A stretch of 64,000 bases of DNA from assembly GCA_964016885.1 (NCBI GenBank), contig OZ024742.1, positions 234,484,001 to 234,548,000 of the forward strand. The letters run 5' to 3'. The translations under genes were made by a program, and so were the position numbers. Positions 1-64,000 of the stretch are shown here, piece by piece. The notes under the pieces were generated by a model that saw only the letters and a list, made by a program, of their open reading frames with translations, ran no database searches and was not told the origin of the DNA. The first letter of the stretch is position 1. Each line of letters opens with the position of its first letter. Source of the DNA: Eledone cirrhosa. Lineage: Eukaryota.

Positions 1-41
1 AGTTAGTAACATAAAATTAGTTGTCTCATAATACCATATCT

Positions 42-345
42 ATTCTTAGTGGTTAATACGTTGAACTCATGAGTGTAAAGTTCTAAGTTCGATTCCCAGC
101 TGCATAAAGCTGTGCCCTTGGGCAAGACATCTTATTTAACATTGCTCCAGTTCATTCAGCTGGAAAAAATGAGTTGTACCTGTAATTCAAACAGCAAGCT
201 CTGTCACATCTTGTGTCACACTGAATTAGCCTGAGAACTACATTGAGAGTACACATGTTAGTGGAATGTTCAGCCACTTATATGTTAATTTCACTAGCAG
301 GCTGTTACATTGATCAAATCAACTGGAACACATATTGTTGGAACT
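42..345 (+). mobile_element. Old tRNA-headed CORE-type SINE (non-RTE tail subfamily)
   Basis: A-box-like TTAGTGGTTA, B-box GTTCGATTCC, then cccttgggcaagaca...ttgctccagttcattcagctg, resembling the MIR/CORE domain. Related copies at ~35260-35555 (+) and ~19270-19560 (-). Confidence 0.65.
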
Positions 346-1396
346 TTCAGGTATTTAACCTCTAAAATGCTGGCAATAAGGTATAAACCATTGACCACAC
401 AACAAATAAGGATTGCTTTTTACTTGGACAGCTGTATGTCACTTTTTTTCTTTCTTTCTGGAGATTAACCTTTTTTAACCATATTTTTTAATGAAATACA
501 CTGCATTTTAATTAATTAGGAAATAATTTACTAAAATTATTAATTATTTCATTATTTGTAATAAAACTTAAAAGATTCTTATATAAAATTATGTTGGAAG
601 ATTACCAAAAAACCATCTAGATGGTCACTCAACCAGTTAGAATTACGGGCCCATTCCCAAGGGGGTGCACTGGATAGTTCTGTCCTCTCTACTTTTCAAA
701 TTTAAAAACATTTATAGTGATAAGCTGATTCTGAAACTTCACCTTAGAATTATTGTGAATTAGCATGTCACCCAGAATATTCTGAAGCCCCCTCCCCACC
801 ACCAAAGCCTAGCATCAGGCTTGTAGAAATAACAACCAAATATCATGCTATATTATGTTAAGAAAAAGGACACAAATGTAATCCTAGATACACTATGCCT
901 GAAAAAAAACAACAAAAATAAAACAAACTAACAACAACAGAAGACTAGATTATCACACCTGGAATATCTTTAATCAGGGCCAGCTTAATCAGGGTCTACC
1001 TGGGACTAGACAACTACAACAGATTGGAACTTGACTCAAGTCTTTATGCATTCAGACATATTGCACACTCTAAGCTATTATGACATATATTTTGTGATCA
1101 AATTATTAATGTGCTTCAGTTATATATTATTTTTGTTAAACTTAGTAGATTGGTGGAGTCAGTGTTTAGTTCTGTGCTCCTTTATTCAGGATTCTAAGTT
1201 TCAATTCTGCCTAGATTAACTTAGTCTTTTATGCCTCGGCTGTCAATAAAATAAGTACCATTCATATATTGGGTTGATCTTGTCAACTTCCAATCTATGA
1301 CCTTAGACCAAATATGTTGTTTATCCATTTGACTGCACCACTTCTCCCTTCCCATACAAAATAATCTAACTTGCTTATTTTACTCTTTTATTCCAG

Positions 1397-1489
1397 TCTG
1401 CCAACCTTAGCAGGAAGAAGATAATCCACTACACCAGTTTAGATGGCCGTAAGAGAGTGAATGCTGCATTTTTGATTGGATCTTATGCG
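1397..1489 (+). CDS. CDC14: CDC14 phosphatase, internal coding exon ([31 protein letters not shown])
   Basis: ttccag acceptor and GTAAG donor; 93 nt, phase 0/0. The translation matches the CDC14 N-terminal DSPn motif KKIxHYT...NAAFLIG.YA. Confidence 0.95.
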
Positions 1490-2920
1490 GTAAGACTTAC
1501 TTCTGATTAAGTTTGTTTTTTCATTTGCTAGGTCTAGAGGATGGGCAAGTGCTCATGGCTTTTTCAGGACCTCCAAGACTCATGTTTTAATGTTGTTGAT
1601 CTTCCACATAAACTGATACATTTCAATGCCTGTAAGAAAGATGTGAGCAAGGTGAGAATTCTAGGTCAACATTCTAGACAGGAAGGACTGAATGTAGTTG
1701 TTAGTACAGGGTCTGCATGGTTGGACACAACATGGGTGATGAGAGGAGAGACAAAGAAATCAAGACTGTCTAGTTGGAGGTGACTTGAGGCCAGCTTGCT
1801 TCAAGATGCAGAGGCCATTGTGGTAGCAACCGAAATGGCAGAGAGAGGAGACTGAACATCTGTGGATCAGAGGCTGGAATGTGCTGTGAGTGTTAGACAG
1901 AAAATAGAAAAGGAGACAAGGAGAAAGATAATGAGGGTAAAAGTAGAGTAGATGAGAGAGAGGGTTGTTACTCCAGTTGAGTTGATGTTTCTCGTCAACA
2001 TTGTTCAACTTAGAGAATGACTTGTGGTTGGAGTGGAACAGATTCCTTAGAGGTGAAGTCTGCATCTGCATGAAAAGCATATAAAGTGGCGAGTTAACAT
2101 ACTTTATGTTGTGAACCTAAAAAGATGTGCAATTAATTAAGATTGCACAGGTAGTGAATAGAAATAACAGTTAATTCTGATCAAAACCTGAATTGGTATG
2201 GTATGTTGGTAAGGAGAAAATACTTTTAGTTTATGTCTAAGATTATTTTCATTTATTTGGCAAATATAGAAGACAACTTTGAACATATTTTGACATGTTA
2301 TGGCACTGTCATTGAAGCATAGACTTCAATTTAGCTGATGAGGTTAGAATTGTCTTCTATATTTTCTGTAAAAATGAAAATAATATTAATTATTGACTAA
2401 TATTGGTTTTCCTCACTGCAAATTTCATTTCTAGTTAGCTTATAAATGGACCATGCATGAAATATATTAATAATTTAACTATTATTTATCATGTTGATAG
2501 GTCTCTGAATTATTTAATATTATTCAAATAACTAGTATTTCACTTCAGAATAACTAATATTTCACTACAGAAGCAAAATATTTAAGTGAATAATATACCT
2601 ACTGTCAGCATTTATTATTTATTATTTTTCCTTGTCTCACTTCCTATTATCCCTATTATATATATATATATATGTGTGTCTGATGGTAGCTAAGATGCTT
2701 CCATAGGCGGTATGCTGGTTGAGCACTCTATTCTCTTACAGAGCAGAGTATGATAGAATAGAAAATGAAAAATCAGTGATGCATCTGAACTCAATTTATT
2801 GTGTGTTACAATTGTTTCGCTGGCGGACAGCTCGAGACGCGATCATTGTGTGGATCATTGTCTGATTCTGGACCCGCAGGTTCGACGAACACGTCTAATG
2901 ATTTCGGAGCATATTCTCTC

Positions 2921-3263
2921 AGGCACATGGCTTAGTGGTTAGAGCATTGGCCTTGCAATCGAAAGGTTGTGAGTTCAATTCTCAGACCGGGTGATGTGTT
3001 GTTTCCTTGAGCAAGACACTTTATTTCACATTGCTCCAGTTTACTCAGCTGTAGAAATGAGATGATAGGGACTGGGGTCCATATCATTCTACTGCGAAGT
3101 GGTCGTGGAGGTGCCACAGCAAAAAAAAGCACCCAGCACTCACTGTAAATGAGGTTGGTGTTAGGAAGGGCATCCAGCTGTAGAAATCAAGCCAGAATCA
3201 GTTCCCGTCTCACCCTTGCAAGCAGGGAAAAGCGGACTTAAAAATGATGATGATGATGATGAT
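2921..3263 (+). mobile_element. Young tRNA/CORE/RTE-tail SINE, copy 1
   Basis: A box TGGCTTAGTGG, B box GAGTTCAATTC, CORE-like TCCTTGAGCAAGACACTT...CAGTTTACTCAGCTGTAGAAATG. The 3' end CCCTTGCAAGCAGGGAAAAGCGGAC+(GAT)n is shared with the RTE LINE at 4861-8140. Confidence 0.9.
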
Positions 3264-4860
3264 GTGTCTTTGGGTGTGTCTATAATTGTGTGTGTGCTAT
3301 GTGTAGAGGAGAGGGGAGATTATTCCAAAGTATCATATTTTGTCTCCTATCTATCTAGTGCTAACTATACACTGGCCCCCAAAGAGTTTTTGAGATTCAA
3401 CAAACATGCCTCCCCCTTTTTAAAAAAATATAATTTAGTATTAACCAATTATTCAATTAAATCTTTTATAAAGGTTTTAATTTTGTTCAAAATGGAAATA
3501 CATGCCAACAGACTGCAGGGTTTTTGAGGAAATATTTAGGCATATGTATTGGTTGAAAAAAAGTAAAAACTGTATTTTTTGAAATAAACATATCAAGATA
3601 GCTTTTAGTTGCTTTTGAGCCAAAATTAAAATATTGATAATGTACGTCTTGTACTTAACATTTTCTCAAGAGTTTTCTTCTTAAACAAATGTCATTGGAT
3701 TGGCATTTTAGTGTAGCAGATAGATTTCTGAATACTTCTATTTATGCTAAATGTTATGTAACAAAACGAAAGTAATGAAACTGATAAGCTAAATATTTAT
3801 TTCACATAAAGGTGATATGAATAGAAGATGAATAGAAGATAATGATGAATGATAACTAACAGGAATCTTTTACATAATTTACACATATCAAAACATACTT
3901 AGTTTTACTAAAACTCAAATTTTGCACATTATTATTATTACAAAGAGCCATTCCAATCTGAAAACCAGAAGCTTTGATGCAGAGACAGAGAGCCAGTCAC
4001 ATGCCACACACCTACGCCACCACCACAACCAAAACCACTACCACTACCACCACCACTGCTACAACCCCCACCCCACCGTAACAAGAGCCAAACTTGGAAG
4101 CATGCAAAAGCAACAAATTTGACAGCCTGTTGTAGCGCTCAGCAAAAAGGAAGAGTGCTGTGGAAAATTAATAATAGTAGCTCAGATAGTATCAGCAGAG
4201 AGTGGTTGTGCAGGAGACAAATCATTTGGTTTCAATGGTCTACCCTATATGGCCTTTATGGAGACATTCCAGATTTGATTGCCCCTCTATTTGCAGATGT
4301 CTATAACAACTGGCAACAGACTAGGAGCATTCTCTGGGACAAATGAATAGCAAATAGTAGTAAAACAGGAAGGGCATCATTAATAATTTCTGGCCTATAA
4401 CTCTGCTGAACATACATACAAGCTCAATAAGTAATGTATATATACACACATATGTACCCACACCACCTAGACACCCTTTGATTCCACAGTACTCATCGAA
4501 ATTTAAAATATTAAAATAAAATAAAGATTATTAATCCACTCATAGTTTAAAGTATTTTAAATACTTAGCACAACAAACAGTAACGGCTACAAAAAATTGT
4601 AATTTACAAACACTAGCATACATACAAATATAATAAGTGTCATATACACCTATCTTCACACCCACAACTTCCACACACACATGCATTTAACTCCTTAATA
4701 TCAGAACTATTTTAATAAAAATGTGGTTGTTTTAATCAAATGCCTATAATTTAAGGTAATTTAAGTGTTAGCTTAGCTACCCATAACATACCCCAAGTGT
4801 CATGTACTGTACTCTGTTGAATAATGGTCTAACTAGTTTTAAATTATCCTGATATATATA

Positions 4861-7800
4861 TCATCATCATCATCATCATCATTTTACGTCCGCTTTTCCC
4901 TGCTTACAAGGGTGGGACGGGTCTTATTCAGCACAGCATCTCTCCACTCGTCACGGTCCCTCGTCATCTCCACCGTGAGCTTCAATGATCTGAGGTCAGT
5001 TCTCACCACCTCCACCCATGTTTTTCGTGGTCTACCTCTACCACGTCTTCCTTCAACTGGCAATTCTTCACCCATCGGTCATCCTCCATGTGCATCACAT
5101 GTCCATACCACCTCAGTCTCCTCTCCCGTACACTACATTCTATCCCTCTCAGACACAGTTTCTCTCTCAACACATTTATGCTGGGTCGTTCACGCACATT
5201 TACACTGCACATCCAACGGAGCATGCTTGCCTCATTTCTCTCCAGCCGTCGCATATCCTCTGCAGTTGCTGCCCATGTCTCACTACCATGCAGCATCGCG
5301 CTCCTCACACAGGCACCATACAACCGGCCGGGAGAAACCCTTCTTCGTCAACAGAGGAAGCAGCTCCCTAAACTTCTTCCAACCCGTCCTTATTCTAGAT
5401 ACTATGGCCTCGGAACACCCTCCTCCCATGCTAATCTGATCTCCTAGGTACCGGAAGCTATCCACCACTTCTATAGCGCCCTCCTGCATTTGAAAAATGT
5501 GTCTATCAATGTGACTTCTACTGTCTAATTTCCCTGTACATCTACTGCATACATATTTCTCCCTACCTGTTAGTTTTCCTGCTATCCCGCTACATCTCTT
5601 GTGTACCCAGGATCTGCATTGTGTGCATTTTATAGAATTTATGCCAGTTCCTTTTCTGCATATCGAACATGGCCATTTCCCTGACGGAATCAGGGTTTTG
5701 TCCTCTTTTCTACTCATCAACACTTTTGTCTTAGCTAGATTCACTCTCAGTCCTCTTGCTTCCAACTGCTGTTTCCATAGCCAGAATTTATTCTCTAGCT
5801 CCTCTACTGATTCTGCTATAAGAACCAGATTGTCAGCATAGAGAAGTTCCCATGGACAGCCAGTCTTAAACTCCCCTGTTATGGCTTGGAGGACTATAAT
5901 GAACAAGAGCGGGCTGAGGACCGAACTCTGATGTACTCCTACTTGTATCTGGAATTCCTCACTAAACTCCATTCCTACCCTGACTTTACTGAGAGTACCT
6001 CTGTACAAAGTTTGCACTGTCCTCACAAGCCATTCCTCAACACCTAGCTTCCTTAAGGACCACCAGATGACAGATCGGGGTACCCTATCAAAGGCCTTCT
6101 CTAGGTCAACAAAGGCTAAGTATAGTGGCTTATTCTTCTCTAAGAACCTCTCTTGCAATTGTCTCACCAAGAAGAGGGCATCTGTTGTACTCTTCCCAGG
6201 CACAAAACCAAACTGCATCTCATCTAGTTTGACCCTTTCTCTAATTAGTTGTGCTAAAATCCTTTCTGCCACTTTCATAACCTGATCTATCAGCTTTATA
6301 CCCCTATAATTGCTCCTCTCCAAAGCATCCCCTTTACCTTTGTAGCAATTTATGAGAATACTGCTGCACCAGTCTTTGGGTATGACACCACCATATATAG
6401 CCTGATTGATGATGCGTGCAACCAGTTTAGTGCCTACGTCCCCTGATGCCTTCAGCATCTCAGCAACTATTCCGGATGGTCTGGCAGCCTTACCATTTTT
6501 CATTTCCCTAATCGCCTCTTGGACCCTATATTCGTCAATCTCAATAGCTGGTCCCTCTGTCGGATCTACCAAGGGTAATTTCTCTCTCTCCCATTCGTTC
6601 TCCACATTCATCAGTCTCTCATAATGACATTTCCAGGCCTCCTTTTTCTGATCATTCATGACACTAAGCACACCGGCATCATCCCGGACACATTTATCTC
6701 CAACAACATCCTGATTTGCATTGACACACTGCCTTGCAATGTGGAACACCGCACGCCTCTGATCTTCCCGTCGCAGAACATTGGCAAACCTCCTACTCTC
6801 TGCCTCCCTGCGTGCTAAGTACACCTGACATCTAGCTTCTCTCTTAGTGGCTGTATATTCTTCCCTACTCCCACCCTTTTTCCAAGCCTTCCATGCTAGT
6901 CTTTTGTCTCTAATAGCCTTATCTACTGTGGCTGTTCCACCACCAGGTCACTCTCTGTCTGGTTGGAGCTCTGCTCCAGCCACAGGTTTCATCAGTGGCC
7001 TACAGCAAGTTGTCACGTAAGAAATTCCAGTTATTATCTATGTCATACGTCTCTAAATCGTCGTCTTTTTTGTCATATACATCTTGAAGGGCTTTCCTAA
7101 ATTAGTATTTTAGTGAAAGGTCTTTTAGCTTCCAGACCTTTCTTCTCCACACCTTCCTATATGTCTCATTCCATCTCTTGCTTACAGAGATATCACTAAC
7201 AACTAACCTATGCTGTGGGGTACATTCTTCCCCAGGGTATGCCTTGGTATTAGACACTATCTGCCTGTCCCGCTGCCTAACTAGTAAGAAGTCAATCTGG
7301 CTTATGTGCTCACCAGATTTGTAAGTTATTAGGTGATTGGCAGGTTTCTGGAAGTTTGTGTTGCAAATAGTCAATGTACTCGCATCACAAAATTCAAGAA
7401 GTCTCACTCCTTCTTCATTTCTTGAACCGTAACCGTGCCCACCATGTACCCCAGTGTAACCATCCTGGAGCTGTCCAACATGACCTTTGAAGTCTCCTGC
7501 TAGCATAACGATGTCTCCGTCCTCTGTCATTGCAGTTGTTTGCAAAAGTTGCTCATAAAAGCAGTCTTTCTCATCTTTGCCTAGGCCTGCTTGGGGAGCA
7601 TAGGCTGAGATGATTGTCAGTAGTCTCCTACCTACAACTAATCTAAGCTTAATTATTCGATTACTAACTCGAACTACCTCTATTGTCTTATTGATCCATT
7701 TCTCAGCCAGGAAAATGCCTACTCCCCCTAACCCATCATCCTTACCTACCCAGAATAGCTTATAGCTAAGACGCTTGCTTACGACTAGTCTCGCAGAGGC

Positions 7801-8140
7801 ACCTCTCCATCTCACCTCTTGCATGCAGCACACATCCACCTGCCTTCTCTCCAGCATCTCCGCTATTTCAGCAGATCTACCTCTGAGAGTGCCAACATTA
7901 AGTGTTGCAACTCTGAGATGCGACGTCTTCATATTTTGTTGTTGTTCCTATTTGTTGCTGTGCTGATAAGCTTTTTGGCATTGATACACTGGTTGGATGC
8001 CCTTCCTAACACCAGCGCCACTTTACAGCATGGACTGGGTGCTTTTATTTGTGCCACCAGCACTAGAGAGGATGTCTTACTAGACTCAAGGGCCCTCTCT
8101 ACCCCTCCATTTTACAGCATGGTCATTAAAAAAAAAAAAA
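4861..8140 (-). mobile_element. Near full-length RTE-clade LINE (AP endonuclease + RT + PHD-like finger), inactivated
   Basis: ORF 7102-7932 is an APE (TLNVGTL, QEVRW, SAYAPQ, GDFKGH, IDFLL). ORF 5283-6824 is an RT (NYRGIKL, QFGF, FVDLEKAFD, YADN). The C-terminal RRLRWYGHV...GRGRPRKTW segment is in shifted frames. (GAT)n tail at 4861-4882. A stop, frameshifts and YADD>YADN are present. Confidence 0.95.
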
Positions 8141-9229
8141 AAAAAACTTATTGACACGACGTACACACACACACACACACACCAACACTCATGCATACAA
8201 ACCACAACCACACACACGCCACTCACATACCAACACTCATTCATGCATACAATCACACACACCACTCACAAACATACATATATATATATATATTACCGAC
8301 AGTACTGATACAAATACAAAATCAAAATCATGTCAACTGTTGACCTTTCCCAGTCCAGTTCAGCTTGTATATAATAATAATAATAATTGTTTGCTTTACG
8401 CTGGTAATGGCGGTGGTGGTGGTGGATGGTGTCAGTGTGGTGGTGGTGGATGGTCAGTGATGGTGGTGGTGGATGGTCAGTGATGGTGGTGGCAGTTGTT
8501 GGTGCTGTAGTTGTTATTGCAGTTGCTGCTGCTGTTAGCCAAAGCCAAGGCATTCAAACCTTATCTTGATTTATGGGTTCATTTATTGTTATGATCTTTT
8601 GACTATTCCTCATGCTCTGGTAATAAAACAATTATGTTCGTAGTGTATTTCAGTGTTTTGATTAATAGAAAGTTTTTTTCCTTTGTTATGTTTAGTGATG
8701 TAGTGTAGCCAGATATCTTCTAAAGGTGTTCTTGAGTTTAATGTATTGTGTCATCTAATTGTTCGTATTTGGAGCCATTTTGGTAACATTACGATATAAA
8801 CAATATGGGTAGTAGTGTTTCAGTACATTTATAACTAAGTTGTGTATGCTCTAGTGGGAAGAATATTTATTTAGTTATGAGTGTGAGACTTAGACTATTA
8901 GATAAGTAAACGTGTAAATATGTAGAGTGCATGTGAAGTGTTGAATAGATTAGGAGTAATATACATATTGATGTTCACACCTACCTTTATATATTGAGAC
9001 ACACAGTAGTTATGGAGTTTAAGTTGTAAATAGAAGTAAAAGTAGAAATTAGGGATGAGAGGGTAAAGATTACAAATTTCAAGAGTCCTTATCAAATGAA
9101 TAAATGCATGAATAAGCTGATAATTGGTTATATACATGAATATTATGCATATCATGCTTAATGTATAATTATGGTCAATGGTGCAATCATGAAAAGGTGG
9201 AGTTGTAAACTCTAAACTAAATGAGATCT

Positions 9230-9620
9230 AGCAATTTCAGTCTGCAATTATAATAGTTTATCTTTTGGTGTTCAAACAAACATTTGGCTCTAGCGATTTT
9301 TTATTTTTTTTCCAAATAAGCCACCTTTCTGTGTTGCAGAACACACATCTTCTGGTTCCATTGATATCTGCTCTGCTTTTTTATGCAATCCTCCACTTGA
9401 TGTTATAGTCTATAGAGTTTTCTTTCAATTCCCAAGCATAATAGTTTCTTTTATCCTGGTAACCAAAATGACACTGGATTTATTATACATTTGCTTGAAT
9501 TGCTGCTCTGTATGCCCAATATATTGCTTTAGGTTGGTGGTATGGGTGGGGTTAATTGACTTGACTATTGACTCATAAATGATAGTCTCTGTTTCAAGAT
9601 TCCTAATTATTTTCAAAATT
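9230..9620 (-). mobile_element. Penelope-like element remnant (GIY-YIG endonuclease)
   Basis: Minus translation IIYESIV...KQYIGHTEQQFKQ, followed by IDYNIKWRI...RRCVFCNTE and LNTK, which is the pattern of the C-terminal GIY-YIG domain of PLEs. Degenerate. Confidence 0.7.
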
Positions 9621-9812
9621 AATTGAAAACCACTGACAGAAATATGATAAAAAAAGAGTTAACACTAATGATTTCTCTTCATTATAATTATAGTGTAATT
9701 TTAATTAATCAAAACGATATTTATACTTACAACATTATGTTTGTTACTTATCTAACTATTTTTGTTTGTAATCCATATACTCATTTTTTCCTTTAATCTA
9801 TCTTAATTTTAG

Positions 9813-9895
9813 ATCATATACTTGAAGATGACTCCAGAAGAAGCATATCAACCATTAGTAAGCAACAGTTCAAATCCTGCATTTATTTCATTCAG
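9813..9895 (+). CDS. CDC14: CDC14 coding exon (IIYLKMTPEEAYQPLVSNSSNPAFISFR)
   Basis: ttttag acceptor and GTATG donor; 83 nt, phase 0/2. It continues the frame of the previous exon and carries the TPEEAY...FR motif. Confidence 0.95.
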
Positions 9896-9903
9896 GTATG
9901 TCC

Positions 9904-10922
9904 CTGTGAAAATATTTGAATATAAGCTAAGGAATATATGGCAAAAAATCGATAGTAAAATGGGGAATGGAGGGAGTCCGCTTATATTTGGGGTCAATAA
10001 TTTGACGATTTTCACCAACTTCAAATTCTACGAAAATAAGGTACTAAAATATCTGGAGTGATTATTTTACAATGAAACACTGTTTTTCTACATTTACTAT
10101 ATCATCATGAGTTTTCTTTATGCATTGAGAACATTTGTAACAAATTTTTATTATTTGAACTTTATACACATACATGCACACACATGGGTGTTTTACTCAG
10201 TGTCGTAATTATATTTTTTCTTTCAATCTTGTTTTGTTTTATTTTACTCTCTCTCTCTCTCCCTCCCCCCCTCTCTCTCTCTCTCTCACCCCCTCTCTCT
10301 CACCCCCTCTCTCTCTGTCCCTCTCTATCTCTCTCCCTCCTATTGTTCTCACTCTCTCTTTTTATTGCTCTACTGCACTTCTCTCTCACTTGCTGCCTCT
10401 TCCTCTCCCTTCTACTCTCAATCCTTATACAGTGTTTTCTTAGTTGATCTCTTTCAACTATTTCCTAGTCATTTCAATCCGCCTTTAGTGTTTTTAATGA
10501 TCTCCATAACACTTAAAGAAAATCTTTTTTTTTTAAATAACACCTTAAACTTAAAATATATCTCCATTTCTCCATATTAGAATTTTCTCATGATTTATTA
10601 TTTGTTAAGTATAAAAAATTAAAATTTTCTAAAAATGTGAGAAGAGGTTTTCTTATTTTTACATGGGGCTTTTGTCCTTACCACAGAGTGATTATCTTGC
10701 ATGTGTAAACTTTATAAAAAGGTTGAAATGGTAAAAAAGTCATTACGTACTGAATCTGTAAAACAAAAACTATACTCTAAACATTTTAAATATAAAAGCA
10801 TTAAAACTTTGTAAATATTTTCTTCATACATTATGTGCCATAATGTATTGATTAGGCTGCTTTGGCTTATAAACAGGGGTTGGCTTATATTTGAATCAGC
10901 TTATATTTAAGTATATACAGTA
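9904..10922. mobile_element. Degenerate pogo/Tigger-like MITE with an internal CT microsatellite
   Basis: The left end ctgtgaaaatatttgaatataagct is an imperfect inverted match to the right end agcttatatttaagtatatacagta. Internal repeated GCTTATATTTG motifs. Confidence 0.5.
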
Positions 10923-11360
10923 ATTAACAAAAGCATTTGAGGGATTTACTAAAATTAATAATAATTGTTTCTACTTTTGGCACAAGGCCAGCAATTTGAA
11001 GGGAAAGGAAAAGTTGATTAAATCAACCTAAGTGCATTACTGGTACTTTATTTTATTGACCCTATAAGGATGAATCCTTGCTAGCAGGGAAATGATGATG
11101 ATGATATGTTTTCTTTAAAAAAATCTCACTCTGAAGTGTTGAGTAAATTGAAAGGCTTATTGTTTGGTAAAAGAAGAAATGTGTAGTTATTTTTTATAAT
11201 TCTTTCAATTAACAAGGAAAGCAGCCATGTACATTAATTGTAATTCAATAATATTAGTCATTTTTGCTGATTTAATATGACACTTTTTTTTTTTTGCCTT
11301 GAATAAATATAATTATTCTTGCATATTTACCCTTTTTTCTCAATTCTTTATCTTTTTCAG

Positions 11361-11427
11361 AGATGCTTCCTTTGGATCAAATACTTTTGATCTCCATATA
11401 CTTGACTGTCTTCATGCTGTTAGTAAG
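11361..11427 (+). CDS. CDC14: CDC14 coding exon (R-DASFGSNTFDLHILDCLHAVSK)
   Basis: tttcag acceptor and GTAAT donor; 67 nt, phase 2/0. The FRDAS motif is formed across the junction. Confidence 0.95.
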
Positions 11428-11869
11428 GTAATGTATGATAATTTCTATTTATGCAGATTGTAATTACACATTATAACCTTAATCATCAATGTTGTCATCA
11501 CAATCTTTTCAAATGTCTTTTTTGCCACATAGATTGATTCAATTAAAATGCTGTGTGACTATTTACATGAACAAATTTCAGATTGACCTATTTTAAAAAT
11601 ATTTTAATTTTTATCTATTATTTAATCTTACTCTAAAAGTAAAAAGAACTTATTAAATTCCTCTAGATTAAGAGATAATAATAATAGTGTATGGTTTGTT
11701 TGTTTAATATGGTCAGGATTTAATTTTAGTGGTCTGAACTTGCAGAAAGAAGTAAATGCCAGCCAGAAAATGTGCAGTTTTAGGTAGTAGAGACTGAAGA
11801 AAAGTATTTAAAATACTGAGTAGTGAAGACCAAGAAATATTGGAAGAAAAAAGACACAAGATAAAAAAA

Positions 11870-12255
11870 AAATAATCATATGTGCAATGCTGCAAAGTAT
11901 ATGCAAAGACTGGAGAGAAATGAAACAAGCATGCGCCAATGGATGTGCAATGTTAATATGCATAAATGACAAAGCATGAACAGGCTGGGAGCAAAGCTGG
12001 GTAAAAGAGGAATCAGATGTAATGTGCAAGAAAGAAGACTGCACTGGTATGGTGCATATGGATGATGATCCTTGGGTGAAGAAATGCCAAGAAATTCCAG
12101 TGGAAGGAAACTGCAGTAGAGGGAGACTAAAGAAAACCCAGGCAGATATGGTGAGAGCTGATCTCAAATTGCTGAAGCTCACAAGAAAGATAACAAAGGA
12201 CTGTGACAAGTGGAGGGATGCTATGCTAGAAAAGACCCATCCGACCCATGCAAAA
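11870..12255 (+). mobile_element. RTE LINE 3' fragment
   Basis: HMDDDPWVKKCQEIPVEGNCSRGRLKKT...WRDAMLEKTHPTHA, homologous to the C-terminus of the 4861-8140 element. Confidence 0.85.
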
Positions 12256-12261
12256 CTATCT

Positions 12262-12432
12262 AAGGATGAACCTAAGGGATTATATTGTTCAAATGGTAAA
12301 GTTAAATTGAATTTGATTGAAAGACCACCTGAACTTTTAAATATACTAATACTGGGGGAAACTCAGAGTTCCAAAAAGTTCTTTAAAAATATAAAAAAAT
12401 ATAATGAATTGTTTTCAATGACATTCTTTGTA
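12262..12432 (+). mobile_element. Helitron RepHel N-terminal fragment
   Basis: GLYCSNGKVKLNLIERPPELLNILILGETQSSKKFFKNIKKYNELFSMTFF fits the Helitron CC..GKV.L...PP..L......SK.F..NIR.YN..F.MTSF pattern. Confidence 0.65.
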
Positions 12433-12969
12433 GTCAGTGAATCAATATCTCTACCAGATCATTGTATTGCTATTTTCTGGTAGAGATATTGATTCTAGTT
12501 ATTCATTCTATCAATGTCTTTAAGATAGTGGCTGTATATTATTTGAATTGTACCAATTACAAATAGGATGACAGTCACATTCCTTAACAGCCTTAATATT
12601 TTTAATTCAACAACTAGGTTGATGTAATTCCTTAGCTTTTCAACTTGCTTCTACACATTCTATTGTCATTTTGTATTGCTATGTGAATAATTAATATGTT
12701 ATTGTCATTTTTATGATGGAAAATTATGTCAGTCTTATTACCTTATATCTGGTGGTCTGCTTGTATGCTAAAGTAGTTCCATAGTATTTTCACATTGTCA
12801 TTGTCTCAGGCAGGTGAAGGTCAATATGGGTACCACATAACTTTTTCTAAAAGACATTGAAATTGGGTGATTAAGTGTATGAAGAGCAGCATTTCTACAT
12901 CATTGTGTCTCAGTGACCCCTCATCTGGTACTCATCATCATCACCATCGCCTTATTATTATCATTATTA

Positions 12970-13420
12970 TTTTCTTGAAGTCTCAATCATTGATGTTATT
13001 TAATTGGAAAGTTTGTTCAAATGAATGTCAAGCCGCTACCTGCAGCCTCAAATATTCAGGATGTATCAGAGGGTTCTTGCTGATCCTGGCAAGAATGCCT
13101 TTTGAAGTGTTCCAAAAAAGGGGACTGGACTAATGTTCTTTAACCATCCTTGAAAACACTTTGAGATAGTACCTAATGTTCCTATGACAATTGGGATGAC
13201 CTTGATCTCATGACAGTCCCAAATCCTTTTAAATTCCTACTTTAAATCCTGTCATCGGTTAATTTTCTCCTTCTCCTTTTCTTGCACTCTTGTGTCAAAG
13301 GGGTAGGCTACATCTACAATCAGGCATGATCTTTTTTTCTTGTCAAAAACCACCAGGCTAGGCCTGTGTTCTAATTTCTTGTCTGTCTGTATCCTGAAAT
13401 CCCATAGCACCTCACTCGAT
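12970..13420 (-). mobile_element. R4/Dong-like non-LTR 3' fragment (restriction-like endonuclease)
   Basis: Minus translation WDFRIQTDKKLEHRPSLVVFDKKKRSCLIVDVAYPFD...EKEKEKI, which is an RLE pattern. Adjacent to (ATT)n tracts. Confidence 0.7.
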
Positions 13421-13449
13421 CATTATTATTATTATTATTATTATTATTA

Positions 13450-13770
13450 GGCAAAGTTAACCTCGACGGGGTCTGAGTTCAAATCCCGTCAAGGTTAACT
13501 TTGCCTTTCATCCTTACCAGGTCGATAAAATAAAGTACCAGTAATGAACTGAGTAATTGCTGGCCTTGTGCCAAAAGTAGAAACAATTATTATTATTATT
13601 ATCGGACATCATGCTTTGCAGAATAGAGTTATGGCCCTTTACTTCTGAGTTCAAATCCTGCCGAGGTTAGCTTTGCCTTTCATCCTTATGGGGTCGATAA
13701 AATAAAGTACCAGTAATGCACTGGAGGGGTAATTGCTGGCCTTGTGCCAAAAGTAGAAACATTATTATTA
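13450..13770 (+). mobile_element. Tandem copies of the second SINE family (B box + GCCTTTCATCC..GGTCGATAAAATAAAGTACCAG domain, (ATT)n tail)
   Basis: Two copies of GAGTTCAAATCC...ttgcctttcatcctt...gtcgataaaataaagtaccagt...ttgctggccttgtgccaaaagtagaaac(att)n. The central domain resembles the Meta/MESC-type SINE domain as recalled from the literature. Confidence 0.8.
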
Positions 13771-13778
13771 TTATTATT

Positions 13779-14740
13779 TCTTCGCTCAGCTTCTAATGCT
13801 GGAGATGTATAACAGTGTTAGCTGTTCACTACCAGTGAACTGAGGTAACACCCCTTATTTTTCGAGTACTCTCCGGAGCATTCGAGTTATTACAAGCAAT
13901 GCTGTATTTTGTAAGTGTTCCATCCATATTGCAATCCCTATTTGTTTAATGTACTTCTCATGATTTCTACTCACTGTTCCCAAGACTACAACTATTATTG
14001 GTATTACCACCATCTTCTTCAGTGACCACAACTGCTTAACCTACCAAGCTAACCTGTCATATCTAGCAATTTTTTCCTTCTTTATCACATACCATGTTAT
14101 CAGCTGGACTAGCTATATCAATGATCCAACATTGTTTGCTTTTTTTCTAAATTAATACAATATCTGGTCTCCTATGCACAATCATACTGTATCACAAAGC
14201 CCCACATGATCTTTGCATCATCATTTTTCATAATGACCTCAGGGTTATGTTCGTGTCAGTTTTCTGCTCTGTCAAGTGCATATTTGCTACAAAGTGCCCA
14301 ATGGACTCTCCTTGCTATGTTGTCGTGACGTCTCTTATATTCTTTCTGAGCTAGTGATGTGCATTGACTAGTAATATGCCATACTTTTCTCCATTCATGC
14401 CATAAATTCTACACTTATCATTTACTGCTGTGTAGTCTATTCTATGCTTAATCTAGTTAGTATTTAGTACTTATTCTTGAACAGCACAGATTAAGGCTTC
14501 TGTTTCTGGTTTTAGATCACTTTTAGCCGTCCATAACCACCAATTTTCTCTGTCTGTTCTACCATCAACATCTCTATGGAATTGTCCATACATTCTATTT
14601 TCTGTCCATCTACTTTCAGTTTCATCCATCTTCAAATGCTTCTACTGTGTTTTTTTCTTTGCAATCTTCTATTTTGCACAGCCCTGATCTTCTTACTTCC
14701 AGCAACAGTGGTTCTGTGGAATTTTTTATGTACCACATCA
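13779..14740 (-). mobile_element. R4/Dong-like non-LTR 3' fragment (CCHC knuckle + RLE)
   Basis: Minus translation SDLKPETEALICAVQE...DKCRI...WHITSQCTSLAQKEYKRRHDNIARRVHW. Its 3' end abuts an (ATT)n/(TAA)n tract. Confidence 0.75.
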
Positions 14741-14749
14741 TGTTATTTT

Positions 14750-15385
14750 TGTCCCTGAAAAGTCAAGTGGAGGTGGCGAACGCGTACATCGTGTCCGTCA
14801 TCTACTACCGGCTGACTGTCGTGCCATGTCCTAAGCCTTGCCTAACTGCACTGGAGCATTTGCCCTTTTGCTTTTTGTCGAAGTGATGTACTCTGATGAT
14901 CAGGCAGTTCATCTGCTGTCAACACCCACTATGTGGAGGGCTGGGCATGCCATGGCTATTGTTGATGGTGAACAGGTGTGTGGTCGCCATTTGGTACATG
15001 CATTTTTCCCCAGCTCGTCTCTTACCACTTTGATGAAGCCCTGATTAATTTTTTTCAAATTTCATTTGAAAAGGAAAATCAGGGTGGAGATGGAAGTACT
15101 CCCTTCCCAGCAATTTGTTGAAAGATGGATGAGAGAAACGAGCATGGCTCGAGTGAATGAGCCTGCTCTGAATATGTGTTTGTAGATTGGAGGTGGAAAA
15201 CTGGTGGTCAGGGTCGCCGTGGTTTTTTGTGGGCTTTCTCCACAAGTGACCCTCGTTCTTTTGTTTCAGTTTTTTGTTACATCCTTTGTTTTTGTTATTT
15301 GTACCAATTTGTACTGTTCTGTACCGTCCTTAATGTATTTTTTTGTAAACTCTTTTGTGGTTAATAAAGAATCAATAAAGGATCA
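14750..15385 (+). mobile_element. Tx1/L1-clade LINE 3' fragment
   Basis: LSLKSQVEVANAYIVSVIYYRLTVVPCP resembles the post-RT region of Tx1-type ORF2. It is followed by a T-rich 3' UTR, AATAAA and GAATCAAT repeats. Confidence 0.55.
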
Positions 15386-15408
15386 ATGAAATAAAATAAT
15401 CAATCAAG

Positions 15409-15750
15409 GAGGCACATGGCTTAGTGGTTAGAGCATTGGCCTTGCAATCGAAAAGTTGTGAGTTCAATTCTCAGACCGGGTGATGTGTTGTTTCCTTGAG
15501 CAAGACACTTTATTTCACATTGCTCCAGTTTACTCAGCTGTAGAAATGAGATGATAGGGACTGGGGTCCATATCATTCCACTGCAAAGTGGTCGTTCAGG
15601 TGCCACGGCAAAAAAGCACCCAGCACTCACTGTAAATGAGGTTGGTGTTAGGAAGGGCATCCAGCTGTAGAAATCAAGCCAAAATCAGTTCCCGTCCCAC
15701 CCTTGCAAGTAGGGAAAAAGCGGACGTAAAATGAAATGATGATGATGATG
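15409..15750 (+). mobile_element. Young tRNA/CORE/RTE-tail SINE, copy 2
   Basis: Near-identical to 2921-3263. Flanked by the TSD AATCAAG (15402-15408 and 15751-15757). Confidence 0.9.
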
Positions 15751-15966
15751 AATCAAGTACTAGGGTTGATTAAAACAACTTCATCATTTCCCCAAAATAT
15801 TTTCCTCTGTCATGTTAAAAATCATTACTAAGTCATAGATATGCTAACACTCCACTTCTGATAAACCATATATTCTTACTACTAAAATTTTCAGACATAT
15901 TTTTAAGATACAATTAACCCTAAATATATTCTTTATATTTTATGATATACTTTATTTTATTTTCAG

Positions 15967-16029
15967 GCCCTTATGAATGGATTTTTTAACTTTGAAACAT
16001 TTGATGTGGAAGAATATGAATATTATGAG
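15967..16029 (+). CDS. CDC14: CDC14 coding exon (ALMNGFFNFETFDVEEYEYYE)
   Basis: tttcag acceptor and GTAAT donor; 63 nt, phase 0/0. Carries the FDVEEYEYYE motif typical of CDC14. Confidence 0.95.
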
Positions 16030-16367
16030 GTAATGTTCATTTGTTTGTGTTACATCATATTGTCTTTTTCTTGTCATCTGCTGTTAGTGTGTGAGAGTGT
16101 GTGATAATCTTGTATCATGTAAGTTTTTTTTTATTGTTACCTACTGACTGTGTGTGTCACAAACACTGTAAGTGTATGTTAATCAGTGTGTGGTTAGAGA
16201 ACTTCATAAAAACTCTTCAAGTTAAGTCATTTAAGTTTAACATTAAAAAAATCTTTTTTCCACATATTCAACATTGGACAATCTTGGTGACATGGAGAAA
16301 GGAGACTGCATGTTACACAGTGCAAATTCATGGTCAGCCTTAACCAAATAGTGCATTTAAACATATA

Positions 16368-17264
16368 TCTATATATATAAAACTGAGGATGTCTGTCTGT
16401 GTGTGTGTGAGTTCGAATCCCTAAAACTCGAGAACCACCCAACCGACTGTTTTCAAACTTTACACATGTAATACTTATGTTTCAGGGAATGTTCTGAGCA
16501 AAAATAATTTCAAATTTTCTATGCCCCAGGGACCACATTAGACGATTTAGCGATCTCGCTCTATAATTCTTAGTCTTTCTCTTTTTAGATAGATACATAC
16601 TTATGACGTCGCGACCTTATAATATCTGTCTGTATGTCTGACTGTATGCGTTACGTCACTTCCTTGAGGATGTCTGTGTGTGTATGTGTGTGTGAGTTTG
16701 AATCCCAACCGATTTTTTTCAAACTTTACATGTGTATTACTTATGTTTCAGGGAGTGTTATGCACATAAAAAAATTCAACTTTTTTTTATCTCCTAGGGT
16801 CCGCATTAGGTGAAAAACTGCATTGTTTAACATTTTTAGGGTATTTTTGAGGCGTTATGTCAGACCGATTTCCTTGAAATTGTAACTATGTATTAGTCAG
16901 TCTCTTCTTCATACCATAAACAAAGAAAATCCAACTTTCTTATGGCCTAGGGCCGCATTAGTTGAAAAACTTCATTTTTTCAGCTTCTTAGGGCTTTTTG
17001 GAGGCGTTACGTCTAGCCGATTTTCCCGAAATTTCAAGGCATATTATGCACATAAAAAATTCATTTTCTTGATCCCCTAGGGCTCGCATTAGGTGAAAAC
17101 CTGCATTTTTCCTGCTTCATCGAGGAAAATCTTAAAGATTATCCAGCCATCAAAGTATTCGGTTTATTTTCTTTATATATTGTCCAGGCATGCAGTTTTT
17201 AGGTCTATTGGCGGCCTGCATTCCAAAATACCTTATCCCATGCAACGCCGGGTACCACTGCTAG
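16368..17264 (+). mobile_element. Non-autonomous Helitron
   Basis: Inserted A|TC...CTAG|T. 5' end TCTATATATATAAAA; subterminal hairpin CCCATGCAACGCCGGG about 10 nt before CTAG. Has an internal duplicated head (16385 and 16666) and three to four ~150-bp repeats (ctagggccgcattaggtgaaaa). Confidence 0.8.
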
Positions 17265-17399
17265 TATATATATATTTATGTGTATATATATCAAACTAAC
17301 AGAGCAGGCTCCAATCTGTTGTGCAAGCTGGTATTATAAGAGACCTTTGGGTTATTGATGGAATGGTCTTCATGTTGTTGGTTGCTAAACTTGTCTTGA

Positions 17400-18356
17400 T
17401 TATTCTCATTTTTACATCTATTTTTCCTCACTTGCATGGGTTGGACAGCTCCTTCTCGGCACAGCATCTTTCCACTTGCAGCATTTCTTTGTCATTCCTC
17501 TGTGAGTCTCAGCGATTTGAAGTCAGCTCTCACTACCTCTGCCCAGTGTCTTTCTCAGTTTACCTCTACTGTGGCTTCCTACCACTGGCATTTCTTGGCA
17601 CTTCTTCACGCATCGATCATCATCCATGCACATCAAATGTCTGTACGAACACAGTCTTCTCTCCTGCACACCACCTCGGATTCCTCTTAAATCTAGTTTC
17701 TCCTTCAGTTCATCCAAACACCGCCTTTCCCTCACATTTATGTTGCACATCCAATGGAGCGTGGCTGCTTCATTTCTCTGCTGTCTACACATGTCTTCTG
17801 CAGTCACAGCCCATGTTTCACTACCATGTAGCATAGCACACAGGCATCATATAGTCGTCCTTTTGTACATAGGGAGAAAACTTTTATTGTCAACAGTGAG
17901 AGTAGTTCTCTAAACTTCTTCCATCCTATCCTTATTCTAGTTATTATGTTCACAGAGCACTCTCTCTGCTGTTAATTAAGTCACCCAGATAGCAGAAGCT
18001 ATCAACCACTTCTATGGACCCTTCCTGTGATTTAGAGGTTTATATCACTGATGCTCTTCCTCTCGATTACTCCTATGCATCTTCTACATACAAAGTCTTC
18101 CTTTCCTGTTAATCTACCCATTATCCCACTACATCTCATGTGTACCCAAGATTTACATTGTGTACACCATATGGAGTTTATGCCTACTCCTTTTCTATAT
18201 ATTGAGCAGGGCCACTTCCCTGAAGGGATCAGGGTCTTATCTTCTTTCATACTCACTAGCACCTTAGTTTTGGCTAATTTTACTCTCAGACCCCTTGATT
18301 CCAAATTCCTTTTCCATAGATTTTACTTATTTTCTAGTTCTTTTATGAATTCTGCT
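17400..18356 (-). mobile_element. RTE LINE 3' fragment with PHD-like finger
   Basis: ORF fragments ESRGLRVKLAKTKVL...WPCSIY...CTQCKSWVHMRC and MLHGSETWAVTAEDM. Same family as 4861-8140. Confidence 0.9.
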
Positions 18357-19914
18357 TATGTGTGTGTTTGTGTGTGTGTGTGTGTGAGTGTGTGTATTTA
18401 AACTCATTTCTACAGCTGCGTAAGCTGGAGCAAGATGAAATAAAATTTCTTGAACAACACACCAGGAATTGAACTCACATCTTTATGATTGTAATTAAAA
18501 AAAAAAAAATGACAACTTTTAATCTGAACACTACAACATAATTTTCATGTTATAACATGTACTGTAATGATTAATTAGGTCAACTCATAAGTTATTATTA
18601 CCTTTCCTTTATTGTTAAAGACAAAAAATAAAACATGGAAAATAAAATTTCTATATCATCATCATCATCATCATCTCTATGTCCACATTTTCATGCTGGC
18701 ATGGGTTGGCTGAGATGTTTTGAGACAATGTTTTACAGCCTGTTGCCTTTCTTGATGCCAACCCTTTTAGTCATCTCTTACAACATGCAGAAATTCTAAA
18801 ATCTGGAATATATACATAACATAGAACAAGTCAGTGCAGACATGGTGTTAAAACCACCCTGACTAACAGACTGCTAACTCTGGGGGCCAATAGTGGGTTT
18901 TCAGTGTTTAGTTAAATTGTATTTCATTTTCATTTCAATCTTTGTGCAACAGCTATGACTTCAGTCTTTCATGGCATATTTTCCACTACTTGAACCATCA
19001 TGCAAACACATAAGCCAGATTGATTTTATGCTCACTAGAAAATTTGATAGACAGCTGGTCGTAAAACTTTCCCTGAGGAAGAATTCCTTGAGGAAGAATT
19101 CACCACCTAACATAGAGTAGTAACATGATTAGTGACTTTTGAGTACAAGCTGATTGCATACAGAAATTTAGGATGGTTTGATCAAGAAGGCTTAAATAAC
19201 CTTGATCTGTGACAACCCGTCTAAACCCTTCTAGCAGGGAAAACTGATGTTAAAGGATGATGATGATGATATATCGGAATGAACCTCCATCGGATTCGAT
19301 GATGAGTGTTCCTGTCGTTGAATCAATGGAGTAGCTGACTCATAAAATTAATGTGTAAGTAGCTAAACATTCCACAGACACATGTACCCTTAACATAATT
19401 CTAAGGGAGATTCAGTGTGACACAGTTTCTGTCTACCTAGTTTCACTCATATGGGTTAAACCATAACTATGGTAAATGTCACTTGCTTAAGATGCCATGC
19501 AGTGGGATTGAACCTGGGACCTAATGATTGGGAAGTGAACTTCTTAACCATTTAGCATGTGCATGCTTAGAGAAAAGGTTAAAAAAAAACCGAAACAGAA
19601 TTAGACAATTTGGAACTATTTACCTTGTTAATTCTTGCTCCATTTCTGAATAGGTCATTGCACAGATGAAATGTTGGAACTATGATCGCATTTTGGAAAC
19701 TTTTATTTTTATTTTCTTGTCATTTACTTGTCCTGAAAACTAAAGAATGGCTTTCAATTGATTTTTTTTTCCTTTTTCTGTTTCTTTTGGTTTTTATTAT
19801 GGCATTGTTGAGAGAGGGCCAAAAATGTTGTCATATAATCAAGGTTAAATGTGTCAGAATATTTAAATCGTATTGAATTATGTAGGAGATCTATTAGGAA
19901 GTTGCTCTGTACTA

Positions 19915-20740
19915 ATTAATAATTGTTTCTACTTTTGGCACAAGGTCTGCAATTACCCCCAGTGCATTACTAGTGCTTTATTTTATCGACCCCCATAAGG
20001 ATGAAAGGCAAAGTTAACCTCAGCGGGATTTGAACTTAGAATGTAAAGGTCTGTAACTCTGTGCTGCAAAGCATGGTGTCTGATGGTCTACCAATACTGC
20101 CTTGTACTAATTAATAATGATTTCTAATTTTGGCACAAGACCAGTAATTTGTGGGAAGAAGAAAGTCGATTATATTGACCTCATCACTTTACTGGTACTT
20201 TATTTTATCAACCCTGGAAGGATGGAAGGCTAAGTTGACCTTGACGAGATTTGAACCCAGAATGTAAATAGCAGGAACAAGTATTGCTACACATTTGTCT
20301 GATACTTTAACAACTCTGCCAAACCACTGCCCTAACAACAACAATAAAAATAATGGTAATAATGATGTCTAATTTTGGCACAAGGCCAGCAATTTAGGGA
20401 AGGGAAAGTCAATTATATCAAACAAACTGACTGGTACTTTATTTTATCGACCCTGGAAGGATAGAAGGCACAGTTGACTTTGGTGGCATTTGAACTTGGA
20501 ATGAACAGAGCCAAAACAAATACCATTAAGCTATGCATTTGTCTGATGCTTTAATGACTCTGCCAATCCAATGCCCTAATAATAATAATGGTTTCTGATT
20601 TAGGCATAAGACCAACAATTTTTTTTGGAGGGGGTGGGGGTGCAATTAAATCAATGCCAGTACATTACTGATATTTTATTTTATCAATCCCATAAGGATG
20701 AAAGGCAAAGCTAACCTTGGTGGGATTTGATGTCAGACTA
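19915..20740 (-). mobile_element. Head-to-tail cluster of about four second-family SINEs
   Basis: Repeated ttctaattttggcacaaggccagcaat...ctggtactttattttatcgaccc...ggatgaaaggcaaagttaacct...gatttgaac units at ~19920, 20120, 20365 and 20590. Confidence 0.8.
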
Positions 20741-21291
20741 AATCACATACAGTAATTAGTTTTGTTCCTCTTCATTCAAGTTCTACAGATGTCAGTTTGC
20801 CCTTCATTCCTCCAGGTTCAGTAAAATGTACCAGTTACATGCTGGGGTTTAACTCTTAACATCCTGTTATAATTTAGCAGGAAATGTCTTGAAATCAGTT
20901 TTTTTATTCAAATGTTTCTAGTATCTTTACTACTGGACATTTTATTGGGAAATTCAAGGGTTAATTCAGCTGGCTATGCCTCTCCTCTCCTATGAATAAT
21001 AATATTATGTCTACTACACTGAGTCAGTACTTAATTCCAATTTCTGTACTGTTTAGATAGGTCAGAGACAATTCCCCCTTAGGAATTTAATGGGCATGAA
21101 TTGAACTCAGCACTGCAAGTCACTGTGTGGTTAAGTAGCTCAGTTTGTAACCATGTGTTTTCAAGTTCAATACCACTGTGGAGCACCTTGAATAAGTGTA
21201 TTCTTCTCTAGCTTCAGGTTAAACTGTCCCTTATGAGTACATGAAGAGTATGTGGAAGCCCATCAAATTGTACCCCCCCCCCCCCCCATCA

Positions 21292-21680
21292 TCATTATCA
21301 TGTCCACTTTTCCATGCTTGTATGGGTTTTTTCCAGTACAGCATCTTGCCACTTTTTGCAGCTCTTGTTCGTCACCTTGAGAACATCCTTTGCCACTTCT
21401 TTGCATGTTTTTCTTAGTTGACCTCTTCCACAAGTTCCTTCTACTAGGATTTTTTGGTACTTCTTTATATAGCTGTCATATTCCATACACATCACATGTC
21501 CAAACCGCCGCAGTCTTTTCTCTTGCTCACTGCATCTGGTGCTACTATCCAGTTATTCTCTCAAACCATTTGTGTTCCATTGTTCATACACACTAATATA
21601 CATTCAGTGAAAACTACTCACTTCAATTCTTTCCAGCCTTCACAGATCCTCTACAATAAATGCCCATGTTTAGCAGAGAT
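21292..21680 (-). mobile_element. RTE LINE 3' fragment, degenerate
   Basis: VEGTCGRGQLRKTC...WQDAVLEKTHTSMEKWT plus a (GAT)-type tail. Confidence 0.75.
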
Positions 21681-21779
21681 ATATATTATATATATGTGTA
21701 CATTTTTTGGACATGTTTATAAGTAAACTATATAAATACTGTATATGTCAGCGTAAAAGTCATTCTAGTGAATAGGTTG

Positions 21780-22405
21780 ACTCCTAAAATTCTGAGGTGT
21801 AGTTCATGTGAAGCAGCATGCATACTTCCACATTTTCTATTCAGCAGACAAGGCATGAGAACATTTCCAGATTGGTTCATTGGAAGCTCTGTCATAAATA
21901 TGAGATGAGCAGAAGTGAGAAATGGTATGAGCACCGACCAGAAAGGGTGGCTGAAAATGAATAGTATAAGATCTTGTGGGGACATGACCATCCAGTGCAA
22001 CCATTTTATCGTGGCTAGAAAGCCTGACATTATTGTAGAAAAGAAGAATAACAAAGCAAGTATTGTGGATATTGCTTCACTGTGGGACCACAATGTGAAT
22101 GAGAAGGAAAGTGAGAAAGTGGAGAAATATCAGGAACTAAAGAGGGAAATCAGGAAACTGGAGTATCAGACACATAGAAGTGGTACTGATTGTGGTTGGC
22201 GTACTGGGAGCAGTTAGTAAAATGTTAGATGCATGGCTTGAGAAGCTAGGAATTATCATCAGGACAGGATTGTTGCAGAAAACAGCCTTGCTAGGGACAG
22301 CAAGGAGTGTAAGGAGGGTGTTAGAAAGTTGAAGGAGAAGGAATGACCAAAAGGACCTTTGATATAGTGTTGGTGTAACATCTGCCAGAGCAAAAACATT
22401 AAGAA
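21780..22405 (+). mobile_element. R4/Dong-like RLE 3' fragment
   Basis: ARKPDIIVEKKNNKASIVDIASLWDHNVNEKESEKVEKYQELKREIRKL...LQKTALLGTARSVRRVLES, followed by TAA repeats. Confidence 0.8.
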
Positions 22406-22411
22406 TGATAA

Positions 22412-22750
22412 TAATTGTTTCTACTTTTGGCACAAGGCCAGCAATTACCCAGTGTATTACTGGTACTTTATTTTATCGATCCCGTAAGGATGAAAGGCAA
22501 AGTTAACCTCGGCAGGATTTGAACTCAGTAATGGTTCCTGATTTAGGCACAAGGCCAACAATTTCGAGGGAGGGAAAGTTGATTAAATTGACCTCAATGT
22601 GTTACTGGTACTTTATTTTATCGACCCCCATAAGGATGAAAGGCAAAGTTAATCTTGGTGGGGTTTGAACACTGACAGCAGAGAGGCGTATTGAATACTA
22701 CAAAGCATGCTATTTGACGTTTTAATGACTCTGCCTATTCACCGCCTTTA
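22412..22750 (-). mobile_element. Two second-family SINE copies followed by (TAA)n
   Basis: Same units as 19915-20740. TAA microsatellite at 22780-22835. Confidence 0.75.
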
Positions 22751-22789
22751 TTAAGAATGATAATATTAATGATGATGATCATAATAATG

Positions 22790-22823
<34 letters not shown>

Positions 22824-23244
22824 TAATAATAATAATCTACTAATTCCCTGAAGAAATCTAAAATGGCCTTTCTCAAAAATTCAAAACTTTTTTTAGAAGA
22901 AAGCAGAAGTTAAATGCTAATTTGGCTAGCAGCAATGACAACAGATTTATAGTATTGATCAAAGCACATGCAAAAACAATGCAACACGCCACCTACATCT
23001 CGTTGTTATGGTTACAAAGTTTAACTTAGCCAAAATAAAATACAAAAACAGCAACAACAACAATACTAGCTGCCCAAGTGACTTCAAAACGTAGACATCA
23101 ATTTATAGATTGATGTTGCTGACCTTGAAACAAAGAAGAAAGCAAAAATGATAACAAAAAAAAAATCAAACAATTATAATCACATCCATTCCACTACCAC
23201 CACTACCAGAGAGGAGGCATACTTGTCTTGCCATGGGATGGATA

Positions 23245-24800
23245 GGTTACAATGGTCCCTCATTCTTGGATAACCAAATCCCTGGAAATCTTCAAGGCAG
23301 CAGACAACATCAAACTGCTATTAAGTAATAGTATGAAGACCTGGGAGTCTGAGATAACATCAGGGGAAGAATCTTTGGAAGGAGTGAAAATCAAAATAGG
23401 TATCATCCAAGGACATAGTCTGTCCCCTTTATTGTTTGTCCTTACCCTCATACCTTTGTCTCTCATATTGCAAAGAGGTACCAACAGGTGAGATGATAAA
23501 GGATATCAATACCAAAGAAGGATATAGGTATTTGGATGTTCTGGAGGCAGGTAACATCAAGGACAATAAAATAAAGGAGGTGATAAGATCTGAATACATA
23601 ACGAAAATAAGGAACATACGTACTAAAATCACATCTGTATAGTAGAAATGTCATAAGAGCAGTAAATTCCCAAGCTGTCTCTATTATTAGGTACAGTGTG
23701 TGGATTCTTAAATAGAATGTAAATGAGCAAAAAGAACTGGATAGAAAGACAAGGAAATTAATGACTACCTACAGTATGTTTCATAAGAAAAGTGATGTTG
23801 ATAGACTGTATTAAAGGTCTGAAGGTGGAAGAGGTTTAATCCCTGTGGAGGATTGTGTTCAGATGGAAAAGAGCTATCTACATAATATGTGTCTGAAAGT
23901 AACGAGCCAATGCCCAAGAAAGAAGTTATAACAAAGAAGAAGAACAGGCCTTTCATTGCATCTTTTTGAAGAAAACAGCATTCAGAGATCCTCAGACATC
24001 GAACTAGTTAAAGAAAGGGGACTTTAAGAAAGCTACAGAGGGAATGCTACTGGCTGCACAGGAGCAAGTCCTTAGAACAAAGTGGATGAAACATCATATT
24101 GACAAGGAGGAGGCTATACCTCTCTGTAGAATCTCTGGAGAAAGAGAGGAAACTGTGGCTCACATCATATCTGAGTATAAACACTTGGCCCAAATTCACT
24201 ATAAAGGATGGAGGCATGATATTATAGGAAAAGTGATTCACTAGTGTTTATGCAATCTGAACAATTTATCTCATTTTGAGAAGTGGTATGAGTGTAAGCC
24301 AGAGTCAGTGATAGAAAACGACTGGGTAAAGGTGCTGTGCGATTTCAGGATAGAGAAAGAATTATAACACAAAGTGTTATAATTCTGGTGGTTTTTGACA
24401 AGGAAAAAAGATCTTGCTTGATTATAGATGTAGCTTGCCCCTTAGACACAAGAAAAGGAGAAGAAGAAAATTAACCGATACCAGGATCTAAAGTGGGAAC
24501 TGAAAGGATTTGGGACTGTCATGAGATCAAGGTCATCCCCATTGTCATAGAAGCACTAGGTACTATCTCAAAGAGTTTCCATGGTTGGTTAAAGAACATT
24601 AATCCAGTCACCTTTTTTAATCAAAACTCCAGGACTCACAAATATATACAACATACAAAAATTAGCACTACTAGGCACTGCACACATATTACGAAGAGTA
24701 TTCTCAATACAACAGAACAAACACCACCAAAAACCACACTGCACATACCCAAGGCACACAGGGCTGCGCTCGGTAATGCAGTGATAATGTGCAAAATAAT
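23245..24800 (+). mobile_element. R4/Dong-like non-LTR retrotransposon fossil (RT, CCHC, RLE)
   Basis: MVPHSWI...GIIQGHSLSPLLFVL (RT); GYRYLDVLE; LLAAQEQVLRT...LCRISGEREETVAHIISE...RHD (zinc knuckle); LIIDVACPLD (RLE). Many lesions. Confidence 0.8.
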
Positions 24801-24918
24801 GATGATGATGATGATAATAATAATATCAATAATATGATTTCTAACATTAGCACATAGCTGTGCTTGAAAAAATTCTGAATATGTCAAAATTAATTGCTGT
24901 TTAATTATAATTTTTCAG

Positions 24919-25006
24919 AAAGTGGAAAATGGTGATTTAAACTGGATAATTCCAAATAAATTTTTGGCTTTCTGTGGACCTCATTCAAAGCAAGCTCGAG
25001 AAGATG
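24919..25006 (+). CDS. CDC14: CDC14 coding exon ([30 protein letters not shown])
   Basis: tttcag acceptor and GTAAG donor; 88 nt, phase 0/1. Carries the [17 protein letters not shown] motif. Confidence 0.96.
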
Positions 25007-25917
25007 GTAAGTGTATATTTAATAATATTAATAATATTCATTTCTAATACAAGTACAAGGCCACAAATACAAAACCACAAAGGTGAGTTAGACCTCAGTA
25101 GTTGGTTGCTACATATCTTATTAAATCCTGAAGAGTAAGCACACAAAGTTAGATACTCTACATCTTCCAAAATATCTTCTAACTCAAAAGAGCCTATTAC
25201 AGGTCAGTTCTTAGTTCTGGTTTCATGGGTTCAGGAGAAGATGAGATACAAATCTCATGTATATTTGTCCCTATGAATATTATTTAAAATATAACTGTCT
25301 GTAAAATGTTACAAGATAATTAAAAAAGACACAACAATAATTATAATAATATTAAGGGTAGGGGATATGGCCAACAAAGGGATCACAATGAGCAGGAATA
25401 TTCAAAACAACATGTGCAGCACTTGAACAATCTTGTGAAGCAATAAGAACTTAAGAATTGGTTCAGGCAAAACCTCTAGGGAGTAATAAAGTGAAAAACT
25501 TCTAGCTGAAATATTTAACTGACACACACCAGTGCTAGTAAAAACATTTTTTGAGCATTTGGCAGGGCACAGGAAAGCAAGCAGGGTGCAGGCTCCCAGA
25601 CCACCATAGGGTTATTACATCTGCTTTGAGGACTAACCTGGTTTGCTGACATCCCATCCAACCCTTACTAACAGAGAAAGCAGACATTAAACGAAAATGA
25701 TGAGGATGATATATTGCAAAGAAAACAAACAGCATCACAGTGCCTCACTGAGAGGAAACTATTTTAATCTTCAAGGCTAAAGACTACAGATAGTGTAAAG
25801 GATTCAATAAAGAAATGGACATATTATTTGGTTTAGATAAATATGTCAAATCTACCTTGAAGAGAAGAAAATTAATTAACCATTCTGATACCAAATCACC
25901 TGAAACTCCCTTGGTTC

Positions 25918-27040
25918 TATTAGGTTGAGTCATAAATAATTTCTGTTTTTTAAAAGCAAGTCGTAACTACACATTTCAAACTTCTAATGTTTTAAATACA
26001 ACCAGAAATTACCTGACTAGAGAGAGTCTTCATCACACATTCTTATTTGATTAGTGAAAAAGTGCGCATCATTATTTAGTCTATGATTTCACACCTCTAA
26101 AATGGTGGAACTGAAAGTGCATATTCAATATTAATGTTGTGAGAGTTTAAGAATAACAAAAACGCTACAGAAACAGCAAAGACAATTTGCAGTGTTTATG
26201 GCCAAGGTGTCATTACTGACCTTCAAGTCTGAAACTAGTTTTCAAAGTGATATTCTGAGAATATGTCATTGAGAGATGAACCCAGACTAGGACTCTCATC
26301 AGACCTCGATCAAAGTGCTTTCAGAAAATTGATGGAATGTAATCTACACAAAAGTAGTTGAGAATTAGCACTTGAGCTCAACACATCCTGATCCACAATC
26401 TGATGCCACTTGGAAAAGATAGGAAAAGTGAGCAAGCTGGGCATTTGGGTTCCTCATACTCTGAGTATGTGAGAAGAATAAGGAAGATCGCATATCCATA
26501 ATGACAAGTCTTCTTTCAAGGCAGAGAAATGACTCGTTTCTCAAGATTATCATTACAGCTGATGAAAATTGGGTCTTTTATGACAATGTTCAATGCAAAA
26601 AGGCAGTGGTTTGACAAGGATAAATCTCCACAGCCTACCCCAAAGGCGGAGCTTCATGGAAGAAAAGTTATGCTGTGTGTATGGTGGGATTATCGTGGTA
26701 TTATTAATTTTATGCTTTTAAACCACAATCAGACACTTAATGCAGATTTATATTCTGAACAGCTGCAACATATGCATGAAAATATTCTAAGAAAACACTT
26801 TGTGCTCTTCAACAGGAGAAATGTTGTGCTTCTCCATCATAAAGCAAAGCCACATTCAGCAAGAATCATGCAGCAAAAAATATTGAATTTAGGCTGGTTT
26901 GTTCTACCCATCCACCATATTCACCAGACCTTGCACCAACTGATTTCCATCTTTCTCATTCTTTCCAAAATGCTCTGAATGGCAAAACATTTTCTCAAGA
27001 AGATCAGGTGAAAACGTTTGTGGAAAACTCTTTTGGCCTC
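25918..27040 (+). mobile_element. Mariner transposon fossil, 3'-interrupted
   Basis: TA followed by the TTAGGTTG-type terminus. Motifs WVPHTLS, ITADENWVFYDN, HGRKVMLCVWWD, LLHHKAKPHSA and HPPYSPDLAPTDFHLF across frameshifts. Confidence 0.9.
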
Positions 27041-28384
27041 CACCTGCTGTCCTGTCACTACAGTGCCATCCGCCTTCCATGTCATGCTGCTTTCAACGGA
27101 ATCATAAAGTATGGCTTGGTTGTTGCAGGCTTCCCCTCCCAGTTTGAGCCGGCAGGGCTGGACTGAGGGGACAGCAAAAGGCCAGATGGCATGGCCATCT
27201 TCCCGTTCCATGGCAGTAAACCTCTCATCTGAGATTCCACATGCAGTGACACTTTCTCAAACAACCTGGTGCAGTCTGCAAATAATCCAGGCTCTGCTGC
27301 ACTACGGGCCAAGGATGGTAAACTCTCCAAATATTGGTTGCGCTCCAAAAGGTTTGCAGTTGAACCCATGGTAGTAGAAACTTCTGGTTTTGGGCCTTAG
27401 GACCACCTCCCTACTCACCACCATTGGCACGGAGTTGGCTACCTGCAAGTGTGAGCCTCGTGAGTTGGAGTGGCTCTTGCAAAGCGTTCCCCTCACCATC
27501 CTCTAGGGAAACGCCTTCTCTATTCTGTCCTCCGGGACTGTGGTGCGGCCGGCACATGGGCTCCCATTTGTATATAAGAATGAGATATGGGGAGAGCAAG
27601 AGAAATGGAGGCAGTGAGTGAAAAAGAGAAAATAACATTGTTGTGTTTGATAACTCTGACTTAAACAGTACCAGTAATATATTTTCTATTCTTTGTACAT
27701 AGTAAGAAAGAGAGGTTGTTTGTGTAAGAGAGGAAGAAAAAATACTAATACAGAAGGTGAAGCCTGAGAGTGAAGGATATAACAAATCTATTCTTATTAT
27801 GTATTTTGTATAATTTGTAGAGTATTGGACAAAAGGCCTTGCATTATTTTGTTATGAGTTCAAATTGCAGCAGAACTGAATTTGCTTTTCATCCTTACAG
27901 GATCAATAAAATACGTATCATTCAAGTTGTGAATGTAATATAATCAACTATGAACACCCCCTCACCCAGATTTATGCCCTTGTGCCTATTTTAGGAATCA
28001 ATATTTGTTTTGGTTATAGGTTACGGGTGGTGGCTTCGCAGTATCTGTAGAGCATTGAACAAAATGCCTTCAGTTCAAATCCTACTGTGGTCAACTTTGC
28101 TTCTAATCCTTCCAGGGTTGAAAAAAGTAAAGTATCAGTTCAGTACTGGGGTCAGTATAATTGACTATCCCCTGCCTTCAAATTGCTGGCCTTGTGCCAA
28201 TGCTAGAAAAAAATTATTTAGGTTATCTGTGTTTTATGTTTTTAACATACTTAGTATTGTGGTCTGTTTGTTTACCATACTGTTTGATTATATTTATGCA
28301 CTAAAAAATTAATAATAAATATATTTTAAGGAAAAAATTTAAAATAAAACTACTGTTGGCTGTTTGTCTGCAAGCTCCATAGTA

Positions 28385-29320
28385 ATTCTAATGAAATGGT
28401 TTACAATGCAACTAATTAGGCACACAATCAAGTTAGATGAGATGTGATTCAGTTTTATGCCAGGTAGGGACAACCCTGAGGATCTCTTCTTCATGAGACA
28501 ACTGCAGAAGTACTTAGCTAATAGTAAACCTCTGTACTTAGTATTTGTGGATCTGGAGAAGGCCTTGTGCACAGTTCCTCACTCAGTAATCTGTGGGTGC
28601 TTAGCAATCTAGGTGTAGATGAATGGCTTGTGAGGGCTATACATGCCATGTATAGAGGTGCAACCAGCAAGGTAGGAGTTGACGAGTACAGTGACACATT
28701 TAAGGTTCAGGCTTCCGTCCTTAGTGTCCATCTGTTCATCCTTGTTCTTCAAGCCATAGTAGAGGAGTTTTAAACTGGTTGTCCATAGAAATTCCTGCCC
28801 CTTTAGCTGAATCTGTGGACAAATTAGAGGTAAAATTCCAGACATTAAACACAAATCTGGGATTGAAAGGCCTCAAAGTAAACTTAGTAGTGACTATAGT
28901 CTTAATATGTATTAAAGAAGATAGGAGTCTCATACTGTCAGAGAAATAGCCTTGTTTAATATGTTGAAAAGGAGTGAGCAGAAATTCTATCAGGGGCACA
29001 CATTGTAATCTATGGATGCACAAGGAATGTAGTGGAATTACAGGCAGGTTAACTGAGAAGGTATACAGCAGATTTAAAGGAGGGAAAGGTGCTAAGAGCA
29101 CACATGAAATAGATTCTATAAATTATCCAGTAAATGTTACCTAGGTGATTTAATCAGCAGCAAGAGAGGTTGATCAGACATTGTAGTAACTAGAGTTAGA
29201 GCAGTTTAAATTTTTTTAGTTTGAATTTCTTTAGTTCAATGCCTGTAGGGAAAATGTGGAGAGAGAGAGTGAGTGCCAGAGAACTGCTGCAGCTCCAGGA
29301 AGGAATGACTTTCAAAAGTC
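28385..29320 (+). mobile_element. Old RTE LINE RT fragment
   Basis: Degenerate FVDLEKA, LGVDEWLVRAIHAMYRG, LFILVLQAIVEEF, and the remnant of the Cys/His finger. Confidence 0.8.
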
Positions 29321-30842
29321 TTTCATGTAGATGTCTATTCAGTAGTGTGACATAAAAGAATGATAAAAAGAGTAGACATAATTGTTGTTGTTTAACCCCA
29401 GGTCAACCCTTATTGAGCAGACCTATTATAAAAGATATTCCTAGATTGACTATCTTGTCTTTTTAGAATATGTAATAATACATTATCAAATGTGTCCTTT
29501 CCTTGTAGCTAGTCTGAAGTGTATAGAACTATGACTACTCTTCCAAATACATATCAAAATACTTGCATTGAGTTTGAAATTAAGACTCTCGTGTTGATAA
29601 TTCAGTAACATATCAACTTGGCCATTTTGCATTATTTGAAAATTTAATGCTTGGAAGTAGCTATGTAGTTCATACATTCAAATGATTATTTAGGTATATG
29701 GCTAAATCTTGGTTCTCATATGAGTGAAATGATCTGTCAATTACCAGTATTACCTCTTTTGATACTTCACACACACATACAGGTCTTTTGCAATTTACTG
29801 TTGCCTGTAGCAATAGCTTCTTAACGTGACCTTATTTCCGAAGCTTGCTATGATTTAATGCCACTGTGTTACCTGGAAACAATAACCAAGTTAAGGGTAG
29901 TAGCAGATTAGACTCATTAGCTCTTGTTAGTAACTTGTATAACATGTAGTACACCCTCAATATAATTCATGTAACCTGCAGATTTCTTTAGCCATCACAT
30001 CCGGCTCTCCACCAGGTTTAAAATATAGTTTTAGAATGCTAAAAATTTGAATTTTCTGAAAAGGTTCACTAGAAACTAGTATTTAACTATGTTATACACT
30101 TTAAAGAATTTGCACATTGAGAGGCTGGGAAATATATCCCACTCACAATGTACACATACACTATATTGTTGGTATAAGGCACCTAAAAGGGTAGCAAGCA
30201 AGCAAGCAAAGAATTTACCAGCGACACAGGTGGTGATGAAACTCTATTCCATCCAATTATTTCCCTGGGTGTAACTTCTATAGGTAGATTGTATTATCAA
30301 AATGTTCATGTTACAATATAGATTTTACTTTCAGTTTATTTCAGTTCTACATTCTTGCTCTATTAGCAGGCTGTAAGCAAGGATTTCTGACATTGATATA
30401 AATGTATTTACTGGCAAGCTTTAAATACTCTCTCATTTTTGATAGGTTATTTATTTATTTTTTAAATCTGAAACCAACCTTTAATAGATTGGAAAAGTTG
30501 CCAGCAATGGTTGATCTAGAATCAGTTTTCATGTTCATAAATACAATGTTTTCATCTGCTCCATATATCCAGTCATTTTGCATAGATTTATTGCCAATGT
30601 TTAATAGCTAAGTGCTTGTGTACTCACTTTGAGTTAATGCAAGAATATTCATATCATAAACATAACTTTTGACATCACCACCACCACCACCATCATCATC
30701 ATATTTAATAGCAATATTTTATTGCATGTTTCTATGGATACTTTACATATGTATATAAGTGATGTAGCATTATGTCTATTAGAATGTATGTTCTAAACAT
30801 AATCATTAGAGTTTAAGAAGACTAGCAAAATTTAGCACAGTA

Positions 30843-31443
30843 TCTAGGGCAAGTAAAATTCCCGAGATCCATGGACAAGTTCTCTCCAGCGGTCTCTGTC
30901 CCTCATTATCGCTGCCATGTCCTGCGTCTCCAATAGAGCAGTGTCTGTCCTCAGGGCATCAACATATGTTAACCTTGGTCTTCCTCTTCCAGTGTGTCCA
31001 TGTAGGGGCTCCCATAGGAGTGCTGAGTGCAATGTCAACTCTGGATGTCGGTGAGCATGTCCAGCTAACCTCAGTCTCCTCTGTGTCACTTTTGAGCTGA
31101 CTTTTGGGAGGCTCCCATACAGCTCTGAGTTTTTCATCCTCAGTGTATATACCATCCTCAGTGTATATTTCATCCTCAGTGTATATACCATACCTGAGAA
31201 TGAATGAGACTAAAACAAAATATCTGGTAGAGAATGTTGAGAAGCTAGAGGGGATCACTAATGTAGGTGGGAAGCTGCTGGAATTGGTTGAGGACTTCCT
31301 GTATTTGGGAGCAAAGATTGGGAATACGGAAGATGATGTGGTTGAGAGGAAGAGCAAAGCCTGGGCGGCGTGCCACAGCTTGAGATCGGTGCGGAAGTCG
31401 GACCTTCGTAAAGACCTGAAGATCCGCATCTTCATTGCTGTAG
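30843..31443 (-). mobile_element. 5'-inverted, truncated RTE-like LINE insertion with 11-bp TSD
   Basis: Minus strand 30844-31140 encodes the LINE C-terminus (RRLRLAGH...RGRPRLTYVD). Plus strand 31192-31443 encodes the upstream thumb region (KTKY...VEDFLYLG...KIRIF). TSD TTAGCACAGTA at 30832-30842 and 31444-31454. Confidence 0.88.
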
Positions 31444-32236
31444 TTAGCACAGTAGAAGCAACAAAATGAAATCCACTGAAATTTTTAACACTACTAAATT
31501 ACACAAGGCTATAGGAAAAACTATCTTTCCCTACTTTTTGCTCATGGGTACTTACTAAGAGGATCTTATTTATCAAATATGCTAAGGCTCGTAGTTTCTA
31601 GCAATGTTTCTGAAAAGTTTCTCATTTTGGGCATTATAAAAACCATATCAAGTAGTATGTTAATCCAATAGGGCATTTACTAAAACATTTTACTCTAGAA
31701 GGTTTAGTTATGCTGATCAGAAGTTTGCACCTGAAAGGTTACTTTCCAAGGTGTCTTTCCAAGCCTGGGCAAGCTGTCCTATGGAAGACTAGCAGTCAGC
31801 CATGCATACCAGTATACCCTCTCCACTCCACTGGTGTTGTTTAAGGGAAAGGCAAAGACTGATATAATTTGGCACCAGTGTTGTCACAACTAATTATTTC
31901 CAGTTGAGTGGACTGAAGCACCGTGAAATAAAGTGTCTTGCCCAAGAACACAATATACCACCTGATCCAGGAATTAAACCCATACCTTTATGATTGTGAG
32001 TAGAATACCCTAACCACTAAGTCACATGCCTTCACAAGTTCTAGTATTTACAATGAAGTACTGTTGTTATATCTAGAGTATAGATGTTATAATTTCATCA
32101 ATAACTCACTTCATTAACTGCATTCAATACAAAGATTTTCACTAAGATCCTTATTTGATTTTCATCTGGTTCTTTTACCCTCGTTGTAATCAGTTTTGCT
32201 CTTGCAAATTAACTAGCTGGACTTCGTTTATTTTAA

Positions 32237-32423
32237 CCCTTTAGCATTAGTAAAGGCTTTATCTTATATAATATCTCACATAAAATCGAATCTATGAGAT
32301 TTTGATATTATTCATTTTGAGAACAATACCTTAATGTAGGTGTGAGCAACCAGTTACAGCCAGTTTGAACAGAAAGAAGTGAGAGAGTTCTGGCCGGTCG
32401 CAGCCGGTTTAAATGCTAAAGGG
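32237..32423. mobile_element. piggyBac-like MITE
   Basis: TTAA|CCCTTTAGCATT...AATGCTAAAGGG|TTAA: a 12-bp perfect TIR with TTAA on both sides. Confidence 0.8.
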
Positions 32424-34033
32424 TTAAATTGCCTGATGCATAACTCCCTATCCAGACCTGTGAGAGTGATTTGGTTGATATTCAGCTACAGTTTCTTTAG
32501 GATGCTCTCTGTTTGGGATGGAAACAAAAGAAAAAATATATGAAGGCAGTTCAGGAATTCCAGTGAGATGGAATTTAGTGCAGAAGACTGAAGAGAGGAT
32601 TTAATCCAGATTTTGGCAGGTGAGATACAAGAGATGATGGGCAAAGGAAAAGTCCATACAATGGGTCAGCCAAAGTGAAGGTGATACATAGCTTGTAAGT
32701 TTATTAGAGAAAAAAAACTATGATATTGTTAGTACAGAAGTGACAGGGAGAAGAAACAGCACATCTGTAAGCCTATTCTTGTAGCAAGTTAAGGAATCAT
32801 TTTGGGATTTTGGGATACTAAAGATTGTTTGCACTTTTATGTAATATATAAGCAATCTGTAAAATAATATAGTAGGGAAAAATCAGTTTTTAAAATTTCA
32901 AAAGTATGTTAACCCTTTCGTTCTAATAAAATACATTGCATTTGAAATAGTTATTGAAGGATTTTTAGGAATTTACTAAAATTATTAATGATTCCATTAT
33001 TAAGATGGTATTTACAACATAATTTAATAAAATTAAAATTGCATTGGAAGGTTTGAATTTGAATAGAAATTCTTTAAAATAGGTTGTTTTGTTTCATAGA
33101 ACTAAAGGCGATTTTGAGCAGGTTAGTATCAAAAGGAATACAAATGTAATGACATGTTCAACTTTCATCAAACGTTTTATCATTTTTTTTTTTTTTTTTA
33201 TATATATAAAAGATAGCATGAAATTGAATATTGCTGGAATACATTCAAAATTGACGTTTTGAAATCAAGTTTAATTAAAGTGTGCTAAAGAGTGTGACTC
33301 TGTTATACAAAATACTATTTTAGTATGTTAAATAAAATCGTATAGTAATATATTTGATTCGGAAATAAGAGTTATTAGTTTAATTCTATAAATCAACCTT
33401 CAGAGCAAAAATGCTTATTTATGGAAACAACAAAAAAACAATGAAAGAAATTTAAGAAATAAATATGACTTACAGAGTATTTAGATATTATATAGAAGGA
33501 AAGTTATATAGTCAAACAGTAAACGGATTTATAGAAACATTCTCTCAAAACAGGAGTGTTGAGGAAGAGCGCATTACTTGATGTCCAACAGTAGCAGTCT
33601 TAGGGACAGCCGGGTACACTGGTTCCCACCTGACTTTCAATTCTGACTCTGGGACATTTTTAGCAGCATCCTGATAGCTGCTTCTGCTGGCAGGCTAAAC
33701 TTAGTAATAAACTGGCTGTTTGGAGAGGAGATGGGCACTATCAACCATTTCTAAGTCCTACTGAAAAGCCCTAGTGGATTTAGAGTCAGACGTCTAGAGT
33801 GGCACTCCAAGGACTAGTGGCACCAGTTGCAGGAACTTTATTGATTGATTGTGATATATCACCATCATCATTTGTTGAGAGGTGTATTTTTCATTCTGGT
33901 ATTGGTTAGATGGGTCTTCTCACTCTGCTATTCTTCATCATCTGACTTACATAACAACAGAGAAAGTCTGGCCAACTTTGTTAATTTACACACAGGTAAA
34001 AGCTTATATATATATATATACACACACAAATAC

Positions 34034-34064
<31 letters not shown>

Positions 34065-34307
34065 ATATACACACACACACACATACATATATATATTATA
34101 TATATATATATATATACAAATATAATTCAGCGAGAATCGTAATTCGGCTGGTAGAAAAAGCGAAACAAAACGCAAAATCGTAGAAATGCTGGCAAGTGGT
34201 CAATAGTTATATATCTATATATATAGAAACTCATACACATACAGAATTACATAAAAACATAGATACTTTTTTATGATTTCACTGTAATAACAATAGTTAT
34301 ATATATA

Positions 34308-34608
34308 TAAAGTTATGTTGGTGCCACAACATCCAGGCCGAAACAAATGAGATTGTGTAGGTGTCACGACAAAAAACACACAGTCCACGCTGTAATGTGG
34401 CCGTGTAGGTAACACGGTAAAAACCTCCCAGCCCCACACTGTAAATGTGGTTGGTGTTAGGAAGGGCATCCAGCTGTAGAAAACCCGCCAGACAGTCCTA
34501 TGCGAGCAATGACAACCACTCTTGCCTCAAGTGGGAAAACTCCCGTCCAAACCCATGCAAGCGTGGAACATGGACGTTAAACGATGATGATGATGATGAT
34601 GATGATGA
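34308..34608 (+). mobile_element. Headless non-autonomous RTE-type element (5'-UTR module + 3' tail)
   Basis: No tRNA head. Starts TAAAGTTATGTTGGTGCC, contains GGTGTTAGGAAGGGCATCCAGC, and ends CCCATGCAAGCGTGGAACATGGACGTTAAAC(GAT)n. Other copies at 50856, 52841 and 57004. Confidence 0.85.
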
Positions 34609-35608
34609 TATATATATATATATATATAGAAACTCATACACATACAGAATGACATAAAAACAGATACTTTTTTATGATTTCACTGTAATTAATTTTAAAA
34701 TTAGTTAAATAAAGAAATATTTACCTTTAATGTGATTTAGTATTTTATGTTTTATATCCTCCATTAAAAAAAATAAGAAGAAAAGTTATATACATATAAA
34801 TATATTCATTGATATAATTACATTTTTGTATTTCTTTCTCCAAAATAGTTGTCAAGTTCGTCCCTAACTTTCACACACCATTGGCTCCAATCTTGAGACC
34901 TTTGGGGTTAGGCTTCATTTCGAAAATTCCTTGTGTTCGACACTTAATGATAAAAGTTCAGTCTCTGGGAAGTCCTGAAGGCAAGTCATGCTGCACACTG
35001 CTGTTCCAGATCAAGCCAAATTGACATTACCAATATTTATGTTAAAAATATACATTAGGTGTCTCCTGAGGAGTCATTTTAGTTACCTCCCTTGTTTATT
35101 GTTCAGGAATCATAGAAAATGATTCCTTAATGGTTTAATATAACAAGATATAGTTTTATGGATGATTAGAGGAGGAGCAATGCTCAAGAACTTTTGTAGG
35201 CTCATCCTAAAAATAATATGTGTATATGTGTGTGTGTTGGTATGTGGCTTAATGGTTAGGTATGTGGCTTAATGGTTAGGATGTTCAGCTCATGATTGAA
35301 AGGTGAGTTCATATGGCATGTTTTGTCCTTGAGCAGAACACTGTATTTCACATTGCTCCAGTCCACTCTGCTGGCAAAAATCTGTTGTATCTATAATTCA
35401 AAGATCAGCCTTCTTGCACATTGTACCATGCTATATTTCCCTGAGAATTACATCAAGGGTCTATATGACTGTGGAGTGCTTAGCCACTTGCATTTAAATA
35501 TCATGAGCAGCACATTTTGTTCTTTGAACGACTGGAACGCTCAGCATCAGAACCGATGTAAGTCTAAGATATATGTATATGTATATATGTAAATATGTAT
35601 GTTTATAT

Positions 35609-35920
35609 GGAGGCACATGGCTTAGTGGTTAGAGCATTAGCCTTGCAATCTAAAGGTTGTGAGTTCAATTCTCAGACTGGGTGATGTGTTGTTTCCTTGA
35701 GCAAGACACTTTATTTCACATTGCTCCAGTTTACTCAGCTGTAGAAATGAGATGATAGGGACTGGAGGTGCCACAGCAAAAAAGCACCTAGCACTCACTG
35801 AAAATGAGGTTGGTGTTAGGAAGGGCATCCAGCTGTAGAAATCAAGCCAGAATCAGTTCCTCGTTCCACCCTTGCAAGCAGGGAAAAGCGGACGTAAAAG
35901 GATGATGATGATGATGATGA
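35609..35920 (+). mobile_element. tRNA/CORE/RTE-tail SINE, copy 3 (internal ~40-bp deletion)
   Basis: Same head, core and (GAT)n tail. Lacks the ggtccatatc...gtggtcgt segment. Confidence 0.88.
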
Positions 35921-36946
35921 TATATGAACATATATATATATACACATATGTGGTTGGCATTAGGAAGGGCATCCAGACCAAACCAAAATCATCCCTGTGT
36001 GAGCGAAACACGGTCCTCCAATCTGACCTCTCTCAAAGGGACAGCCCGTCCTACCCACGCTAGCGTGGAAAATGGACATTAAACGATTATTATGATGATG
36101 ATGATGATGACGATGATATATATATATATTGATGATGATATAAATGTATAAAAACAATCTATTTTTAGAATCTTTGAGTGATAGGAAGTATGAATTTGAA
36201 AGAAGCATCAATGTTGATTGACTATGAAAAATAGTCTTAGAAGTTGGATATATAAACCTTGATGATGAAAAAAATGTGTACAGTGTCGCATATATACCTA
36301 CCTACTTGTGTGTATGATATTTGTTGCCAAAGTAAGGTATCTTGTCTCATTTAAGGTCACAGGCTCAGGAATGTGAGAGCAACTGGATCTTGAGCAAATG
36401 CTGAAGATTCCTAAAATAACCATAACCATTCCTTACACAATAGCTTTTTTTTTTTTTGCATAACAGAGTAACGATCTCCTAGAGAAATGCCTTAATGAAA
36501 GCTGCTAAGAGGTGCATCGCTCCCAGTGACCTTAAATCATGCTGGATACTAATCTGAAATTTCTCAGTCACTGTGTTGTTGGAAGATAGTGTTTGACTGA
36601 GCGCTATAGGCAATATGTAGATCTAAAATTATATATACTATTAGGCTTTTAGCTGCATTAAACATTTAAGTAATAAGTTTTGATGGTAATTGTCACACCT
36701 TGCTTGTTTGATTGCATTGCACAGACTTTTAACCAATTCCCCTACCAACCTCTATATTATTCTTCTGGTTCCCTTCCATCTCAGAACCTCATCTATGTTC
36801 TTATCTTCCCAATTTCCCATTTTTGTCTACCTTTACCCCATTTACAAAGTAGTGGTAGTAGTAATAGTACTTCATGCTTTCTCGCGCTCTCCCTCTTTCT
36901 CTCTCACACACACACACACACACACACTCTCTCTCTCACACACACA

Positions 36947-36977
<31 letters not shown>

Positions 36978-37137
36978 TCTCTTTCTCTCTCTCTCTCTTG
37001 TTGAGAAAATTGGATAAAGTATCCCAGGGGTAAATATGTACAGAGATGCCTGCAAGGAAGTATATACTGCATTTCTTGGATGCTGGGCAATTGGATTAAC
37101 CACTATGCTAAAGAGTGGTAACTTTGCTAGTGTATAT

Positions 37138-38430
37138 ACAGGGTGATTAAAAAAAAACTCTGTCCATTTTTCTTTTTCTCTACATTATTCATCTTTTGAC
37201 AGAAACTGATGAAACTCCAAATATATTTAGATCAAACCATTAAAGTAATGTATCAAAAATTCACTATCTTCTGATGTTTCTGTCCTGAGTTACAGCACAT
37301 GTTCCAAGTGAACCCTCATTTGAATCCATTCATTTTTGAGGTGCATGAATTTTAGAATAACATCTTTACAAACAGACCTAGGTACAGCTCTGATCTCTTC
37401 CCTGGTGTGTTCCTTTAGTTCAGTGATGGTCCTAGGTTTGTTGACACATGCCCTATCCTTCAGAAAACCACAAAGAATGAAATCTGGGGGGCTGTGTGGG
37501 GTCCTCTCAAAATAAGTCTTCAAACTGATACATGATTTCCAAAGTTATTTTTCAGCAATTTCCATGTGAGAGCTTGCCCGATCTTGCTAGAACCAGAACT
37601 TATTCATTAGAGATGGGTAAATGGTCTGTAGCTCCTTTTTGAAGTCTTCCAGGGCCTCCTTTGTGATTGTAGCAGTGATACCATTTTCTTCAAAGAAGAA
37701 TGAGACAATCAAGCCTCTCTCAAATGGCAGCCCAGATGGCACATTTAGCCTAGTGGAGAGGTTTCACAGACAATTTAGTGGGTTTCTCTGACTCCCAGAA
37801 CACATTGTTCTTAGAGTTAATCTTCCCTCTAAGTGAATGTAGGATTCATCAGAGGTCCACAGTTGATTCAGAAAATTTTGATTGCTTTCCATCTTCAACA
37901 TTTTCTCATTCTTGGTCTTATCAGCTGCACTAAGTTTTTATTTAGTCTGTATTCTGTAGGAGTACTTAAGATCCTTTTTGACAACTCTTCTGAAAGTTTC
38001 TGTGAAGAGACCCAAGGATTGGCTTCTCCTGCACAGTGATCATTTTCGGCTATATTTAACTGACTCTCGGACCATGTCAATAACTTCCTGTGTACACTTC
38101 ATGGGTCATCAAGAATGTGTAGAACAGTCCTCAGAAATTGTATTGAGTTCTCCACTGTCCCATAAGTCTCAAACTTCTTCTCCCAGTTTTGTATATTGGT
38201 TTTGAAGGGAGATTTGTCTGTTATAAAATTTTTCCTGGACCTGCTTGTATGAGCCACACTTATAGTAGTGTTTTACACAGAAAATCTGGTGCTAGAGCTT
38301 CCATTGAGATCTTGTCTTCACAGATATGTCATGAAATTAAAGTTGATTGGTTAGAAAATGAATATATAATGACACAAAATAATTGCAGAGCCAGTTTTTT
38401 TTTAGTTATTATATCAGCATCACTGTTTTA
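37138..38430 (-). mobile_element. Tc1/mariner-superfamily transposon fossil
   Basis: TA-CAGGGTG terminus at 37138. Minus translation SPPDFILCGFLKDRACVNKPRTITELKEHTREEI is typical of Tc1/mariner transposase C-termini. The opposite end is degenerate. Confidence 0.75.
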
Positions 38431-38669
38431 GATCTATTTACCATGGTTGCATTGGTTAGACAGGTTGTCATGTCTTGATGCTAAACAGGTCAGATGACAG
38501 TGTCTTGCTCATATGTTCCATTCTGGCATGATTTGTATAGCTAGATGCTTTTCTTAATGCCAACTATTTCATGGGATGTACAGAGTTCATTTTCTTGTGG
38601 TAGCAACACTATCACCTGCCAAGGTGGACTGGTTTTGTTTTTTAAATTTAATTTTTTGATTTTGTAGAA

Positions 38670-41600
38670 CCAGCACTACCACTTTACAGTATGGGCTGGA
38701 TACATTTTGTCATGACACCAACATTACAACTTTACAGTGTGAACTGGATGCCATTTTATTGTGACACCATCACTACCACTTTACAGTGTGGGCTAGGTGC
38801 ACTTTATTGTGACACCATCACTACCACTTTACAGTGTGGGCTAGGTGCACTTTATTGTGACACCATCACTACCACTTTACATTTTGGGATAGGTGCACTT
38901 TATTGTGACACCATTACTACCACTTTACAGTATGGGCTAGGTGCACGTTATTGTGACACCATCACTACCACTTTACAGTGTGGGCTAGGTGCACTTTATT
39001 GTGACACCATCACTACCACTTTACAGTGTGGGATAGGTGCACTTTATTGTGACACCATCATTACCACTTTACAGTGTGGGATAGGTGCACTTTATTGTGA
39101 CACCATCACTACCACTTTACAGTGTGGGCTAGGTGCACTTTATTGTGACACCATCACTACCACTTTACAGTGTGGGATAGGTGCACTTTATTGTGACACC
39201 ATCACTACCACTTTACAGTGTGAGCTAGGTGTACTTTATTGTGACACCATCACTACCACTTTACAGCGTGGGCTAGGTGCACTTTATTGTGACACCATCA
39301 CTACCACTTTACAGTGTGGGCTAGGTGCACTTTATTGTGACACCATCACTACCACTTTACAGTGTGGGCTAGGTGCACTTTATTGTGACACCATCACTAC
39401 CACTTTACAGTGTGGGCTGGATGCCATTTTCTTATGACACCATCACTACCACTTTCCATTTTGGGATAGGTGCACTTTATTGTGACACCATCACTACCAC
39501 TTTACAGTGTGGGCTGGATGCCATTTTCTTATGACACCATCACTACCACTTTACAGTGTGGGCTAGGTGCACTTTATTGTGACACCATCACTACCACTTT
39601 ACAGTGTGGGATAGGTGCACTTTATTGTGACACCATCACTACCACTTTACAGTGTGGGATAGGTGCACTTTATTGTGACACCATCACTACCACTTTACAG
39701 CGTGGGCTAGGTGCACTTTATTGTGACACCATCACTACCACTTTACAGTGTGGGCTGGATGCCATTTTATTGTGACACAATCACCACCACTTTACAGTGT
39801 GGGCTAGGTGCACTTTATTGTGACACCATCACTACCACTTTACAGTGTGGGCTGGATGCACTTTATTGTGACACCATCACTACCACTTTACATTTTGGGA
39901 TAGGTGCACTTTATTGTGACACCATCACTACCACTTTACAGTGTGGGATAGGTGCACTTTATTGTGACACCATCACTACCACTTTACAGTGTGGGCTAGG
40001 TGCACTTTATTGTGACACCATCACTACCACTTTACAGTGTGGGCTAGGTGCACTTTATTGTGACACCATCACTACCACTTTACAGTGTGGGCTGGATGCC
40101 ATTTTATTGTGACACCATCACTACCACTTTACAGTGTGGGCTAGGTGCACTTTATTGTGACACCATCACTACCACTTTACAGTGTGGGCTGGATGCCATT
40201 TTCTTATGACACCATCACTACCACTTTCCATTTTGGGATAGGTGCACTTTATTGTGACACCATCACTACCACTTTACAGTGTGGGCTGGATGCCATTTTC
40301 TTATGACACCATCACTACCACTTTACAGTGTGGGCTAGGTGCACTTTATTGTGACACCATCACTACCACTTTACAGTGTGGGATAGGTGCACTTTATTGT
40401 GACACCATCACTACCACTTTACAGTGTGGGATAGGTGCACTTTATTGTGACACCATCACTACCACTTTACAGCGTGGGCTAGGTGCACTTTATTGTGACA
40501 CCATCACTACCACTTTACAGTGTGGGCTGGATGCCATTTTATTGTGACACAATCACCACCACTTTACAGTGTGGGCTAGGTGCACTTTATTGTGACACCA
40601 TCAATACCACTTTACAGTATGGGCTGGATGCACTTTATTGTGACACCATCACTACCACTTTACATTTTGGGATAGGTGCACTTTATTGTGACACCATCAC
40701 TACCACTTTACAGTGTGGGATAGGTGCACTTTATTGTGACACCATCACTACCACTTTACAGTGTGGGCTAGGTGCACTTTATTGTGACACCATCACTACC
40801 ACTTTACAGTGTGGGCTAGGTGCACTTTATTGAGACACCATCACTACCACTTTACAGTGTGGGATAGGTGCACTTTATTGTGACACCATCACTACCACTT
40901 TACAGTGTGGGCTGGATGCACTTTATTGTGACACCATCACTACCACTTTACAGTGTGGGCTAGGTGCACTTTATTGTGACACCATCACTACCACTTTACA
41001 GTGTGGGATAGGTGCACTTTATTGTGACACCATCACTACCACTTTACAGTGTGGGATAGGTGCACTTTATTGTGACACCATCACTACCACTTTACAGTGT
41101 GGGCTGGATGCCATTTTCTTATGACACCATCACTACCACTTTGGGATAGGTGCACTTTATTGTGACGCCATCACTACCACTTTACAGTGTGGGCTGGATG
41201 CCATTTTCTTATGACACCATCACTACCACTTTGGGATAGGTGCACTTTATTGTGACACCATCACTACCACTTTACAGTGTGGGGTGGATGCCATTTTCTT
41301 ATGACACCATCACTACCACTTTAGGATAGGTGCACTTTATTGTGACAATATCACTACCACTTTACAGTGTGGGATAGGTGCACTTTATTGTGACACCATC
41401 ACTACCACTTTACAGTGTGGGCTGGATGCCATTTTCTTATGACACCATCACTACCACTTTGGGATAGGTGCACTTTATTGTGACACCATCACTACCACTT
41501 TACAGTGTGGGATAGGTGCACTTTATTGTGACACCATCACTACCACTTTACAGTGTGGGCTAGGTGCACTTTATTGTGACACCATTACTACCACTTTACA

Positions 41601-44600
41601 GTGTGGGCTGGATGCCATTTTCTTATGACACCATCACTACCACTTTACAGTGTGGGCTAGGTGCACTTTATTGTGACACCATCACTACCACTTTACAGTG
41701 TGGGATAGGTGCACTTTATTGTGACACCATCACTACCACTTTACAGTGTGGGGTAGGTGCACTTTATTGTGACACCATCACTACCACTTTACAGCGTGGG
41801 CTAGGTGCACTTTATTGTGACACCATCACTACCACTTTACAGTGTGGGCTGGATGCCATTTTATTGTGACACAATCACCACCACTTTACAGTGTGGGCTA
41901 GGTTCACTTTATTGTGACACCATCACTACCACTTTACAGTGTGGGCTGGATGCACTTTATTGTGACACCATCACTACCACTTTACATTTTGGGATAGGTG
42001 CACTTTATTGTGACACCATCACTACCACTTTACAGTGTGGGCTAGGTGCACTTTATTGTGACACCATCACTACCACTTTACAGTGTGGGCTGAATGCACT
42101 TTATTATGACACCATCACTACCACTTTACAGTGTGGGCTAGGTGCACTTTATTGTGACACCATCACTACCACTTTACAGTGTGGGCTAGGTGCACTTTAT
42201 TGTGACACCATCACTACCACTTTACAGTGTGGGCTAGGTGCACTTTATTGTGACACTATCACTACCACTTTACATTTTGGGATAGGTGCACTTTATTGTG
42301 ACACCATTACTACCACTTTACATTTTGGGCTAGGTGCACTTTATTGTGACACCATCACTACACTTTACAGTGTGGGCTGGATGCACTTTATTGTGACACC
42401 ATCACTACCACTTTACAGTGTGGGCTGGATGCCATTTTCTTATGACACCATCACTACCACTTTACAGTGTGGGCTAGGTGCACTTTATTGTGACACCATC
42501 ACTACCACTTTACAGTGTGGGCTAGGTGCACTTTATTGTGACACCATCACTACCACTTTACAGTGTGAGCTAGGTGCACTTTATTGTGACACCATCACTA
42601 CCACTTTACAGTGTGGGCTAGGTGCACTTTATTGTGACACCATCACTACCGCTTTACATTTTGGGATAGGTGCACTTTATTGTGACACCATTACTACCAC
42701 TTTACATTTTGGGATAGGTGCACTTTATTGTGACACCATTACTACCACTTTACAGTGTGGGCTAGGTGCACTTTATTGTGACACCATCACTACCACTTTA
42801 CAGTGTGAAATAGGTGCACTTTATTGTGACACCATCACTACCACTTTACAGTGTGGGATAGGTGCACTTTATTGTGACACCATCACTACCACTTTACAGT
42901 GTGGGCTGGATGCCATTTTCTTATGACACCATCACTACCACTTTACAGTGTGGGCTAGGTGCACTTTATTGTGACACCATCACTACCACTTTACAGTGTG
43001 GGATAGGTGCACTTTATTGTGACACCATCACTACCACTTTACAGTGTGGGCTGGATGCACTTTATTGTGACACCATCACTACCACTTTACAGTGTGGGAT
43101 AGGTGCACTTTATTGTGACACCATCACTACCACTTTACAGTGTGGGCTGGATGCCATTTTCTTATGACACCATCACTACCACTTTACAGTGTGGGCTAGG
43201 TGCACTTTATTGTGACACCATCACTACCACTTTACAGTGTGGGCTAGGTGCACTTTATTGTGACACCACCACTACCTCTTTACAGTGTGGGATAGGTGCA
43301 TTTTATTGTGACACCATCACTACCACTTTACAGTGTGGGCTGGATGCCATTTTCTTATGACACCATCACTACCACTTTACAGTGTGGGCTAGGTGCACTT
43401 TATTGTGACACCATCACTACCACTTTACAGTGTGGGCTGGATGCCATTTTCTTATGACACCATCACTACCACTTTACAGTGTGGGCTAGGTGCACTTTAT
43501 TGTGACACCATCACTACCACTTTACAGTGTGAGCTAGGTGCACTTTATTGTGACACCATCACTACCACTTTACAGTGTGGGCTAGGTGCACTTTATTGTG
43601 ACACCATCACTACCGCTTTACATTTTGGGATAGGTGCACTTTATTGTGACACCATTACTACCACTTTACATTTTGGGATAGGTGCACTTTATTGTGACAC
43701 CATTACTACCACTTTACAGTGTGGGCTAGGTGCACTTTATTGTGACACCATCACTACCACTTTACAGTGTGAAATAGGTGCACTTTATTGTGACACCATC
43801 ACTACCACTTTACAGTGTGGGATAGGTGCACTTTATTGTGACACCATCACTACCACTTTACAGTGTGGGCTGGATGCCATTTTCTTATGACACCATCACT
43901 ACCACTTTACAGTGTGGGCTAGGTGCACTTTATTGTGACACCATCACTACCACTTTACAGTGTGGGATAGGTGCACTTTATTGTGACACCATCACTACCA
44001 CTTTACAGTGTGGGCTGGATGCACTTTATTGTGACACCATCACTACCACTTTACAGTGTGGGATAGGTGCACTTTATTGTGACACCATCACTACCACTTT
44101 ACAGTGTGGGCTGGATGCCATTTTCTTATGACACCATCACTACCACTTTACAGTGTGGGCTAGGTGCACTTTATTGTGACACCATCACTACCACTTTACA
44201 GTGTGGGCTAGGTGCACTTTATTGTGACACCACCACTACCTCTTTACAGTGTGGGATAGGTGCATTTTATTGTGACACCATCACTACCACTTTACAGTGT
44301 GGGCTGGATGCCATTTTCTTATGACACCATCACTACCACTTTACAGTGTGGGCTAGGTGCACTTTATTGTGACACCATCACTACCACTTTACAGTGTGGG
44401 CTGGATGCCATTTTCTTATGACACCATCACTACCACTTTACAGTGTGGGCTAGGTGCACTTTATTGTGACACCATCACTACCACTTTACAGTGTGGGATA
44501 GGTGCACTTTATTGTGACACCATCACTACCACTTTACAGTGTGGGATAGGTGCACTTTATTGTGACACCATCACTACCACTTTACAGCGTGGGCTAGGTG

Positions 44601-47600
44601 CACTTTATTGTGACACCATCACTACCACTTTACAGTGTGGGCTGGATGCCATTTTATTGTGACACAATCACCACCACTTTACAGTGTGGGCTAGGTGCAC
44701 TTTATTGTGACACCATCACTACCACTTTACAGTGTGGGCTGGATGCACTTTATTGTGACACCATCACTACCACTTTACATTTTGGGATAGGTGCACTTTA
44801 TTGTGACACCATCACTACCACTTTACAGTGTGGGCTGGATGCCATTTTCTTATGACACCATCACTACCACTTTCCATTTTGGGATAGGTGCACTTTATTG
44901 TGACACCATCACTACCACTTTACAGTGTGGGCTGGATGCCATTTTCTTATGACACCATCACTACCACTTTACAGTGTGGGCTAGGTGCACTTTATTGTGA
45001 CACCATCACTACCACTTTACAGTGTGGGCTGGATGCACTTTATTGTGACACCATCACTACCACTTTACAGTGTGGGCTAGGTGCACTTTATTGTGACACC
45101 ATCACTACCACTTTACAGTGTGAGCTAGGTGCACTTTATTGTGACACCATCACTACCACTTTACAGTGTGGGCTAGGTGCACTTTATTGTGACACCATCA
45201 CTACCACTTTACATTTTGGGATAGGTGCACTTTATTGTGACACCATTACTACCACTTTACATTTTGGGATAGGTGCACTTTATTGTGACACCATTACTAC
45301 CACTTTACAGTGTGGGCTAGGTGCACTTTATTGTGACACCATCACTACCACTTTACAGTGTGAAATAGGTGCACTTTATTGTGACACCATCACTACCACT
45401 TTACAGTGTGGGATAGGTGCACTTTATTGTGACACCATCACTACCACTTTACAGTGTGGGCTGGATGCCATTTTCTTATGACACCATCACTACCACTTTA
45501 CAGTGTGGGCTAGGTGCACTTTATTGTGACACCATCACTACCACTTTACAGTGTGGGATAGGTGCACTTTATTGTGACACCATCACTACCACTTTACAGT
45601 GTGGGCTGGATGCACTTTATTGTGACACCATCACTACCACTTTACAGTGTGGGATAGGTGCACTTTATTGTGACACCATCACTACCACTTTACAGTGTGG
45701 GCTGGATTCCATTTTCTTATGACACCATCACTACCACTTTACAGTGTGGGCTAGGTGCACTTTATTGTGACACCATCACTACCACTTTACAGTGTGGGCT
45801 AGGTGCACTTTATTGTGACACCACCACTACCACTTTACAGTGTGGGATAGGTGCATTTTATTGTGACACCATCACTACCACTTTACAGTGTGGGCTGGAT
45901 GCCATTTTCTTATGACACCATCACTACCACTTTACATTTTGGGATAGGTGCACTTTATTGTGACACCACCGCTACCACTTTACAGTGTGGGCTGGATGCC
46001 ATTTTCTTATGACACCATCACTACCACTTTACATTTTGGGATAGGTGCACTTTATTGTGACACCATTACTACCACTTTACAGTGTTGGATAGGTGCACTT
46101 TATTGTGACACCATCACTACCACTTTACAGTGTGGGATAGGTGCACTTTATTGTGACACCATCACTACCACTTTACAGTGTGGGCTAGGTGCACTTTATT
46201 GTGACACCATCACTACCACTTTACAGTGTGGGCTGGATGCACTTTATTGTGACACCATCACTACCACTTTACAGTGTGGGCTGGATGCCATTTTCTTATG
46301 ACACCATCACTACCACTTTACAGTGTGGGCTAGGTGCACTTTATTGTGACACCATCACTACCACTTTATAGTGTGGGCTGGATGCCATTTTCTTATGACA
46401 CCATCATTACCACTTTACATTTTGGGATAGGTGCACTTTATTGTGACACCATCACTACCACTTTACAGTGTGGGCTGGATGCACTTTATTGTGACACCAT
46501 CACTACCACTTTACAGTGTGGGATAGGTGCACTTTATTGTGACACCATCACTACCACTTTACAGTGTGGGCTGGATTCCATTTTCTTATGACACCATCAC
46601 TACCACTTTACAGTGTGGGCTAGGTGCACTTTATTGTGACACCATCACTACCACTTTACAGTGTGGGCTAGGTGCACTTTATTGTGACACCACCACTACC
46701 ACTTTACAGTGTGGGATAGGTGCATTTTATTGTGACACCATCACTACCACTTTACAGTGTGGGCTGGATGCCATTTTCTTATGACACCATCACTACCACT
46801 TTACATTTTGGGATAGGTGCACTTTATTGTGACACCACCGCTACCACTTTACAGTGTGGGCTGGATGCCATTTTCTTATGACACCATCACTACCACTTTA
46901 CATTTTGGGATAGGTGCACTTTATTGTGACACCATTACTACCACTTTACAGTGTTGGATAGGTGCACTTTATTGTGACACCATCACTACCACTTTACAGT
47001 GTGGGATAGGTGCACTTTATTGTGACACCATCACTACCACTTTACAGTGTGGGCTAGGTGCACTTTATTGTGACACCATCACTACCACTTTACAGTGTGG
47101 GCTGGATGCACTTTATTGTGACACCATCACTACCACTTTACAGTGTGGGCTGGATGCCATTTTCTTATGACACCATCACTACCACTTTACAGTGTGGGCT
47201 AGGTGCACTTTATTGTGACACCATCACTACCACTTTATAGTGTGGGCTGGATGCCATTTTCTTATGACACCATCATTACCACTTTACATTTTGGGATAGG
47301 TGCACTTTATTGTGACACCATCACTACCACTTTACAGTGTGGGCTAGGTGCACTTTATTGTGACACCATCACTACCACTTTACAGTGTGGGCTGGATGCC
47401 ATTTTCTTATGACACCATCACTACCACTTTACAGTGTGGGCTAGGTGCACTTTATTGTGACACCATCACTACCACTTTATAGTGTGGGCTGGATGCCATT
47501 TTCTTATGACACCATCACTACCACTTTACATTTTGGGATAGGTGCACTTTATTGTGACACCATCACTACCACTTTACAGTGTGGGATAGGTGCACTTTAT

Positions 47601-48202
47601 TGTGACACTATTACTACCACTTTACAGTGTGGGCTAGGTGCACTTTATTGTGACACCATCACTACCACTTTACAGTGTGGGCTAGGTGTACTTTATTGTG
47701 ACACCATCACTACCACTTTACAGTGTGGGCTAGGTGCACTTTATTGTGACACCATCACTACCACTTTACAGTGTGGGCTAGGTGCACTTTATTGTGACAC
47801 CCTCACTACCACTTTACATTTTGGGATAGGTGCACTTTATTGTGACACCATCACTACCACTTTACAGTGTGGGATAGGTGCACTTTATTATGACACCATC
47901 ACTACCACTTTACAGTGTGGGCTAGGTGCACTTTATTGTGACACCATCACTACCACTTTACAGTGTGGGATAGGTGCACTTTATTGTGACACCATCACTA
48001 CCACTTTACAGTGTGGGCTGGATGCACTTTATTGTGACACCATCACTACCACTTTACAGCGTGGGCTAGGTGCACTTTATTGTGACACCATCACTACCAC
48101 TTTACAGTGTGGGCTGGATGCCATTTTCTTATGACACCATCACTACCACTTTACAGTGTGGGCTGGATGCCATTTTCTTATGACACCATCACTACCACTT
48201 TA
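38670..48202. repeat. ~9.5-kb minisatellite/satellite, 48/49-bp unit, roughly 195-200 copies
   Basis: Consensus GTGACACCATCACTACCACTTTACAGTGTGGGCTAGGTGCACTTTATT. Recurrent variants: GGATAGG, CATTTTGGG, and a 49-bp CTGGATGCCATTTTCTTATGAC form. Shorter units occur at ~41130-41470. Confidence 0.98.
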
Positions 48203-48345
48203 TGTATGCTGCTGATAGATAATGCTTGGTTGGTAGATTATAATTCTTTTTTCTGATACTCTCTTGCCGTTACAATTTCTTAGTATTGATCCTGTTTACT
48301 TCATGTTTCTTTATATACCCTTTACTTCATGTTTCATTATATACC

Positions 48346-49416
48346 CTTCTTCTTCTTCTTCTTCTTCTTCTTGAAAGTGTCATGGGGGAAGAGTCCTCAA
48401 ACACTCGCTCGAGCACGTCCTGTCAGAAGCAATCATCTCTAATCAATCCAGAAGCAACCATCTCTAATGGATCCCAAAGTTAGACCAGCCAAGCTCAGGG
48501 ATGTTATCAAACCATCTTCTCCTGGGTCTCCTGCTGGTTGGTTTTGCGATTCTTTCCTGATACATTCTAACCACATGCCCATAATATTGGAGCTATGATC
48601 TTTCAATTCGGAGAAGTAGTAGCTCTTGTTTTGTAGACCTCAAAAAGGCATATGACCATGTTCCTCGGGATCTGCTGTGGAAAGTTCTGTAGAAGTATGG
48701 GATTGATGGTCGGCCCTGCTGTCTCTACACGAATGCCTGATTATTTGTATTCAGATAAATGGTGCTAAATTGAAACCATTCAATGTGGGTGTCTGCCAAG
48801 GGTGCATACTGAAACCTCTCTTGTTCATTATTTTCATGAACAGGATTGACATGTGCAGCTGGATTGGAAGTGATATCAAGACTGGCAGGTGTAAAATCAG
48901 TCAGCTGGAATTTGCAGATGACATGGGTGACTTAACTTGACAGAAGGTGTTCTCCGACTTGCACTTGATAGGTTTGATGCCAGGTGTTGCATGACTGGAA
49001 TGAAAATCAGTGCTGCGAAAACTAAGACACTCGTCCTCTCAAGGAAGCCTGCTCAGTGCATTCTACATATGAATGGAATTCCACTGAGACATGTGGAGAA
49101 GTTCAAGTATCTTGGAGCCATGTTCATGAGTGATGGAAGGCAGGAGGCTGAATTAAGTGCAAGAATTGTAGGAGCTACTGCAGTAATATGCCAGCTTCAG
49201 CATTCTGCAGTCAGAAGAAGGGAGGAGGGTGTAAAAGTCAAACTTGCTATCTTCAATTTGGTATTCATGCCAACCCTTACCTATGGCCATGAATCTTGGG
49301 TAATTACCAAAAGAATACGATCGTGAATACAAGTGGCCAAAATGGGATTCCTCCTAAGGGTCTTTGGAGTAATTTTACTCGATAAAGTGCGTAGCTCGGA
49401 GATCAGAGAGTCACTC
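48346..49416 (-). mobile_element. 5'-inverted RTE-like LINE (second family, (AAG)n tail)
   Basis: Minus-strand 3' end at 48346-48626 with a (CTT)n tract on the plus strand. Plus-strand RT fragment at 48627-49416 (CFVDLKKAYDHVPR, FADD, VEKFKYLG, PTLTYGHESW). Confidence 0.85.
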
Positions 49417-50157
49417 TTTATACTAATGAGTTAAACAAATTTTTATACTCTTTCTCTCTCTAACACTTTACTTTCCCCTTCTCAGACATAATGTTTATCC
49501 TATAAATTTGTGTGTTATTTTTTATAGAAATTTGCTGTAGATCAAATCTACTGAATCTTTAGTATTGCTTTTTCCTCAAAAATAATACCTTATTCAATAG
49601 ATGTGAAAATAATTTGAGGAAATTAATAGCAACAGCAACTATTATAATTATTATAATATTATTACTCGAAATACAATATATTAATTAGGCCTTTGAACTT
49701 AATATATTATACTTAAGGTAATTCAAAATAATATATATTTTTATCCAATATTTTGCATACATATTGAGATTTTTATAGAAGTGAATGTTGGGTCTTGGCA
49801 AATTGATTGATCATGCAGTGAAGGACCTCTGGAGTAAAATGTGATCAAATTGGAATATTCTTATCCTAGTTGCTATGTTCTCCTTTATTGTTTGTGCATA
49901 TCAACCATTCATTATCCATCACATGATATAATTAATGGATTATGTGTAAAAATTGCTTTTGCCAATACAGATTATATTGATTATTGATTACATTTAACTA
50001 AGATTGTGATTGCCTTGATTGTCTATGTGTTACCATGTAACCAAAATATAATTATAATTATTATTTTTATCCATTTCTTAGCAGCAGTGATGGTTACTTA
50101 TATGTTCTATACGTTGAATTGAATAATTAGGTAGTCAATTACATTGTTAATTACTGA

Positions 50158-50402
50158 CCTACATACATACATACACACATACATACATACATACACAACA
50201 CATACATACATACACACACGCACACACATACATACACAGATACATACATACATACATACACACATATATACATACGCATACACATATACGCATACACATA
50301 CATTCATACACACATACACACATACATATGCATACATACATACGCACGCATACCTACATACACACACATATACATACATACAATCATACACACACACACA
50401 CA
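50158..50402. repeat. Compound (CATA)n/(CA)n microsatellite
   Basis: Seen directly. Similar tracts at 8160-8290, 10248-10420, 34005-34115, 36885-36997 and 63200-63397. Confidence 0.95.
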
Positions 50403-50712
50403 AACAATATGTTGGACACTTTAGATTTGATGCATTGAGTGTTTACTGAAGTCACTTTTTCAAGGAAGTCACTTTTTCAAGAGGCATTTAGTTCTATGCA
50501 AAGCTAAGGAACTGACCATTATCTGAACACACGTGGGGGCTTAGAAGGGAGACAACCCTTTGGCGGATGAATTCAGTATGTGTGGTTATTGCAAAATTGC
50601 AATTGTATGTATATATATATATATATACACACACAACGAAGGAAGTGTGGTAAGGAACCAGGTGGACCATAACGCACCAGAGAACTCAATACTTAGGGTA
50701 GTAGAGTGGGTA

Positions 50713-50839
50713 ATAGGAAAATCTTCAAGACTCTGACGGCAGAGCTCAAGCCATTTCGACGGCTATTTCTGGACTCAGTCCAGAAATAGCCATCGAAATG
50801 GCTTGAGCTCTGCCGTTGGTGTCTTGAAGATTTTCCTAT
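50713..50839. repeat. 127-bp near-perfect palindrome (hairpin)
   Basis: ATAGGAAAATCTTCAAGAC...TTCTGGACT-C-AGTCCAGAA...GTCTTGAAGATTTTCCTAT. 63-bp arms, 1-nt centre, about 4 non-Watson-Crick positions. Confidence 0.92.
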
Positions 50840-50855
50840 ATATATATATATATAT

Positions 50856-51150
50856 CATCATCATCATCATCAACGTTTAACGTCCGTGTTCCACGCTTGC
50901 ATGGGTTTGGACGGGGGTAGTCCCACTTGAGGCAAGAGTGATTGTCTTGCTCGCATAGGACTGTCTGGCAGGTTTTCTACAGTTGGATGCCCTTCCTAAC
51001 ACCAACCACATTTACAGTGTGGGTCTGGGAGGTTTTTACCGTGTTGCCTACACGGCCACATTACAGCGTGGACTGTGTGTTTTTTTGTCGTGACACCTAC
51101 ACGATCTCATTTGTTTCGGCCTCGATGGCGCGGCACCAACATAACTTTAC
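50856..51150 (-). mobile_element. Headless non-autonomous RTE-type element / 3' UTR of the adjacent RT
   Basis: Reverse complement of the 34308-34608 family. Its (GAT)n tail abuts (TA)n. Confidence 0.88.
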
Positions 51151-51206
51151 ATAGAACGGGGTGGTGTGGATGGGGTGGGGGTGGTGACGGGACGGGGTGT
51201 ATTTTG

Positions 51207-52822
51207 TTAGAGATGCCTACTGGCAAGGCGGGTCTTCTCTGTTACTGAGTACCGCCAAAGGTCTCGGTCCAGTGACATTGTCTTGGAGAGGTGTAAGTGT
51301 GTGAAGTCGGAGTTTATCAGCTCGTCCCAGGTTTTTCTAGGTCTGCCTATTCCGTGGCTACCGTCTATCTTTATTGCCCTGCACTTTGTTATACAGCTAT
51401 CGACTTTCATGCGCATCACGTGTCCATACCAACGTAGCCTTCTCTCGAGTAAACAACATCTGATCCCTCTTATCTCTAATTTTTTCCTTAGTTCGTTTAT
51501 GCTTTGCCGTTCACGTATATTACTGTTACACATCCAGCGGAGCATGCAAGCTTCGTTCCTCTCTAGTCTGCGTATATCCTCTGCACACAATGCCCAGGTC
51601 TCACTGCCATGCAACATTGCTGTTCGTATGCAGGCATCGTACAACCTGCCTTTCATTTTTAGGGAGAACCCTTTAGCAGCTAATAGTGGTATAAGCTCTC
51701 TGAACTTTTTCCAACCAGTTCTGACTCTAGCTACAGTACTTTCAGAGCACCCTCGCCCACTGCTGATTTTATCGCCCAGGTAACGGAAGCTGTCCACTAT
51801 TTCTATAGAACCCTCTGCGCAATTGAAAGAGCTAGTATTTTGTGGGCACTTGTTGCTACTTATTGCACCAGAACACCGGCCACATGTAAAATCTATGTTC
51901 TTAGTTAGCTTACCTGTGATCCCACTACATCTTTTATGCACCCATACTTTGCATTTAGGACATAAAATGGAGTTTCTACCTACGCCTTTCCTACACACCG
52001 AGCACGACCATTTCCCAGAAGGGACCGCCGCCTTGTTTTCTTTCCTACAAACTAGAACTTTGGTCTTAGCCAGGTTAATTTTAAGTCCTTTTGACTCTAG
52101 GCCGTGCTTCCATGTTTGGAATTTCTTCTCTAGCTCGGCCATTGATTCCGCTATGAGTGTCAGGTCGTCTGCGTATAGGAGTTCCCATGGGCAGCCGGTC
52201 TTGAACTCCTCTGTTATAGCCTGAAGGGCAATAATAAATAGTAGGGGGATGAGAACAGAGCCCTGATGGACGCCAACTTTTACACTAAACTCTTCACTAT
52301 ATTCGTTGTTAATTCTAACCTTGCTGACTGTTTCTTTATACATGGCTTGTATAGCCCTCACAAGCCATTCGTCAACGCCTAGTTTTCTAAGAGCCCACCA
52401 GATAATGGAGCGGGGGACTCTGTCGAAGGCTTTCTCCAAGTCGACAAAAGCTAAGTAGAGGGGTTTACCTTTAGCTAGGAACTTCTCCTGTAGTTGTCGT
52501 ACTATGAAAAGAGCGTCTGTGGTACTTTTGCCTGACACAAACCCGAACTGCATTTCATCTAGGTCAATTCTCTCTCTGATTAGTTGCGCTATTACTTTTT
52601 CCGTGACCTTCATGACCTGGTCGATTAATTTAATGCCTCTATAGTTACTCCTATCTAGGGCGTCTCCTTTACCCTTATAACAGTTAACGATGATGCTGCT
52701 ATGCCAGTCCTTCGGAACAACCCCATTCTGTACGACATGGTTAACTATGCGAGTGACCATGGTGTGTCCCACCGTGCCAGATGCCTTCAGCATCTCAGCA
52801 ACTATTTCCGAAGACCCAGCCG
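51207..52822 (-). mobile_element. 5'-truncated RTE LINE with an uninterrupted RT + PHD-like finger + C-terminus frame (~537 codons)
   Basis: Stop-free from AAGSSEIVAEMLKA to RHL*. Contains NYRGIKL, QFGF, FVDLEKAFD, HQGS, intact YADD, FRYLG and RRLRWYGHV. No endonuclease. The ORF-track start is a read-through from the flanking repeat. Confidence 0.93.
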
Positions 52823-52840
52823 CCATATATATACATATAT

Positions 52841-53116
52841 ATCCAGGCCGAAACAAATGAGATCGTGTAGGTGTCACAACAAAAAAACACACAGTCCACG
52901 CTGTAATGTGGCCGTGTAGGCCACACGGTAAAAACCTCCCAGACCCACACTGTAAATGTGGTTGGTGTTAGGAAGGGCATCCAACTGTAGAAAACCTGCC
53001 AGACAGTCCTATGCGAGCAAGACAATCACTCTTGCCTCAAGTGGGACTACCCCCGTCCAAACCCATGCAAGCGTGGAACACGGACATTAAACGTTGATGA
53101 TGATGATGATGATGAT
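52841..53116 (+). mobile_element. Headless non-autonomous RTE-type element, inverted relative to 50856-51150
   Basis: About 4 differences by eye from the reverse complement of 50856-51125. Flanked by (TA)n. Confidence 0.9.
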
Positions 53117-53249
53117 ATATATATAACAGAAAATGAGGTTTTTTTAAAAAAAGGAGATGTCCCACACAGGTGAAAGTATAAGGAAAAGAAATTGAAAATG
53201 CAACTGGAGTCTTTTAAGAAATGACACTGGTTCATTTAGTACCACTGAT

Positions 53250-54880
53250 GTCTAAAAGAAAGAGGCCTGGAAATGTTATTATGATAGATTGATGAATGTA
53301 GAGAATGAATGGGTAGAAGAGAAACTAACCCCAACTTACTCAAAGGAAGGAGCAGCTATTGAAGTTGATAGTTTTAGGGTCAAAGACGCAATCAAGGAGA
53401 TGAAAGATGGTAAAGCTGCTGGACCATCAGAAATAGTTGCTGAGATGCTAAAAGCATTGGGAAAGGTAGCAGTCAAACTAGTAACCCATATAGTAAATCA
53501 AGTAATACATGATGAAGTCATACCCAATGACTGGCGCAGCGGTACAATCATAAATTGCTACAAGAGCAAAGGGGATGGTCTAGAAAGGAGTAACTATAGA
53601 GGAATAAAACTAATGAACCAAGTTATGAAAGTGACAGAATGAGTTATAGCACGGCTAATTAGGAAAGAGTCAAAATAGATGAGATGCAGTTTGGTTTCAT
53701 GCTTGGGAAAAGTACTACAGATGCCCCCTTCTTAGTGAAGCAACTACAAGAGAAGTTCCTAGCCGAAAATAAACACCTGTATTTAGCTTTTGTTGATCTC
53801 GAGAAGGCCTTTGACAGAGTACCTCGATCTATTATCTGATGGTCCTTAAGGAAAGTGCAAGCTATGTACAGAGGAGCTGTCAATAAAGTGAGAGTAGAAA
53901 ATGAATTTAGCGAGGAATTCATGCTACAGGTAGGAGTTCATCATGATTCAATTCTTAGCCCACTGCTATTCTTCATAGTTCTTCAGGTTATAACAGAGGA
54001 GTTTGAAACGGGCTGCCCATGGAAGCTTCTCTATGCAGATGATTTTGTTCTTATAGCTGAACCCCAAAAAAGAGCTAGAATTTTGATTATGGAAACTGAA
54101 TTTGGAATTTAAAAAATCTGAGAGTAAACTTAGCCAAAACTAAAGCTAATGAGTAGGAGGGAAGACAGAAACCAGATTGCCTCAGGGAAGTGGCCATGTT
54201 CAATATACAGAAAAGGAGTAGGCATAAACTCCATAGAATGTACACAATGTGAATCTTGGATGCGCAAAAGATGTAGTAGTGGAATGATGAGTAGACAGGA
54301 AGGGATAACTTTGCTTGTAGAAGATGCGCAGGAGAAATCGAGAGAAAGACTGCTAATGATATAAACCTTTTCCAGTCACAGGAAGGATCCATAGATGCAG
54401 TTGATAGCTTCTGCTATCTAGGTGACCTCATTAGCAGTGGAGGAGGGTGTGCCAAGAGTATAATAGCTGGAATAAGTTTAGCTAACTGCTCCCACTGCGG
54501 ACAACAAAAGGTTTCTCCCTACGTACAAAAAGAAGGCTGTATGACACCTGTGTGCAGTGCGTGATGCTGCATGATAGTGAAACATGGGCTGTGATTGCAG
54601 AAAAATGAAGCAACCATGTTTTGTTGGATGTGCAATTTAAATGTGAGAGAAAGCCAGAGCTTGGATGAGCTGAGAGAGAAGCTGGGTTTAAGGGTAATCT
54701 GAGATAGTGTGCAGGAGAGAAGACTGTTAGTATGGACATGTGACGAACATGGACAATGACTGATGCATGAAGAAATGCCAGTGGAAGGAATCCGCAATAG
54801 AGGACGACCAAGAAAGTCCTGGCACAGGTTGTGAGAGCGGACCTCAAATTGCTAAGACTTTTTAAAAGGTTGATTAAACA
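53250..54880 (+). mobile_element. Degenerate RTE LINE RT fragment
   Basis: MNVENEW...AAGPSEIVAEMLKA...NYRGIKL, FVDLEKAFD, YADD, WPCSIY...CTQCES. Multiple stops and frameshifts. Confidence 0.9.
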
Positions 54881-55054
54881 CACATCTTCTCATGTAGATA
54901 TGAGTGTCTCTCTTCTACTTAGACATTCTTTAAATTACAAGGAGTTACACCCCTTGGGCAGTCCCAAGTAATTTCCATTGGTATAGATCATCACATTCGA
55001 GCACTAGAAACAAAGTTATATTACACTAGTGGTTTTAGATTATGTGTTCTAGGA

Positions 55055-55350
55055 AATAATAAAATGCACCCAGTATACCCTGTAGTATTAGTGTTGGTAC
55101 CACAATAAAATGTACCCGCTGTATAAAGTGGTACTACTGGTGTCAAGAAAAACATCCTATGCTGGTGTCACAAAAACACCTCCAACACACCATATCAAGT
55201 TGTTAGCATTAGGAAGGGCATCCAACCATAGAAAACATGCCAAATATAGAATGCAACAATCAAGATTAGTCATGCTGACCCATCTGGTCTCATTCTATGA
55301 CAACCTCTTCAAGCCATGCCAGTGCGGAAATGGGATGTAAAATGATGATA
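55055..55350 (+). mobile_element. Old non-autonomous RTE-type element with 2-3 internal ~45-50-bp repeats
   Basis: aataaaatgcaccc...ggtaccac / aataaaatgtaccc...aaagtggtactactggtgtca repeats, then TTAGGAAGGGCATCCAACC and a (GAT) tail. Confidence 0.65.
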
Positions 55351-55597
55351 TGTATTTCTACATGTTGACTCCAATGTTTTTTCTGAATTTCCGTGTCACC
55401 TATGATTTTCTTCCTCCAGCTGACATGACTATCAATAATAATAATAAAAAATAATAATGGTTAATTCTAAAAAACCATTAATAGCAGAAAAAGCATATTT
55501 TCATTAGATCTGTTGTGATAGTTTTGTGTGTCTCAGTTGTAAAAGTACCACAAACGCAACAGAAAATGTCTGAAAGATTTATATATATATATATATA

Positions 55598-55985
55598 TGA
55601 GGCACATGGCTTAGTGTTTAGAGCATTGGGCTTGCAATCGAAAGGTTGTGAGTTCAATTCTCGGACCGGGTGATGTGTTGTTTCCTTGAGCAAGACACTT
55701 TATTTCACATTGCTCCAGTTTACTCACCTGTAGAAATGAGATGATAGGACTGGGGTCTCTATCATTCCACTGTAAAGTGGTCGTGGAGGCGCCATGGAAA
55801 AAAAGCACCCAGCCCACACTGTAAATGAGGTTGGTGTTAGGAAGGGCATCCAGCTGTAGAAATCAAACCAGAATCAGTTCCCGTATGAGCAAGACAAGGT
55901 CAGCCGACCAGACACTGCTCACAACAGGACAACCCGTCTAACCCATGCTAGCGTAGAAGAACGGACGTAAAACAGTGATGATGAT
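55598..55985 (+). mobile_element. tRNA/CORE SINE, copy 4, with an alternative RTE-type tail
   Basis: Same head and core. After cagttcccgt it carries a different, longer 3' segment ending CCCATGCTAGCGTAG...GGACGTAAAAC..GATGATG. Confidence 0.85.
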
Positions 55986-57003
55986 ATGAGGCATGTTTAT
56001 TAAATAGCAGTGATCTAAAGAATAAAAAGTATTTCAAATACGATTAGACAAAATAACTGGTCTTATTCATCCACAAAATTAGTTTTGAAATCAGCATAAA
56101 AAATACATTTATGTCCACAAAAATCCTTTCCAATGGATGTTCTTTGTTGACCAGTGTTATATACTGTATAATATCATTAAACCTGTTGTCTTTGAATACA
56201 TTGTTATAATAAACAGTTTTTATAGACACAAGTTGCTTTAAGAGAAACTATAGCTGTAACATTCTTGCTCAGATGATCTCATTAATGTTATTCTTTCTCT
56301 TCTTTATTTAGTTGTTTATTAATTTATATCTATTTTCTTTGAATTTTTATTTCTTATCCTATATATATATTTTTCATTGTTAACATTATTAACTATTTTA
56401 TAAGGGAGGTGGATCAGACAAATTATTTGCAGTATGTAGTTATGACTTTCTACATCTTGAGTTCAACTTTGCCTTTCTTCCTTCTGGGTTGATAAAATAA
56501 AGTACCAGTTAAAATAAAGTACCATTTAATATAAAGTACTCTTTAAAATAAAGTACCATTTAAGATAAAATACCATTTAATATAAAGTACCAATTAAAAT
56601 AATGTACTGATAAAATAAACTGCCAAATTGCTGGCCTTGTTCCAGCATTAGAAATAATTATTTACTATCTTATAGTATTTTATTTTATTCTATCATTTAC
56701 AATGTCATCAATTCTTGTCATTCCCACATTTCTGTTAATCCATCATTCTGTCATTCCATTTTCTTCTTCAAAAAGCTGGTGTACATTTTCATCCAGCATG
56801 ATTTTCAACAGTCTTTAGAACCTATTGTATTAATTTTCAGTTAGTCAAGTGCTGTCCAACTTTCACAGTTATGGGATGATAAAGGAATGTGAAACTAATA
56901 CCTGTAACTTGTGAGGTTTCAGAATATACATTCCACACACACACACACATACACACACATACATACACATACACACAGATATATGTATGTACATACATTC
57001 GTT

Positions 57004-57738
57004 CATTCATCAACGTTTAACGTCCGTGTTCCACGCTTGCATGGGTTTGGACGGGGGTTTTCCCACTTGAGGCAAGAGTGATTATCTTGCTCGCATAGGA
57101 CTATCTGGCGGGTTTTCTACAGCTGGATGCCCTTCCTAACACCAACCACATTTACAGTGTGGGGCTGGGAGGTTTTTACCGTGTTGCCTACACGGCCACA
57201 TTACAGCGTGGACTGTCTGGCGGGTTTTCTACAGCTGGATGCCCTTCCTAACACCAACCACATTTACAGTGTGGGGCTGGGAGGTTTTTACCGTGTTGCC
57301 TACACGGCCACATTACAGCGTGGACTGTCTGGCGGGTTTTCTACAGCTGGATGCCCTTCCTAACACCAACCACATTTACAGTGTGGGGCTGGGAGGTTTT
57401 TACCGTGTTGCCTACACGGCCACATTACAGCGTGGACTGTCTGGCGGGTTTTCTACAGCTGGATGCCCTTCCTAACACCAACCACATTTACAGTGTGGGG
57501 TTGGGAGGTTTTTACCGTGTTGCCTACACGGCCACATTACAGCGTGGACTGTCTGGCGGGTTTTCTACAGCTGGATGCCCTTCCTAACACCAACCACATT
57601 TACAGTGTGCGGCTGGGAGGTTTTTACCGTGTTGCCTACACGGCCACATTACAGCGTGAACTGTGTGTTTTATGACGTGACACCTACACGATCTCATTTG
57701 TTTCGGCCTGGATGTTGTGGCACCAACATAACTTTACA
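57004..57738 (-). mobile_element. Headless non-autonomous RTE-type element with a 5x112-bp internal tandem expansion
   Basis: Same ends as 34308-34608. The unit GGACTGTCTGGCGGG...TTACAGCGT is repeated with period 112 (ORF-track starts 57127, 57239, 57351, 57463, 57575). Confidence 0.92.
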
Positions 57739-58764
57739 TACATACATAATGATAGCTGCAACTTGATTTCGAGTAATGCTATCGCTTGATACTTAAGCAA
57801 GAATGTCATGGACATGGCTTTTCATCTTGCTAGGGACTTGCCTATGGTCAACAATACCATGCATCGCAAAAAACATCACATATTAAGCGATGCCTGTGCT
57901 TGAAGCTTTTCTAAGTGAGGAAAGGCCATGCATCGGGCCAATCCTACTCTCTGAACATCGAATGCATTTGCCCCAAAAGAACTGGTCTATATCATTGGAT
58001 GCAAACGAAGTCGCAGGTTTTATATCAGAGCGACCTTCTCCTAGAGAGATATCTTAATAAAGACTAGGAGTCTCTCACTCCACAAATAAAAAAAAAAATT
58101 ACATACAAACATACATTGTCTGCAGCCTGATGATGTTTGTTACCCCCTACCAGTAAGTGTTACTGGTTGGTTATTGTTTTGTTGGGAGAGTTGTGATATG
58201 GCTTTGAAAGGCATGTGTGATTTTTACTTTTCCTTGTGCAGTAGGGGTCTAGTGAGGGGTTGCATGTTGGTTTATGGATTGCATTTACTTGAATTCATGG
58301 ATAGCATTAGTTTGTTGTAAATTTATTTATGTTCAAGTTAAAGCAATTGACAGTCTTAGTTACTTATGTCATATCTTGAGACTGTAAACTGAGTTCCCTG
58401 TTGACAGGTCTGAGATAAAGGTTCCACAGCGGGATCTGCTGTTATTGAGTTTGCTTGAATTCATGAATAGATTTAGTTTGTTAGATTTATTTACATTCAA
58501 GCTAAGGCAAGTCTCAGTTACTTGTGTGTGTTGCTAACTTTCTTTCTGTTGTTGTTACTACCATTCTGTCTGTTGTTGCAGTTATACTCATTGCTACTCT
58601 TTATGGCATTCTATATAATATCAGTGCAACCATATGCACAAAATCAAAATAGCTATCTTATGCACAGTTCTTCTTACAGTCATTCAAGAAACATGAACCA
58701 CATTCACTTACAATATGTTCTTCCACACCTTCTGTTTAAGAGCAGTGTTGTTGTTATTGTTGTT

Positions 58765-59240
58765 GTTCCTCTTCTTCACCCACTTATTCCTGAAAGGGTT
58801 GTTGGGGCAGTCCTCAAAGACTCCTTCCAGCAGGTCCTGTCAGAAGCAACCATCTCCAACTGATCCAGCTGGATCCCTAAGTGTGACCAGCCAAGCTCAT
58901 GGATGTTATCCAACCATCTTCTCTTGGGTCTCCTGCCGGTTGGTTTTGCCCATAAAATCTGTCCAGTGATTCTTTCCTGAGACATTCTAACCTCATGCAC
59001 AAGTATCAGAGCTGTGATCTCTCAATTCAGAGAAGAAGCAGCTCTACCTGGAGTGACTCTGTTCTCTGAGCTATGCACTCTGTCACGTAACGTTACTCCA
59101 AAGACCCTTTGGAGAAACCCCGCTTCGGCCGCTTGTGTTCGTAATCTTATTCTTTTCATCATTACAGATAGGTAAGGGTTGGCACAATACCGAATTGAAG
59201 ATAGCAAGTTTGACTTTTACATCTACCGCCCTTCTTCTAA
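58765..59240 (-). mobile_element. RTE-like LINE 3' fragment (same family as 48346-49416, not inverted)
   Basis: AAEAGFLQRVFGVTLRDRVHSSE...ILWAKPTGRRPKRRWLDNI. Shares sequence with both halves of 48346-49416. Confidence 0.8.
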
Positions 59241-59825
59241 TCTTGGGTTGTTATTGTTGTTCTTTTTAACTATGTTATTTTTTAACATTATTCAGTTAGG
59301 TGGTTGTTTTTTAATTGTTCTATTTCCAGTTGTTGAATTGTTGAATGAGTTTACTTGTATTACCTGTCTTATGTTTAACATTTCTGTTGCTAAGCTGTCC
59401 AGCCAGTAGTTGTTTGCCTCATAAATAGTTGCATTTCTGCAGCTAAATGACTCTTATATCAAAACCCTCATCTCCTATACCTTACCAACTGATTATAGCA
59501 ACCTGCCCCTCACCTTTCACCACTACCATTTATTTAACGTATGAATGTAATTCAATGTATTTGTTTTGTTGACACAAACAAAAATCATTAAGAAAGACCT
59601 GTTTGATTAAAGTGAATATTTTATTGCTTGAATATCAGCTATGACTATGACCTGTTCAATCTTGTTACAATCTGTAACAAGGATGTTTCCATTCATTACT
59701 TTCCAATCATTTTATACATTTGTTTAGATATTTTTTCCATAATAATTTCCAATAAATAATTATTTTGTATGATGTTCATAATGAAATTCAAATCATATCA
59801 TAATAAAAAGTTAGAAATATCTCTT

Positions 59826-60038
59826 TATCCCTTTTGATACCAACTCGGCCAAAACCACTTCTGACTATAAAACAAAACCACCCATTTTAAAGGGTTTCTA
59901 ATTAAATTAAAACCTACCAACATAATTTTATATAAGAACTATGCATTAAATTACTATCTTAGTACTGGAATAATTAATAATTTTAGTAAATCCCTCAAAA
60001 TTCATCCTTAATTAATTGAAATGGTCGCAAAAGGGTTA
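59826..60038. mobile_element. TTAA/CCCTTT-type MITE (second family)
   Basis: Ends cccttttgatacc...cgcaaaagggTTAA. Related copies in opposite orientation at ~32909-33138, ~63750-63872 and ~465-610. Confidence 0.6.
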
Positions 60039-61054
60039 AAGGATTCTAGTGATATTAATGTCCTTAAAGGATTCCCATGATATTAATGTCCTTGATGAAA
60101 TTCTCTGAATATTTATCCTGGAGTTGTTTCTTGTCTTAAAAACATGCACATATTTCTGATTGCTTGGCTGTTACTTGAATCCAAATATGACTTTATCTTT
60201 AATTAGAGACTAACGAATGAGTTCTTTTAACAAGAAGACAGGACACTGGCTACCGAATTCTTGGCAGAAAGATCATAAACTATGGCATGGATATTTCATC
60301 TACAGCAATTTTACTATTCATGATATAGAATTATGGATAAGATTCAAACCCAACTAATAAACATCCTAAGCTATTATATGTACAGTTTATGACTGAACTA
60401 CTGTCATTGTACTCCTAAATTTCTTTTTATATTCAACCATCTAGTTATTTAGCAAACACTGTACTATAAAGGAAGCTACTTGCAAAACACTTCCAAACAG
60501 TGCAGAATTTTTAGGCTAGACAAGCTCTCCATATGCCTTATAGCCATCAACATTTGGTACAATCTTGAGGAGATTACTGCTACAATTGTCTTTGTTAATG
60601 AAAATGAAACTTTTAAAAGACAAATGCATTTACATGGCCCCTCACTTGCACTCTATCAAGTGTTACAAACTCAAGAAGGATTCATAACTGTTGTAAACTA
60701 AAACCAGTTTATTGGATTTCTATTTCAGATTGTTCTAAATGTATAATGTGGCTATGTTTTACTAATATACATGTATGTTATAAAAAAAAAAGACAGAGTC
60801 AAGTTCATGCATCTGCTTTAGATTTCAAATTATAGCTATTTCACATCATTTATAATTCTAATGCTCTTATGAAAGGCAAGAACATCAGAACTTCTATCTT
60901 TCTCTATTTTGTGAAGATGGCATGAGACATTTTGACTGAGCAACAAAAGCAAACTATGACAGGGGAACAAATATGCTTTCTAAAGAAGATTTACTTATTT
61001 ATACTTGTTTACTGTTGAAATAATTGCTATTAAAGTTTAACTTTTATCTTCCAG

Positions 61055-61285
61055 GATACCCAGTTCATTCTCCTGAAGCCTATCTGCCATATTTTAGAGA
61101 ACATAATGTTACTGCTGTTGTCCGCCTAAACAAGAAAATTTATGATGCCAAACGTTTCACTGATGCTGGTTTAGATCATTATGATCTCTTTTTTGTTGAT
61201 GGAAGTGTTCCAACCGATAATATTGTTAGGAAGTTCTTGGAAATTAGTGAAAAATGTAATGGTGGCCTTGCTATACATTGTAAAG
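61055..61285 (+). CDS. CDC14: CDC14 coding exon ([14 protein letters not shown]...[14 protein letters not shown]...[10 protein letters not shown]...AIHCK)
   Basis: ttccag acceptor and GTAGG donor; 231 nt, phase 1/1. Contains the general-acid loop (FVDG) and the start of the HCK catalytic motif. Confidence 0.97.
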
Positions 61286-62220
61286 GTAGGTCACATTAAA
61301 CAATATGTATTGTTTTGTAAAAAAGCATTTTACTGGTAAATATTTAGTTTTCTAGTGAGTTATCTATCATTTGTAATGAAATGCATTCAGGCCTTGTAAC
61401 TCCATGTCATCTGTTATATCCTTTAGAAATAGCAGCTAAATTACCCCCATCCCTCATCAGACCCAATCTTTTAAAAATGGTGAGGCCGAAGGGCATATTG
61501 GATAATGTAGATCTAGAAACACTATCTGAATAGAAAGATAGAATGGTCCCAACTGGAATGTATTTAATAATGTCTACTCAATTAGAACCGACCTGGGACT
61601 AAATAAACAGCTATAATATAACTTTATTGTATCATCAGCTTAACCTTACTTTAGTTTACTGCCTACTATTTTTGTTTTAAACTTTAAAAAATAATCCCCA
61701 AATACCTTGCTACTCTTCACTAACAATGCCCTATTACTTACCAGCAGGCACTACCATGTTGAAGTTTACCATGGTAAATCTAACATAGTTTCTCTTATGA
61801 TGCTACTTTCTTATTGTTGGTGTTAGTGCTTGTAAGAGTGATTAAATTTTAACATCCTATAATGATTTAGCAGAAAATATCTAAAAATAGGTTTGTTAAT
61901 TCAAATATTTATAGGATCTTTATTTGTGGACAGACCAAAATATAATCATAAAGTAAAAACTTTAATTTTTAATGTGATGCAGTCATAGTTCTGTTTTATA
62001 CTTTTTTGAGAATGTCTTTATTAATGTAGTTTCATATGGTACAGGGCACTAAGAGTTAATCCTGTCTTTCTCTGATTGAATATAATGTAAATGTTGGAAA
62101 GCAGAGTGAACAGAACAGATTTCATTTGAGCTAAAAAAACTAAGTTGTCTTTTGAGACTTTAGAACTTTTATCTGTTAGCCAACTGCATGTAGTTATGTA
62201 AATTGATGGAGAAAGGGATG

Positions 62221-62260
<40 letters not shown>

Positions 62261-62349
62261 GGAGAGTGCATGGAGATTGATTGATTAATTGATTACAAAT
62301 GTAACTGCAATATATTGTTAACATTTTTCTTTTTTTAAATTATTTACAG

Positions 62350-62488
62350 CTGGTTTGGGTCGGACAGGAACCCTAATAGCATGCTACATCATAAAACATT
62401 ACAGATTTACTGCAGCAGAAGCTATAGCATGGCTACGGATATGTCGACCAGGCTCTGTTATAGGGCCCCAGCAGAATTTCCTGATTGA
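62350..62488 (+). CDS. CDC14: CDC14 coding exon ([46 protein letters not shown])
   Basis: ttacag acceptor and GTAAG donor; 139 nt. Completes the HCKAGLGRTG P-loop (CX5R) and carries [10 protein letters not shown]. The gene continues past the window end. Confidence 0.97.
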
Positions 62489-64000
62489 GTAAGTTGTCAA
62501 TATAGATTACTCTCGGGTCCCAAATAATAGAGGAGGTTGGAATAGGCTGGGAGTTGGATCAATAATGTTTCAAGGTTATCTCCCTTGATTTTTTATTTTA
62601 AACCAGAATTAGTCCTTTAGAGCCCAATCCATCCTATTTATTTTATAATGAATGAGATCTCTTGTAAGGTTTTTTTTTTGTCATGTATAATGTATTTTAA
62701 TATCTAAAGAAAATTAATTATCGCAGGAATACTACCACTTAAAATAAAATTTCACCGGAGATAGATTAACAAAATTTAATAAGCAGGGTGGGGAGTGGGG
62801 GGTAAGAGTAGGGGTGGAAAAATCTGAAAAATTAAAATACTGGCCTTATGGTTTTATCTTTTTGTATGCTACCGTGTGAGTATATGGGTTCATTGTGTGT
62901 GTATGTTTGCATGTGTGTGGTAGGCTATATGTGTAAGAGGAATGTGTGTATGTGGATTGTTGATTTTGTTATTTAACTCCTGATCAAGCAAACTTTTAAC
63001 AAAAGTGTTCCATTTATGACCATTCTGTTGGGTCTGTATATCAGGAGCTTCATTGTCTAATGTGCCCTTTTTAAAAAAAATCAACAGTAGAGTATAAGGG
63101 AGATTTGGTTGTTATTTCTAATGTTCTGTTAGAAATAACTACATCTTTCTCTAATCAGATTCTACAATCTGTACGTTTGTGTAAGCTGTATGCAGAAGTT
63201 GGGTATGTGTTGTGTTAGAATATGAATGCATATGGACTATATGTTTATAGGGGTTGCATGTGTGTGTATGTGTATGTCTATGAGTTGCATGTGTGTGTAT
63301 GTGTGTTGCATGTGTGTGTATGCATGTGGATTGTGTGCATGTGTGTATGTATATTGCATGTGTATGTGTGTGTGTATGTATGTGTCGCATGTGTGTGGGG
63401 AGTCCTAGGTCAGTCCTGATGAAGCAGTGCCATTCTAATATTCAGTGATGGATGGGTTTTTTTATGTCAGAAAAGGAAAATCAGTGGCCATGACTCTCTT
63501 CAAGAGCTCCAAGATTAGTTGGGGAATGGGAAGAAGGATGATGTCTTCAAATTAGAAACCTTGCTTGAATGCTTGCAAGAGAATGGACTTTGCTAGAGGG
63601 ACTCATGAGCCAGGTGCTAGTGTCAAACTGGGTGACAAATTAAGTCTACCATCCAAGTAAATCACAGTGGGAATGAGAAGAGCTTGAATAAATACCATAA
63701 GGCAACTCATCTGATGCTCTATCAATTCTACTGTTATGCCACCCTTGGACTGGTATTTTATTATATTAATTATAATCAAAGGTTTTTAGACAAACATAAA
63801 CACTTTAAAACCAACATATCTGTATCATAGAACCAGGGGTGGTTTTAGGTGGGTTGTTGTCAAAAGGGTTAATCATGTAATACCAGTTATTTGCACCCTG
63901 AATTAGACATACAAGTTCTGTCAACAAAGTACCTGTCTTTATTTTTTTCCTCTGTGGTTAATAATGACATAAAGGAGATAAACGTGAGCAGAATAGTATT

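What the first reader, a model, noticed from the sequence alone, without database searches (positions are those of the whole stretch)
38670..48202. A 9.5-kb intronic satellite that appears to have grown from the RTE 5'-UTR module
Seen: the unit ACC..ACTACCACTTTACAGTGTGGGCTAGGTGCACTTTATTGTGACACC aligns by eye to the sequence just upstream of the LINE ORF (8011-8057, ACCAGCGCCACTTTACAGCATGGACTGGGTGCTTTTATTTGTGCCACC). The 49-bp variant CTGGATGCCATTTTCTTATGACACC mirrors the neighbouring GGATGCCCTTCCTAACACC found in the LINE and in the RTE-tail SINEs. The array starts inside a decayed non-autonomous copy (~38440-38670) and begins with degenerate units. An old element at 55055-55350 has 2-3 such units. 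Inference: a low-copy retroelement repeat, possibly a promoter or RNP-binding module, expanded to about 200 copies inside a CDC14 intron. It could act as an antisense promoter array, a small-RNA source or a protein sink for the RTE family.
Basis: partly seen in the sequence, partly recalled or inferred. Interest (0 to 1): 0.75.

Follow-up and report, generated by a model that had tools for sequence, protein, structure and literature searches.

The report
Intronic minisatellite grown from LINE tail
A 9.5-kb run of about 198 short repeats in an intron of a CDC14 gene is attached to the decayed tail end of a jumping gene and likely ballooned in place from that element's own few repeats; the same repeat forms arrays at many other places in this genome, so this is an ordinary example of a known process with no sign of a job.

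Summary
The array is real: window 38669-48203, 48-bp period, about 198 units, inside a 36-kb intron of a CDC14 gene. The immediate parent is different: the array is still joined to a [units - GGAAGGGCATCC box - GAT tail] 3' end. That end is the 3' UTR of RTE-like family B and of an older family C, whose copies carry up to about 7 units. The array is not special. Related arrays occur on many chromosomes, two of 18 kb, each with its own consensus inside a decayed host, which points to separate expansions after insertion. Round-coordinate sampling (51 x 10 kb) found 47 unit runs and 4 arrays of 5 or more 48-bp units. No support for promoter, small-RNA or protein-sink roles was found; none was directly testable. 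Precedents: SINE-derived satellites in reptiles, retrotransposon-derived satellites in Lathyrus. Earlier scan notes on other pieces of this genome report a 48-bp array with a 3'-UTR origin. Verdict: new member of a known kind, low interest.

The parts
38669..48203 (-). Tandem array of 48-bp units (about 198 copies; 49- and 41-bp variants), read on minus in the sense of the parent element
38415..38668 (-). Decayed host: two diverged units, degenerate box and GAT-type 3' tail of old RTE-like family C
   Evidence: 72% to SINE 3' part; 39 other scored relatives 74-82% identical; structure of 24 relatives
42491..44495 (.). Exact tandem block duplication inside the array (1041 bp match at offset 964)
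   Evidence: shuffled unit order gives at most 239 bp
45554..47345 (.). Second exact tandem block duplication (923 bp match at offset 869)
7985..8128 (-). 5' UTR module of young RTE-like family A: one unit, a half unit further 5', and the box just before the endonuclease frame
   Evidence: (40 of 40 scored copies 98-100% identical)
4860..7947 (-). Family A LINE body: endonuclease frame 7102-7947, RT and PHD-like frame 5283-6947, short GAT tail without the module
50860..52826 (-). 5'-truncated family B LINE; its 3' UTR holds two units, box and tail (50860-51135)
57000..57740 (-). Family B 3' end with a separate 112-bp tandem (5.1 copies) covering part of the same module
   Evidence: same 112-bp repeat in L026, L075, L097
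55055..55350 (+). Old element with degenerate units, box and tail, downstream of a decayed RTE-like frame (53256-54860)
55600..55990 (+). SINE with a tRNA-like head (by eye; ARAGORN finds no tRNA gene), about 1.4 units, box and tail
24919..25006 (+). CDC14 exon upstream of the array
61055..61285 (+). CDC14 exon downstream of the array (ends in the catalytic HCKA motif)
   Evidence: next exon matched by DSPc

Best explanation
The array is a retrotransposon-derived minisatellite attached to the decayed 3' end of an RTE-like LINE in a CDC14 intron, and it likely grew in place and neutrally from the few 48-bp repeats that this LINE family carries in its 3' UTR. Shown: the homology, the attached box and tail, the short repeat runs in relatives, the locus-specific unit sequences, and exact block duplications of about 0.9-1 kb. 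Inferred: an old 5'-truncated copy inserted antisense to the gene; its distal units then multiplied by slippage and unequal exchange, first unit by unit and later in blocks of about 18-20 units; the two box-proximal units were left out of homogenisation and decayed with the tail. Inferred: the very large number of seeds makes multi-kb outliers expected.
For: Of 24 closest relatives of the host, none has more than 7 units (noisy automated count 0-7), and 4 have the end of an RT frame 5' of the units on the same strand at E 9e-24 to 6e-6. Family B shows the same order, frame then units then box then tail: 29 of the 42 listed matches cover the 441-bp junction at 88% or more. Arrays in L029 and L107 keep the family C flank on the far side, so they expanded inside a 3' UTR. 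In 13 arrays with enough units, identity within an array is 0.92-0.98 and between arrays 0.76-0.84; 228 of 237 distinct units are closest to their own locus consensus; attached hosts are 61-85% identical to the window references, apart from one young family B copy at 95%. 15 of 27 tandem runs have box and tail on the expected side, against 11% of random stretches. Arrays of 18.3 and 18.5 kb exist elsewhere. In 51 stretches of 10 kb: 47 unit runs, 4 arrays of 5 or more 48-bp units, 0 hits in reversed controls; 5 stretches were wholly unrelated tandem arrays, and 14.9% of sampled bases lie in arrays of 1 kb or more. 24 units break the hairpin and 4 delete it; 45 units change the frame.
Against: Identity alone does not single out the parent: main unit versus family A 34/48, family B 34/48, SINE 36/48, family C distal units mean 35-37, best 39. 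12 of 27 runs lack a recognisable box and tail nearby. The own-locus test is partly circular, as each consensus comes from its own units. The far flank of this array shows no family C sequence (scores 20-33) and no target-site duplication was seen, so truncation inside the repeat is inferred. The sample used round coordinates I chose and over-represents small chromosomes; the unit model was trained on anchored units. The far junction was not covered in the read contigs. Neutrality is argued from decay, not from population data.
Confidence: 0.85

Rival explanations
1. The array grew from the 5'-UTR monomer of an RTE LINE and acts as a tandem antisense promoter, like mouse L1 monomers (first reader; L1 comparison recalled).
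For: Family A carries one unit and the box in its 5' UTR in all 25 loci printed; SINEs join that module to the family A tail, the bipartite pattern of PMC5786205.
Against: The array is joined to a 3' tail, not to an endonuclease frame; family A has 1.5 units, no tandem run; in families B and C the units lie after the frame; only 12 CpG in 9.5 kb. No transcript evidence could be obtained.
Confidence: 0.05
2. Long arrays were copied as long arrays, by retrotransposition of an element with a long variable repeat or by conversion between loci.
For: The 112-bp tandem has the same boundaries and near-identical consensus at four loci with 2-6 copies, so short expansions may travel with family B. L023/L111 shows one array with its flank repeated in tandem.
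Against: For the 48-bp arrays each locus has its own consensus; three of this array's signatures occur in no other fetched locus; the host is about 25% diverged while units are about 5% diverged.
Confidence: 0.05
3. The array length is inflated or mis-assembled.
For: Two exact kb-scale tandem duplications; no contig covers 48229-48360 in runs X1-X3 or X5; depth suggests somewhat fewer copies than assembled.
Against: No N in the window; 43 distinct units in nested patterns; a 198-bp contig spans 38501-38698 without differences in X1-X3 (one sample, maybe the source of the assembly); a contig over the locus-private 49-bp variant has depth 240.7 against 9.9-11.8 for the flank in X2, roughly 20-24 copies against 29-45 per word in the assembly (the tool warns depth is no copy number).
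Confidence: 0.03
4. The array has been co-opted: its 161 minus-strand AATAAA signals would stop antisense transcription, or its length tunes CDC14 splicing.
For: 161 AATAAA on the minus strand, 0 on the gene strand.
Against: The hexamer is inherited from the parent unit; orientation may only reflect that the other orientation is harmful; nothing shows use.
Confidence: 0.02

Closest known systems
SINE-derived satellites (sSat1-3) of squamate reptiles, PMC10702118 (read parts 1, 3 and 4 of 5: abstract, background, part of results, discussion)
   Same: Tandem arrays of an internal piece of a retroelement, a few to hundreds of units, with the element's end attached on one side and sometimes both; long arrays more uniform.
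   Different: There units are about 70-290 nt, long loci are uniform between loci too, and they lean subtelomeric. Here the unit is 48 bp, already repeated in the parent, each locus has its own consensus, and this array is interstitial and intronic.
Satellites from short tandem arrays inside LTR retrotransposons of Lathyrus sativus, PMC7004042 (abstract and outline only)
   Same: A dispersed retrotransposon carries a short tandem array that occasionally expands.
   Different: LTR elements of a plant, expansion mainly at centromeres; here non-LTR elements of an animal.
Bipartite RTE derivatives and RTE-derived SINE bodies, including the Ceph-domain, PMC5786205 (read parts 1-4 of 5 and a term search of the supplement)
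   Same: A 5'-UTR piece of an RTE LINE joined to an RTE 3' tail, with a tRNA head added; swapping of parts between elements.
   Different: The box motif had 0 hits in the supplement text, so this module is not shown to be the Ceph-domain; no tandem expansion is described in the parts read; here the module also sits in the 3' UTR of coding LINE families.
SVA VNTR and mouse L1 5' monomers (recalled, no call)
   Same: Short tandem units inside a retroelement with variable copy number.
   Different: L1 monomers are 5' promoters of active elements; this array sits at a dead 3' end.

Membership tests
Retroelement-derived satellite (sSat-like) | Unit homologous to part of a dispersed retroelement | tested here: met
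   (0 of 500 shuffles)
Retroelement-derived satellite (sSat-like) | Terminal unit continues into the element's end | tested here: met
   38415-38668 box and tail
Retroelement-derived satellite (sSat-like) | Range of copy numbers across loci, few to hundreds | tested here: met
   1 to about 400 units
Retroelement-derived satellite (sSat-like) | Homogenised between loci; subtelomeric or heterochromatic | tested here: not met
   between-locus identity 0.76-0.84; this array lies at 234 of 379 Mb in an intron; chromatin not testable
RTE-clade LINE (parent families) | Endonuclease and RT coded with no ORF1, short 5' UTR | tested here: met
   Pfam Exo_endo_phos and RVT_1; endonuclease frame starts just after the box in family A
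RTE-clade LINE (parent families) | 3' tail of short tandem repeats | tested here: met
   GAT repeats in families A and B
RTE-clade LINE (parent families) | RT phylogeny places it in the RTE clade | not tested
   no reference RT set on hand; 'RTE-like' rests on architecture
Ceph-SINE domain | Sequence identity with the published CORE plus RTE-5' domain | tested here: inconclusive
   two motifs had 0 hits in the supplement text; no alignment made
Tandem 5' promoter monomers (L1-type) | Tandem monomers at the 5' end of coding elements | tested here: not met
   family A has 1.5 units; one near-full family B copy has no module at its 5' end (L076)
Tandem 5' promoter monomers (L1-type) | Promoter activity | not testable with these tools
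   no RNA run listed
Ribozyme-bearing satellites or LINE 5' ends | Hammerhead or HDV-like fold | tested here: not met
   no ribozyme family in Rfam scans of 38300-39600 or of L042, L048, L026, L027; folding z of single units 0.0 and -1.3; divergent folds could be missed

The most novel reading that the evidence does not exclude
The 48-bp unit is a portable cis-element, a small hairpin with a CUGUAAA loop, that RTE-like LINEs use in the 5' UTR (family A), in the 3' UTR (families B and C) and in a SINE, and it acts as a built-in satellite seed that has launched some tens of thousands of independent arrays; arrays in introns would be filtered by orientation through their AATAAA signals and would act as length-variable tuners of host genes such as CDC14.
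Probability: 0.1. Interest if true: 0.55.

Novelty: new member of a known kind. Interest (0 to 1): 0.2.

Why it matters
As a single locus it matters little. As a family it is a convenient natural series, from 1 unit to about 400 units at many unlinked loci with a known parent, for measuring how satellites are born and homogenised. The arrays are probably length-variable markers. The same module in the 5' UTR of one LINE family and the 3' UTR of others is a clean case of UTR swapping. Six paper searches and term look-ups in two octopus repeat papers (PMC13282606, part 1 of 3 and passages; PMC9115989, passages) showed no description of this family; Repbase and subscription papers were not searchable, so absence from print is not established.

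Tried and rejected
Coding role: one plus-strand frame is open across 48-bp units but is broken by 45 length variants; rejected. Ribozyme or known RNA family: only sub-threshold hits, mostly on simple repeats. Special RNA structure: single units fold no better than shuffles; a trimer scored z -2.95, but against base shuffles that destroy the repetition, so it was not counted. Gene conversion from the box as the source of the 49-bp variant: not needed, two substitutions from unit 2. Expression: no RNA holder listed, which is no evidence either way. RAD-seq runs X4 and X5 did not cover the unique flanks. Search with the family C flank of L107 found only 7 matches, too diverged to be useful. A sequence look-up of earlier notes found nothing. 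A fixed 5' end phase among arrays was looked at by eye (several end near ACCACTTTACA, many do not) and not pursued. Target-site duplication: none seen in 60 bp each side.
Full report
Observation. TRF finds one array at 38669-48202, period 48, 198.4 copies. It splits into 197 units: 152 of 48 bp, 40 of 49, 4 of 41 and 1 of 47, 43 distinct, mean identity 0.95 to the commonest. The first two units are degenerate (0.79, 0.86). The window has no N. Order is not random: exact matches of 1041 bp at offset 964 and 923 bp at offset 869 exist, against at most 239 bp in 30 shuffles of unit order.

Gene context. DSPn matches lie at window 1388, 9798 and 11272 and a DSPc match at 62346, all on +. The first matches human CDC14A at E 7.9e-11. 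Seven exons with AG/GT ends were located. The array lies in the intron 25007-61054. The organism is probably an octopus; that label comes from earlier AI notes and my recall, not from a test here.

Homology. The unit aligns to 8018-8056 with score 42; 0 of 500 shuffles reach it. That stretch is part of the LINE: 40 of 40 scored matches hold it joined to the endonuclease start at 98-100%, and all 25 loci printed share it. The LINE reads on minus, has endonuclease and RT domains and no ORF1; I call it family A, RTE-like by architecture. Its 5' UTR has one unit, a half unit and the box. Its 3' end has no module.

The direct parent is a 3' end. The LINE piece at 50860-52826 (family B) runs from its RT frame into two units, the box and a GAT tail; the junction recurs genome-wide. 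Among 123 unit runs in fetched DNA, 22 have an RT match 5' on the same strand and 4 on the opposite strand. One near-full family B copy has no module at its 5' end (L076). The array's own host (38415-38668) has units, box and tail in this order. Its 39 other scored relatives are only 74-82% identical. Of 24 examined, 4 follow the end of an RT frame on the same strand, and none has more than 7 units (the count is noisy, 22% of control stretches give one hit at that threshold). I call this old family C. The host aligns to the family A 5' UTR only at the box (17 of 22), but over about 150 columns to SINE and family B ends. Unit identity itself does not decide (34-39 of 48). SINEs at 3164, 15651 and 35819 join the module to a tail nearly identical to the family A tail, the bipartite pattern of PMC5786205, so a 5'-UTR origin further back is plausible but untested.

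The array is one of many. A dimer search gave 262 matches, with tandem runs on many contigs. A junction pattern gave 608 exact matches against 0 for the control; the 100 listed were all in one array. In 20 fetched stretches plus the window, 27 tandem runs were found; 15 have box and tail on the expected side, against 11% of random stretches. Within-array identity is 0.92-0.98, between-array 0.76-0.84 (13 arrays; 2 had too few units), and 228 of 237 distinct units are closest to their own locus consensus (partly circular). Two arrays reach 18.3 and 18.5 kb. L029 and L107 keep the family C flank on the far side. In 51 stretches of 10 kb at round coordinates there were 47 unit runs (25 single, 13 double), 34 with box and tail, 4 arrays of 5 or more 48-bp units in 3 stretches, and 2 arrays of the 112-bp repeat; reversed controls gave 0. 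Scaling gives about 276,000 runs (203,000-367,000) and about 23,500 arrays (6,400-60,200), Poisson limits only, with a sample biased to small chromosomes. Five of the 51 stretches were wholly unrelated tandem arrays, so a 9.5-kb array is unremarkable here.

Mechanism. Shown: seed repeats in the parent, old host, young locus-specific units, nested duplications. Inferred: antisense insertion of a 5'-truncated family C copy, expansion of its distal units by slippage and unequal exchange, later block duplications, decay of the proximal units and tail. The 49-bp variant resembles the box (p 0.002-0.01), but so do most comparisons of the oldest units, and its signature is absent from all other fetched loci; local drift on top of an old likeness between box and unit is enough.

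Function. No Rfam ribozyme or other family at threshold. The CCAC/GTGG hairpin is intact in 151 units, broken in 24 and deleted in 4. No frame is kept. The minus strand has 161 AATAAA, the gene strand none; this is inherited from the parent and is a lead, not evidence of use. Promoter, small-RNA and protein-binding roles could not be tested.

Artefact check. Contigs of one sample, possibly the assembly source, span the near junction exactly. The far flank had no coverage, so that junction is unconfirmed. Depth over the private variant suggests roughly 20-24 copies against 29-45 in the assembly, rough support for a multi-kb array.

Comparison and verdict. It works like the SINE-derived satellites of PMC10702118 and the retrotransposon-borne arrays of PMC7004042 (abstract only). 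It differs in short unit, a LINE 3'-UTR seed and homogenisation within loci only. It is a new member of a known kind. Interest 0.2.

Noticed in passing
window 57098-57664; L026, L075, L097: A 112-bp tandem of the family B 3' UTR recurs with the same boundaries at four loci (2-6 copies), bounded by a short GGACT(G/A)T match; single-copy form at 50960.
   Followed up: partly
window 50860-53115: Two near-identical family B 3' ends point away from each other around a minus-strand RT fragment, forming an inverted repeat of about 290 bp.
   Followed up: no
window 7985-8128 versus 50975-51135: The same unit-plus-box module is in the 5' UTR of family A and the 3' UTR of families B and C.
   Followed up: partly
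G000:C3:234409420-234409605 and window 1388-1495: Two DSPn matches overlap in profile positions (31-90 and 58-93); may be alignment overrun past an exon end or a duplicated exon of CDC14.
   Followed up: no
L023 and L111 (G000:C1:430.68 Mb): Three 48-bp arrays of 3.3-4.7 kb separated by an 860-bp spacer; at least the first two share the same flank, so array plus spacer is itself repeated in tandem.
   Followed up: no
L039:1099-2770 (oriented): A 37-bp deletion derivative of the unit forms its own array next to a 48-bp array; the C1 57.68 Mb array mixes 44- and 47-bp units.
   Followed up: no
L066, L069, L082, L083, L085, L089: Six of 51 sampled 10-kb stretches are almost wholly tandem arrays of unrelated units (57, 79, 277, 48, 23-45, 84 bp).
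   Followed up: no
window 8130-8490: Family A copies share a long low-complexity stretch (T run, GT-rich, CCA-rich) 5' of the module in most of 25 loci, so the 5' UTR extends well beyond 8128.
   Followed up: partly
window 48204-48360: The unique flank beyond the array had almost no depth in runs X1-X3 while the near flank was covered.
   Followed up: no
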